Shown here in pieces: positions 1 through 60,000 of a stretch of 60,000 nt of DNA (position 1 is its first letter; every line of letters begins with the position of its first letter). Both the position numbers and the translations under genes were made by a program. The notes below the pieces were generated by a model. It searched no databases. It was not told the DNA's origin and worked only from the letters and a program-made list of their open reading frames with translations. The stretch comes from Callorhinchus milii (Eukaryota), in assembly GCF_018977255.1 (NCBI RefSeq), contig NW_024704742.1:37698001-37758000 (forward strand), written 5' to 3'.

Positions 1-339
1 AATAATCTACTGAAATCCCTGTTATTCTTCAATTTAAAATTTTACTTTAAAAAATGCTGCAACTAAATGCAAGGATTACAGCAACAACAACAATAATTTG
101 CATTTATATAGCGGCTTTCACGCGGGGTAGCGTCCCAGAGTGCTTCAGAGTTACAGAGTCTGACAATGAGCCAGGGGGAGAGGGAGGGGGGGGAGGTGAC
201 CGTAAGCACAATCAAAAAGAAAGGTCTTTAGGCAGGATTTAGAGAGAGACGGCCACCGATGATGGAATAGAGGACATAAAGGGTTTCAGCTGCATTGGTT
301 CTGAGGTTCGGATGGAGGTGGGCAATGTGGCAAAGGTGG

Positions 340-1010
340 AAAAAAGCAGTCCTGGTCAGGGAACGGATGTGTGGTAAAAAGCAAAGCTGGGATCGAACCT
401 GACGCCTAAGTCGCGCACGGGTTCAGAGAGTCTGAAGTGTCTGAAGGAGAGCCTGAGGAGGTTGCGGAGTTCAGACCCGCAAGAGAAAAGATGTTGATAG
501 GAGCTAAAGAGTATGTCTTCCGTCTTGTCCACATTCAGCTGCAGGAAATTTATGCTCACCCAGGCCTTGATGTCCGTCAAACAAGCTAACAGGACATTAG
601 CGGACTGGGAGTCACAGCTGGCGGAGTATATTTGGGTGTCATCCGCATACATTGGATGTTGACCCCATGTCTGCAGATGACATCGCTGAGAGGGAGCATG
701 TAGATGAGGAAAGAAAGGGGGCCAAGGATGGAGCCTTGGGGTAGCCCGCAAGTGACCAGGCAGGGGCGAAAGGAAAAACCATTGGCCGAGATGAAGTGGA
801 GGTTGGTTAAGTAGGACTCAAACCATGCGAGTATGGTCCATAAGGTGGATGAGGGAGGAAGCGCTGGAGGAGGATAGCGTGGTCGATTGTGTCAAACGCA
901 GCGGTGCGGTCCAGGAGGAAGAGGAGGTAGAGGGAGCCCTGGTCAGAGAGAAGACGTCATTTGTTACTTTGATGAGCGCGGTCTCTGTGCCGGGCTGGGG
1001 GGGAAACTGG
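340..1010 (-). mobile_element. L2-clade LINE RT fragment (old)
   Basis: [39 protein letters not shown] motifs. Confidence 0.85.
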
Positions 1011-1664
1011 ACTGGAGGGGTTCGAGTATGGAATGAAGGGCGAGTTGTGAGCGAAATTGGTTTGCAGCAATGGTTTCCAGGGCTTTGGCCAGGAAGGACA
1101 GATTTCAAATGTAATAATAATCACTATTACAACAACAACATCTTGCATTTAAATAACCTCCTTTATACGGGGAGCCGTCTCGGAGCACTTAACGGTGGCC
1201 AAGCTTGAAGGTGAGCATAAGAGAGGGGGCAGGTGACCCCTACTCTCCCTCTTTGCATGGTCAAAGAGGAAAGTCTTTGGGTGAGATCTAAAGATAAGGA
1301 AGGAGGAAGTAAGGCAGAGGGATTAAGAAAGAGAATTACATAGTTTTCGGGTGCAGGAACATTATTAAGGGGCATAACAGTACCTTACAGTGTTATTTCT
1401 GGTAAAAAAAACTATTTGTCAAAATAAGACAGTTTAAAAATATTTAAAATCATGGTATTTGGTCACAATTCAAACAAAAAAACCAAAGCTCACGTCCACC
1501 GATTGCACTGTATTAGACAAAACACTTGGGGAGAAGGGAGAAAGCAAGGATTGTAAACAACATGCAATTACACCACTAAAAGGCAACACAGTTTGCATCT
1601 ATATATAGACTAAACTGAAGCTGGAAATTTCTGCTTAGCATAGTGATTCAGGAAGTTACAGTAC

Positions 1665-1739
1665 CCGTTGTTGCACCAAAAGGAAATCCAGTTGTTTGTC
1701 CACTTGCGGTAGCAGCAGTGGTTCCAAATGCACCAAACC
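1665..1739 (-). CDS. NUP54: NUP54 exon 2 (GFGAFGTTAATASGQTTGFPFGATT-G; FG-repeat region)
   Basis: ttttcttccag acceptor, phase-1 join with exon 1, resembles NUP54 GFGGFGTTSTTAG...FSF; donor G|gtactg (alternative at 1660); later exons lie left of the window. Confidence 0.8.
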
Positions 1740-3984
1740 CTGGAAGAAAACACAACACATGGGTGCATGTTATTACTGGCCACACTCAACATTTTGCTGT
1801 TGGATTTTGACAGATTTTTTTTTGTTTCAAAAGTTACTGTGTCCTTTTTTGGGGAATATTCTCCCCACTGAATATCACATATTTAATATAAATACCCCTT
1901 CCCTCCAGCCCCCTCTGACCCCAACCCGCAGCTTGGGTGCAAACCGTTCCTCATTGTTCAGCCTAGGGATGTCCTCCCGACATGAACGGTGCAATATAAA
2001 TGCAATTTGTTGTTGTTGAAGGTTTATAAAGGTTATGGCTCAAGGAGTCAATCAATGGCAAATTAGACAGTTGGATTGGAAACTGCCTTAGCAATTGGAA
2101 GTAGAAATGATGAGCAGCATTGAAAGATTTCAATAGAGGTCAAGAATTGTTGCTGATTAGACTAAAGTACCGAGCTAGGTGAAACCAGCTTACACCATGT
2201 AGCTTGCCATGGAAAACACTGTCTGGCAAGCTTTCCCGCTGCTTGTCCGGATAGGGCCACCCTAACCATTAAAGCTTTGGCCAGCGAAAGAGCTGAGTGT
2301 GAAGAGTCACTGCCCTCAGTGACTACTCTGTCTTTCCAAGACCTGCCAATGTGCCAGGTTTTCCTGTGCTGTCATCAACAGTGCCCTGGAACTGTGGACA
2401 TAGCTGGTTCAGGAACTGGCATACCGAGAAATCTGCAGAGAGTTGGCTCAGTTCTGACACTCCGTTGCCAAACATGTCATCTTGGAGCCAATTCAGCTCC
2501 AAGGAAAACCCACTCACCTCCCCACCCCCCCACGGAGGATAGTCACTAGTTGGTCAAATCCACTGTTTGGCTTGAAAATTGCTGCTTGAAGCAAAACATT
2601 CTCAGAAGGTAAGAGAGTTTATTTATTCCCCACCAAATGCCGTGTACCTGAACTTCAAAAATGTAAGCTATTCAACGTTTGAACATTCAACTGGTATTCT
2701 TTAAAGAGGTTTCTAATTTGACCTATAAACAAACAAGACCATTACGTAATCTTTCTAATCAAAACACAGGATGATAAACTGTTTGGCTTTTTCCAAAGAA
2801 TACATTTAACTTTCCAAAAACAGGGAAGTAAAAGAATAGCAGTAATCATTTGCAATGCTCTCTCTTGGCAACAGGACCTATTTGTTACTTGGGTTCAAAT
2901 TATTTGTTCTGAACTCAATCAAAACAAGACTGAACATCACTACATGTTAAAATAGGCACAATCACCTCAATATAGCAGATACCAGCAGAAATCCTCACAC
3001 AGTAACAATTTCAGACCATAGACTGACTGTAGGTGCCTTTAGCCCAGGGTTCAGGGTCTGCTGAGGGTTGGGTGCTGTTGAGAAATATCCGCGGGCTGCA
3101 TAAGCAATATTTTTGTGTTTCCCTTCCACAAACATAATCAGTAAGAAAATCATATTGAAAAACTACGTTTTAAATTGTGTAACTGGAGTACTTAATTTCA
3201 CAATGTTTTAGCTACAATGCAAACTTTAAATAAGCAATGTAAAAATTCATACAAATTTTAAAACAATATAGTTTTATTAATAAAGTAAGCATACCCAAGA
3301 ATAATCATTAAATTAGTGCATGCGCTCTGACCACGCCTGAAATAGACTAGCAAATTTTTGCTCCCTGTAGCATAGATTATGGAGTTTTCCTATAGACAAG
3401 CCTAAAATCCTGTAATCTTTGGAGAAAACCATAGACTGCAGTGTTCAGCGGGCCAGATGAAATCATCCCCCAGGCTGGATGAAGACTATCCCAATTTAGT
3501 CTATCCATCCAAAGTCCCAAAAGATTCCTCCGACAAATTTATCTTGCCACCTAATAACCATATATCGTTTAAATTTCTGGGAACTTGACTAATGCTGAAT
3601 GCTGAAAATACCATGGATAGATTTTGCACGTAACAGTGAGATCAACCCTGGACTGCAATCTTGCCAAAAAGTCAAACTAAATTATCACGTAAGAACAATA
3701 TTCACAAAAAGTGTATTGGCAACAGAGACTGGGGCCAACTGAGATATTGGAGGGCACCGAATAAGAAAGAATAAACCTACATTATTACAGCATCTTATTA
3801 CGTTGAAGTATCTTAGAGTGCGTTCCAAGCAAATCTTGTCAAGTGTATGGACTATTATTGTACTCAAATGCAGTAGTCATAGTTCCAGCATAGTTCCACA
3901 AACAGCCCTGAAGTAATGGCCAAGTAATAAATATAGAAGACAGATGGCAATCACTGGAATCACAGGAATGTTGGCGGCGGCGAC

Positions 3985-4805
3985 AATAAAATTACATTTG
4001 AATAGCGCCTTTCATGTCGGGAGGACGTCCCAAGGCGCTAGATAGTCAGTATTTTGGACCCGAGCTGGGGGTAGGGATCGGGGAGGGCGGGTGGGGGGGA
4101 GGGGAAGGAGACTGATCGAAGATACGGTTGAAGAGGAGGGTCTTGAGATGGGTCTTGAAGGACTCAAGGGAAGGGGCGAGGCAGAGGGACTGCGGGATGA
4201 AGTTCCAGAGGGTGGAGGCAGAGTGGCAGAAAACCCGCCCGCCAATGGTGGGGTGGGCGAGGCGGGAGACGTGAAGCAGGCCGGAGCCTGCTGAGTGGGC
4301 GGAGCGGGCAGGTTGGTAGGGGGTTAGGAGGTCGTACAGGTAGGGGGAAGCAAGGCTATGGAGGGCTTTGAAGGTGAGGACCAGGATCTTGAACTGTATC
4401 CTCTGTGTGATGGGAAGCCAGTGGAGTCAGGCGAATGGTGATGCTGTCGGTGCCTGAGGTGAGGAGGCACTGACGGTCTTGTTGACGTTCAACTGAAGAA
4501 AGTTAGCTCTCACCCAGGTTTGGTGTCTCACAGACGTTCTGTCAGGACAGCAGTGGCCTGGAGCCAAGGGTGGAGGCAGAGAGATACAATTGGGTGTCAT
4601 CCACATACACGTGGAAGTTGACCCCATGTCTGCGGATGATGTCACCAAAAGGGAGCATATAGATATTGAAGAGGAGGGGACCAAGGACAGAGCCCTGAGT
4701 AACTTTGTAAGAGATGGTGCGGGGGCTAGAGGAGAAATCGTTTATGGAGATGAAGTGGAGACAGTGTGAGAGTAGGATCTGAACCATTCAAAGACAGAAC
4801 CATGA
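3985..4805 (-). mobile_element. L2-clade LINE 3' fragment with internal deletion
   Basis: [24 protein letters not shown] motifs and the LINE tail. Confidence 0.88.
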
Positions 4806-5135
4806 CACCAGGAGAAATGTCCCAATCATTTTCAATTAGTATCACAGGAATGTTTGAATCGATATGAATAATCAGTTAGGCACTCAGCTTATCAGTTCAT
4901 TCAAAAGACGACATCTTCAATGATGAATGCAACTGAATTGATCTCTGACAAATGAAGTTCCGACAAGTTATTTGCAACATGCTGCACAAGAGAAATAAAA
5001 TACAAGTATATGTACATCATGGAATGATTTAACTTGCCAAAGGGGAAGATGAAAGTGTGATGGTTGACCCATCATTCTATGTTCAAACTGTGTTAGGCAG
5101 CTAACAAATTGAGCAATCAGGATATTCGTCTACCT

Positions 5136-5435
5136 TATAATAATAATAATCCTTGCATTTGATATAGTGCTTTTCACATCTTCTAGACATCTCAAAGCGT
5201 TTCACAGAAGTGAATTGACCGTATTTGTGAGTGAAATGCGGTAGCCAATTGCGCACAGCAGTTTCCACAAACAGTCGTGGATTGAAAATGACCAATTTAT
5301 CATTGTTTTGTTTTGGAGGGATTATTATTAGGCGTATGGAGTAAGGAAACTTGCCCAAGGTTTCGCCCTCTGCCTGGAATTGAACCCAGGTGTCTCGCTT
5401 GCAAGGCGAGTGCTCTAACCACTGAGCTACAGGAC
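5136..5435 (-). mobile_element. tRNA(Ala-like)-derived SINE, full length
   Basis: GTCCTGTAGCTCAGTGGTTAGAGC head with A/B boxes, (ATT)n tail; several near-identical copies in the window. Confidence 0.9.
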
Positions 5436-5660
5436 CTTGTCAAATCGATTGAGTTCACTGTTAACCTGTATAGTGGTCTGGTCAGAGCGACCTTGTGTAT
5501 AATTCCGGTTGCCATGACATACGGATCCGAGAAGAGCAACTTGGCTGATCCCCCTTGTTAAGAGGGATGAGTTGTGAGAGTCTGAGCAAATAAGGTAGGG
5601 CTCTTTAAGCGTTGAAAAGAGAACGCTCAGATGAAACGTTGTAGAGGTAAGACGCCAAAT
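5436..5660 (+). mobile_element. RTE-like LINE fragment
   Basis: LY..LVR..IIPVAMTYGSE motif. Confidence 0.45.
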
Positions 5661-5964
5661 AGGTTTCAGAAAGCAAATCCCAACATGGGGCTTGAACCCA
5701 CAAATGCTTCCACTGTGCCAGACTGACACTCATTTTTATTATTGTTGTGGAAAGTAGATGCACCATTTAGTCACATTTCAGAGATGAAGAAACAGAAAAA
5801 CTTAGTAAAATGATAGGCAGAAAATCTGTCATAGGATGATCCTGCAATGCACTCACTCCCTGAAATAATGTTTGTGTGTTAGTGAATTACCCCTGTCTGA
5901 CAAAGGCTTAGATATCAAGATGAGAAAGTAAAGCACTGTTTATACTGTATGGCTGGTAACAAAT

Positions 5965-8222
5965 CAGCTATTTGCTGACCTCTGCTGACTTTTCCTTCCC
6001 TTATCTCCTCTCTCAACCTCTCCCTCCACATCCACACCACCACCCACGTCCGCAGTCACCCCCTCGACCTGGTGATCACTCGGGGTCTTACTGCCTCACC
6101 TCACCATCATCGACAAACCGATCTCGGACCATCACTTCATCTCCCTTAACTCCTCGCTCTCCCCACCGCCACCCAACCCACCTCCATCTCCTACCACCCC
6201 TGGAAAAAAATCTCCCCCCTCCCTCTCGGCTGCCTTGGAGTCATCTGAACTCCTTCTCCTCTGGGCTTCCTCCCACAATGACTATCCTCCTCGGTCACTC
6301 TTCTCCACAGCTCCCTCTCCACCACTCTCGATTCCCTTGCTCCCCTCTCTTGCCGAACCGTATCCTATTCACGTACGTCACCATGGTACACCAGCCACCT
6401 CCGCTCTCTTAAAGCAAACGTGCGTGCCGCTGAGCGCACCTGGCTTAAATCAAACTTAGTGGTCCATCAGCAGATCTGTCTGGACCATATTAAATCCTAC
6501 CGCTCGGCCCTCACCCCACTAAATCATCGTTCTACTCCAAGACAATCTTGGAGGCTAAGGACAACCCCAGGCTCCACGTCTCCATCACCAACCGGCTCCT
6601 CCACCCACCCTCTCACGCCTCACCCATTCTCACCACAAATGCCAACTGCGAGGTGATGCTGGACTTCCTCGAATCCAAAGTCAAAGGATCCACTCAGTTG
6701 CCTCTGCCATTCCATCTGCTAGCCCCTCCCCATCCCCCCTCCCACCCCAGCCCATACCCATCCCTCCTTCCACACCTTCAAACCTGTCTGCCCCTCCTCT
6801 CTCATCAACACTATAACCCACATGAAACCGACACATGTTCCCTCAACCCCATCCCTACCCCTCTCCTTACCTCCCACCTCCACCTCCTTGTCCCTCTACT
6901 CACAGACATCATAAACCTCTCCCTGTCGAGTGGTACTGTTCCCACCTCATTAAAAACCGCCGTCATCACTGCTATCCTAAAAAGACTCTCCCTGGACCCA
7001 TCTCTACTCCCAAACTACGCCCCATCTCCAACCTCCCTTTCCTCTCCAAGGTCCTGGAACGAGTTGTTGCTTCTCAGCTTTGCTCCTTCCTCTCTCGCCA
7101 CTCCCTTCATGAACCCCTCCAATCGGGCTTCCGTGCTGCCCACAGCACAGAAACCGCCCTGGTCAAAGTGACAAATGACATTCTGTCCATCTGCGACCAA
7201 GGCTCCCTCTGCCTCCTCGTCCTCTCTTCTACCTTCTGACACTGTCGACCACTCCATCCTCATCCACCGCCTCTCCTCTCACCTCAACCTTCATGGCTCT
7301 GTCCTTGACTGGTTCAGATTGTACCTCTCACACTGCCTCCACTTCATCTCTACAAATGGTTTCTCCTCTAGCCCCCGGACTGTCTCGTGCAGTGTTCCTC
7401 AGGGCTTTATCCTTGGTCCCCTCCTCTTCAATATCTATATGCTCCCTCTTGCTGATATCATCCGCAGACATGGGGTCAACTTCCACATGTATGTGGATGA
7501 TACCCAACTCTACCTCTCTGCCTCCACCCTTGAATCCAGGACCACTGGATGTCTGTTGGATATCAAATCCTGGATGAGAGCTAATTTTCTTCAGTTGAAT
7601 GTCAACAACAACAAAATAACAAGACCGAGGCCCTCCTGATTGGCTCCTGTCAGCGCCTCCATAGCTCAGGTGCTGACAGCATCACCATCCCTGGTTGCAC
7701 ACTCCACCTTACTAAGCCAGTCCGGAACCTTGGCGTCTTGTTTGATCCTCAACTATCCTTTCTACCCCATATCAGCGCCATGACCTGCTCTGCCTTCCTC
7801 AACCTCTGCAACATTGCCCAGCTCTGCCACTGTCTCACACAAAAGGCCACTGAAACCCTCATAAATGTTTCCGTTACTTCGAGGCTTGACTATGTAAACT
7901 CATTGCTTGTCGGCCTCTCCAACTCCTCCCTCCATAGACTGCAGATCATCCAGGACTCTGCAGCCTGTGTCCTCTCCCGCAGGGCTTCTACCTCTCTGCA
8001 AACACCCTCTGGAACTCCATCCCGCAGTCCCTCCACCTCGCCCCCCTCCCTTGCATTCTTCAAAATCCATTTCAAGATTCTCCTCTTCAATCTCCTTGCT
8101 TCCCCCTCTGCCCTCCGCACTCCCTGACCCGACCACCAGCTCAGGTCCGAAGCACTGTCTGTCCAGTGCCTTGGGATGTCTGAACGTGAAAGGCGCTGTA
8201 CAAATGTAATTTTGTTGTTGTT
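5965..8222 (+). mobile_element. L2-clade LINE, about 2.2 kb 5'-truncated decayed ORF2 with (GTT)n tail
   Basis: [56 protein letters not shown]; frameshifted. Confidence 0.92.
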
Positions 8223-8659
8223 ATATTTGCCACCAATTATGCAATATAAAGAGGATCTCAGACAGAATCAAACGGAGGGTGCTCCTGAAATGACCAGGTT
8301 GTGGTCGTTTTAGAGATTCATACCCAGGTACAATAGTTATTAATGGAACAGGTGTGATTCACAATTGTCTTAATTGCCTTTCCTTCTTTCAAAGATCCCA
8401 AACCACTCGGGAAGTGTGAATGGCTGCAATATTAAAGATCCCGTCTCATGTTTGGCTTTTTTTTTATCATATTGAAGCCAAATACTGTTTTGGTGTTCTG
8501 TGCATTTAGCAATGTACATTTGTTTTTTTAGCTCTGAACAAAGATACATGGAGTGGATATTATAACTCAACATCCTATTCCATATTGTTAATCTGCTGGG
8601 AGTGAAGACACTGACACCCAGAGACCCCGACAGCCAGAAACACACAGAGACCCCGACAC

Positions 8660-10250
8660 CCCAATCTCTGGGTGTCGGGGTCTCTGGCTGTCGGGGTCTC
8701 TGGGTGTCAGTGTCTTCAGGTGTCTCTGGGTGTGGGGGTGTCTCTGGGTGTGGGGGTGTCTCTGGGTGTGGGGGTGTCTCTGGGTGTGGGGGGTCTCTGG
8801 GTGTGGGGGGGGTCTCTGGGTGTGGGGGTGTGTGGGGGTGTCTCTGGGTGTGGGGGTGTCTCTGGGTGTGGGGGTGTGCAGGTGTCTCTGGGTGTGGGGG
8901 TGTCTCTGGGTGTGGGGGGGTCTCTGGGTGTGGGGGGGTCTCTGGGTGTGGGGCTGTCTCTGGGTGTGGGGCTGTCTCTGGGTGTGGGGCTGTCTCTGGG
9001 TGTGGGGCTGTCTCTGGGTGTGGGGGGTCTCTGGGTGTGGGGGGGTCTCTGGGTGTGGGGGGGTCTCTGGGTGTGGGGGGTCTCTGGGTGTGGGGGGTCT
9101 CTGGGTGTGGGGGGTCTCTGGGTGTGGGGGGGTCTCTGGGTGTGGGGGTGTCTCTGGGTGTGGGGGTGTCTCTGGGTGTGGGGGTGTCTCTGGGTGTGGG
9201 GGGGTCTCTGGGTGTGGGGGGTCTCTGGTGTGGGGGGGTCTCTGGGTGTGGGGTGTCTCTGGGTGTGGGGGTGTGGGGGGGTCTCTGGGTGTGGGGGGGT
9301 CTCTGGGTGTGGGGTGTGGGGGGGTCTCTGGGTGTGGGGGGGTCTCTGGGTGTGGGGGTGTCTCTGGGTGTGGGGGTGTCTCTGGGTGTGGGGGTGTCTC
9401 TGGGTGTGGGGTGTCTCTGGGTGTGGGGTGTGGAGGTGTCTCTGGGTGTGGGTGTGGGGTGTCTCTGGGTGTGGGGGGTGTCTCTGGTGTGGGGTGTCTC
9501 TGGGTGTGGGGGTGTCTCTGGGTGTGTGGGGGTGTCTCTGGGTGTGTGGGGGTGTCTCTGGTGTGTGGGTTGTGGGGTGTCTCTGGGTGTGGGTGTGTAG
9601 GTGTGTGGGGGTGTGTGGGTGTCTCTGGGTGTGTGGGTGTGGGGGTGTCTCTGGGGGTGTGGGGGTGTCTCTGGGTGTGGGGTGTGGGGGTGTCTCTGGG
9701 TGTGGGGTGTCTCTGGGTGTGGGGGGGTCTCTGGGTGTGGGGTGTCTCTGGGTGTGTGGGGGTGTGGGTGTGGGGGGTCTCTGGGTGTGGGGTGTCTCTG
9801 GGTGTGGGGTGTCTCTGGTGTGTGGGGTGGGGGTGGGGTGTCTCTGGGTGTGTGGGTGTGGGGTGTCTCTGGGTGTGTGGGTTGTGGGGTGTCTCTGGGT
9901 GTGTGGGTGTGTGGGGGTGTCTCTGGGTGTGTGGGGGTGTGGGGGGTCTCTGGGTGTGTGGGGGTGTGGGGGGGTCTCTGGGTGTGTGGGTGTGTGGGGG
10001 TGTCTCTGGGTGTGTGGGGGTGTGGGGGGGTCTCTGGGTGTGTGGGGGTGTGGGGGGGTCTCTGGGTGTGTGGGGGTGTGGGGGTGTCTCTGGGTGTGGG
10101 GTGCCTCTGGGTGTGTGGGGGTGTGGGGGGGTTTCTGGGTGTGGGGGTGTCTCTGGGTGTGGGGTGCCTCTGGGTGTGTGGGGGTGTGGGGGTGTCTCTG
10201 GGGGTGTGGGTGTGTGGGTGTGTGGGGGTGGGGGGGTGGGGGGGGTCGCT
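8660..10250 (+). repeat. G-rich minisatellite (unit about 17-20 bp, GGGTGTGGGGGTGTCTCT and variants) in NUP54 intron 1
   Basis: Directly visible tandem array with almost no A on the + strand; accounts for the long low-complexity ORFs. Confidence 0.97.
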
Positions 10251-10339
10251 GCGGCCTGTGACGGGGCCTGTGCCTGAGGAGCCACAGACAGGAAGCCGTT
10301 GCCGGGGTTTCTGTGGCCGCTTTTACTCAGTGGTGCTGA

Positions 10340-10445
10340 CACCCCCCCCCCTCCTGCCCTGTCCCCCCCTCCTCTCCCCCCCTCCTGCCCTCTCCCCCCC
10401 TCCTGCCCTGTCCCCCCTCCTGCCCTGTCCCCCCCCCCCCCTGTT
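10340..10445 (+). repeat. Short C-rich tandem repeat (CCCCCCTCCTGCCCTGT-like)
   Basis: About 5 copies immediately inside the NUP54 intron 1 donor. Confidence 0.85.
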
Positions 10446-10458
10446 GCCCGGGCCTTAC

Positions 10459-10489
10459 CCGCTCCGGCGCCGCCCAGGCTGAACGCCAT
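10459..10489 (-). CDS. NUP54: NUP54 (nucleoporin 54) exon 1 (MAFSLGGAGA-G)
   Basis: ATG GCG TTC start resembling NUP54 MAFNFG, G|gtaagg donor, CpG-rich surroundings; NUP54 lies directly downstream of SCARB2 on the same strand in human. Confidence 0.8.
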
Positions 10490-10984
10490 GCTGCAGCCGC
10501 TCCCTCAGCACATCCCGGTCCGGGTGACACGCCGCTGCCCGCACAAAGGTTCCGGCCGCTGTCAGCGCGCACATGAGTGGTTTAATCTGTGTGTGAGAGT
10601 ACACACCGTGTACAACAATACACCGTATAAAACAGTCACAAACCACTGCTGCGAACTGTGTCAGTCAGTGCTGCCCCTTCCTTTGTTTTGTGTCCGTGAT
10701 AATAATAACAACAACAACAATAATCCTTGCATTTGATACAGCGCCTTATCACGTCTTCGAGACGTCTCAAAGCGCTTCACGGAATACGCTGCAAAGTGCA
10801 CTTTACTGTGTTTTATTTCTTCCTCTACACATCCGCAAGACGTGGTGGCCTGGAGTATTCAGTCACAAAGAGGGAAAACATACAATGTTTACACTGTTGG
10901 AAAAACACACAAAGCTGAGCACCAAATGTCATGGGGCATATTGATTTAAGTGCAAAGAAAAATGCTTAAATTGCACTTTATAGC

Positions 10985-11505
10985 ATTGGTCCTCTATCCT
11001 CCGGGGGGTGGGGGGAGGCTCTCTCCTTGAAGTTAAACTGGCTCCAAGGTGACATGCTTGGCAGTGGAATGTCACAATCGAGTCGGCTCTCTGAGGAGGT
11101 CTCAGTAGTCCGGTTCCCGAACCAGGAGGGTCTGAAGCATTCCACTCCGTTCTTGTTATCCCTGCAAGCCAACGCCCTAACAGGTAGGGTCACCTTAGCT
11201 GGACAAGCAGCAATGAAAGCTTGCCAGACAGTCCTTTCAACGGCAAGCTATCTAGCACTACCCGAATCACACTGAGGCGTCCAAGCCTCGGCTCTTGCCA
11301 ACCTGCGCCTAATACTGTCTGGAATTGGATAAGCAGAATGCGTCCCTCCAGAGAGAGAGTGCGCATTCCATTCCAACAATCTATCTCTGGGATTTCCGTG
11401 TGTAGGTGGGATGTATGGAAATCTCCGCTTGGATTCTGATACTCTTAAGCCTGGTGACACGATTCTGCATGTGTCAAACATCCAACTGACCAAAAAAAAT
11501 TCCAG
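10985..11505 (+). repeat. Unclassified interspersed repeat (longest of five copies)
   Basis: Related copies at about 2130-2570(-), 21940-22440(+), 30340-30690(-), 47945-48420(+). Confidence 0.75.
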
Positions 11506-11989
11506 TACCCTTTTGTTCTGCTATATTTGGGTATTTGTTACCTGGAGATTTCCATAGAGCAGAACAGAACATCAGTAGAACAGACGATCTGTTGAATGGA
11601 CTCGCAAACGTAGTTCAAAAAGGAACTGGAGAAGAATCTGTTTGAGAACAGAATTGGAGAAAACAGGGTAGGAAGGTGAACTGAACTGAGGTGAACAAGT
11701 CCAAACAAAATGATTTTTCTGACCGGGGAAGGGAATGGTATTGTAACCTGTGGAGCAAATGAGGGAAATGAAAGATTCTGTAGCGTTTCTCTAGGAGACA
11801 AGAGAGGACAGTAGAGAAGATGCTGAAATAAACTGGGATATTAGGACCAAATATAGTGTTCTTGGAAGCAAAACAAACTGAATTTACTGATACTGAATTA
11901 TGTGGAAAAGGATGATGTGGGGTTGAATTATGTGGGATATTTTATTGAGAAAAACCTTAAAAATCTGTAAACTAGGTGCTAAGCTGGAG

Positions 11990-12322
11990 TACTTAGCTTA
12001 GTGGTTAGAGCATTGGCCTAACTCACCCGGGCAGGGCAAAACATTGGGCAAGTTTCCTTACTCCAGACACCCCTGTTTACCTAGCAGTAAGTAGGAACCT
12101 GGTTGTTAGTCGATTGGCGGATTGCTTTTCTGGGGATAATCATCTCTTAAAAATAATAGTATTAATTTGGTCATACAATCCACGATTTGTGGAACACTGC
12201 TGTGTGCAATTGGCTGCCGCATTTCACCCACAAAATATACAGTGAAATGCAGTACACTGTCCACCGCCTTGGGACATCCTCCCGACGTGAAAGGCGCTAT
12301 ACAAATGTAATCTTGTTGTTGT
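11990..12322 (+). mobile_element. tRNA-derived SINE, diverged copy
   Basis: tagcttagtggttagagc head, gggcaagtttccttactcc body. Confidence 0.75.
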
Positions 12323-12379
12323 TAACAGTAAATTCTGTGAAGTGCTTTAATACGTGATAAGGCGCTGTATCAAATGCAA

Positions 12380-12700
12380 GGTTCATATTATTATAAACAT
12401 AATAAGTGCAGCAATTCATTGAGGGATATAACCTTGCAGACACAACAGGAGGAAGACTTGGTGTGATAAATAATGTCAAGCCAGTGAAAATCATGATTGT
12501 CAAAACAAATAGCATGCTAGGACATAGTGCGGTGTCAATGTTCTCTAGAGTGTTATAAAACCACACTTTCAGATCTAGCTGTGTTGACCATGGCTAAAAG
12601 GACACCAGGGCATTAAGGAACATAACAGAGAAGGCCAAACGACAAGAGTAGTGCCAGGAATTAGATCATTGAATTACATGAAACTGAAAGAATTCCATTT
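12380..12700 (+). mobile_element. CR1 LINE fragment
   Basis: EEDLGVI..., KTNSMLGH remnants. Confidence 0.55.
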
Positions 12701-12819
12701 GCCCCATTTAAGAATGCACCAGGTCCAGCAATCATCATTTGTTGCACATACTGTTCCCAGCCTACCTAGAGAGCAATGAGATTAATTCATGTATTAAAAA
12801 ATCAGTCTGACACAGTTAG

Positions 12820-13118
12820 AACCTTGCAAGCAAAACACCTGAGTTCAATTCCAGGCAGGACAAAACCTTGGGCAAGTTTCCTTACTCCACATGCCTAATA
12901 ATAATCCTTCCAAAAACAAAAACAATAATAAATTGGTCATTTCAATCCACGACTGTTTGAGGGACATTGTTGTGCGCAATTGGCTGCCGCGTATCACTCA
13001 CAGTATATGGTCAGTTCACTTTACAGCATATTCTGTGAAGCGCTTTGAGAGGTCTAGCGCTTTTCAAGTCTAGAAGACTTGAAAAGTGCTATATCAATTG
13101 CAAGGATTATTATTATTT
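12820..13118 (+). mobile_element. tRNA-derived SINE, 5'-degenerate copy
   Basis: Same body and tail as the other copies. Confidence 0.85.
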
Positions 13119-13164
13119 TTATAACATGGTCCCAAGTGGGGTAATACATACTTAATATGCATCA

Positions 13165-13570
13165 AGTCAGCCGGTCTCAGTTGGTAGCATTCTTGCATCT
13201 GAGTCAGAAGGTTGTGCATTTGAGCCCCAAGTCAGGACTTGGAACTCAGACACTCCAAATGAGTGCTGGAGCGGTGGGTGCTCCATTATTCGAGAAGATA
13301 TTAAATGTCCCATCTGTCTGTTCAAGTGGACGTTGAAGATCCCATGGCACTATTTGCAAAGAGAAGGAAGTTTCTCCCAGTGTCCTGGCCAAAAATCCCC
13401 CAATAAAATTGGTCACTCATTTCATGGCAATTTGTGGGGACATTGCTGTGCACAAATTGTCTGCCACGTTCGCCCACAAAACATAGTCACTGCACTTTAC
13501 AGCATGTTCTGTGAAAATCTTTGAGATGTCCTCAAGACATGAAAAGTACTATACAAAATATAAGGATTAT
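13165..13570 (+). mobile_element. Deu-domain SINE (SacSINE1-like)
   Basis: ctcagttggtagca..ctgagtcagaaggttgtg head and aagatcccatggcactattt core. Confidence 0.7.
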
Positions 13571-14364
13571 ATATTGTCACTCATATTATTTACAACTACT
13601 GTAAAATGATAAGTCCTACCCACTTCCTTATATTATTAAAATATTTTTTTTTGTCAGCCGAGTGTCTGCAGAAACCCATCATTATGCTTAAGAGTATTCA
13701 AACCAGACTAAGAGTTCCAAGCATGCCCACCTACACATGGGAGTTCCCTCTCTAAACCAGGGACAGGGATGAGGTGACTGTAGGCACTTCGGCACAGTCG
13801 GAGACAAGTCCTAGCCTCACCGGAATCCTCTCTCCCTGAGGGGACGTATGACCAAATGCTGGAGAGTATTGGGCACATTTTGGCCAGAGCTAAGATTGTC
13901 TCAGAATAGAGACAGATACCAGGAACTTCCTCCGAGCTTCCTGGTTGACAACATAGCTGAGCATGAAATGCATAATAATATCACCCATAATAATATTGGA
14001 ATCAATAAAAGAATATAAACGTGGCTATTTTCAGTTAACATAGTACAGAGATTTATGAACATTAAAGTGTTTCATTTTAAACAGCTGTGTAATTGAGGTT
14101 ATATCATTCTGTGTAATAATTCTTGCAATTGGCTCAGCACCTTTCACATTAGGAGAACATCTCAAAGCTTCAGGATATACTGTAAACTTTCTTTTGTAGG
14201 AGAATGCAACAGCCAATTTGAGCACAGCAGTGTCCCACAAACAGCCATATGTAATGTGGAAAGAGATAGAAAAATGGATTTACTGGCCAAACATGATTGA
14301 ATAACAGGAAAATGTGATTAACCACAATGAAAATTGAAAAAACAGGGAACTGGACCAAATTAAT

Positions 14365-14500
14365 CAAAACACAAAATACTGCAGATGCTGAAAATCTGAA
14401 AACAAAAACAGAAGTCGCTGGGAACACTCAGCAGGTCAGGCAGCATCTATGGAGAAACGAAAGTGAGTCAACATTTCAGGTCTATGACCCTTCTTCTTGC
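14365..14500 (+). mobile_element. Chondrichthyan short interspersed repeat (aaatactgcagatgctg...aacactcagcaggtcaggcagcatct)
   Basis: Recognised as a common shark-type repeat; family name uncertain. Confidence 0.55.
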
Positions 14501-15914
14501 AAGAAAATGCAAGAAAGTTCAAACACTGTTGCCATACCTGAACTCATACGATTATTATCCAAGAGGAAACACATCTTTTCACCAATGGATTTTTGAACAA
14601 ATTATTGCACAAGAAACAAAAATAAATTTTAACAGTAACTACATCTTACAGAATTTTGTGGCACAAGAACTCAAGGTTATAAGAATAATTATAACCAATC
14701 AGTCAGTCCAAATCTTCCCGTTCTTTTGTTTTGGTTCACAGTCAGAAAGTTAGGAAATGTCCGTCTTTTTTGAATGATTTAATTGAATCATCGTTCATGA
14801 CACTAGGTGGCAGTGGCAGTCTATTCCATAAATTAGCAATGGTGAATGGCTTAATATATATAATCTATACATATATGATCCAAAACAATACTCATAATAA
14901 TCCTCTATTTGGGATAAAGCTTTTCTCATTGGGAGGACATCTGAAAGCACTTCACAGGATATACTATAAAGTGCAGTGACTGTACTTTGTTGGTGAAATG
15001 TGGCAGCTAAGTTGTGTAAAGCAATGTCCCACAAATAGCCATGATGTGAATGATCAATTTATGTGGGGATTGATGGCCAGGACACCAGGAGAACTCCCTC
15101 CTCTTTTTGAACAGTGTCATGGGATCTTTAATCCTCTGGAACAGGCAGACGGGACCTCAGTTTATTGTAGACCCACGCTACACTGGAAATGTGATATATC
15201 TAGCTTCTGGCATTGAACAGTCAACTTCCCAGGCTAAACAAGGCTAACCAGTGGCCATTGACATGACATGTTAACAGTGACTACATCTGCAGATCTTTGT
15301 GCCACAAGAACTTAAGGGTGTAAAAATGATTATAACCATTCAGCCAGTCCAGCTCTACACATTTTTTTGGTGTCCTGTATAAATCACACAACCCATCCAG
15401 CAATACTGTATATATTATTTAGGAACAGCATTTCTGAAACGATTGTCTACAGGTTGAGATTTGGCATACAATCTCCAATAGATGTTTCCCCTGTCTGGTG
15501 TAACATATAATCTCTGTGAAGCTCTTTGATAATACTTATCCAGTTGAAAATGTACAAGTTGTTGGGCTGCACTGACGGAAAGAAATTTAGCTCTAAAATC
15601 TGTTGGGAAACAAGAATTTCTAGGACTATTTCAGACAATCATGGATTGGAATGACAAATAGAACAGGCGGTTGTATTATCAGAACACAAGAGGACACAAA
15701 GGTTCAAAGTTGCAAAGGCAATTTCAGGACAGACACCACAAAGTATTTCTTTACCGAGAAGGCAATTAATCACTGAAACAGGTCACAATGAAGGACTGGT
15801 GAGGCTAGGACTTGTCTTCGACTGTGCTGATGTGCCTATAGTCACCTCCCCCTGCCTCTGGTTTGGCATTAGGCTCCACTACTGTTAAGCGATGTGAGAT
15901 GCTACCCCGCATAA

Positions 15915-17460
15915 ACAACAACAAAGTTACATTTGTATAGCACCTTTCATGTCGGGAGGACGTCACAAGGCACTGGACAGACAGAGTTTTGGACCCAAGC
16001 TGGGAGTTGGTATTGGGGATGAAGAAGAACAGGGGGGGAAGCAGGGAGATCAAAAGCACGGTTGAAGAGGAGAGTCTTGAGATAGGTCTTGAAGGAGACA
16101 AGGGAGGGGACGAGACAGAGGGACTGCGGAATGGAGTTCCAGAGGGTGGGGGCAGAGTGACGGAAGACTGGCCTGCCAATGGTGGAGCAGGCAAGGTGGG
16201 GCACATGAAGCAGGCCGGAGCCCACTGAGCAGAGGGAGTGGGCAGGATGGTAGGGGGTTAGGAAGTCGCAGAAGTAGGGGAGAGTGAGGCCATGGAGGGC
16301 TTTGAAGATGAGGACCAGGATCTTCAACTGTATCCTCTGTGTGATGGGAAGCCAGTGGAGTCGGTAAGGATGGGGGTGGTAGGGTCACGGAGCCTGGTGT
16401 GGGAGAGGACATGGGCTGCAGAGTTCTAGATGATTTGCGGCCTAAGGAGGGAGGAGTTGGTGAGGCTGACAAGCAAGGAGTTTGCACAGTCAAGCCTTGA
16501 TGTTATGAATGTGTGTATGAAGGTCTTGGCAGCCTCCGGTGTAAGACAGTGGCGGAGCCGGGCGATGTTGCAGAGGTGGGGGAAGACAGAGCGGGTCAAG
16601 GCTGGATGTGGTATAGAAAGGATAGTTGAGAGTCAAACAAGATGCCAAGGTTCCGGGCTGCTTAGTGAGGAGCAGTGTGATAATGTCAGCGCCTGATGTT
16701 TGGAGGCGCTGATGGGAGCCAATCAGGAGGGCCTGGGTCTTGTTGACATTGTTGATGTGGAAATTGACCCCATGTCTGTGGATAATGTCACCAAGAGGGA
16801 GCATATAGACGTTGGAGAAGGGGACTAAGGACAGAACCCTGAGGAACGCTGCATGAGACGGTGCAGGGGCTAGAGGAGAAACCGTTTGTGCAAATGAAGT
16901 GGAGGCAGTTTGAGAGGTACGATCTGAACCAGTCAAGAACAGAACCACGAATGTTGAGGTGAGCGGAGAGGTGGTGGATGAGGATAGAGTGGTCAACAGT
17001 GTCAAAGGCAGCAGAAAGATCAAGAAGAATGAGGAGACAAAGGGAATCCTGGTCGCAGTTGGACAGAATATCATTTGTCACTTTGACCAGGGCTGTTTCT
17101 TTGCTGTGGGTGGCACAGAACTCCAATTGGAGGGGTTCGTGAAGGGAGTGGCGGGAGAGGAAGGAGCAAAGCTGGGAAGCAACATCTCGTTCCAAGATCG
17201 TGGATAGACAAAGGAGGTGGGGAGTGTTAGTAGACGGAAGGGCAGAGGCAGCTGAGCAGATCCACTCAACATTGGATTCAAGGAAGTCCAGCATTGCCTC
17301 ACAGTTGGCACTGTAGTTGAGGATGGGCGAGGGGCATTAGAGGATGGGCAGAGGAGTCGGTTGATGATGGAGAAGAGGAGCCGGGGTTGTCCTTAGCCTC
17401 CAAGATTGTCTTGGAGTAGAATGATGATTTAGTAGAAGCAAAAGGGGGAGCGGTAAGATT
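15915..17460 (-). mobile_element. L2-clade LINE fragment
   Basis: LLDLSAAFDTVDH, PQGSVLSPLL, KILVLIFKALHGL motifs. Confidence 0.9.
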
Positions 17461-17644
17461 TGATTACAAGAATTTCTAGAATGCAACTAGTTATGTGTTA
17501 ATTGGAGTGACAAGTAAAGACAAGTTTCGCCCACAAAATATACAGTCAATTCACTTTACAGTATAATCTGTGAAGCATTTTGAGACATCTCAATGATGTG
17601 ATAAGGTGCTATATCAAGTGCAAGAATTATTAGGATTATTAAAA

Positions 17645-18024
17645 TTGATCGGATAACTAGTCCTAGAAGATGGCATCTTGCATCGGAGAGGCCTCCCTGC
17701 CTTAACATGTGATTTGTGTGGATGCTCAGCGGAGGTTGGGTATGCATGCTCAGATGCATTGCAGAGGCCTCTGGTCGAATGGAGTGCTTCCCGCTCTGCC
17801 TCCCACCCTATCCGGTGCAGGATAGGGTAGGAAGCCTTGGCTCTCCAGTAGATCAGAGGCCTCTGCAATGCATCTGATTATGCGCACCCAATTGCCGCCG
17901 AGCACCTGCATCAGTCACAGAGCCCCCCATGGCCCCGAAGGGCATATGCCTAACTAGCCACTCCAGATAACTAGTTGTTGAGCCCGTTTCCCTTGGAATA
18001 ACAAGTTATCAGGAGTTTACTGTA
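17645..18024. mobile_element. Tigger/pogo-like foldback MITE
   Basis: Right end reads TA-CAGTAAACTCCTGATAAC on the minus strand; long internal palindrome centred near 17816. Confidence 0.6.
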
Positions 18025-18026
18025 CT

Positions 18027-18460
18027 TACATTTATATAGCGCCTTTCAAATAGGATCACGAGTTGGACTGCTTCACAGTGGGATGTTAAACGGCAATCAA
18101 GGGAAAAGGAGGAAGGGCAGGTGACCATAGGCTCAGTCAAGATGGTAGATTCTAACATGGGAGTTAAAGATGGCTACAGAGGGGGGAGGCGTAGGGCTAG
18201 AGGTAGGGAGTTACAGAGGTTAAGGTATAGTGATTGAAGACTCTGCCACTCATGAGGTAGGTGACGTGCGCCAGGCCTGTGTTCGCTGAGCAGAGGAGAG
18301 AGTATGAGAAGTTCAAAGCGGTTGGGAGGTGCTAGGGTATGAAGGGATTGATAAGAGTGAAGACTTTAAACCTATTCAGTGGAGCCCTTGAGCCCGTTGA
18401 GGATTGAATGGTAGGTGTGTAGAGCTTTGTGTGGGTGAGGATATTAGTGGAAATGTTTTA
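18027..18460 (-). mobile_element. Older L2 LINE 3' end
   Basis: Degenerate match to the same 3' tail (aggcgctatataaatgt). Confidence 0.6.
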
Positions 18461-18929
18461 GTGCCGAGTAACAAATGGTAATAAAAGAATAATTGATATG
18501 ACACAATAATAATAATACTTGCATTTGGTAAAACACCTTTCACATCAGGAGGACATCACAAAACACTTCACAGTGTTGTAAAGCGAAGTGACAGTGTATT
18601 CTGTAGTTAAACAATAAAATAAATTGTTTGAATAGAATGCTATCTGCATTCCCAGGCAGTAGTGTTAAATGGGGCTGTCCATATATACAGCAGTTGTAAC
18701 TTCTGCTACAGAATATTGATCCGACTACCACGAGGAATCTAAACAATTCTGAGAAACAAAGCGAACATTTCCTGGTACACTGTGTTCACGAAAAAAAAGA
18801 CATCAATAGATGAGACTTAGTCTTTCATTTGTTTGTTTGATGAGTTAAAATAGAAAGGTGAGTGGGTGCAAGCACACTATCTAACCTGCAAGAACTAGAT
18901 TCATAATTTTGCACCTCTACCTACCAAAA

Positions 18930-19232
18930 TGATAATAATAATCCTTGCATTTGATATAGCGCTTTTCACGTCTTCTAGAGTCTCAAGGCGCTTCACAGAA
19001 TATACTGTAAAGAGAAATGATTGTATATTTGTGGGCGAAACGCGGCAGCCAATTGCGCACAGCAGTGTCCCACAAACAGTCGTGAATTGAAATTACCAAT
19101 TTTATTATTTTTTTGAGGGATTATTATCAGGTGTGTGATGTAAGGAAAGTTGCCCAAGGTCTCGCCTTGCCGGGAATCGAACCCAAGTCTCTCGCTTGCA
19201 AGGCGAGTGCTCTAACCACTGAGCTACAGGAC
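18930..19232 (-). mobile_element. tRNA-derived SINE, full length
   Basis: Intact head and tail. Confidence 0.9.
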
Positions 19233-19964
19233 ACCACAAAAGACATTATGGACATCATAACGATGTGCACCCCTACATTTATGAAGAAAATGTAATGTAG
19301 AAAGAAGCAATGAGTTTAACCTTTAAGTATATAGTTTGGATGCAATTTAAAATATTTCAACTTATCAAGTTTATAATAATTATCCTCGCATTTTATATAG
19401 TGCCTTTCAAATCAGGAGGATGTCTCAAAGAGCTTCACAGGATTCATTGTGAATTTTTTGCAGGAGAAACTTTTATTAACCTTTTGGGAACTTTCAAGTT
19501 AGGATATAGAAAATGTTATTAATGAATTTTCCAGTTGTAACTATTGTATATAGCACCTTATCATGGTGTGGTAGCTGCTTGTGCCAGCAAGGTCCCTACA
19601 AGCAGCCATACAGACTGACCAATTAATCAGTGAGATTACAATACTAATTTTCATTTATTATAGTGCTTTTCACGTTGGGAAGTGCTTCAAAGATTGTTGT
19701 CAGTCAGGCACCACAGAGGTATACAGTAATACCTTGAAATAGGTTTAAGATTTATCACCCTGAACACCATTGGGCCAAGACACATTGGATGACTATCTTA
19801 AAAAGAATTACACAGAACCCGAAGCTGGCACACTAATGAAGTAAATATTTCAGATTGTAACCAATTGTTACTTAATTTGGGGCAAAAAAAAACCTCCACA
19901 TATATATTCAGTATAATACAATATATTCAGTGCTTTGAAATGATAAGGCGCTATACCAAATATA

Positions 19965-20150
19965 GTAATAATAATCCTTGCATTTGATATAGAGCCTTAT
20001 CACGTCTTTGAGACGTCTCAAAGCACTTCACAAAATAGACTGTAAAGTGAACTGACTACATTTTATGAGCGTGGCAGCCAATTGCGCACAGCAGTGTCCC
20101 ACAAACAGTTGTCGATTGAAGTGACCAATTTATTATTATTATTATTATTT
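19965..20150 (-). mobile_element. SINE 3' half
   Basis: Same tail and body. Confidence 0.8.
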
Positions 20151-20444
20151 TTTGAACAAATTATTATTACATTGAGACGAATTCCAATGCTGGGAGGACT
20201 GAGTTAAATTCCTCGCACTGAACTAACCCTGCAAACGTGCTACTGCTAAAGGGGAAGAGAGAAACATTATGTAGTTAGTTTGGAATCTCGGCTCCTGGAC
20301 AGCAGCTCACAGCAAGCCAGCCCTGGGCTGCAACAAGCAAAGACTCCCAAAGCAATGCCATCCTCTTTCAGGCAATGGAAGCACACACTGAACGAGGGGA
20401 AAGGGAGACCAGTGATCAGGTTATATCCCTAAGGTGCAACAGCG

Positions 20445-20660
20445 ATACATCGATTTCACAATCATTACATTTACACCAACACGGCGCTGACATTTCACTT
20501 CCAATTATAAAAGCAATGATCCTCACTCAGCATAACACTCAGCCTGTCTGATCTACCTACCGATTGCCCTTTGTACAGATAGTGCTAAACTCTGCAGTTC
20601 ACTGAGCTCCTCCCTTGAAGCCGAGCAGGCGGGGAGGCTGGTACATCTGATAAATAGTGC
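20445..20660 (+). promoter_or_regulatory. Putative LEAP2-like proximal promoter (TATA-like GATAAATA; C/EBP-, HNF4- and Onecut-like sites)
   Basis: GATAAATA 20649-20656, ATTTCACAAT 20453-20462, TGCCCTTTGTACA 20565-20577, TACATCGATTT about 20446-20456; motifs matched by eye only. Confidence 0.45.
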
Positions 20661-20714
20661 AAAACTTCAGCCCAGAATGTGTGCGAGGCAGACAACTCCT
20701 GAGGACTTGTTACC

Positions 20715-20780
20715 ATGAGATCCCACCTGAGCAGAGCGCTTGCAGTCTCCTGTATCCTCTGCCTCCTCTGCAGCATCACG
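20715..20780 (+). CDS. LEAP2: LEAP2-like exon 1 (signal peptide MRSHLSRALAVSCILCLLCSIT)
   Basis: accATG Kozak context, hydrophobic core, ACG|gtaagc donor in phase 0. Confidence 0.85.
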
Positions 20781-23700
20781 GTAAGCAGTTTCTGACAGCC
20801 ATCAGTGCCTTAGCCGTTCTCTATGCTCTTTAAAGAAAGGAAAAGTGCTTTGCCATATCTTACAGTCAATCCACTTTACAATAGATTTACAATATATTCT
20901 GTGAAGTCCTTTGAGACCTCTCAAAGATAAGGCGCTGTATCAAATGCAAGGATTATTATTAGTAGTAGTTTTGCAGAGGGATACATTGAAACGTGTTGGC
21001 TTCTTGTTGACCTGAGGTACAATTAATGTTACCATTACAGGTTATTCCTAAACTAAGTGTCTAAACTTAGGGACAACACAGTTCAGTTGTCATGTGAATT
21101 ATTATGTGAACGGTTCATGTACACACTCATATGTAAGAGGACAATTGTTGTTTAGCACGTACAGGTTTATTGATAGCCAGAGAGGGAGATTGCAGAATAC
21201 GAATGTAATTTTCAGTTTTTCAGATACAAAGAAAGAATTATAGAAGTTATAAAGGCCTTGGATTAGGGGGCAGAGTGAAACATTTAAAGAGACAGGGTTT
21301 TCAACAAACAACAACAACTTGCACTTAAATAGTGCCTTCGACGCTTAACAGTGGCGGAGCCTGACTACGAGCCAAGTGGGGTGGGGGGGGGGGGGGCAAA
21401 AAGGAAGGTTTTCAGGTGGGATTGAAAAAGGGGAGAGAGGGCAAGGTGGAGGGATTGAGGGTGAGTGTTCCAGAATTTCAGGGAATAGTGGCTGAAAGCA
21501 CGACCTCCAATGGTGGAGTGGAGGGTGGAAGGGATGAGCAGGATGCCGGTGCCAGTCGAGCGGAAGTGCCAGGTGGTGGATTGGGGAGAGGAGGTCGAAG
21601 AGGTAGAGAGGTACCAGGGAGTGAATGGAAAATTGAGAAAACTTTCTGTTTGGGGAAGGGGGAAGAGCCAGATCTTTCTTTTTGACAAGTTTAAATTATT
21701 TTCAATTATTGCAAATGATGCCACAATTTATATCACCCTCTTGCGAGTTTGCAAAGATGAAGAATTTTAAAGCAAAATGTTTCCTTGGGAACGTTTAATA
21801 GGTAGGAGTGCAACAGTGTTTTTTTTGGAGGGGGCAGTACAATAAACTGTATAGTATTATAACTGCTGTCATTTGTATTGACTACTTTCCTCAATAATTG
21901 CCAAGGCAAAAATATTTGCTGTACTATAAAATTTGGAGGGGTGTAAGAGGTAAGCGGAGTCTCTTTGGAGCTGAACTGGTAATCCAGTTCCTGAGCCAGC
22001 TGGGTCCGCAGTATTCCAGGAGCCTGTTTGCTTCATTGACAGGACTTGGAAAGGCAGACCAGTCACTGGGGGCAGAGACTCTTCCCACTCTGCTCCTGCT
22101 AACCCTGTAAGCAAAAGCTTTAATAAGTAGGAATCCCAGCTGGACAAACAGCAGGAAAGCTTGCAAGACAGTGCTCTCCATGGTAAGCTAAGCGGTTTCA
22201 GCTGGTCAGACTCCAACAGTAGCTCAACGCACACTCTTGGCTCTTCCTAACCTTTAGCCTAATACTTTCTGGAATTAGGAAAGCAGTACATTCTTTCCAG
22301 GGAGAGAATGCACATTCCATACCAATAAATATCTCTGGCATTTCGATGTATAGGTGGGATGCAAGAAGTTTGGTTTAGATACTCAAGCATGGCGATAGAT
22401 TTCTGCACACATCAGACATCCAGCTGAACAAAACAATAAATTCACTGGACCTTATAGAGTCGGACAAAGTTTAATGGAATAGACAAAGAAAACCCTGAAC
22501 AAAACAACATATATTTATATAGTATTTTCAACATAGCATAACTCAGAGCACTTTACAACGCTAGGGTTGGACACAGAGCAAGAGAGAAGGGGGAATGAGG
22601 AGTGGACCATAGAGAAGGTTGAAAAAGTAAGTTTTAAGTGAGATTTAAAGATAAATAGGAGGGAGGACAACAAGAAGTCCTTCAGATACATCAAGGTAGC
22701 AGGGCAAGAGATCATGAGATCAAGGTTTAGGAGAGACACAAGGAAGCATTTCTTTTCACAAAGTAATTAATAGCTGGAAGGAGTTAACAGAAAAGATTGT
22801 GAAGGCCAGGAGGCTGGCCTCATTTAACAGCTTGATGCCATAAGGGGCAGAGTCGGGTGGCTATTCAAGAAGGCTGAGAAAAAAATGATTGTTTTAATCC
22901 TTACATTTCTTGTGATCATGTTATTTTATATAGAACTGCTGAGTAACTTACATTAATTTATTATCCTCTTCACTTTGTGCCATGCAATAATAAATACAAA
23001 AACCCTCTGACCACTGTAATGAAATGTCCATGTTGAATATTATGTCCCATATATTAGCACAAATGCATGAGAAACATTGATTGCATGGCATTGCCTTGAA
23101 GAAAGTTGAGAACCTATTTATAATTTTAACTGTGACTGGTAATCTGGTTTAAAATGTTTAACCAGTCTTCCAGAGGTTTTGCACCTTAATTAATAGTTAG
23201 TTAAGGGGTCTATTATTCAATTTAATATAATAATAATCCTTGCATTTGATATAATGCTTTTCATGTCTTCTAGACATCTCAAAGAGCTTCACAGAATATA
23301 CTGTAAAGTGAATTGACTGTATATTTGTGGGAGAAATGACTTTGTATGGCAAAAACAATTTCCAGAAATAAACAGAAACATTATGGAAATTTTAGTTGAT
23401 TTTTCTTCTCTCTTGTTCCACGATTCCACCCGTTAACACATCCTAATTCAGCAGAAAGGTTCCAGTTTAATTAATAAGATATTTATTTAATAATTCACTG
23501 TTCTGTAAATAGTGAAAAGGGGATGGCTTAGCTGAGAGTAAGATTGACTTGTATTTCTTTTTTGCAAGGCGTTGAGTGTAAAACTTTAAAATTTTACATT
23601 CAATTCCTCACAAAAAATGAACTACGTGAAATGTAACAACCATAAAACTCTTAAGCCAAGTAAGAAAACAAGTGGGTTCTATCCACATTCCCTGGCTGCT

Positions 23701-24682
23701 GGTTTTAATTGGCTCCATTGATAAAATCTGCAACACTAACTAGATTTAATCAATAAAATATAGTCTATGTAGTCAATAAAATATAGTCTGTACCAAACAA
23801 GTCAATTTGTTCATTAGCAAACACTTTTTAGAATTTAAAATAAAAATCAGACGTTAAATTAACTAGGTGTTCATGATTTGATGTGTTACTAGAACCTGAT
23901 ATCTAGATTAGTCACATAATTTCAGATAAGCTTTTTCATGTGTAACTGGATAATCTGTCTGTTTCACTGTACAAATGCTATGATTTTTATTTTATTTTTT
24001 GTAATCGTTCCTAGGTTCAGTCAGCTACTGGACCCAATGTTCAGAGGGAACAATTAGTTCAACGAATTAGGAGATCGATGCTTTGGCGTTGGATCACTCA
24101 GAGGCCTGTTGGTGCAACCTGTAGAGACAACTCTGAATGCATCACCAATTACTGCGCCATTCAGGATACGTACGTATATAAATATCTTGATGAATTTAAT
24201 ATGAAACTTTTAAAATGGTAAACATTAATTTTGTTGACTTAACCATTGCGTTGATGAACAAAACATTACGATAGGAACGTCTTTCAAGTCCTCACCCGCA
24301 TGCCCCCAATGTTTTTGGAAGATTAAGGAGAAGAATATAATATAACTATAAAAGTGAATTTTAAAATATACAAATGGATTTCACTCAATTATTGATAACC
24401 GTCTCAGCTTTGTGAAACTCCTCAAAATGTCCTCCCAACATGAAACATAGTGCTATAAAAATCACCATTGACCAATTGTTAATATGGAAATCAATTCTAA
24501 AATATTCATCGCTTCTTTGGCCACTCACAAGCTAAATGTTCCAGTTTCAAAATTACTAGGATTCATTCATGAGACACAAAGCCATGTGAACCAGTTTGTT
24601 CTGAATCAGGAATCCGCAAAATTAACAGCATTTATTTTCTTGCAGGACAGCACAATGTTCTTTACAAACGTTTTCAGAGTAA
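20715..24682 (+). CDS. LEAP2: LEAP2-family (LEAP-2C-like) prepropeptide, 3 exons, 85 aa
   Basis: join(20715-20780,24015-24169,24646-24682) = MRSHLSRALAVSCILCLLCSITVQSATGPNVQREQLVQRIRR/SMLWRWITQRPVGATCRDNSECITNYCAIQDTTAQCSLQTFSE*. Signal peptide, RxRR furin site, RPVGAxCRDxSECIT core with 4 Cys. Confidence 0.92.
21305..21620 (-). mobile_element. L2 LINE 3' end
   Basis: TIGGRAFSHYSLKFWN...FQSHLKTFLF. Confidence 0.8.
24015..24169 (+). CDS. LEAP2: LEAP2-like exon 2 (propeptide, RIRR, most of the mature peptide)
   Basis: T-rich tract + ttcctag acceptor, AC|gtacgt donor, LEAP2 signature sequence. Confidence 0.95.
24646..24682 (+). CDS. LEAP2: LEAP2-like exon 3, coding part (TAQCSLQTFSE*)
   Basis: tttattttcttgcag acceptor; the phase-2 join supplies the 4th Cys; TAA at 24680-24682. 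Confidence 0.9.
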
Positions 24683-24885
24683 AAACGAAGATCCATAAAC
24701 CAATCTTCAAAAGTATTTTTCAAAGCAAAGGAAATGAAGTCAATTTGCAACGTGAAGTAATTCCTTTCCAAGAATGGGAAAGAAACAGCAATACAAAATG
24801 ATCAGTGAGGCTACTGTAAGCAGAATATTTAGTGCTGCAGAATATGGAATTATCCTGTTCATGATCTCAATCTGTAAATTTGTAT

Positions 24886-25090
24886 GCATTTATTTATTTG
24901 TACAATATGTTTTATATAATTAAATGCACAAAGAGCTTATTAGATTTTAAGTATGTTTTATTAGTATTTTGTAGGAATATTGAAGTTGGGACACAAACAT
25001 TTTTTGGTAACAAACTACTGCAGCAATTTCATACTGAAGTTCATTTCCCGCACTACAAACATTTAAATTTTTTTTATAAAACTCATTAAA
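24886..25090 (+). promoter_or_regulatory. LEAP2-like 3' UTR: AU-rich element and candidate polyA signal
   Basis: Overlapping ATTTA repeats at about 24888-24899; ATTAAA at 25085-25090 (AATAAA also at 25500-25505). Confidence 0.4.
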
Positions 25091-26848
25091 CAACTTTTCT
25101 TACTGTACATGAGTGCACTTCCCATTACCATTTATGAACAACACTGCATACAAGGCAAAGGAAAGTAAAAGTTCCCAATGAGGCTGGGGTCCGAAAACGT
25201 GGTCGTATTTTGGATGGTACTGCGTTCAATTCCACATCTTTGACCTTAAAACAGGATTTGAAACGATGATATATGGAGCTAAAGTACAAGTGCTGGGATT
25301 CAACAGGTTTTAAGTGCAAAGTTTAAAGCACACATATGATGGGTGTGTACTGGTATTGGTTGAGTAATGATATAATATACAATAAGATACCACCCCCAAT
25401 TTTCCCTTTTCTGCAAGTGCAAGGTGCTGATGTGCTACTACGTATGGGCAGAATTCTGCCATCGTTTTCAGTGCAATTGTTCTAAATTATGTTTTTTAAA
25501 ATAAAGGTAACATTCCTTTATAGCATGCACCTACCTCACTGCTCCTGGTCTGCCCTCTTGCTGGAGTGCTATTCCATAGACGCCTGTTGCTCTATTGCCT
25601 GCCCAATTCATGGGTGAGCCTTAGCCTTGATTGTTAGCAGGCCGCTGACTTGTATAGGGCATCACGGCTAAGCTTGACCGACCGCTCTGAACCATACCTG
25701 GCTGCGTTGCACACACACACACAAATACAGTAACAGAGGACCAGGAGCCATGGCATGTTTTTCCCCTTCCCTAACCCTGGGAAGGCCAGGAGCAATCTAG
25801 CCTTCCCATGTAAACCTGGTTGAGACAAGTAAACAGCAAAGATTGGAATTTGAACGAGCAAATTCCAAAAACTGCAACTGTATCCACTACACTATCGGGG
25901 GCTGCCCCCACAAAAGTGAATTTAGATACTAACTTGCCAATTAGTTCAATTTCTGCATCCACTTAACATACAGCGAGTGTGTAGATCCAAACTAGTACCT
26001 TACTTTTGTGGTTTGGGCAGTTTTTAAAATATTAAATTTATAACAATGCCAATTAAAAAAGCGCAGCTAAATAAGGCTGGAATCAAGTCATAAAAATTTA
26101 GTGTACGATAGAATAGGCCCGATTAGCTTCTGTGCCAATCTGAGTAATGCCCAGAGTGGGGTGGTCTATTATATTGGGGTGCTTCATCCAAATTTCAACC
26201 ACATTCCTCTTTCTCCCAAAATGTATACACAAAATTGGTTTTCCATTTGCATGTACATGCGGGAGAAAGATTGGATGGGTTGCATAACTGGTAATTAAGT
26301 AGCTCAGTTTCCTTCTGCTAAATTACATTGCTTGATAGTTCTATGTAAACCTACACATTTCCACAAATTTTAGAGCAAGGGAACATAAATATTGGGGAGG
26401 ATGTCACACTTATAAAAGTGAGAAGACATATACAACTACCCAACCTTCTGTACTGTCAGAATTGAATTTGCACCTCACTATTCAGTTGTGCATCTTTAAT
26501 TGCAATAAATTAAAAGATGTATAAGTTCACACGGAGAGCCATGCACAGGTTTGCTAATGCCCACTAGGATAACTAAACTTATTTATGGTCAATATTAGCC
26601 AAGCCTCTCTAGAAAATGTATTCTGTCCCCACAGACATTGCAAATATTACATATCCTGCAACCAGAAATTGGGAGTACTAGATCTACTCAACTTTGGGAG
26701 GTATTATTGATTCCTAGGTGATGTACACAACAATATTACCAATGTTAGTGAATAGATTGTGCCGAACAAATCTTGCAAGACATATTAAAACCAGTATTAT
26801 TTGCATAGCTGTTCTCAATCAGGGTAGTAGAGAAGCTGATAAGTAGAT

Positions 26849-26890
26849 TCAAGATGGATTCAGTAGAGGGGTCCGTTCTGTCACTGTTGG
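26849..26890 (-). CDS. SCARB2: SCARB2 exon 12, coding part (PTVTERTPLLNPS*)
   Basis: ttttgtttttaaacag acceptor; [DE]xxxL[LI] motif ERTPLL matches LIMP-2 ERAPLI; TGA at 26851-26849. Confidence 0.93.
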   Translation of the reverse strand, partial: PTVTERTPLLNPS

Positions 26891-29800
26891 CTGTTTAAAA
26901 ACAAAATTACAATTGGTTACTATATACACTATATTTACATACACCTATTACCCTCCCCAGAAAAAAAATGGTCCTTTAAGCAGTTGATATGACTCAATAT
27001 CTAACAGACCAAGAATGATTTGTAGACACCCGAAATAGGCGAATGACAATATGGATAACAAAGTTAAACCAAACATTCATTCATACTTTTTAAAGTCCAA
27101 TAGACAACCAAGTCTTACAACTGGAATTTCTTGTTCCAATGTTCTTTTGTCTATACTAAGGCAGTGTAAATTGTGGTCAACTTGATTTGGGTTAAATTAT
27201 ATTGAACTAAAAATGGTATTGGACAAAGTGACACAAGATATATGGATCTTTAAGACAAACAAAAAGAATTTTTAAAAATCCTCCACATATAGGATTTTTA
27301 TAATTTTATAGTGTTTAAATCCTCAACATGGTCATTTGTGGTACATCACTGTGTGCAAATTAGTTGCTATGCTTGCCCACAAATACAGTCACTCTACTTC
27401 ATAATAAATGCTGCAAAGTGCTTTGGGATGTCCTCCTGATGTGAAAACAGCTAGAACAGATGCAAGGATTATTATTCAAAAATGAACATTGGGCAAGAAG
27501 ATGGTGAATTAACATTTAAAGCCTTTCAGGCATGAAAGATAAATGTGTTAATATGTTTAAAAAGAGAACATATCGTAAAGCAAGATAAAGGTAGACAAGT
27601 TAAAACAATGTCAAGTAACATCTCACAATCGAACTATGATATTGTACGAATTCAGTACATATTTGCTGAACTCTTGAGAGATCAATGTTCAGCCTAAGTT
27701 AGACAGATTTCCAAACTGACAATGCAAAAAGTTATTTTGTTTGGCTGCACTATTAAAGCAGTATAGACTTTGGTTAAAAGAGATCATTGCGTCGCAATCA
27801 ATGTTTGCATAGTGCTGTCCACAAACCTAATAGTCTGACTTTGGACTAAAATCAAGGTGAAGCGGTGCAGTATGGGAAGCAAAAAAATGTCCAGTTGCAA
27901 ATCCACCATCACATGCAAGTCGTTTTAGCTATTAGGTCACACCATTACCCACTAAACTAAGATTCTATTTTTAATTCCCATTTCCTCCCCAACAAAACAA
28001 TATCGTGGGGGGGGGGGGGGGGGCAAGAAAGAGAAGGAAGAACAAGGAAAGAGATTCTGTATTACTTAAGCTTGGACTTAAGCTCCGATGAGGAAACGTT
28101 GACAATTTTAGGCTGAAGTCCTTTTCATCAGACCAGTAGATTTGTGAAAGAGATGATACAAGGCAACATCTCCAAATGAATAATGATATAAAAAATCCAA
28201 ATGATCAGTTTCCTTTCTACACAAAATGTCAAACATTCTGGAAAAACAAGCAAATTCCTCAAGCTTTTGTTGATCGCTGAGGAATTGTACGATTTGCATT
28301 AAGGTCAGTACTTGCTGCACTACAATCTTTGCTGAACTCAAATAAGCTACTTAAATAGGATTGAATAGGAAGCAGACGACTCATATTGATGAACATTTTG
28401 TCAACATTCTGGGTGCTGAAACCATGTCAAAGATCATGATTTTCTGGTCATTTTCCTACAAGAGCATTGAACCCATAGAGACAGATTTGCAGGAGTGAAA
28501 GGTAGGTTGCTACTGTTGATGGGTTTTTTGTGATCACTCAAGAGGATTTTTTTAAAAAAAAATTCTGGTCAGAGGAGAGCAACTTCTAGTTATTTATCTT
28601 TAAATACTTTGAACCTACCAACACAGAAAGAGCACGTTACAAAAAAAAAATCCTAATGATCAGTATGGTTTGAAACTGTTTTTGAAACTCAAAAATGTCA
28701 CTTCCTCAAACCAAATAGCATGTTGTTGTTGGTGGGGGGATGGGAAAAAATGGGTGAGGGGTAAAGAAAAATTAGTAAGTAAAAGTGGACTAGTCCAGGA
28801 GTCACAGTGGAATTGTATTTCCATGCTATTGCTCTGGAAATACAATATATTTGTAGTATATTGCATGTTGGGTGGATGTACCAAAGCCCAACAACAAGAA
28901 ATTGTTTCAGATAATGAACATCCAACAATGCTGGAGGTGGAGCAGGCGAAAGGAAGATGATTGAAAGTATGGTACCCAGGTGCTAACTATTCTAATCCCT
29001 GTTCTTGCTCGATTTTCTAATTTTTCTCTTCAAAACAGAATCAGTGAAAAAATGACTGCAAACTGCGTTTGAAATGCAATCTTTACATCTACACTCTAAT
29101 GCTCTCTCAACTGAGCTATCATAGGTTATTAATGTTCCAACTTTAGCCATTCTTAGTTAACTGTGGGGTGCTTTTGCTCCAAGGTTAAGAGAGGAAGGAG
29201 GAAGTGGAAGGCCATTTTAGAGCAGCTAGGCTAGATAGTAATAAAATATATATGTATATAGATTTATCTTCACACTCTCAATCTTCTGATTCTGCTCATT
29301 CCAGAAATTGAAAGTTATTCATTACTTGTCACAGTCGCCGTCAACCATTGGGATTTGCAGATATTAAGATCATGTTTCTAGGTAATAAAATAACTAATAA
29401 CTATATTCAGTCACAGTTTTATAATCATTTTGTCAATTGACTGTCCCAAACATTTTTTAGAAGTTAGGAAATCGTAAGCCTGAAATAAACACATTCATAA
29501 GATTTAGTTTTATTAGGTTTACATTTTTAAAGAAGGGGATTGTTCTCTGGATACCAGTTGGTTTATGAAAAAAAAGTTTATTTCATTTTCGTACAACAAA
29601 ATGGCAGAATGGTTAATGGCATGTCTCAGAACTATATAAAATGTATTTTATTTATTCAGACGGCATTGTTTTATTTTCGCCTCCCTCCCAATGAATTCCT
29701 CCATGGCATCTTTCCTTGAGTCAATTTTCATGTAGTCATATTTCATGCTTAAGAAGGGCAAATCCATTTACACAATCAGAGACAAACCCAACCAGGGCCT

Positions 29801-32800
29801 CACCCACCTTTGATGTTATATGGACTTGCAACTAGACAGCAGTCAGGAATCCTGACTGATTGCAGCTCATCTGAGACAAAGCTATCTGTAGAGTCCTACA
29901 CTGTCATTTCAGTTAACCACAAAGGTCAGTGAATAAAGCTTGGACCTTTATGGTCGGCTCAACTTTACACCACTTGATATTTATGTTTTCACTTGATGAA
30001 ATGTTTTCCTCTCATTTACTATTTAATCTTAATTTTACAAAAAGCCAAGAACATATCAAATTCAAGTATTATTATTATCATCATTATGATTAACATTAAA
30101 ATTATATTGCATGTGGACCAGTCAACAACTGATACCACTAAGAAGACCCATACTTCAAATACTGTGCTGAAAATGATCAGATGACAAAAAGTCAGCGACT
30201 TACAATCATTTCTATGTTAGTCGAAAATAAGGAAAACTGCATGGCACAGAGGGTTTCCTCCTTCAAGAAAATATCTAGTTCCAGCATTAAAATGTTTTTT
30301 CTTTATTAGCTGGGAGTTTAAACAGAGTTCCATGTATTGCACATATACGTGGAAATTCCTGAGAAATTTGTAGGATTGGAATGCCCACTCTCTCTCTTGA
30401 GGGATGCATCCTGTTTACCTAATGGGCATTACTTGCAGGATTAACAGGAGCTGAGTGGGAAGATTCCTTGCCCCCAGTGACTGGTCTGCTTTCCCAAGTC
30501 CTGCCAGTGAGCTAGATTGGCTGAGCTATCATAAGCTGCACCCTGGAGTACTGTGGGCCTGCCTGGACTATTGAGACCACCATAGAGAATTGGCTCGATT
30601 CTGACATTTCATACACAAACAGCCAGTTCAGCTCCAAGAAGAACCCACTTACCTATCCCTAAGGAGCTTAGTCACTAATTAGTCATTTGACATCTGACAA
30701 GTTCAGGTTTGAGCCCTCAATACAAACTCCCTGTAATCTTCCTGGTGAATAATACAGCTCAGCATGAAATTGCCATTGCCACCACCTTTCTGTTCACAGC
30801 TCAGATATGCATCCCTTCTCAATGAGTGTAATGGTTCCACCAGTTGGCTGAGCTTGAGCAGCAGCAAACCAATTAAGGTTGATTCCAAGCACTGGATGTA
30901 TGAACACATGTAAACAAACTGGGACTAAGGCAATGCCTTCCAGCAGCTGTGCCCCAAGTCTCAGTTTCCTCATGGCTATCTGACAGATCTGATGGGAGGA
31001 CTTGTAAAGTACAAGCCACCTCGATGTTTGAGGTTCAAGTCATATGCCGTGTACCAGGCTTCCTCAGCTTTAGCTGCTTAATCCAGGTTCTCGCGTAAGG
31101 GGCCTTGGCAAAGAGTGTGAAGCCAACTCCGCCTGTAGGGTGCTTATCGACAGGTCAGTGTAGGCCGGAGCTTTCTCTCCCTGCAGCCACTTACGTGTTT
31201 GCCACAAATCTACCTGCTTGATCCAGGACTTGGGTCAGAGGAAGCCTCTCTGCTGCATCCCCAGGAGCTCAGATTCATAAATGACTGTTTGCACACAGGT
31301 CATATACCACAAGGTTGACCTGCATCGGGACTTTCTATGCATCAAGAGACAAACGCAATTAGAGTTTGTCCTTTCTCTGTGCGATCATTCAGGCTGATTT
31401 GTGTCCACCATAATGAACGATAAGAATTGACAATAGAGCCTGATGCCCCCTTTATCTTCCAATCAATATCCTCAATGCTTTCTCTTGAGCCACCATCATG
31501 TCCCACCATCATGTCCCACTAGTGTTCAAGATGGTGAGTGCAGCACAAAATTTACCCAGGTGAGTCTGTCGACAGAGGCACCATAATTCTGTCAGAAATG
31601 CTTGGACAGATACACTAAGCCCACCTACCCAATGCCACCCAACACCTATTATTGAATATATTGAATAGGATGGGTGACAATGGGCAGCCTTGCTTTACCT
31701 CTTTCAAGTGGGATGGGCTCAGGTCAATCCTTACATGGATCTTGGAACTGGAATACCCATTCTGGATAAAATCCTAGATTTGGCCATGCTCTTCCAGTTT
31801 CATTATAAGCACTAGGTTGAAATGATGAATGCAAGGCAAGTAAGCCTTGCAACGTACTGGGATCTCACACTAAGCCCCTACCGGTCCCACACATTCCTCA
31901 ACAACAAGATTACATTTGTATAGTACCTTTTACATCCGGAGGACATCCCAAGGTGCTGGGCAGTGTACAGCATTTCAGACCCAAGCTGGGGTCAGGGAGG
32001 GGAAGGGGAGGTGACCGATGGCATGGTCGAAGAGGAGGGTTTTGAGGTGGGACTTGAAGGAGGCTAAGGAGGTGCTGAGGCTGAGTGATTGGGGAATGGA
32101 ATTCCAGAGGTTGGGGGCAGAGTGGTTGAAAGCTCTCCCGCCAATGGTCGGTCGAGGGACATGGAGCAGGCCGGAGCCGGCTGAACGGAGGGAACGGGCG
32201 GGGTGGTAGGAGGTTAGGAGGTCGCAGAGGTAGGGTGGAGCGAGACCATGGAAGGATTTGTAGGTGAGAACCAAGATCTTGAAATGGATCCCCTGAAGGA
32301 TAGGGAGCCAATGGAGTCGGGTGAGAATGGGGGAGATGAGGTCGCAGAGTTTGGTGTGGGAGAGGAAACGGACTGCAGAGTTCTGCAGCCTGTGGAGGGA
32401 GGAGTTGGGAAGGCCGACAAGCAGGGCATTTGCATAGTCAAGAGAATAGAAGCCAGCCTTCCTAATCAAATCAAGAGCCTCCAAATCATACGATAAATGT
32501 GCAGTGTCCACCCAAAACACCACTTGAAGAGCCACTGAAATCAGCGAGATCTCTCCGTAGTTCCATTTCATTAAGGTCCCCCTTCTTGCGGCTAGAAAAC
32601 GCAATTGCACTCAGGAACACTGACATAGTGCTTTCCTCAGAGTCCTGTTGACCAGCAATAGGAGGCGAGTTGGCATGGTTCACAATGTGAGTTGGAGATT
32701 CCTGGCTTGGATCAGTGAGATCCTCACTGTTCCCCCTCTCCACTCCAGCTTTTAAGAACTTAGCGTTAATGCTGTCTGCATCTGCTTCCACATCAGTAGC

Positions 32801-35800
32801 AAGGAACCAGTTTGCATAATGCTCCATCCAGATGGCAAGGATAACCTCATGTTGTAGACGTGTCCAAAACTGGCACAAGCCCAGAGGGACCCCTCTGGAC
32901 ATGACCCACAACAGACTTGAACCAGAGGAAGAACGATTCAGGATTGTTCTTGTGTACTTACATCCCTTTTAGAGTGATGGAACCCATTGATCCCACTTAT
33001 TTATCTAGGCTCACTCCAATATTGTGGTTTATTCACAGAGGTAGCTGTGTTGATTAAAAGGTAATTTGACTGCGTATTAATAATTCACATTATCCATCTC
33101 ATACTTCTGCACGTTGGCAGGTGGGAACCAACTGAACTTACAAGTCTTCCCTCTCATGCCAACAGAAAACACTGATTGAGCAAATCAAAAAGAAAGAAAA
33201 AAAAACACAAGATAAGTAAGTAGTTAGCTTTCATGAAAGGAAAATATAATTCAGCAGGACACCTCAGACAGGCAATAAAAAAAATATAAAAACAACTTCA
33301 GGAAGTAGGTTGCAATAAAATACCAACCTCAACCCCAGCTGGTTTTTCCACAGTGCGATTAGTGCATACAAGTATGATGAAGATAAAACCAAGGAGAATC
33401 CCCAGGCCCATTATCATGAATGGGATCACAGTTGCCACTTGTGTCTCTAACAGCACCTTGCTTAACTTAGAAGCCGAAGAATCATCAATCAAAACGCTCT
33501 GCAAGAATAAAACAAAAACACTGAGCAAGACATCATGGTGATACATCAGAGATTGGCTAAACCAAGTTCACTTTTCTGAGAATGAAAACAGAAACAAATC
33601 ATTTGATGGTTTTCATATTTGAAAGCAGTTTTTTGCTGGAGGGATTCATTTTCAATAGCAGAGGCCGATTTAGAAACTGCAGCAGATTAAAATGAATGGA
33701 ATAAAACAAAACCACTTGTAACTATTTCGGAAATTGGCAAACTTGTAGTCAATCGTTTTTTATATAAAGTAATTTATTCAAATGTTGAAAGCTTTGATTT
33801 GTCACATCACTTGCCTATTTACGTCTCCAAATGATGCAGCTAAGAAGGTTTAAAAAAAAAGTCTTCAAGATTACAAAGGGTTTTGATGGGATAAATATTA
33901 ATAGATTGTTTTCTCTAGTCAGCAAGTTAGTAATGAAAGGTCACAAATTGAAGATAAATTACCAAAGGAATTAAAAGGAAGCTCAGAAAACATTTCTTCA
34001 GACAGAGGAGAAAATGGAATTTTTGGGCAGCAGTTATTGCTGCAGCAGAGTTTATGTGTCAGCCTGGCTCAGTTGATAGCACTTTCGCCTCGAGTCAGAG
34101 GTTTATGGGTTCAAGACCTTCGTCGGGTTTTGGAACTCGTACAGTCCAAGATGACACTCCAACACTGTGCTGGTGGTATGCTGCATTGTTAGAGGTCCTT
34201 CAGATGTTAAAACACAGCCTTGTCTGCCTGGATGTTAAAGATCCTGTGGCACTACTCAAAAAGAGAAGGGAGTTTCTCTTGGTGTCCTAGCCAAATAAGA
34301 TCAGTCACTCATTCCATGACTGTTTTGTGGGACACTGCTGAGTGTATATTGGCTGCTGGGTTTGCCCACAAAACAGCCACTGCAATTTATAGTAAATCCT
34401 GTGAAGCACTTTGAGACATCCTCCTGACATGAAAAGAGCTATACCAAAATGTAAGGATTATTAGATTATTTTTATTAAACAAAGCAAATAGAGGTTTGTG
34501 AAAATAAAGGGTATGGGGAGAAGGCAGAAGAGATATTATTTGAATAGGTGGCTCATGTGGAGAAAAACACCAGCTCAGACATATTAACCTATGTCTGGGC
34601 TGTAATAGTCTGTGAATATCAGTTTTTCCTGACAGGGAACATGGAATGACTTCCAGTAGGACTAGTTTTAGATGATGGATTACAGCTACAAATTGTAGTG
34701 ACAAGTAGAACCAAACTTTTGTTGTTGGTTGTCATCTCTATCAAAAGCTACTGCCAATAAAAATTAAGACCAAAACATCCAAGAACTAAAATTTTGGGGC
34801 CATAAAAACATTCCTTCAGCACATTGATGTTAAACATTTTGGGTCCAGTGGAACAATCGCAAATTTTAATAGCACTTTGTTGCATCAAACCTTCTCATAG
34901 CTTTTACTATTAAGATGTGCTGTGGTAATTTATTGTCGAGAACTACTGCAGCAATTTTATACACAGCAGGTCCCACAAACCAACCAAGTCATCTGCAGGA
35001 CTGTTGGCCAGGACACCAGGATAAGTTCCCTTCATTTCAAGTAGATCATGGGATCTTAATGTCTATTTGAAGAATCAGTAGACCAGACCATTGATGTATC
35101 ACCTTTAGGGATACAGAGTCTAGTCTGGTACTTGCTTTGCTCAGTTGGTCACATTTTCACCTCTGTCAAAGGTTGTTGGTTCAAGCTCCATGTTGGAGCT
35201 TGAGCTTACACTACATTGATAGTAGTTTGGAATACAAATAGAATAGAAATTAAAGGCCAGCCTTCCTCAATATAAGTAAGCAATTTTGACCACATCAAAT
35301 AACAGCTTCACAAGGCCCTGGACATGTAAAACCAATTTTTCTTCATTGCACACAATTGGTTAGTCTTACCTCGTTGAGATACATCACAGGGAAGATAAGA
35401 CTCTGAACATTTCCAGTTTCACTGCAGAAAATAGAAAGGATTTTGTCAATTATAGAAATTACAGATTGTTACTCGCTTCATTTTCAGCTATGCAAGTCAC
35501 AGGAAATGAGTTGCTCCTTTTTAAAATTAAGAGTGCGTCCAATTAAACAGACAGAATTTTAAGAAGGGGAGAATTCCTTGAGAATTTTGCCATTTTACGC
35601 TGATATAAAAAGAATACAAGGGCAAAAGAAAACACATTGGTTGAGTGAAAATAGTTAACATTTACCACTGTTCAATAAACTATTCAAAATCTGGGCCAAG
35701 ATCTCATACATCTAAAATGAAATGTCGCCTTGATCGCTCATTAGTGGTCTCGTATGGTCATACACTTGTCATCCCTCTAGTACCGGGACCCAGAGCAAGG

Positions 35801-38800
35801 AGAATCTTAAAACTAGAGCTAGGATGGTTATCAGTGAGACCAGAAGAACTTCACAAAAAAAAGCTCTTAAAATTGTGGATTGTATTTCTCCAAAGACTGT
35901 AGAAGTCAATACTTGGGAAATGTTAAAAAAAAGCCACTAACAAATCTGAGAATTTAGAAGGTAATTCTCTACACAGAAAGTGGCAAGAATGTAGAAGTCA
36001 TACCCAGAAACTCTGATTGAAGCAGAAAGCATATATGCACTTAAGAGGAAATGCAAGGCATACAAGATAGCTCTCCGGAACACTATCCCACGTGAAAGGT
36101 GCTATGTAAATGCAAGTTGTTGTTGGTAGAGAAGGGAATGGGAGGGGTTCCATTATGTGAAGTATAAACATTTGCATGGTCAAGTACTATAGATTCTATG
36201 TAAATTTAAAAAGTGCGAGGAAAAGCAATGAAGTGGACTTAAAAGATCCACCGTGATCAAGTTGCTGACTGAATAGATTCAATCAGCTGAATGGCCTCCT
36301 CCTGTTCCCATGTAAACATCTTAGCAACAGCACCCACCCTACCTTTGATAGTGTCACAATATCTTTCAAAGCCGCATTATTTTATACATTTTCTTAGAGA
36401 GAGAAACAATATAAATCTATAAGCGTTTTCACCTCACTGATTCACTGCAAGGAGTAAATCTTTCTATTAGATAATGTAACCTATGAACTGTTCAACAGTA
36501 CAGTCTCATGGCATTGTGCAAATTAAATCTGCCTTGCAATTTTAAAGTCCATCAGTCAGCAATTTGATCACGGTGGATCTTTTAATTCTACTTCACTGCT
36601 TTTTCCTCGCACTTTTTTTTAAAATTTACATAGAATCTACAGCACTGATGAGACAATTTTGTCCAACTTGTTTATACTTGTTTATACTTCACATTGACTT
36701 CAATGAGTTTTATATTTTCTTCAGAAGGGGTTACTGAACATTACCATTCTTGATAATGCTGTATGCTTCATGTGTTAGATACGACCTTAAGTATGGATGT
36801 TTTAGTCCCCTGGTATGTCTTTTTGTAATAATAAATAATCAGCTTAATTTTAAGGTTCAAGAGTGCACAGAACGAACATTGAACTTCTGCAGATACACTG
36901 GAGACCAAAGTTTATGCTGCAGTCAATGAAGTGGATGAAGTCTGGTTCTCATTATTCAGCTATTAAACTATGAGCTACTTTGAAACTCTGGCTTGAACTA
37001 ATGAATTAGATAAATGCTGAGATTAGATCAAGAGTTAGAAAATTGCAGAATTTGATCATTCACAAACAAAGTGCAATATTCTGCAAATGAAGTTTTTCTA
37101 GTACAGTATTAAGTCAACAAAAGATCTTCTGCAATATTTTCTATTCATTAACACTAACCTAACATGAAAATGAAAAGCTTTACACTAGTTTTTTTCTTAA
37201 AATACTTTTGCAGAATAGTACTGTACTGAAAAGAAAGAATTTATATTTGGAAATATGGCCTTTATTGCATCACTGATACAGTATATTGTGCACTTTTAGC
37301 CAGGCCTGCCAACAGGAGTGGACTTTAAAATTGCAAGGCAAATTTAATTTGCACAATGCCATGAGACTGTACTGTCGAACAGTTCATAGGTTACATTATC
37401 TAATAGAAAGATTTACTCATTGCAGTGAATCAGTGAGGTGAAAACACTTGTAGATTTATATAGTTATAATTGGAAGGATTGGTGGTCACACCATACACAC
37501 CACCTAATCCTGGTGAACAAAGGAATGAAGTAGGAGGGTTAACCAAGTCCTGGAAACAAACACTCAAGCAAAAAAAGTGGTGAAAAGTCAATCCTGATAG
37601 TCATACGAAATGTGAAAATAATGAAAATAATGATTATGAAAGGACAATAGTTTGAAATAAGGTATCAACTTGTTTAAAATGTCACTATGCCAGAGCTCAG
37701 TCAAAACTTAAGTCAAAGCACATACAAGACCAATTTCAGAAATGCATTATATAAGCACGAACACCAGAGGCAAGGTCTTGACAATGCAAGAATGGATTTT
37801 AGACCAATACTTTCAGATCTAATAATTTGAGTTAATGGGCGAGATTCATAACATTATGAAAGAACAACAGACATCACCTTTCTCATGGCTGAGATGAATA
37901 AAGAAAAGAAGCTAAATGTAGAGACAAAAATCCTTCACACATTTTGTAAAATTTCTCTCCAGCAAACTGTCGAGTCCATAAGTTTTACAAGGGAATAATA
38001 TGGGAGAATTAAACATATTAAAGGGTACAGAAAGCAAGATTAGTCTAGGTGGCTGACATAGAGAAAGACGCTAGCGCAGGCTTGACAGGCCAAATTTGTT
38101 CATGTGCTGCAACATTCAGTGACAAGAAACCTTTTGAGTTCAGTCAATACAAGGCTAAAAACCTTATGCAGCTGATTCAGATGTCCCAAACCCTGTCAAA
38201 GACTTAAGATGTCCAAAGCTCTGGCAAATTAACTTTTCAACAGGAGAGATCCAAAGATGTGTTAACATGAGCCATACATTTGATGAAAATATCCTCCCAC
38301 CACAACTCAAATGGACTTCAAAACCAATGCATGTTCAATAGACTCAGGTTCCCCGGTCACTAGTGTTAGGTTAAGTTAAAAGACAATATAAAATAGTGAT
38401 CTTCTGCAAATCTTCAATATTCTGCTTCCATAAAATTGACAGCACAACTTAAGAAAATATAAAAGCACCACCAAATATCAAACAATTTATCTCTGAAGAA
38501 CGGTATTTTCCAATTAACAACCACTGAAGTTCCACATTCTACAAACTCACTTACTGAAACACATCAATCTTTTCAATGTAGACATTGATCTGCAATCTCT
38601 TTGCTACCTTCAGGAGGATCCCTGTAAGCTGAAAGGGGTGGGGGAGGGAGAGAAACAAAACAATTCATTATAATATGAACTTTATATTATTTTTCTTTGG
38701 GTTATTGTTCTGCTGCTTTGCAAATATACATCTTCTTCCCCTGCTTTACCTATCCCGGCAACACTGAGCCACCAGGGCTCAGGGTCACAGATGAAGTAAC

Positions 38801-41800
38801 TGATTCAATCTACCCAATTCTCTTAGAATAATAATCCTTGCATTATGGGGGTGTAGAAAGTAAGTGGAACAGAGAAACAAAATGTGCCTATCAGCTTTAA
38901 TGCCACAATAGAGGACTTTAAAGCCACTAAAGGTTACGATAGCACAGTGGAATATTTCTGTTGATTGAAAAATGTAAACAGAATTTGATACATGGTAATA
39001 CCCTTTCAAGTGTTATTGTGCTTAAGTATTTATCCAATTTCTTGTTAAGTGTGGTTACAATCTCAGCTTTAACCATCAGGACCAACCCTCGATGTAAAAA
39101 AAAATCTTCTGACCTCCTTCTCGCTTTAGATGATATGCTTCAATCACCTGACCTGTGTGTCCTGCTGCCTTGACATACCTGAAAGTATGGTTTCAGGTTT
39201 ACTGGCTTTGCAGTTCGCCAAATGTATCAACAAATCCTCCTTATTTCTTACAAATAAGCAGCAGTATGATTGTCCATATCACACTGAGAATATCAGAAAG
39301 AATTGTACTTGAAAAGGCCCAAAGTAATAAAAAGGAACCGCTTTTGCAACAGTGACATCTAGTGACGTGGGTTTAACAAGCAGCTAAAATGAGAATTTTT
39401 TTTAATAATGATGTATTACAATAACCCCTCTGAGTACAAGTTGTTTAATACAGTATACAGCAGACGATATCTAACACATTTCCACAAAGCTGTTCAGTAG
39501 ACTATCAAGATGGCAGTTTCTGCCTTCTCAATATATTGTGACATTGCTTGTTAAACAAATACTCAGTAGGCATTTCATAACAAGATTAAGGTCATAATAG
39601 GCTTACAAATATTAAGAATATTCCCTGAAATATTCCTTTACACCCTCACTTAAGTCTTAATAAGAAATGTAACAAACTTCAGAGCTTCACATCAAATCAA
39701 AGTTAGTAGAAGCACAAGTTGTGTTTAAAAATGCGAGAATAGCTAAAATATAAACAGAATGAAATATGCTTCTAAGCAACAAAAAGAAAAAAAATCGTTT
39801 AACAAGTTTTTTTAAAAAAAAGTTTTAGTATTGAGGTTAATGTTTTGTTAGGTTTACCATATTATAGTAATAGCAAATGTTACTATATTTTAATAGGAAA
39901 AATTGTAATATTAAGAAAATGCAGCCACAGTGTGCAAAACCAAAAAGTTAAAAGGAAAAATAAAGCTATACACGACACAGATTTTAGGTTTGCTCCTACT
40001 ATATTAGCAAATGTTCTCAGCTATTAAGGTAGAATGTGACCATCAGAAAATCATTATCCTCCTCATTAAAAACATACACAAATGGATGTAGACAATATTA
40101 ATCCTCCCAGGAATCATGTCACAGCAATACAATACATCTTAAGAAAATGCTAAGGGTAATTCTAAGGGTTTTTAAGTATACACATTCGGTCATAAAATAA
40201 TGTTAAAATCATTGTTGCAATTCAAATAATTACCAGTGGATAGAGTACAACACTGGTTATCAACAAAGGAATGCCAAGATAGTCAGTAAATTTAACTGAT
40301 TAAAAATAAGTCATTAAATTTAAATGCAACAACCTACATCATGCAATTCCGCTCCTCACAAGAGAGATAATCTTTGAAAGGACATTAAAGGGTATGCAGA
40401 AAGGGGATTCAAACAACCGACAAAGGGGCTGCATGGCATCATCCTGATCTCATTTAGAGTACCAGAAATGGTCAAAACAGAGGAACGATGTGTAGAGGAA
40501 CATAGGAACTGGAGTAGGTCATTGAAACCTGCTCCACCATTTTATTAGATTATGACAGATTCAGAGATCACTGACGGCAGTAACCCAGGTGGATAAGCCC
40601 TTTCAAAAAAGCCAATGAGGCTTCGGGATTTACAGATAAGAGAATAGAGTACAAGGATAACAACAACAAAATTACATTTATATAGCGCCCTTCATGTTGG
40701 GAGGACATCCGAAGGCACTGGACAATCAATGTTTCAGACCTGAGCTGGGGGTCAGGATTGGGGAGGATGGGGCGGGGTGTGGGGATAAGGAGGGTGATCG
40801 AAGGCATGTTCGAAGAGGATGATCTTGAGATGGGTCTTGAAGGAGGCAAGGGAGAGGGGGCGAGGTGGAGGGACTGCAGGATGGAGTTCCAGAGAGTGGG
40901 GACAGAGTGTCTGAAGGCCTGCTCGCCAAACGTGAGGCGGGCGAGGAAGGGGACGTGAAGCAGGCCTGCTGAGCAGAGGGAACGGGCAGGATGGTAGAGG
41001 GTTAGGAGGTCGCAGAGGTAGGGGGTCGTCAAGGTTAAGGAGGGGTTTGAAGGTGAGGACCATGATCTTGAACTGTATCCTCTGTGTGATGGGAAGCCAG
41101 TGGAGTTGGGTGAGGATGGGGGTGATAGGGTCGCGGAGCCTAGTGCGGGAGAGGACACGGGCTGCATAGTTCTGGATGATCTGCAGCTTATGGAGGGAGG
41201 ATTTGGGGAGGCCGACAAGCAGGAAGTCGGACAGTGTGAAACAATGGCAGAGCCGGGCGATGTTGCGGAGGTGAGGGAAGGCAGAGCGGGTCACGGCACG
41301 GATGTGGAGTAGAAAGGATAGTTGAGGGTCAGACAAAACAAGATAAAGGTCATGTTGAATCTGTACAAAACGGTCAGGACACAGTTAAAATACTGCATGT
41401 AGTTTTGGGCTCCTCATTATAATGATGTTAAAGGAGCTGGAGGAGATACAGAGAAGATTCACTAGCATATTGTCTTGAATGACAAAATGCAGTACTAGGG
41501 AATGACTTGATGAACTGGGTCTTTTCTTTGGAGATCAGAGTGCTGAATGGGATTATGGTGGAGGAAACCTTAAATAGGGTGAATAGGGAAAGATTGCTAG
41601 TTGTCAGGAGGTCTGGAACCAGTGGGCATTTTAGAATCGGAACTGGGAGGTCCAGAACAGAGATTTTCAGAGTGGTGAAGTTCTCTGCATAGTCAGTTGT
41701 TGGGGTGAGAGCGCGGCTGTACTTTCTTCCACAGAATCTGCCACAAACGCCCCTTTCCTCTACAAATGTGTTACAACCCCCCCCCCCCCACACCCCACAC

Positions 41801-44800
41801 TCCGCTACAAACCCGTAGACACAGTGTGCTTGGCCCGGGACTCTCGTGCTGTTTGCTCGACGCTGCCACTGCGGCTTGAGTGGCTCCAGTCACACACGCG
41901 CGGGAGTGTTGGGATCGCGGAAGCGGCGCGAGTGGGAAATCGGCTTTGTCCGGCGCCCAGCCTAACCTGAGCTCCTGCGACCAATTCTTGGTAAATGCTG
42001 TACTATTCACCTTGACATTTTTAGTATTTTAAACATATCAACATGTTCAGAAAATATGCCTGTTGTTTGAATCCGGGTTGTTTTACAAAATGCGGCTTTC
42101 AACAGCACCAATCAGCCCTTCGCAATTTTCCTCATAATGTGTCAAATTTGAGGCAAATATTTTCACACTTTTATATTGGCCGGCCCAGGTGATAACCAAC
42201 AAGAGAACAAAGTTAAGGGATATGGGACTGGATCCAGGAGAGACATTCGTGTGGAGTATAAACACCAGGCGGACAGATGGGCCGAACACCAGTTTCTGAG
42301 TCGTACCATCTGTGACAGATCTTTTAATATTTCTGGGATCATATTTTCACAACCCATTCTGTGAAGTTAACACAAAGGAGAGGCCAAGTCCTCATTCAAA
42401 ATTTACTTACAGGATTAATGTCTAAAAAGGTTTCATGATTCTCCTTGTTTGGATCCATTCCCTCAATATCATCAATATATTTCTGATCTGCCTGGTAAAA
42501 GTGTGGAGAAGAAAGGATAATAGGAGCACCTGTTGTAATAGAAGAGAAATAAATGATTATCTGGTAATAAGGTTGTCTTGCAATGTAGGAATAAAAATGT
42601 ATCTCCCCCCCCTCCCATTGGTAGATGTACAAGAGGTAGGATTTGGACTGAAAAATAAATGTTAGTCTGGCTTTGCTCTTGACAAGGAAAATTAAATTCA
42701 AAATAAAAACAGGTTATTGCTGACAATACAAGATAGAAAGAATACAGTCCCATGTATCAAACATCTTAAAGCAGTTCAGTTTATTATAGTCAAGTGTAAG
42801 GAAACTTTTATCAGACGAATACAGAAGCCAGATTCCTCACACAAGGTCCCACAAAACGACCATGAGGTGGAGGACCAATTTATCTGGAAGAATGTTGGTC
42901 TGAAACTCCTCTCTATATACGAAAAAGATATACACACACCTCCAACAATGCAGTGGGCTCTCTCAGTTCTGTACTGCGTTGTCAGTCAGGATTACGCTTT
43001 TAAATCTGGATGTAGTATTTTACCCATATCTTCTGCACGTAGAAATCAGATGGCTATCACCCTTGGGAACTTGTAGAATCTATAACAAAATATGCTTGCC
43101 ACTTGCTCAACATCTGCCCATGTTCCCCTACAGGGCATTTTAGAATCAGAACTGGGAAGTCCAGAACAGAGATTAGGAAAAAAAACCACCATTATGACCC
43201 ATATGAAACCCACCACCTGCTCCCTCGATCCCTCTCCTTACCTCCCAGCTCCTCTACTCACAGACATCATCAACCTCTCCTTGTTCACTGGCACCATTCC
43301 CACTCCCTTAAAAACAGCCATCATCACTTCCATCCTCAAATAACATTCCCTGGACCTATCCCGTTCTCCAATTACCACCCCAACTTCCCTTTCCAAGGTC
43401 CTGGAACGAGTCGTTGCTTCCCAGCTTCACTCCTTCCTCTCCTGCCACTTCCTATATGAGCCCATACAATCATGTTTCCATCCTGCCCACAACAGAGAAA
43501 CAGCTTTGGTCAAAGTGACAAATGATATTTTATTCATTTGTGAACTCGTCCTCCTTGACCTCTGCTGCCTTTTACATGGTTGACCACTCTATCCTCATCC
43601 ATCACCTCTTCTCTAACCTCAACCTTCATGGTGCTGTTCTTGATGAGTTCAGACCCTACCTCCCACACCATCTCTACTTTATTTCCACAAACGACTTTTC
43701 CTCCAACCACCACACTGTCTCATGCGGAATTCCTCAGGGCTCTGTCCTTGATCCTCTCCTCTTCAACCTGTACATGCTCCCTCTCAGTGACATCATCCAC
43801 AGATATGGGATCAACTTCCAAATGTACGCTGATGACACTCAACTCTATAATAATAATCCTTGCATTTGATATAGCGCTTTTCACGTCGGGAGGACGTCCC
43901 AAAGCGCTTCACAGAACACACTGTAAAGTGAATTGACTGTATATTTGTGGGCGAACGCGGCAGCCAATTGCGCACAGCAATGTCCCACAAACAGTCGTAG
44001 ACTGAAAATGACCAATTTATTATTGTTTTTGGTTTTGGAGGGATTATTATTAGGCTCTGTGTGGAGTAAGGAAACTTGCCCAAGGTTTCGCCCTGCCTGG
44101 AATTGAACTCAGGTCTCTCGCTTGCAAAGCGAGTGCTCTAACCACTGAGCTACAGGACTCCAACTCTACCTCTCTGCCTCCACCCTTGACTCCAGGATCA
44201 CTGCTGTCCTAACAGAATGTCTGTCAGACATCAAGTCCTGGATGAGAGCGAATTTTCTACAGCTGAACGTCAACAAGACCGAAGTTCTCCTGATTGGCTC
44301 CCGTCAGCGCCTCCTCACCTCAGCACTGACAGCTTCATCATCCCTGGTTGCACACTCCACCTTACTAAGCCAGTCCAGAACCTTGGCGTCTTGTTTGACC
44401 CTCAACTATCCTTTCTACCCCACATCCGTGCCATGACCTGCTCTGCATTCCCCTACCTCTGCAACAACACCCGGCTCCGCCACTGTCTCACACCGCAGGC
44501 TGCCGAAACCCTCATATATGCATTCATTACATTGAGGCTTGACTCTCCAAACTCCTTGCTCATTGGCCTCCCCAATTCCCCCCTCCATAGGCTGCAGATC
44601 ATCCAGAACTCTGCATCTTGTGTCCTCATCCAGCACCAGATTCTGTGACCCCATCACTCCCACCCTCGCCTGACTCCACTGGCTCCCCATCCCCCAGAGG
44701 ATAGAGTTCAAAATCCTCGTCCTTGACTTAAAGGCCCTCCACAGCTTGCCCCTTCTTACCTCTGTGATCTGCTAACCCCATATCAACCTGTCCGCTCATC

Positions 44801-47800
44801 GGTCTGCGGTGGTCAGTGGTCAGGCCTTCAGCCTCTCTGCCCCCACCCTTTGGACTGCCATCCCATAGTCCCTTAACCTTGCTCCCTCCCTTGCCTCCTT
44901 CAAGGCGCATCTCATTCGACCGAGCCTTTGGCCACCCTCCTACCCTCAACCCTCCCTGATCTCAACCCCCTGCTCGAGTCCAAATCACTGACTGTCCTCC
45001 CAATGTGCAAGGCGTCATACAAATGTAATTTTGTATTGTACAGGCAAAGACTGATAACCTGTAGGCAAGGAAGAAATTGAAGTGCTAATCTGTGTATTTT
45101 AAGAGACATAACATGAGATTCGGTTAAACTAGATGCAAGCACAAAGAGTTTTGATGACAAAAAAAAACTACAGCCAGTAGTTAATTATTTAAAGACTTGA
45201 CCTTCTGTTGCACAATATGGATCCAGTGACACAATTTGCTATAGATTTAAAATGTTATCTTCAGGAATCTCCACAATTACAATTTGAACTACTTAGGTTG
45301 GTTACCTTTTCTACATACGCTGACGTTTAATACGCCCGATCCCAGGCAGTGACCAGATGGAATACAGAAACCAACATTGGCTGGGTTGATGGTATCATTG
45401 GCAAAGACTTCACTGGGTGGCACAAAGCGATAAGCTGGTATCCCTTTGACATCCAACTCCTTTTCAAAAGTAGCATAGAGAGACCTAAAACAAAGTTGTG
45501 GTGCCAAAAAATATAACACAACATTGATAAATTTCAGTGTTTTTTTTAAATAAAGCATGTCTGCACCAAAACAATATAGCATCTGTTAATAAAATAGGCA
45601 GCTAACAGTGACATGACAGTTACACAGTGAAGATGGAAACCATCCAGCAAACTGCCAACTCCAGCTAAACCCTGATAAGCTTTTGAAAAACCTTTAGAAT
45701 TTTAATATTGTATTTGCTGTTAATAAATAGCATTTGATATAGCGTCTTATCACGTCGTCAAACTATCTGACCATTCATTGATCACGTTACACATATCGGT
45801 CTGCCAGAAATCTAATGACCTGGTTTGGCAGTGGAGAAATTATTAACCTCAAGTTATGAGCAATTTTCTTTCTGCCCAGGAGATGTATATGCAATATCTG
45901 AAACCACAGCATCTCTTCCCTATAACTAACGACTTAAAATCTAAAGTAAAAATAACTTCCCCTGCTCTGTCCCCAACATCCCAGAGTAAGAAATGCTTCA
46001 AACACGTCAATGGTTGTACTTTGGAGGAAAACAAAATATCTGGCAAACAGTCATTTTAATCATGTCTCTTAAACCATAATTACCACAGTTCAAATTTGCT
46101 CATGGATGAAAATGTTTTGAGATGATTGTTTTTTTTACCGGCAAAGATCTGAAGAGAAGAAATGAATGGTTTCATTCTTCGTCATTAGTGGATGGAAGGA
46201 AGTGCCGTCGGTACCATTGATCATGTTGCACTGATCAGTCAGCCACAAATCTAATGACCTGGTTTGAAAAGAAAAATTCATGTTACAGGTTAAGTACCAC
46301 ACTTGACAATGATCAATAAATAGACCCAATAACTGAGCAGAAAGTGCATTTAAAAACAATTCTTATTTAGCCATTTAGTTTCTCTTCGCTCCCCCTTTCA
46401 TAAAATCAAATAATCAGAATCTCAAAAGTTCAGTCATTAGGCACAATTGATGTTCTGGTGTAGTCCAGAGGAGCTGAAATAAATTGGATATAAAATAAGA
46501 GACTTACTTGCGACCACTCCACTCAATAATTTTAGCAAAATCCATGTAGTTTTCTTCCCCCGTCAGTATGACATAATCTCCGTCAGCTGTACCATTCATC
46601 TAAAATTGCAAGCATATGTATTTTAAGTGTCAATTACTAATAAATGATGCATGATTCAATACATACATAGACTTGCATTTATATAATGACTTTCACAACA
46701 ACATGCATTTATACAGCACCTTTCTCTTGGGAGGACATCCCAAGATGCTAGGGTTGAGGGTTTGCACCCAAGCTGGGGGTTGAATTTGGGGGTGGGGGAA
46801 AAATGACCAAAGTAGAAGGTCTTCACGCAGACCTTGAAGGAGGTGTACTATAACATCTCTGAATACCCCAAAGACGAGGTTAGACATTATGCAAGGGAGA
46901 AGTGGGAGGTGGCAAAAGATGAGGTTAAAGAGGCAAGTTTTAAGGTGTGATTTAAAAATAAAGAGGGAGCAGGTGGAAGGATAAAGACAGGGACTTCCAG
47001 AAGTTACAGGTATAGTAACTGAAAACTGTTACTGATGGTAAAGTGGAGAATAGGAAGATGTGCAGCAGGCATGCATTAGCTGAGGACAGGCAGAAGAGTG
47101 GGATATGAGCCGATCAGAGAGCAATTAGTGATTAAAGACATTTATATGTGAGGGCAAGAACCTTGAAATCAATCAATTCGAGACAAGGAGCCAGTGTAGC
47201 CCAATGAGGATGGGCATACAGAGCTTGGTGCAGAACGAGTGGCAATGTTTCATATTAGTTGGACCTTGTGGATGGTGGAACTGGGAAGACTAGCAAGGAG
47301 CGCACTTGAGAAATATAACAAAGAAAATAGACGATTTCATCATCTGGTCAAATGCATAGCTAAATTGAATTAACCAATTTATTGAATACCCATTTAGTAT
47401 ATTCGGTGGAATCTGTCCACAAGGAGAAATCCCTGTGTTAGCTCAGAAATCTGTAGGCATCTTTTGTTCCCAAATTTAAATATACAAATACAGAAACCGA
47501 TTTTCTGAATATACACGAATCATGATAACCTTCCCAAGTCAACATCCTTTAGCTGGACACACGTCAAACTTTTAAATTGTGTAACTGGCAAGTTATTAGC
47601 AATGCAATCAATATGACAGGCTTGATTTACCTTATAGAACAGTCCGAAGGATCCATCAATATCTGGTTTCAAAATGTGAACCGATTGTAGTAGTGGATCT
47701 TGATAACCCCAAAGCAGTTCATGTGCTGTTCGAGTTGTAAACAGACCCTCTCCCGTAAAATGTAAAATAGCTTTCACCGCAAATACCATCAAATTAGAAT

Positions 47801-50800
47801 ATTGGGCCATATCCATGACAGTCTATTTATAAACAAAAAACAATGTAAATTTAAAGCACAAGTTGACAAAACAATAACTCTATTGTTTTTACAGGAAGAC
47901 CTTCAGATCAACAAATTGGCAAAGTAATGTCAGAATTGAGTTAACAGTTAACATTCTGAGACGGTCTCAGTAATCCAGTTCCTGAGCCAGGTGGGCACAG
48001 GTATTCCAGGGCACTGCTAATGGCAGCCCAGCCAGCCTGGCTCAATTTGGAGGGGTAGACCAGTCACCACGGACAGGGATTCTTCTCAGTCAGCTCTCGT
48101 TAACTTTGTAAACCAAAGCCTTATTAGGTAGGGTGTCCAGCTTGAGAGGTAGTGAGAAGCTTGCCAGACCATGCTGTTAATGGCAAGCTATGGGATTTTA
48201 AGTTGGTTAAATTCCAGCTCCAGCATGAAGACCCTAGGCCTCGGCTCTTGCTACTTGTGCCTATTGCTGAGTAGGTAAGCAAGTGGATTCCTCCAGAGCA
48301 AGTGCGTGTTCCATTTCAGACCAAGAACATTTCCATGTGTAGGTGGCATACATATGTGGAACTCCCCGTCTAGTTGGCTACTCACAGGAATGTGATGGGT
48401 TTCAATATGCGTCAGATAGCCACATGACCAAAGAAAAATGATCATTGTATTTTGGCATAAGTCATCGAATGGGGGGTGGGGGGGGTGTGGCGCGACAAGG
48501 GGAATTATTATTTCTTGGGAGTCTAACAAGACTAATAAGACTTGTTGCTTTATTTCTCCTGACAATACAAATGTAAATATGCATTTGCAGAAGTTGCTGG
48601 AGTCAAACAAGGCAGAGGGTCAGTGCCTCATGAGAATTTCACAAGATCTCAGTAAAATCATGCCAAGGGTGAATAATTCAGAGTTCAGCCATAGCATGCT
48701 TTGTGGTTTTCCCTCAAGACTCCAGTGTATGAAGTTAAGAAGAAAAAGTTATACCAATAACCTTTCGCAAACCAGATCTGTGAGTAATAATCACATGTTT
48801 GGTACTTTTGGAAGAAATAGACACCACCTCCCCACACATGGAACGAGGGTAGCTGAAATGAAATCAACTAGAATCGTAAACATTGTAAGTTTATCAGAAA
48901 TGAGGAACAGGGTTTTATTCTGCAAATTTAACAAATAATCAATGCAAAGATCATAGCACACACAAGTGCTAGCATCAGAGATGGATTTGCATAGCTTTGT
49001 GAACAAAGACATTTTACATACATTGAACAGCTTCAAGAAAATTGCATTCAAATGAAACTTTCCTCATTACTGCATATTATAGAAAATTGCCAGGTATCGT
49101 GGCCATAGAGAGATCTGCTTCACCCAAATCCTCTGGTATTCCTTCCTCTTGAAGGAGAAAAACTTACAAGGTGAAATACATTTCCACAAGCCCGGGCAGA
49201 CTCCCTTGCACTATACCTTGTAAAAGCAGTCAATAATCAGTTTCAAATAGTAGTTGTGATGTCAGGCTGTGTGACAATTGGGAGGATCACATCTGAGCCT
49301 CATGTTCTCACTAGATGTCCACACAATTCCAGTAAATTAATCATGGTATTACAATCAGGAACAGCCAGGATACCATGACGTCCTCCCAACGTGAAAGGCG
49401 CTATACAAATATAATTTTATATTGCATTGTAATCCACCTTGGTGGACACCACCTAACTCAGCACAAAGTCAGGATTGAACATGGAAATCCAAACAGCCAC
49501 GAAAAGAAGCAAAGCCCCTTCATAAGCTTGTGGCTCCAGCTGAAGATGGAAATTTGTACCAGAATGCATCCCTTGCTATGTCACTGCAAGTTTTTAAGAA
49601 ACAAACTGTAATTGTGTGGTTTCAAAAAAAAATTGGAGAAAATGTAATAAAAACATACCACAGCTGGGATGTTCACAGTACTGATTAAATCAACTTTAGG
49701 ATCTCCCACAGACATGTCAGGAACAAACACATACGTCTTTGGGGTCAAAGCTGACACGGCCGATCCATTCTCCGCAAACGTCACATCTTCTTTCTGTCTG
49801 TACTCTCTGAAATAGTTATGCAATGAATAAAGGCTTATAAAATTGAGTAGCCATTTAATAGCACATGCTCAGAGTGTAATGATGGCCAATATGGAGACCT
49901 GGTCAGAAAAGTGGATTTTGCTTTACTGAAACAGATCTTTAAGGTCTTATATACAATAAGATCGCCCTTTAGCATTCTCGTTTAAAGTTGGCAGGATCTT
50001 GGTGTTTAGCCCAAAGTGAATGGAACAACGAGTCATTGAAACTTTGGTAGGGCACTGGTCCAATTCACCTGCAATACCAGGGACAACTCTAGCTGCGGTT
50101 ACGGTATGGACGGCAAAGCACAATCATATTGATGGCTAGAATTGGGACATTGGGTACCTTGTTTACCAGGATAGGCTTCACAGGCAAGGAATGTTCAAAT
50201 GGAAAGGATATAGCTAGCAAACTGAAGAGACACCAACATAGACTTGATGGGTCGAATGTCCTATTCCATACTGTAACATTCTATATTTGATTGTAATGCT
50301 TTTTCAAACAGTTGGATAGTGACAGTCAAGTGGCCCTTCTTATTGGACAGAGAATGAGCGCAATGGCAGGGATTTCGAAACAAGCCACCCAGCCCTTGGT
50401 TTTTCATTCCACAGAGAAAGGTCAGGGCATCTCTTTTTAGCAGATACACTCGCACAAAAAAAGGTCAGGTCTGGGAATTACAAAAGGCACAAGACATTGA
50501 ATTATCAAACACACTACACCAAAGTTTCTATTACCTGTAAGTGTAGGGGCCTCTCTCCTCAAGAAAGGGCTTTCCTCCAGCTAATACCTCAGCAGGATTT
50601 GAAACATTAAAAAAGTAGAACTGCATGTAAACCGGTGGTGGAGGATTTTTCCAGGCCTTGAAAGCCTCAGTACCATTTCTCAGCTGAAACTCCTGTAAAA
50701 AGACAATGCTAGCGATTTACGATGACCACCAATATTGACCGGCAAATTCTCAAGAACATCATTGCGGCAGAAATAGTTAATTCCAGTCACAGGGTTTATT

Positions 50801-53800
50801 CTGCACATGTGATCAGAAGATACAGAGCTGCCAATTCTGAAACAGAAACAATCTAAAAAGGCTTTTGTTTACTGCACGATAGATTATGACCTCAGTTACA
50901 TCTGCAGCTGCATTCAGTAAATACAGTATACACAAACGTGCACAAACAGATCAAAATTTGATGATGAAGGCCGATAGAACACAGAATTCAGAAAGAGCTG
51001 GTAATTTAGACACCTGCTTTCCTCTTGGTCTTCAAATAAACAGTTTAAGAATGAACATCCCAAATTTCTCTGCCAATCTAAAACAATTTGCACTTTATAT
51101 AGTGTGTCTTTCACGCCGAGAGAATGTCTCAAAACTCTTTATAAAGAAAGTGGAAGCCTGAGCTAGGACAGCATTGGGTACTGGGGGTAAGAGGTGGTCA
51201 AAGGTACATTTAAAGATATGTCTCTAGACAAGTTTTGAAAGCAAGAGGGAGGGAACAAGCTGGAGGGATTTCAGAAGAGAGTTCTCGGGAGTAGCAGGAA
51301 AGCAGCTGAAAGTTCATATACAAACAATAGCGGGCAGGGGCGAGTGGAGAGCACGAGACAAGCCAGAGTAGGTGGAGCAGAGGAGGAGTTAAGATGGGGC
51401 AAGACTGTGGAGGCATTTGAACTCAAGGGCAATGAACTTACCAAAGTCAGCTGGGGAATAAGGACCCAGTGGGCTGAGCAAGGATCGGTTTGATGCACTT
51501 GCACAAACTATCATAGGAGAGGACTGCAACATAGAAGAGTTTGGGAGAGAATAAGCAGGGGCGCGGGGAGCGGATGCGAGCTGCAGAGTTCTGGATGATC
51601 TGGAACTAGGGAGACCGACCGGCAGGTACATTGTTGAGGGTGACAGAGGTTGTGGATGAGGATTTTCGCTGCATTGGGGGAAAAGGCAGAGGCAGGTAAT
51701 GTTATGGAGATGGAAGAAAGTGGATTTGGTCAAAGCCGGGATGAAAAGGCTTAAAGGAGTAAGTCAAGGTTGAATAAAATGCCAAGGTTCCACACAGGCT
51801 CTGTGAATTGAAATGAGCCACATATAGCCAGTGTCTGAGATGTGGAAGCATTGGCAAGATCCAACGATGATAAACACAAGCGATAGAAAATGAGGTAACT
51901 AAGAGTGCTTAAACTAATATTATTGCTGTCACCAAGGATCAATATGAATTCCTAAGATAACTATTCAAGGTCCACCCTTTGGTTTATAGGAGGGGGAAAT
52001 CTTAATAACAAAGGTCCACAAAAAGTCAGGTTTTAAAATTCATTTATAACTTCCATTCCAAATCTTATGTGGAATCCTGTAGGGTAGTGGTTAGTGCACT
52101 TGACTCGCAAGCAAGAGGAGCAGGTTTAATTCCAGGGCAGGGGGAAACCTTAGGCAAGTTTCCTTACCTTACTTATTATTATATTATTATAACTCCACAT
52201 GCCTCTGTTTAACTAGCAGGAAGCAAGAAATGGGTTGTTAGTCAATTGGTGGATCGCTTTCTGTGGGTAATAATCACTCCAAAAAAGGAAAAATAAAATT
52301 GGTCTCTCAAACCACTATTATTATTGTTGCAGCACAACAGGAACATGTTGTAAAAATTCTCTACTTTTGAGTCAATAACTTTATATTTCACACAAAACTG
52401 GATTTTACTTCAAAATAATGAAGTACCAAACATCTGTAAAATCCGTCAGAAAGTTGACCGCAAAACAGGTTTTCTCAATGTTTCTCCCCCTCCCTCGCAA
52501 TATTTAAAGGCAATTTGTTAACAGTTGTGGCAATCTCAGAATGGAAGTCTCAATTAGCATGTCAGAAAATTAACCCATCTGACTATCACCTTTAATAAAA
52601 AAAAATGAATGTGGGGGAGAAGTGTTTGCAGGTTAGAGTTATCTGCGTGGAGCGATTTAAAAAAATGTGGTCACTCAATCCACGACTGTTTATGGGACAC
52701 TGCTGTGAGCAATTGGCTGCCGTGCGTCACCCATAAAATGCAGTCAATTCACTTTACTATATATTCTGGAAGCGCTTTGAGACGAATAAATGACGCGATA
52801 AGGCACTATATTAAATGCAAGGGTTATTATTATGTTGCATCTATAGCACATAATAATAATAATAATCCTTGCATTTGATATAGCGTTTTTCACGTCGGAA
52901 GGACGTCCCAAAGCGCTTCACAGAACACACTGTAAAGTGAATTGACTGTAAATTTGTGGGCGAACGCGGCAGCCAATTGGGCACAGCAATGTCCCACAAA
53001 CAGTCGTTGATTGAAAATGCCAATTTTATTATTGTTTTTGGAGGGATTATTATTAGGTGTGTGGAGTAAGGAAACTTGCCCAAGGTTTCGCCCTCTGCCT
53101 AGAATTGAACTCAGGTCTCTCGCTTGCAAAGCGAGTGCTCTAACCACTGAGCTACAGAACTCCACATGTAACTATGGGTCATGTTGTAACTACATCACAA
53201 AGAACTATAGGACATGTTGCAACTATAACGCAAGGAACGTAACCACAGCACATATTGTGACCTGTAGATCAACAGCTCAGCCCAACAGCTCCTGGTGGCC
53301 AGCACACACTTAGGACAGTGGGAAGAATCATCCATTCTGCTATCCAGCATTGTTTCTCTTCACAGCCCCCACCCCCCCAAAAAAAAGCAGGATGAAGGCC
53401 CGCTTCACGGAGTTGTGTAAAACATTTGTAATTTTTTTTAAAAATCTTCAAGAAGTACCTATTGTTTGTTGTGCATTCTTGATAATCACATAGATAAGCA
53501 AACTAGTCAAAATGTATCATGAGGGCTTGTGATCACAATTCCAACTGAATATTTCATGACGAAACATGAATCACAGCAGTTCCATAACTTTGGCACAGAC
53601 CCAAGTCCAATTTCCTCAAATTTGTAATAATAATTGATTAATCAAAATCAAATCTAATTCTGGCTACAATGTGTCTAATGAATATCCTCACATGTACATT
53701 GATCAAGGAATTCCAATTCAGATATTCTGACGCTGTTTATTCTTTTTGAAAAATGTTTCAAAGTGTTAACACACTAACATGTGGAACAAAAGTAGTTTTT

Positions 53801-56238
53801 ATTCCCCAAAAGAGAATCAAACTGTCCAAGAGTTCTTACTAGGAAACACCCTGGCACAGGTCCTTCTCAAATTGCACAGCTGAGAAGTTAATCAAGTTCA
53901 ATGGAAGAAATAACTCATTTGTACAGGAGAACATCAGCACAACATTCAACTTGTCACCTGGCATTCACCCCAGCAGCACTTCTGTCAATCGGGTGAATTA
54001 TTTTATTCGAATTAGAAGTTGAGCGTCGATCTACAAACTTAGTTTCGCAACAGGTTTTGGCATCTCACATCACTGAGTTTCTGGTGCTTGCCTCCCGACA
54101 TGTGAAAGGCGCTCTATAAATGCAATCTTCTTGTTGTTGCCTGACAGGATGTGAATGAGTCCAGATCCATACAATGTAGCATTTTCACGTTGATCATATT
54201 TTTGTCAACATATTGATTCGTTTTGTATTTTAACAGTTGCACAACATAAATAAAGGGCTCCTTAAAATGCATGGGATTTCATTGGCATATTTAAAGATCA
54301 GCCGATACAATTATAAAATATTTGGTGGTTTACAATTAAAAAAAAGCGTAAAGCAAACTGACCGCATCCTTCAAAAACACAAAGTACTATGTGTTTTTGG
54401 AAGATGTGGTCATAGTTTGCATTGTTTTATCGTTTGCAATTCACAAAACACTGGCAGAATTGTTTATTTTGGATTTTAAAAAGAAAATATACAGCAGTAA
54501 ATATACCTTGGGTATGGGCATAATTTTATGTTAGCAGGCAGAGCAGCCACAAGGCAAATCACATTCGCTTTGTGATGGCATTAACACTGAGTTAATACGA
54601 TTATGAGCAGGGGGAAAAAAAATAAAAACACCATTCTTCTACAAAAGAGGCCTGCAATACCAAGTTTTAAGTGGGTCTATGTTGCTCTACGCTTATTCTG
54701 GAGCATTTCTTTTCTCTTCAGCAGGTTATTTTTCCTCCATTACCCCGAATCACAGTGTGAAATTGCAAATAAGCTTCCCAACCTCAGTCAATGGGGCATA
54801 GCTCTGTGCTCGCATCAGGTGGTAAATCACTCTCTGTTTTTTGCCTCCTTCACTTGGAGTGGGGAATAATCAGCTTAGTGCTCACTCACAAAGACACAGC
54901 AGCTGAATCATTGCACATGGAATCACAAGATGCAAATCCTCACACGTGAACCATGAGCCAATTTTTACGACTACCATCAGCACTGCTCATTGAAAACAGG
55001 CCATTTTAACTTTTGGCCTATTGCAGATTTCTACTCTGTAGTCCAATACACTGTCAATATTTCCACATACCAATGACATCCAGTGACTTTAAAAAATACA
55101 AAGAATTATAAAATTGGGGATCAAATTACGTTGAACCACTCCAAACAGAATGTTGGACTGTGAAGACACCACCAGCGCTCTGGGACGCGACTGCTCGTGA
55201 GGGGCACTATAATCAATGCAAATTGTTGTTATCCATTCCTAGTTGATAGAATAAGATAGCAACTGCTTGGAATCCACTCAGTCGACTGCAAACTTACCGA
55301 GCCAACAATGTGTGTGAGAGAGAGCAGCTGCTGTACTGTACAATCAATGACAAACGTAAGTCAGTCCAGAATATTTGTAAGGGATCAAAAGGGGTCACTC
55401 ATACAAACTCCGCGCTGAACCTTTCACAGCAAATGATATTTCCACGGCTGTTTGTGGGCACTGCTGCGTGTGTGATCGGCTGCCATTTTTACACTCGCAA
55501 AATACACAAGTCAATCCACTTCACAGTATATTCTTTGAGACACCTCAACGACACCATAAAGCGCTGTATCAAATACAAGGATTATCATTATTCTTAATGA
55601 TTATTTCCACCCTCTTGGTGCCCAGCCTTTGGAGTAGAGAATGCTCCAACACTGTCAAAAAAAAACATGCCTCTCTTTTGTTTCTTGTTTTAAAAAAAAG
55701 AGGAGCTTTTAGATGTAAAGTGCTGGGAGCTGCCGACCTAACTCACCGACCTAACCAAACCAAACCAAACCAGCTAAACTTAAAAGAGTTGCAATAGCTG
55801 CTTTGAGGTTTTGCAACCCAGACAGCTGAGGCCAGGCTCTGCACACTCACACCCCGAGGCTGAGAGCGAGCAAAACAAGTCAGTGTGTGTGTGCAGTGTC
55901 GTGTGTGTAGTGTTCTGTGAGTGTGTGTGTGTGTGAAACAGGCAACGACACATGCATTTAAATTAACATTTAACACAAATGCAACTGCGTCCTGCGCTCT
56001 TGCATTTCCTCCCCCGCCCTTTGGTTGTTGGTGCAAAGCGCAACGTTGTCCGCAGCCTCTCCAGGGGCAGCTCTGGGGGTGTGTGTGTGTGTGTGTCTCT
56101 CTCTCTCTCTCTCACCTTCTTGACGGTGCTGTTGATCAGCTCCGTGAAGACGTTGGAGACGAGGAGAGCGATGCTGACGATCAGGAGGGCAACGCACACG
56201 ATGCCGCTCGTGTAGGTGACCCCCGAGCGGAGCCCCAT
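26849..56238 (-). CDS. SCARB2: SCARB2 / LIMP-2 (lysosome membrane protein 2), complete 12-exon CDS, 1470 nt = 489 aa + stop
   Basis: Exons joined by hand: 56116-56238, 50535-50692, 49659-49806, 47631-47822, 46508-46599, 46139-46258, 45306-45484, 42411-42529, 38555-38628, 35370-35421, 33328-33498, 26849-26890. All introns are GT-AG with consistent phases. CD36-family motifs (GPYTYR, ELLWGY, CNMINGTDG, PHFYQAD), two TM helices and a C-terminal ERTPLL dileucine motif typical of LIMP-2. Confidence 0.97.
30700..32930 (-). mobile_element. Decayed R2/NeSL/Utopia-like (RLE-type) non-LTR retrotransposon relic
   Basis: FIQNGYSSSKIHVR..PEPIPLERG/VKQGCPLSPILFNI near 31655-31775, plus further RT-like and C-terminal remnants; many stops and frameshifts; clade assignment by eye. 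Confidence 0.6.
31899..32445 (-). mobile_element. L2 LINE 3' end inserted into an older retroelement
   Basis: LDYANALLVGLP...LHWLPI...GGRAFNHSAPNLWNSIP...FKSHLKT. Confidence 0.9.
33328..33498 (-). CDS. SCARB2: SCARB2 exon 11 (SVLIDDSSASKL...C-terminal TM helix...KPAGVE)
   Basis: 171 nt, ttcttgcag acceptor; GAG|gttggt donor chosen because it is phase 0 and matches exon 12. Confidence 0.9.
34060..34460 (+). mobile_element. Deu-domain SINE (SacSINE1-like)
   Basis: Same head and core as the copy at 13165. Confidence 0.7.
35370..35421 (-). CDS. SCARB2: SCARB2 exon 10 (ETGNVQSLIFPVMYLNE)
   Basis: 52 nt, ttctgcag acceptor, GAG|gtaag donor. Confidence 0.96.
36155..37461. repeat. Interleaved inverted repeats in SCARB2 intron 9
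   Basis: 36190-36272 pairs with 36552-36639; 36409-36551 pairs with 37319-37461. Confidence 0.9.
38555..38628 (-). CDS. SCARB2: SCARB2 exon 9 (LTGILLKVAKRLQINVYIEKIDVF)
   Basis: 74 nt, tttcag acceptor, gtaagt donor. Confidence 0.96.
40590..41700 (+). mobile_element. CR1 LINE fragment split by the L2 insertion
   Basis: KANEASGF..RIEYK / VMLNLYKT.VR.QLKYCM.FWAPHY remnants on either side of the L2. Confidence 0.7.
40660..41335 (-). mobile_element. L2 LINE 3' part nested in a CR1 fragment
   Basis: LQIIQNYAARVL...LHWLPITQRIQFK. Confidence 0.9.
42411..42529 (-). CDS. SCARB2: SCARB2 exon 8 (GAPIILSSPHFYQADQKYIDDIEGMDPNKENHETFLDINP)
   Basis: 119 nt, cag acceptor, gtaagt donor. Confidence 0.96.
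43190..45035 (+). mobile_element. L2 LINE fragment interrupted by a SINE
   Basis: PQGSVLDPLLF, MYADDTQLY, NFLQLNVNKTEVLLIG. Confidence 0.9.
43848..44158 (-). mobile_element. tRNA-derived SINE nested in an L2, with target-site duplication
   Basis: caactcta at 43840-43847 and 44161-44168 flanks the SINE. Confidence 0.92.
45306..45484 (-). CDS. SCARB2: SCARB2 exon 7 (SLYATFEKELDVKGIPAYRF...GVLNVSVCRK)
   Basis: 179 nt, ttttag acceptor, G|gtaac donor. Confidence 0.96.
45769..45827 (-). pseudogene. Degenerate partial duplicate of SCARB2 exon 6
   Basis: caaaccag|G TCA TTA GAT TTC TGG CAG ACC GAT ATG TGT AAC GTG ATC AAT = SLDFWQTDMCNVIN vs the real SLDLWLTDQCNMIN. Confidence 0.8.
46139..46258 (-). 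CDS. SCARB2: SCARB2 exon 6 (SLDLWLTDQCNMINGTDGTSFHP...SDLCR)
   Basis: 120 nt, aaaccag acceptor, gtaaaa donor. Confidence 0.96.
46508..46599 (-). CDS. SCARB2: SCARB2 exon 5 (MNGTADGDYVILTGEENYMDFAKIIEWSGR)
   Basis: 92 nt, ttttag acceptor, gtaagt donor. Confidence 0.96.
46695..47310 (-). mobile_element. L2 tail plus older L2 3' fragment
   Basis: Degenerate similarity to the other L2 3' ends in the window. Confidence 0.6.
47631..47822 (-). CDS. SCARB2: SCARB2 exon 4 (TVMDMAQYS...ELLWGYQDP...FGLFYK)
   Basis: 192 nt, AAG|gtaaa donor, ELLWGY motif. Confidence 0.96.
49659..49806 (-). CDS. SCARB2: SCARB2 exon 3 (EYRQKEDVTFAENGSAVSALTPKTYVF...VNIPAV)
   Basis: 148 nt, tttcag acceptor, GTG|gtatg donor. 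Confidence 0.96.
49860..50290 (+). mobile_element. CR1 LINE 3' fragment
   Basis: LKLW.ALV remnant and gacttgatgggtcgaatg tail. Confidence 0.5.
50535..50692 (-). CDS. SCARB2: SCARB2 exon 2 (EFQLRNGTEAFKAWKNPPPPVYMQFYFFNVSNP...GPYTYR)
   Basis: 158 nt, ttttacag acceptor, AG|gtaat donor, clear homology to LIMP-2. Confidence 0.97.
51085..51810 (-). mobile_element. Older L2 LINE 3' fragment
   Basis: TKSTFFHLHNI, AFKTCLETYL motifs. Confidence 0.7.
52076..52320 (+). mobile_element. tRNA-derived SINE, 5' part (diverged)
   Basis: cctgtagggtagtggttagtgcac head, ggcaagtttccttac. Confidence 0.7.
52665..53160. mobile_element. Tail-to-tail SINE pair (+ 3' half 52665-52832; full-length - copy 52851-53160)
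   Basis: Two opposite-orientation copies of the same family about 20 bp apart. Confidence 0.85.
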
Positions 56239-56480
56239 CGCGACCTCTCTCCGCCACAGCCACAGCCCTCACTGCGCACCGCCAGCAATACCCCACACAG
56301 CCACTGGGAGCGCTGGGACCGCGGCACCAATCAGCACTCACTGACTGAGGGCACAACTCACACCACTCACTCACTCACTCTGTGTCTGTCTGTCTCTCAC
56401 TCACTCACTGACACACACAGAGCCCCACAGCGCACAATATACACACAGACAGTCAGTGGGCAGTGAGGGGCAGAGCACCA
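55980..56480 (-). promoter_or_regulatory. CpG-rich SCARB2 5' UTR / promoter region
   Basis: CpG enrichment around exon 1. Confidence 0.55.
56116..56238 (-). CDS. SCARB2: SCARB2 exon 1 (MGLRSGVTYTSGIVCVALLIVSIALLVSNVFTELINSTVKK; N-terminal TM anchor)
   Basis: ATG at 56238, donor AAG|gtgag, CpG-rich context. Confidence 0.95.
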
Positions 56481-56484
56481 ACCA

Positions 56485-59400
56485 CCTCACACTGTGAGCA
56501 CACACCACACTCACACTCACTGATACACACTCACACACTCACACACCACACTCACACTCACACACCACCTCACACACACTCACACACACTCACACACCAC
56601 ACTCACACTCACACTCACTCACACTCACACACACTCACACACACTCACACACCACCTCTCACACACTCACACACACTCACACACACACTCACACACTCAC
56701 ACACCACCTCACACTCACTCACACACTCACACACACTCACACACCACACTCACACACTCACACACACACTCACACTCACTGATACACACTCACACACACT
56801 CACACACCACACACCACACTCACACACTGATACACACTCACACACCACACTCACACACTGATACACACTCACACACCACACTCACACTCACACACCACAC
56901 TCACACACACTCACACACTCACACACACCACACTCACACTCACTGATACACACTCACACACTCACACACCACACTCACACACACTCACACACCACACACC
57001 ACACTCACACTCACTGATACACACTCACACACTCACACACCACACTCACACACCACACTCACACACACTCACACACCACACACCACACTCACACACTCAC
57101 TGATACACACTCACACACACTCACACACTCACACACCACACTCACACACTGATACACACTCACACACCACACTCACACACTGATACACACTCACACACCA
57201 CACTCACACTCACTGATACACACTCACACACACTCACACACCACACACCACACTCACACACTGATACACACTCACACACCACACTCACTGATACACACTC
57301 ACACACACTCACACACTCACACACCACACTCACACACTCACTGATACACACTCACACACACTGATACACACTCACACACCACACTCACACACACTCACAC
57401 ACTGATACACACTCACACACCACACACACACACACTGATACACACTCACACACACTCACACACACCACACACACACACACCACACACTCACACACACTCA
57501 CACACACACACACTCACACACCACACTCACACACTCACTGATACACACTCACACACACTCACACACTCACACACCACACTCACACACTCACTGATACACA
57601 CTCACACACTCACTGATACACACTCACACACACTGATACACACTCACACACCACACTCACACACACTCACACACCACACTCACACACTGATACACACTCA
57701 CACACCACACACACACACTGATACACACTCACACACACTCACACACCACACTCACACACACTGATACACACTCACACACTCACTGATACACACTCACACA
57801 CCACACACACACACCACACTCACACTCACTGATACACACTCACACACCACACTCACACACTCACTGATACACACTCACACACACTGATACACACTCACAC
57901 ACCACACTCACACACACTGATACACACTCACACACACTGATACACACTCACACACCACACTCACACACTCACTGATACACACTCACACACCACACTCACA
58001 CTCACTGACACACACTCACACACCACACTCACACTCATTGATACACACTCACACACCACACTCACACACACTCACTGATACACACTCACACACCACACTC
58101 ACACACACTCACACACCACACTCACACACACTCACACACCACACTCACACTCACTGATACACACTCACACACCACACTCACACTCACTGATACACACTCA
58201 CACTCACTGATACACACTCACACACCACACTCACACACTCACTGATACACACTCACACACCACACTCACACTCACTGATACACACTCACACACCACACTC
58301 ACACACTCACTGATACACACTCACACACCACACTCACACACACACTGATACACTCACTCACACACACTCACTGATACACACTCACACACCACACTCACAC
58401 ACACTCACTGATACACACTCACACACCACACTCACACACACACTCACACACACACTCACACACACTCACACACTGATACACACCACACTCACACACACTC
58501 ACTGACACACACTCACACACCACACACACACACTCACTGATACACACACCACACACACACACTCACTGATACACACTCACACACCACACTCACACACACT
58601 CACTGATACACACCCACACACCACACACACACACTCACTGATACACACTCACACAGTCACACACACTCACTGATACACACTCACACACCACACTCACACA
58701 CACTCACTGATACACACTCACACACCGCACTCACACACACTCACTGATACACACTCACACACCACACTCACACACTCACTGATACAAACTCACACACCAC
58801 ACTCACACTCACTGATACACACTCACACACCACACTCACACACTCACACACCACACACACACACTCACTGATACACACACACCACACACACACACTCACT
58901 GATACACACACACCACACTCACACACTCACTGATACAAACTCACACTCACACACTCACACACTCACTGATGCACACTCACACACCACACTCACTGATGCA
59001 CACTCACACACCACACTCACACACTGATACACACTCACACACCACACTCACACACTCACACACCACACACACACACTCACTGATACACACACACCACACA
59101 CACACACACTCACTGATACACACACACCACACTCACACACTCACTGATACAAACTCACAAACCACACTCACACTCACTGATACACACTCACACACCACAC
59201 TCACACACTCACACACCACACACACACACACTCACTGATACACACACACCACACTCACACACTCACTGATACAAACTCACACTCACACACTCACACACTC
59301 ACTGATACACACTCACACACCACACTCACTGGTACACACTCACACACCACACTCACACACTGATACACACTCACACACCACACTCACACTCACTGATACA

Positions 59401-60000
59401 CACTCACACACTGATACACACTCACACACCACACTCACTGATACACACTCACACACCACACTCACTGATACACACTCACACACCACACACACACTCACTG
59501 ATACACACCACACTCACACACATTCACACACCACATTCACACACCACACTCACACACCACACTCACTGATACACACTCACACACACTCACTGATACACAC
59601 TCACATACCACACTCACACACACACTGATACACACTCACACACTGATACACACTCACACACTGATGCACACTCACACACACTCACACCACACTCACACAC
59701 TCACTGATACACACTCACAACCACACTCACACACACTCACTGATACACACTCACACACCACACTCACACACTGATACACACTCACACACACACACTGACA
59801 CACACTCACACACCACACACACACACTCACTGATACACACTCACACACCACACTCACAAACACACTGATACACACTCACACGCACTCACACACACTCACT
59901 GATACACACTCACACACCACACACACACACTCACACACCACACTCACACACCACACTCACACACCACACTCACACACACTCACTGATACACACTCACACA
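56485..60000 (+). repeat. CA-rich complex tandem array (CACACT / CACAC / CACTGATACA units) upstream of SCARB2
   Basis: More than 3.5 kb, directly visible, runs off the window end. Confidence 0.97.

Follow-up and report, generated by a model that had tools for sequence, protein, structure and literature searches.

The window analysed here is a 60,000-nucleotide stretch of a chromosome-scale contig of Callorhinchus milii (C1:37698001-37758000), and it contains a three-exon gene of the LEAP-2C type which lies, as an initial annotation had proposed, between NUP54 and SCARB2. The SCARB2 (LIMP-2) side of this interval is marked by CD36-domain exons on the minus strand at 42399-50716, where six ORFs (50534-50716, 49584-49868, 47523-47822, 46138-46362, 45292-45585 and 42399-42713) score 38.7-76.9 bits against the Pfam CD36 model and have LIMP-2 as their best PDB match (72.8 bits, versus 37.8 for CD36). 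To SCARB2 we also assign, by inference, a terminal exon at 24941-26892, which is on the same strand, has this as the next gene and encodes an ExxxLL-type tail. This exon has an acceptor (..aaacag) at 26892, a short coding tail with a stop at 26851-26853, and then about 1.9 kb of 3' UTR with a poly(A) signal (TTTATT on the plus strand) at 24957-24962. Records from three public sequencing runs all end at 26892 (X3 record 14, spanning 24941-26892, X4 record 22 and X5 record 30), the last of these carrying 1451 additional letters that map elsewhere. At the other end of the window, an FG-rich open frame with ag/gt flanks (1665-1741, minus strand) has no match in Pfam or PDB and most likely belongs to the 5' exons of NUP54. 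Further FG exons are present on the same strand at C1:37695569-37695670 and 37693105-37693365, and exons of the Nup54 domain, which was found only there in the genome, at C1:37687454-37688644 (minus strand). NUP54 and SCARB2 are thus both confirmed as neighbours of the gene.

The coding frame of the LEAP-2C-type gene lies on the plus strand in three exons (20715-20780, 24015-24169 and 24646-24682), found where the initial annotation had placed them and joined via GT-AG introns into 258 nt, comprising 85 codons and a stop with no internal stops. The coding part of exon 1 (66 nt, 22 codons) opens with an ATG that has A at -3, encodes a hydrophobic signal-peptide region and ends at a phase-0 donor (gtaagc). 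Intron 1 (20781-24014, 3234 nt, GT..AG) carries interspersed repeats, with very high word depths at 20835-21101 and 23238-23504. Exon 2 (155 nt, acceptor ..cctag, donor gtacgt) encodes the propeptide, an RIRR site at 24063-24074 and, from 24075, the beginning of the mature peptide with its N-terminus SMLWRW and Cys1-3. A phase-2 intron of 476 nt (24170-24645, gtacgt..ttgcag) precedes exon 3, whose 37 coding nucleotides complete the frame with 11 whole codons, including that of Cys4, and the TAA stop at 24680-24682. Reading of the upstream sequence revealed a TATA-like box, ATAAATAG, at 20650-20657 on the plus strand, which is probably the promoter element of this gene; the 5' end of a spliced contig from run X4 (20681) lies 24 nt downstream of it. 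The minimal 5' UTR, covered by X4 record 19, is 20681-20714, and the true transcription start may be further upstream. The 3' UTR to the first poly(A) signal (ATTAAA at 24919-24924) extends over 24683-24940, its true end being uncertain. With its three exons, the gene would be TATA-driven and would end tail to tail against SCARB2.

Evidence for splicing comes from one of four public runs, which were taken as RNA by guess, none being recorded as RNA. In this run (X4), a contig of 1930 nt aligns in three pieces, 20681-20779, 24014-24169 and 24646-26320, and its junctions are the predicted ones within a 1-nt G ambiguity; the two junctions singled out by the initial annotation, 20780/24015 and 24169/24646, are both joined in this single contig. 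In X1 and X3 exons 2-3 are covered in unspliced form only, and in X5 these two exons are without cover. A protein search and the Pfam LEAP-2 model, both run over the whole genome, found no LEAP2 retrocopy; since the X4 contig lacks both GT-AG introns, its source must therefore be spliced RNA. As the contig runs to 26320 and there overlaps the SCARB2 3' exon, the part beyond the poly(A) signal cannot prove a single transcript. The splicing and the reading frame are direct observations, and they confirm that the locus is a genuine gene, spliced from three exons, whose predicted product is a small LEAP2-like peptide destined for secretion.

The encoded prepropeptide and its family

The spliced product is letter-for-letter identical to NCBI XP_007895115.1 / UniProt V9LG19, named 'liver-expressed antimicrobial peptide 2 [Callorhinchus milii]', so that the description of the gene as hidden has to be abandoned; it is an ordinary gene that the databases already carry. 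Exon 2 alone matches the Pfam LEAP-2 model (PF07359, curated cut-off 27) with 42.6 bits (E 5.4e-11), and the genome scan with this model gives 45.1 bits at the locus. In the PDB, the same exon has a match at E 1e-7 to 2L1Q, the solved structure of human LEAP2, and the fold-defining residues of the latter are conserved in the peptide. These profile and structure matches go far beyond what chance would yield.

The RIRR motif at residues 39-42, present as the initial annotation had stated and a predicted furin site directly before the 43-residue mature peptide, aligns with the R-x-[KR]-R of 17/17 aligned family members. The 43-residue C-terminal peptide contains four cysteines aligned with those of the LEAP-2 family, with a spacing of 5-4-8 versus 5-4-4 in the family. 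The gene also has the three-exon, two-intron structure given for LEAP-2 genes in PMC9986249. The 85-residue prepropeptide would lose its signal peptide and be cut after RIRR by a furin-type convertase, and the product would be a secreted 43-residue peptide with predicted disulfides Cys1-Cys3 and Cys2-Cys4, as in the solved human LEAP2. The mature peptide lacks the cationic character of the LEAP-2 family (net charge -1).

Peptide properties and candidate functions

The ghrelin receptor is blocked endogenously by LEAP2, which obesity research currently pursues as a target. The preprint 10.1101/2022.09.21.508860 describes the N-terminal binding motif M-T-P-[FL]-W-R as important, and for human LEAP2 names Phe4, Trp5 and Arg6, with Leu replacing Phe in active fish LEAP2s. 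The C1 peptide has S-M-L-W-R-W in place of this motif: in the alignment with LEAP2 its N-terminus is one residue shorter, the Met is absent, Pro3 is replaced, and L-W-R is kept. The retention of this LWR core, and of the fold-defining residues shared with 2L1Q, would be compatible with a second GHSR antagonist, but such a role appears rather doubtful in view of the shortened and altered N-terminus and of the separate MTPFWR-type LEAP2 kept in the same genome. It is also disfavoured by croaker LEAP2B, likewise devoid of the N-terminal Met, for which 10.1101/2022.09.21.508860 reports almost no binding to five GHSRs tested; its description there (no N-terminal Met, two genes in croaker) suggests that croaker LEAP2B is of the SxxWRW type.

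The database name would make the C1 product a classical liver antimicrobial peptide, in keeping with its membership of the LEAP-2 family, but its composition renders this unlikely. Across the complete chondrichthyan peptides, eight in number, the net charge ranges from -2 to +1, that of C. milii being -1, as against +3 to +5 in the MTPxWR type; a first scoring of five chondrichthyan peptides had given -2 to 0. An eight-residue loop of uncharged or acidic character also takes the place of the basic patch between Cys3 and Cys4. The corresponding 5-4-8 cysteine spacing is seen in 8/9 chondrichthyan sequences, with 5-4-4 in every other complete sequence. The N-terminal 11 residues, SMLWRWITQRP, are identical in five of the eight complete chondrichthyan sequences, differ at one or two positions in the remaining three, and are also found in gar-like fishes. 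With the N-terminus kept, the charge lost and the loop lengthened, we lean slightly, on sequence grounds, towards a circulating signalling peptide and not a membrane-lytic antimicrobial.

The LEAP-2C lineage and the paralogous LEAP2 blocks

The resemblance to LEAP-2C noted in the initial annotation is borne out by the trees. A 51-row tree unites the 26 SxxWRW rows in one split (96/95), which encloses a chondrichthyan group (100/93) and a coelacanth-plus-amphibian group (100/94), and the same split is recovered with 47 rows (99/94). The C. milii peptide carries the S-[ML]-[LM]-W-R-W N-terminus and falls in a clade with named LEAP-2C proteins; at 90% identity, the SMMWRW-type protein of sterlet clusters with 'LEAP-2 isoform C [Acipenser dabryanus]' (AWM12222.1). 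For the 51-row tree, a single group of MTPxWR rows is compatible with the data (p-AU 0.346). Rooting on lamprey makes the MTPxWR type paraphyletic and sets the SxxWRW type, weakly, beside the chondrichthyan MTPxWR clade (87/63 with 47 rows, 85/51 with 51 rows), in trees that were built on 81-82 alignment columns and have a long lamprey branch.

The SxxWRW type occurs in chondrichthyans, gar, bichir, sturgeon, paddlefish, teleosts, coelacanth, a caecilian and axolotl, and no amniote copy is present among 75 matches. The gene is hence not special to cartilaginous fish: its retention there, as originally proposed, holds good, but the lineage was also retained in ray-finned fishes, coelacanth and some amphibians. 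As it is present in coelacanth, caecilian and axolotl, the proposed loss was later than had been implied. Both LEAP2 types are found in C. milii, six sharks and rays, and coelacanth, and they lie on different contigs in all five species in which both were placed (whale shark, Heptranchias, Heterodontus, Scyliorhinus and Pristis); between them, the two types also cover ray-finned fishes, amphibians and amniotes. Their joint presence in chondrichthyans and coelacanth sets the duplication before the chondrichthyan-osteichthyan split, and the second copy therefore dates back at least to the crown of the jawed vertebrates. This age of the second LEAP2 copy coincides with the period of the genome duplications.

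Within the 991.5-Mb genome, protein search located LEAP2 loci only on C13 and C1, and the Pfam LEAP-2 model gave 2 matches; neither search found a LEAP2 relic on C4 or C15. Neither of the two outcomes that the initial annotation had named as fatal to its reading occurred: a lack of spliced transcripts is countered by the X4 contig, and the case of this being the only LEAP2 in the genome and grouping with the 5q31-type orthologs is countered by the second, MTPFWR-type copy (P0158, XP_007889647.2) at C13:15233510-15235425. The C13 gene sits 4.3 kb after UQCRQ (UcrQ was found only at C13:15.2275-15.2292 Mb) and 22 kb before an AFF gene, with a Shroom gene 48 kb and a septin 91 kb away, a block that matches what we take to be the human 5q31 layout, SEPTIN8-SHROOM1-UQCRQ-LEAP2-AFF4. 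On C1 the AFF, Shroom and septin genes are 246 kb, 385 kb and 460 kb from the LEAP-2C-type gene. In both genes exon 1 is 66 nt and phase 0, and intron 2 is phase 2. The synteny comparison, made within the C. milii genome, places the Shroom ASD2 domain on four contigs (C1 at 38.11 Mb, C13 at 15.18 Mb, C4 and C15), AF-4 on the same four (C1 at 37.44-37.47 Mb, C13 at 15.257-15.270 Mb, C4 and C15), and septins at C1 38.18 Mb, C13 15.14 Mb, C4 and C15, among others. AFF, Shroom and the LEAP2-linked septin group thus each recur on C1, C4, C13 and C15, and each LEAP2 copy has an AFF gene on one side and a Shroom-septin pair on the other.

We consider it very probable that the C1 gene is a member of the LEAP-2C lineage that arose together with classical LEAP2 by whole-genome duplication in an early vertebrate, both copies having persisted in their paralogous blocks, each in the same position relative to AFF and the Shroom-septin pair. 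Of the earlier proposal of a 2R ohnolog, the whole-genome-duplication origin stands on these AFF/Shroom/septin blocks, for which 2R and 1R are indistinguishable. An origin by small-scale duplication or transposition early in jawed-vertebrate history, with the position in a paralogous block being coincidental, would accommodate the lack of a LEAP2 relic on C4 and C15, the differing immediate neighbours (UQCRQ on C13, NUP54 and SCARB2 on C1) and the weak placement of the SxxWRW type in the lamprey-rooted trees. It is nevertheless quite improbable, for both copies are flanked by AFF and the Shroom-septin pair, the AFF-to-Shroom interval on C1 spans only about 0.68 Mb of 991.5 Mb (a chance of about 0.07% for random landing), and the two types on either side of the chondrichthyan-osteichthyan split give an age in the genome-duplication period. 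That the C1 locus is a decaying or non-functional copy, to which the presence of a spliced contig in only 1/4 runs might point, is scarcely credible given the intact frame, the two canonical introns, the X4 contig, the identical UniProt protein V9LG19 and the unchanged SMLWRWITQRP in 5/8 complete chondrichthyan sequences and gar-like fishes.

The extra LEAP-2 genes of fishes are treated as products of fish genome duplications in PMC9986249. Under a whole-genome-duplication origin, the C1 locus would date LEAP-2C to the early vertebrate genome duplications and give it a chromosomal home of its own beside SCARB2, the lineage surviving in sharks, ray-finned fishes, coelacanth and some amphibians. 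This would provide a clear two-ohnolog nomenclature for LEAP2, a dated loss of LEAP-2C on the way to amniotes, and a conserved orphan peptide for which the search for a receptor can begin. We tentatively raise the possibility that LEAP-2C, instead of being an additional antimicrobial peptide peculiar to fish, is a second, anciently separate peptide hormone of jawed vertebrates with its own receptor or binding mode, devoid of cationic and antimicrobial character in its shark form and lost on the amniote stem. The near-invariant SMLWRWITQRP might then address a receptor other than that of ghrelin, or the ghrelin receptor in a different manner; the four-residue loop of cartilaginous fish could have been gained when the donor site of exon 2 shifted, and the amniote-stem loss would have left the mammalian NUP54-SCARB2 interval empty.

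Comparison with known LEAP2 proteins

The closest known counterparts are the LEAP-2C proteins of ray-finned fishes, which have in common with the shark gene the S-[ML]-[LM]-W-R-W N-terminus, one residue shorter than in LEAP2, the four-cysteine frame and the three-exon structure; those of sterlet, paddlefish, gar and bichir are 50-54% identical to the C. milii C1 protein. The chondrichthyan peptides differ in having eight residues between Cys3 and Cys4 as opposed to four, the extra residues being located at the border of exon 2 and intron 2, and in being neutral to acidic, whereas ray-finned LEAP-2C has a charge of +1 to +5. Classical LEAP2, as represented by human LEAP2 (2L1Q) and the C13 copy, shares with the C1 gene the Pfam LEAP-2 family and the RxxR prepropeptide, and in the case of C13 also the 66-nt exon 1 and the intron phases, with 46% identity between the two C. 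milii proteins. In contrast, its N-terminus is MTPFWR and not SMLWRW, its net charge is +4 or +5 as against -1, and it resides in a UQCRQ/AFF block on another chromosome, unlike the C1 gene beside NUP54 and SCARB2. The LEAP2-like proteins of sarcopterygians (Latimeria P0193, Microcaecilia XP_030048346.1 and Ambystoma XP_069482416.1) have the same N-terminal motif and belong to the same clade as the shark form, but differ from it in their 5-4-4 cysteine spacing and net charge of 0 to +3; these genes are evidence that LEAP-2C survived for some time on the tetrapod side as well.

Structure and transcription of the LEAP2-like gene

The LEAP2-like gene comprises three exons on the plus strand, found exactly where the initial annotation had placed them: exon 1 at 20715-20780 (66 nt; beginning with an ATG that has an A at -3, and followed by the donor gtaagc), exon 2 at 24015-24169 (155 nt; with a pyrimidine-rich acceptor ending in cctag and the donor gtacgt), and exon 3 at 24646-24682 (37 nt; acceptor ttgcag, ending in the stop TAA). 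The splice sites are canonical, and a scripted join of the three exons yields 258 nt, that is, 85 codons plus the stop, with no internal stops. A TATA-like element, ATAAATAG, is present upstream of exon 1 at 20650-20657, and the stop codon is followed by ATTAAA signals at 24919 and 25085 and an AATAAA signal at 25500. Exon 2 by itself is recognized by the Pfam LEAP-2 model (42.6 bits, E 5.4e-11, against a cut-off of 27) and matches the solved structure of the human LEAP2 peptide (PDB: 2L1Q; E 1e-7). A protein search with its open frame recovered 3 proteins from 3 candidates, the top one being the 85-residue C. milii "liver-expressed antimicrobial peptide 2". The gene is thus not hidden, as had been supposed, for its spliced product is identical to the annotated protein XP_007895115.1 of RefSeq (UniProt V9LG19).

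Evidence for transcription was sought in public sequencing runs, of which 14 were listed under codes, 13 of them covering the window wholly or partly and none recorded as RNA; contigs from four (X1, X3, X4 and X5) were aligned to 19500-27500. A 1930-nt contig of run X4 falls into three pieces, 20681-20779, 24014-24169 and 24646-26320, with 0, 0 and 2 differing letters respectively, and reproduces both predicted junctions within a one-base ambiguity of a G. Its 5' end, at 20681, lies 24 nt downstream of the TATA-like element. The protein search and the Pfam model reveal no intron-less copy in the genome, and hence this contig must derive from RNA. Such a spliced contig was seen in one of the four aligned runs, with X1 and X3 giving unspliced cover only and X5 giving no cover on exons 2 and 3. 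The 3' end of the transcript is obscured by contigs that fuse its 3' region with the 3' exon of the neighboring SCARB2 gene.

The genomic neighborhood

A Pfam scan of the 448 stop-free open reading frames of at least 48 residues in the window detected the LEAP-2 domain in one and the CD36 family in six, the latter all minus-strand frames within 42399-50716. These CD36-family frames belong to SCARB2, as one exon scores 72.8 bits to LIMP-2 versus 37.8 to CD36. Its C-terminal exons (past position 383 of the CD36 profile) were not found by Pfam in either the window or the genome scan. Contigs from three runs end at 26892, which is a minus-strand acceptor (..aaacag), and one of these carries 1451 extra letters placed elsewhere. 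We infer that the last SCARB2 exon is 26892-24941 on the minus strand, encoding a 13-codon tail that ends in an ExxxLL-type motif before the stop (26851-26853), followed by a 3' UTR of about 1.9 kb; its poly(A) signal would be the TTTATT read on the plus strand at 24957-24962. With this exon, the LEAP2-like gene and SCARB2 would therefore lie tail to tail, a few bases apart. A 3706-nt contig of run X1 (23408-26892), spliced at the same SCARB2 acceptor and bearing 221 extra letters placed elsewhere, continues unbroken across the SCARB2 3' exon and on through the LEAP2-like gene from exon 3 to exon 2, intron 2 included, and takes in 600 nt of intron 1; it represents either a SCARB2 isoform with a long 3' UTR antisense to the LEAP2-like gene or an assembly merge with unspliced RNA of that gene.

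On the other side, Pfam found no Nup54 domain in any of the 448 frames, nor in any of 128 shorter minus-strand frames (28-47 residues) in 1-20700. The window corresponds to C1:37698001-37758000, and a whole-genome search located the sole Nup54-domain exons on the same contig (C1) at 37687454-37688644 (-), some 9.4-10.5 kb to the left of the window. FG-repeat exons are seen in this left flank at C1:37693105-37693365 and C1:37695569-37695670, and another, flanked by ag/gt and without a PDB match, lies within the window at 1665-1741; it is most likely a 5' exon of NUP54. A motif search of 1742-20600 for exon 1 of NUP54 uncovered nothing convincing, and no CpG island marking a promoter is present in the window. 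The Nup54-domain and FG exons, together with the LIMP-2 match that identifies SCARB2, therefore confirm the order NUP54 (-), LEAP2-like gene (+), SCARB2 (-), and thereby the location originally proposed.

Much of the spacer between NUP54 and the LEAP2-like gene is occupied by decayed LINE-like reverse-transcriptase pieces, which were detected in 8 of the 448 frames and also occur within SCARB2 introns; these RVT_1 fragments lie at 359-891(-), 4545-4787(-), 6826-7636(+), 16791-17336(-), 31618-31773(-) and 43519-43866(+). In all four runs, summed contig word depths reach 10^4 to 3.6x10^5 at 19767-20300, 20835-21101 and 23238-23504, and many joints connect 19961-20093 with 23227-23306. These segments, which lie within intron 1 and just upstream of the putative promoter, belong to a very abundant interspersed repeat, perhaps a SINE-like one. 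The window also contains a GT-rich minisatellite of about 1.4 kb (8719-10182), with some 82 copies of the 18-bp unit GGTGTCTCTGGGTGTGGG at 80% matches and open in all six frames, and a (CA)n microsatellite of at least 3.5 kb (56499-60000) that extends to the window end, with about 1800 copies at 66% matches and no CpG.

Two LEAP2 loci and an ancient lineage

A protein search and the Pfam model agree on exactly two LEAP2 loci in the 991.5-Mb C. milii genome. Besides the gene on C1 (37.7187-37.7229 Mb), the classical LEAP2 (P0158, XP_007889647.2), whose mature peptide begins with MTPFWR, is present on contig C13 at 15233510-15235425, so that the C1 gene is not the only LEAP2 of this species. On C13 it is accompanied by a septin (15.136-15.142 Mb), a Shroom ASD2 gene (15.182-15.185 Mb), the sole UQCRQ (UcrQ) locus of the genome (15.2275-15.2292 Mb; none on C1) and an AF-4/AFF gene (15.257-15.270 Mb), in the order septin-Shroom-UQCRQ-LEAP2-AFF. 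This matches the human 5q31.1 order, SEPTIN8, SHROOM1, UQCRQ, LEAP2 and AFF4. C1 has AF-4 at 37.436-37.473 Mb, Shroom ASD2 at 38.108-38.113 Mb and a septin at 38.183-38.190 Mb, and carries what are presumably the genes of human 4q21 (AFF1, NUP54, SCARB2, SHROOM3 and SEPTIN11). AF-4 and Shroom ASD2 share one set of four contigs, C1, C4, C13 and C15, and septins are found on these and at other loci. Each LEAP2 gene is thus flanked by an AFF gene on one side and a Shroom-septin pair on the other, and the two loci occupy two of four paralogous blocks. A chance landing in the C1 interval is unlikely (~0.07%), because the interval spans only about 0.68 of the 991.5 Mb. Both genes have a first exon of 66 nt in phase 0 and a second intron in phase 2. 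The proposal of an ohnolog from the 2R duplications is accordingly upheld as regards two loci in paralogous blocks, and the duplication may date from either the first or the second round. A CD36-family paralog resides at C4:18862678-18871537 (-), 2.3 Mb from the C4 Shroom gene (21.19 Mb), and this family may also be part of the four-fold blocks; its other loci are at 61.24 Mb on C5 and, as two tandem genes, at 8.37-8.39 Mb on C8.

Among 1.84 billion representatives, a search returned 43 matches. A profile built from 17 members of the family matched 257 sequences, of which the best 120 were taken. A profile of 11 proteins with the SxxWRW-type N-terminus of the C1 product gave 75, which divide by N-terminal motif into 42 of SxxWRW type and 33 of the MTPxWR type of classical LEAP2. 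The former come from 9 chondrichthyans, sterlet, paddlefish, gar, bichir, Latimeria, Microcaecilia, Ambystoma, teleosts and 3 further assemblies, and the latter from birds, the tuatara and a single frog; among the matches listed, none of SxxWRW type is from an amniote. The gene had been regarded as a relic kept in cartilaginous fishes; its lineage proves to be widespread, extending to ray-finned fishes, the coelacanth and some amphibians. Both types coexist in C. milii, Rhincodon, Heptranchias, Heterodontus, Scyliorhinus, Cetorhinus (where the second gene is named "uncharacterized protein" in the database), Pristis and Latimeria, and they are on different contigs in five of six sharks and rays, namely the five with contig data for both. 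Two MTPxWR-type proteins of Rhincodon typus, P0076 and P0078, are on contigs both given as 73,789,946 bp, so that the classical gene may have been duplicated in tandem.

In a maximum-likelihood tree of 51 rows and 81 retained columns, built without the teleost MTPLWR-type (LEAP-2A/B), the 26 SxxWRW rows form a single split (96/95; 99/94 in a 47-row tree), within which the chondrichthyans (100/93) and the coelacanth plus amphibians (100/94) each group together. Chondrichthyan MTPxWR rows are likewise grouped (99/96). Against a clean two-clade picture, a long-branched lamprey outgroup renders the MTPxWR type paraphyletic with weak support (87/63 and 85/51); the AU test does not reject a topology that unites all MTPxWR rows (p-AU 0.346). 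At 90% identity, the SxxWRW protein of the sterlet falls into one cluster with "LEAP-2 isoform C [Acipenser dabryanus]", which links the SxxWRW type to the LEAP-2C of the fish literature, in line with the suspected relationship.

The names LEAP-2A, -2B and -2C are in established use for teleosts and sturgeons (PMC9986249, PMC11149183, PMC11767564 section 2.3), and multiple fish LEAP-2 genes are ascribed to fish genome duplications (PMC9986249). Section 2.3 of PMC11767564 cites Zhang et al. 2018, on chondrostean sturgeons, in what looks like a slip of the review. Literature searches found nothing joining LEAP2 with SCARB2 or LEAP-2C with synteny, only an unrelated review for LEAP2 with "ohnolog", and only two unrelated papers for LEAP2 with Callorhinchus milii; Zhang et al. 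2018 (sturgeon LEAP) and Li et al. 2021 (Amino Acids) may treat the age of LEAP-2C. The C1 gene itself was already known, and its placement as an ohnolog between NUP54 and SCARB2, not found in print, is a modest addition. Overall, the initial observation is confirmed, and its interpretation is supported once three points are amended: annotation of the gene already exists, its lineage is widespread, and the duplication may belong to either round.

The predicted peptide and its affinities

The spliced open frame would begin with a hydrophobic signal peptide, and cleavage after RIRR, which aligns with R-x-[KR]-R in 17 of 17 aligned members, would release a predicted 43-residue peptide with four cysteines. 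Its 11 N-terminal residues, SMLWRWITQRP, are shared without change by bichir and by five of the eight chondrichthyan sequences that are complete, the remaining three differing at one or two positions; those of gar, sterlet and paddlefish are nearly identical. This conservation argues for a conserved binding partner.

Shark SxxWRW peptides have net charges of -2 to +1, whereas MTPxWR-type peptides have +3 to +5, and a peptide lacking cationic charge is unlikely to lyse membranes. In a preprint (10.1101/2022.09.21.508860), croaker "LEAP2B", which lacks the N-terminal Met as does the SxxWRW type, showed almost no binding to five ghrelin receptors, whereas MTPLWR-type fish LEAP2s bound with nanomolar IC50; as described there, croaker LEAP2B would be an SxxWRW-type protein. 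The charge and the croaker data together favor a signaling peptide acting on a putative receptor. That it is a second GHSR antagonist remains a rival reading despite the croaker result. A true antimicrobial role, in keeping with the family's name, likewise remains as a rival, with the charge speaking against it.

Chondrichthyan SxxWRW peptides also differ from all other LEAP2-type sequences in cysteine spacing. Four extra residues at the end of exon 2, plausibly the outcome of a donor-site shift, are found in these peptides. The ninth chondrichthyan model, Cetorhinus maximus P0188 (LOC144686198), has no Cys4 and an unrelated C-terminal end; exon 3 of this model was probably mis-predicted. The remaining eight of the nine show a spacing of 5-4-8, in contrast to the 5-4-4 seen throughout the other complete sequences.
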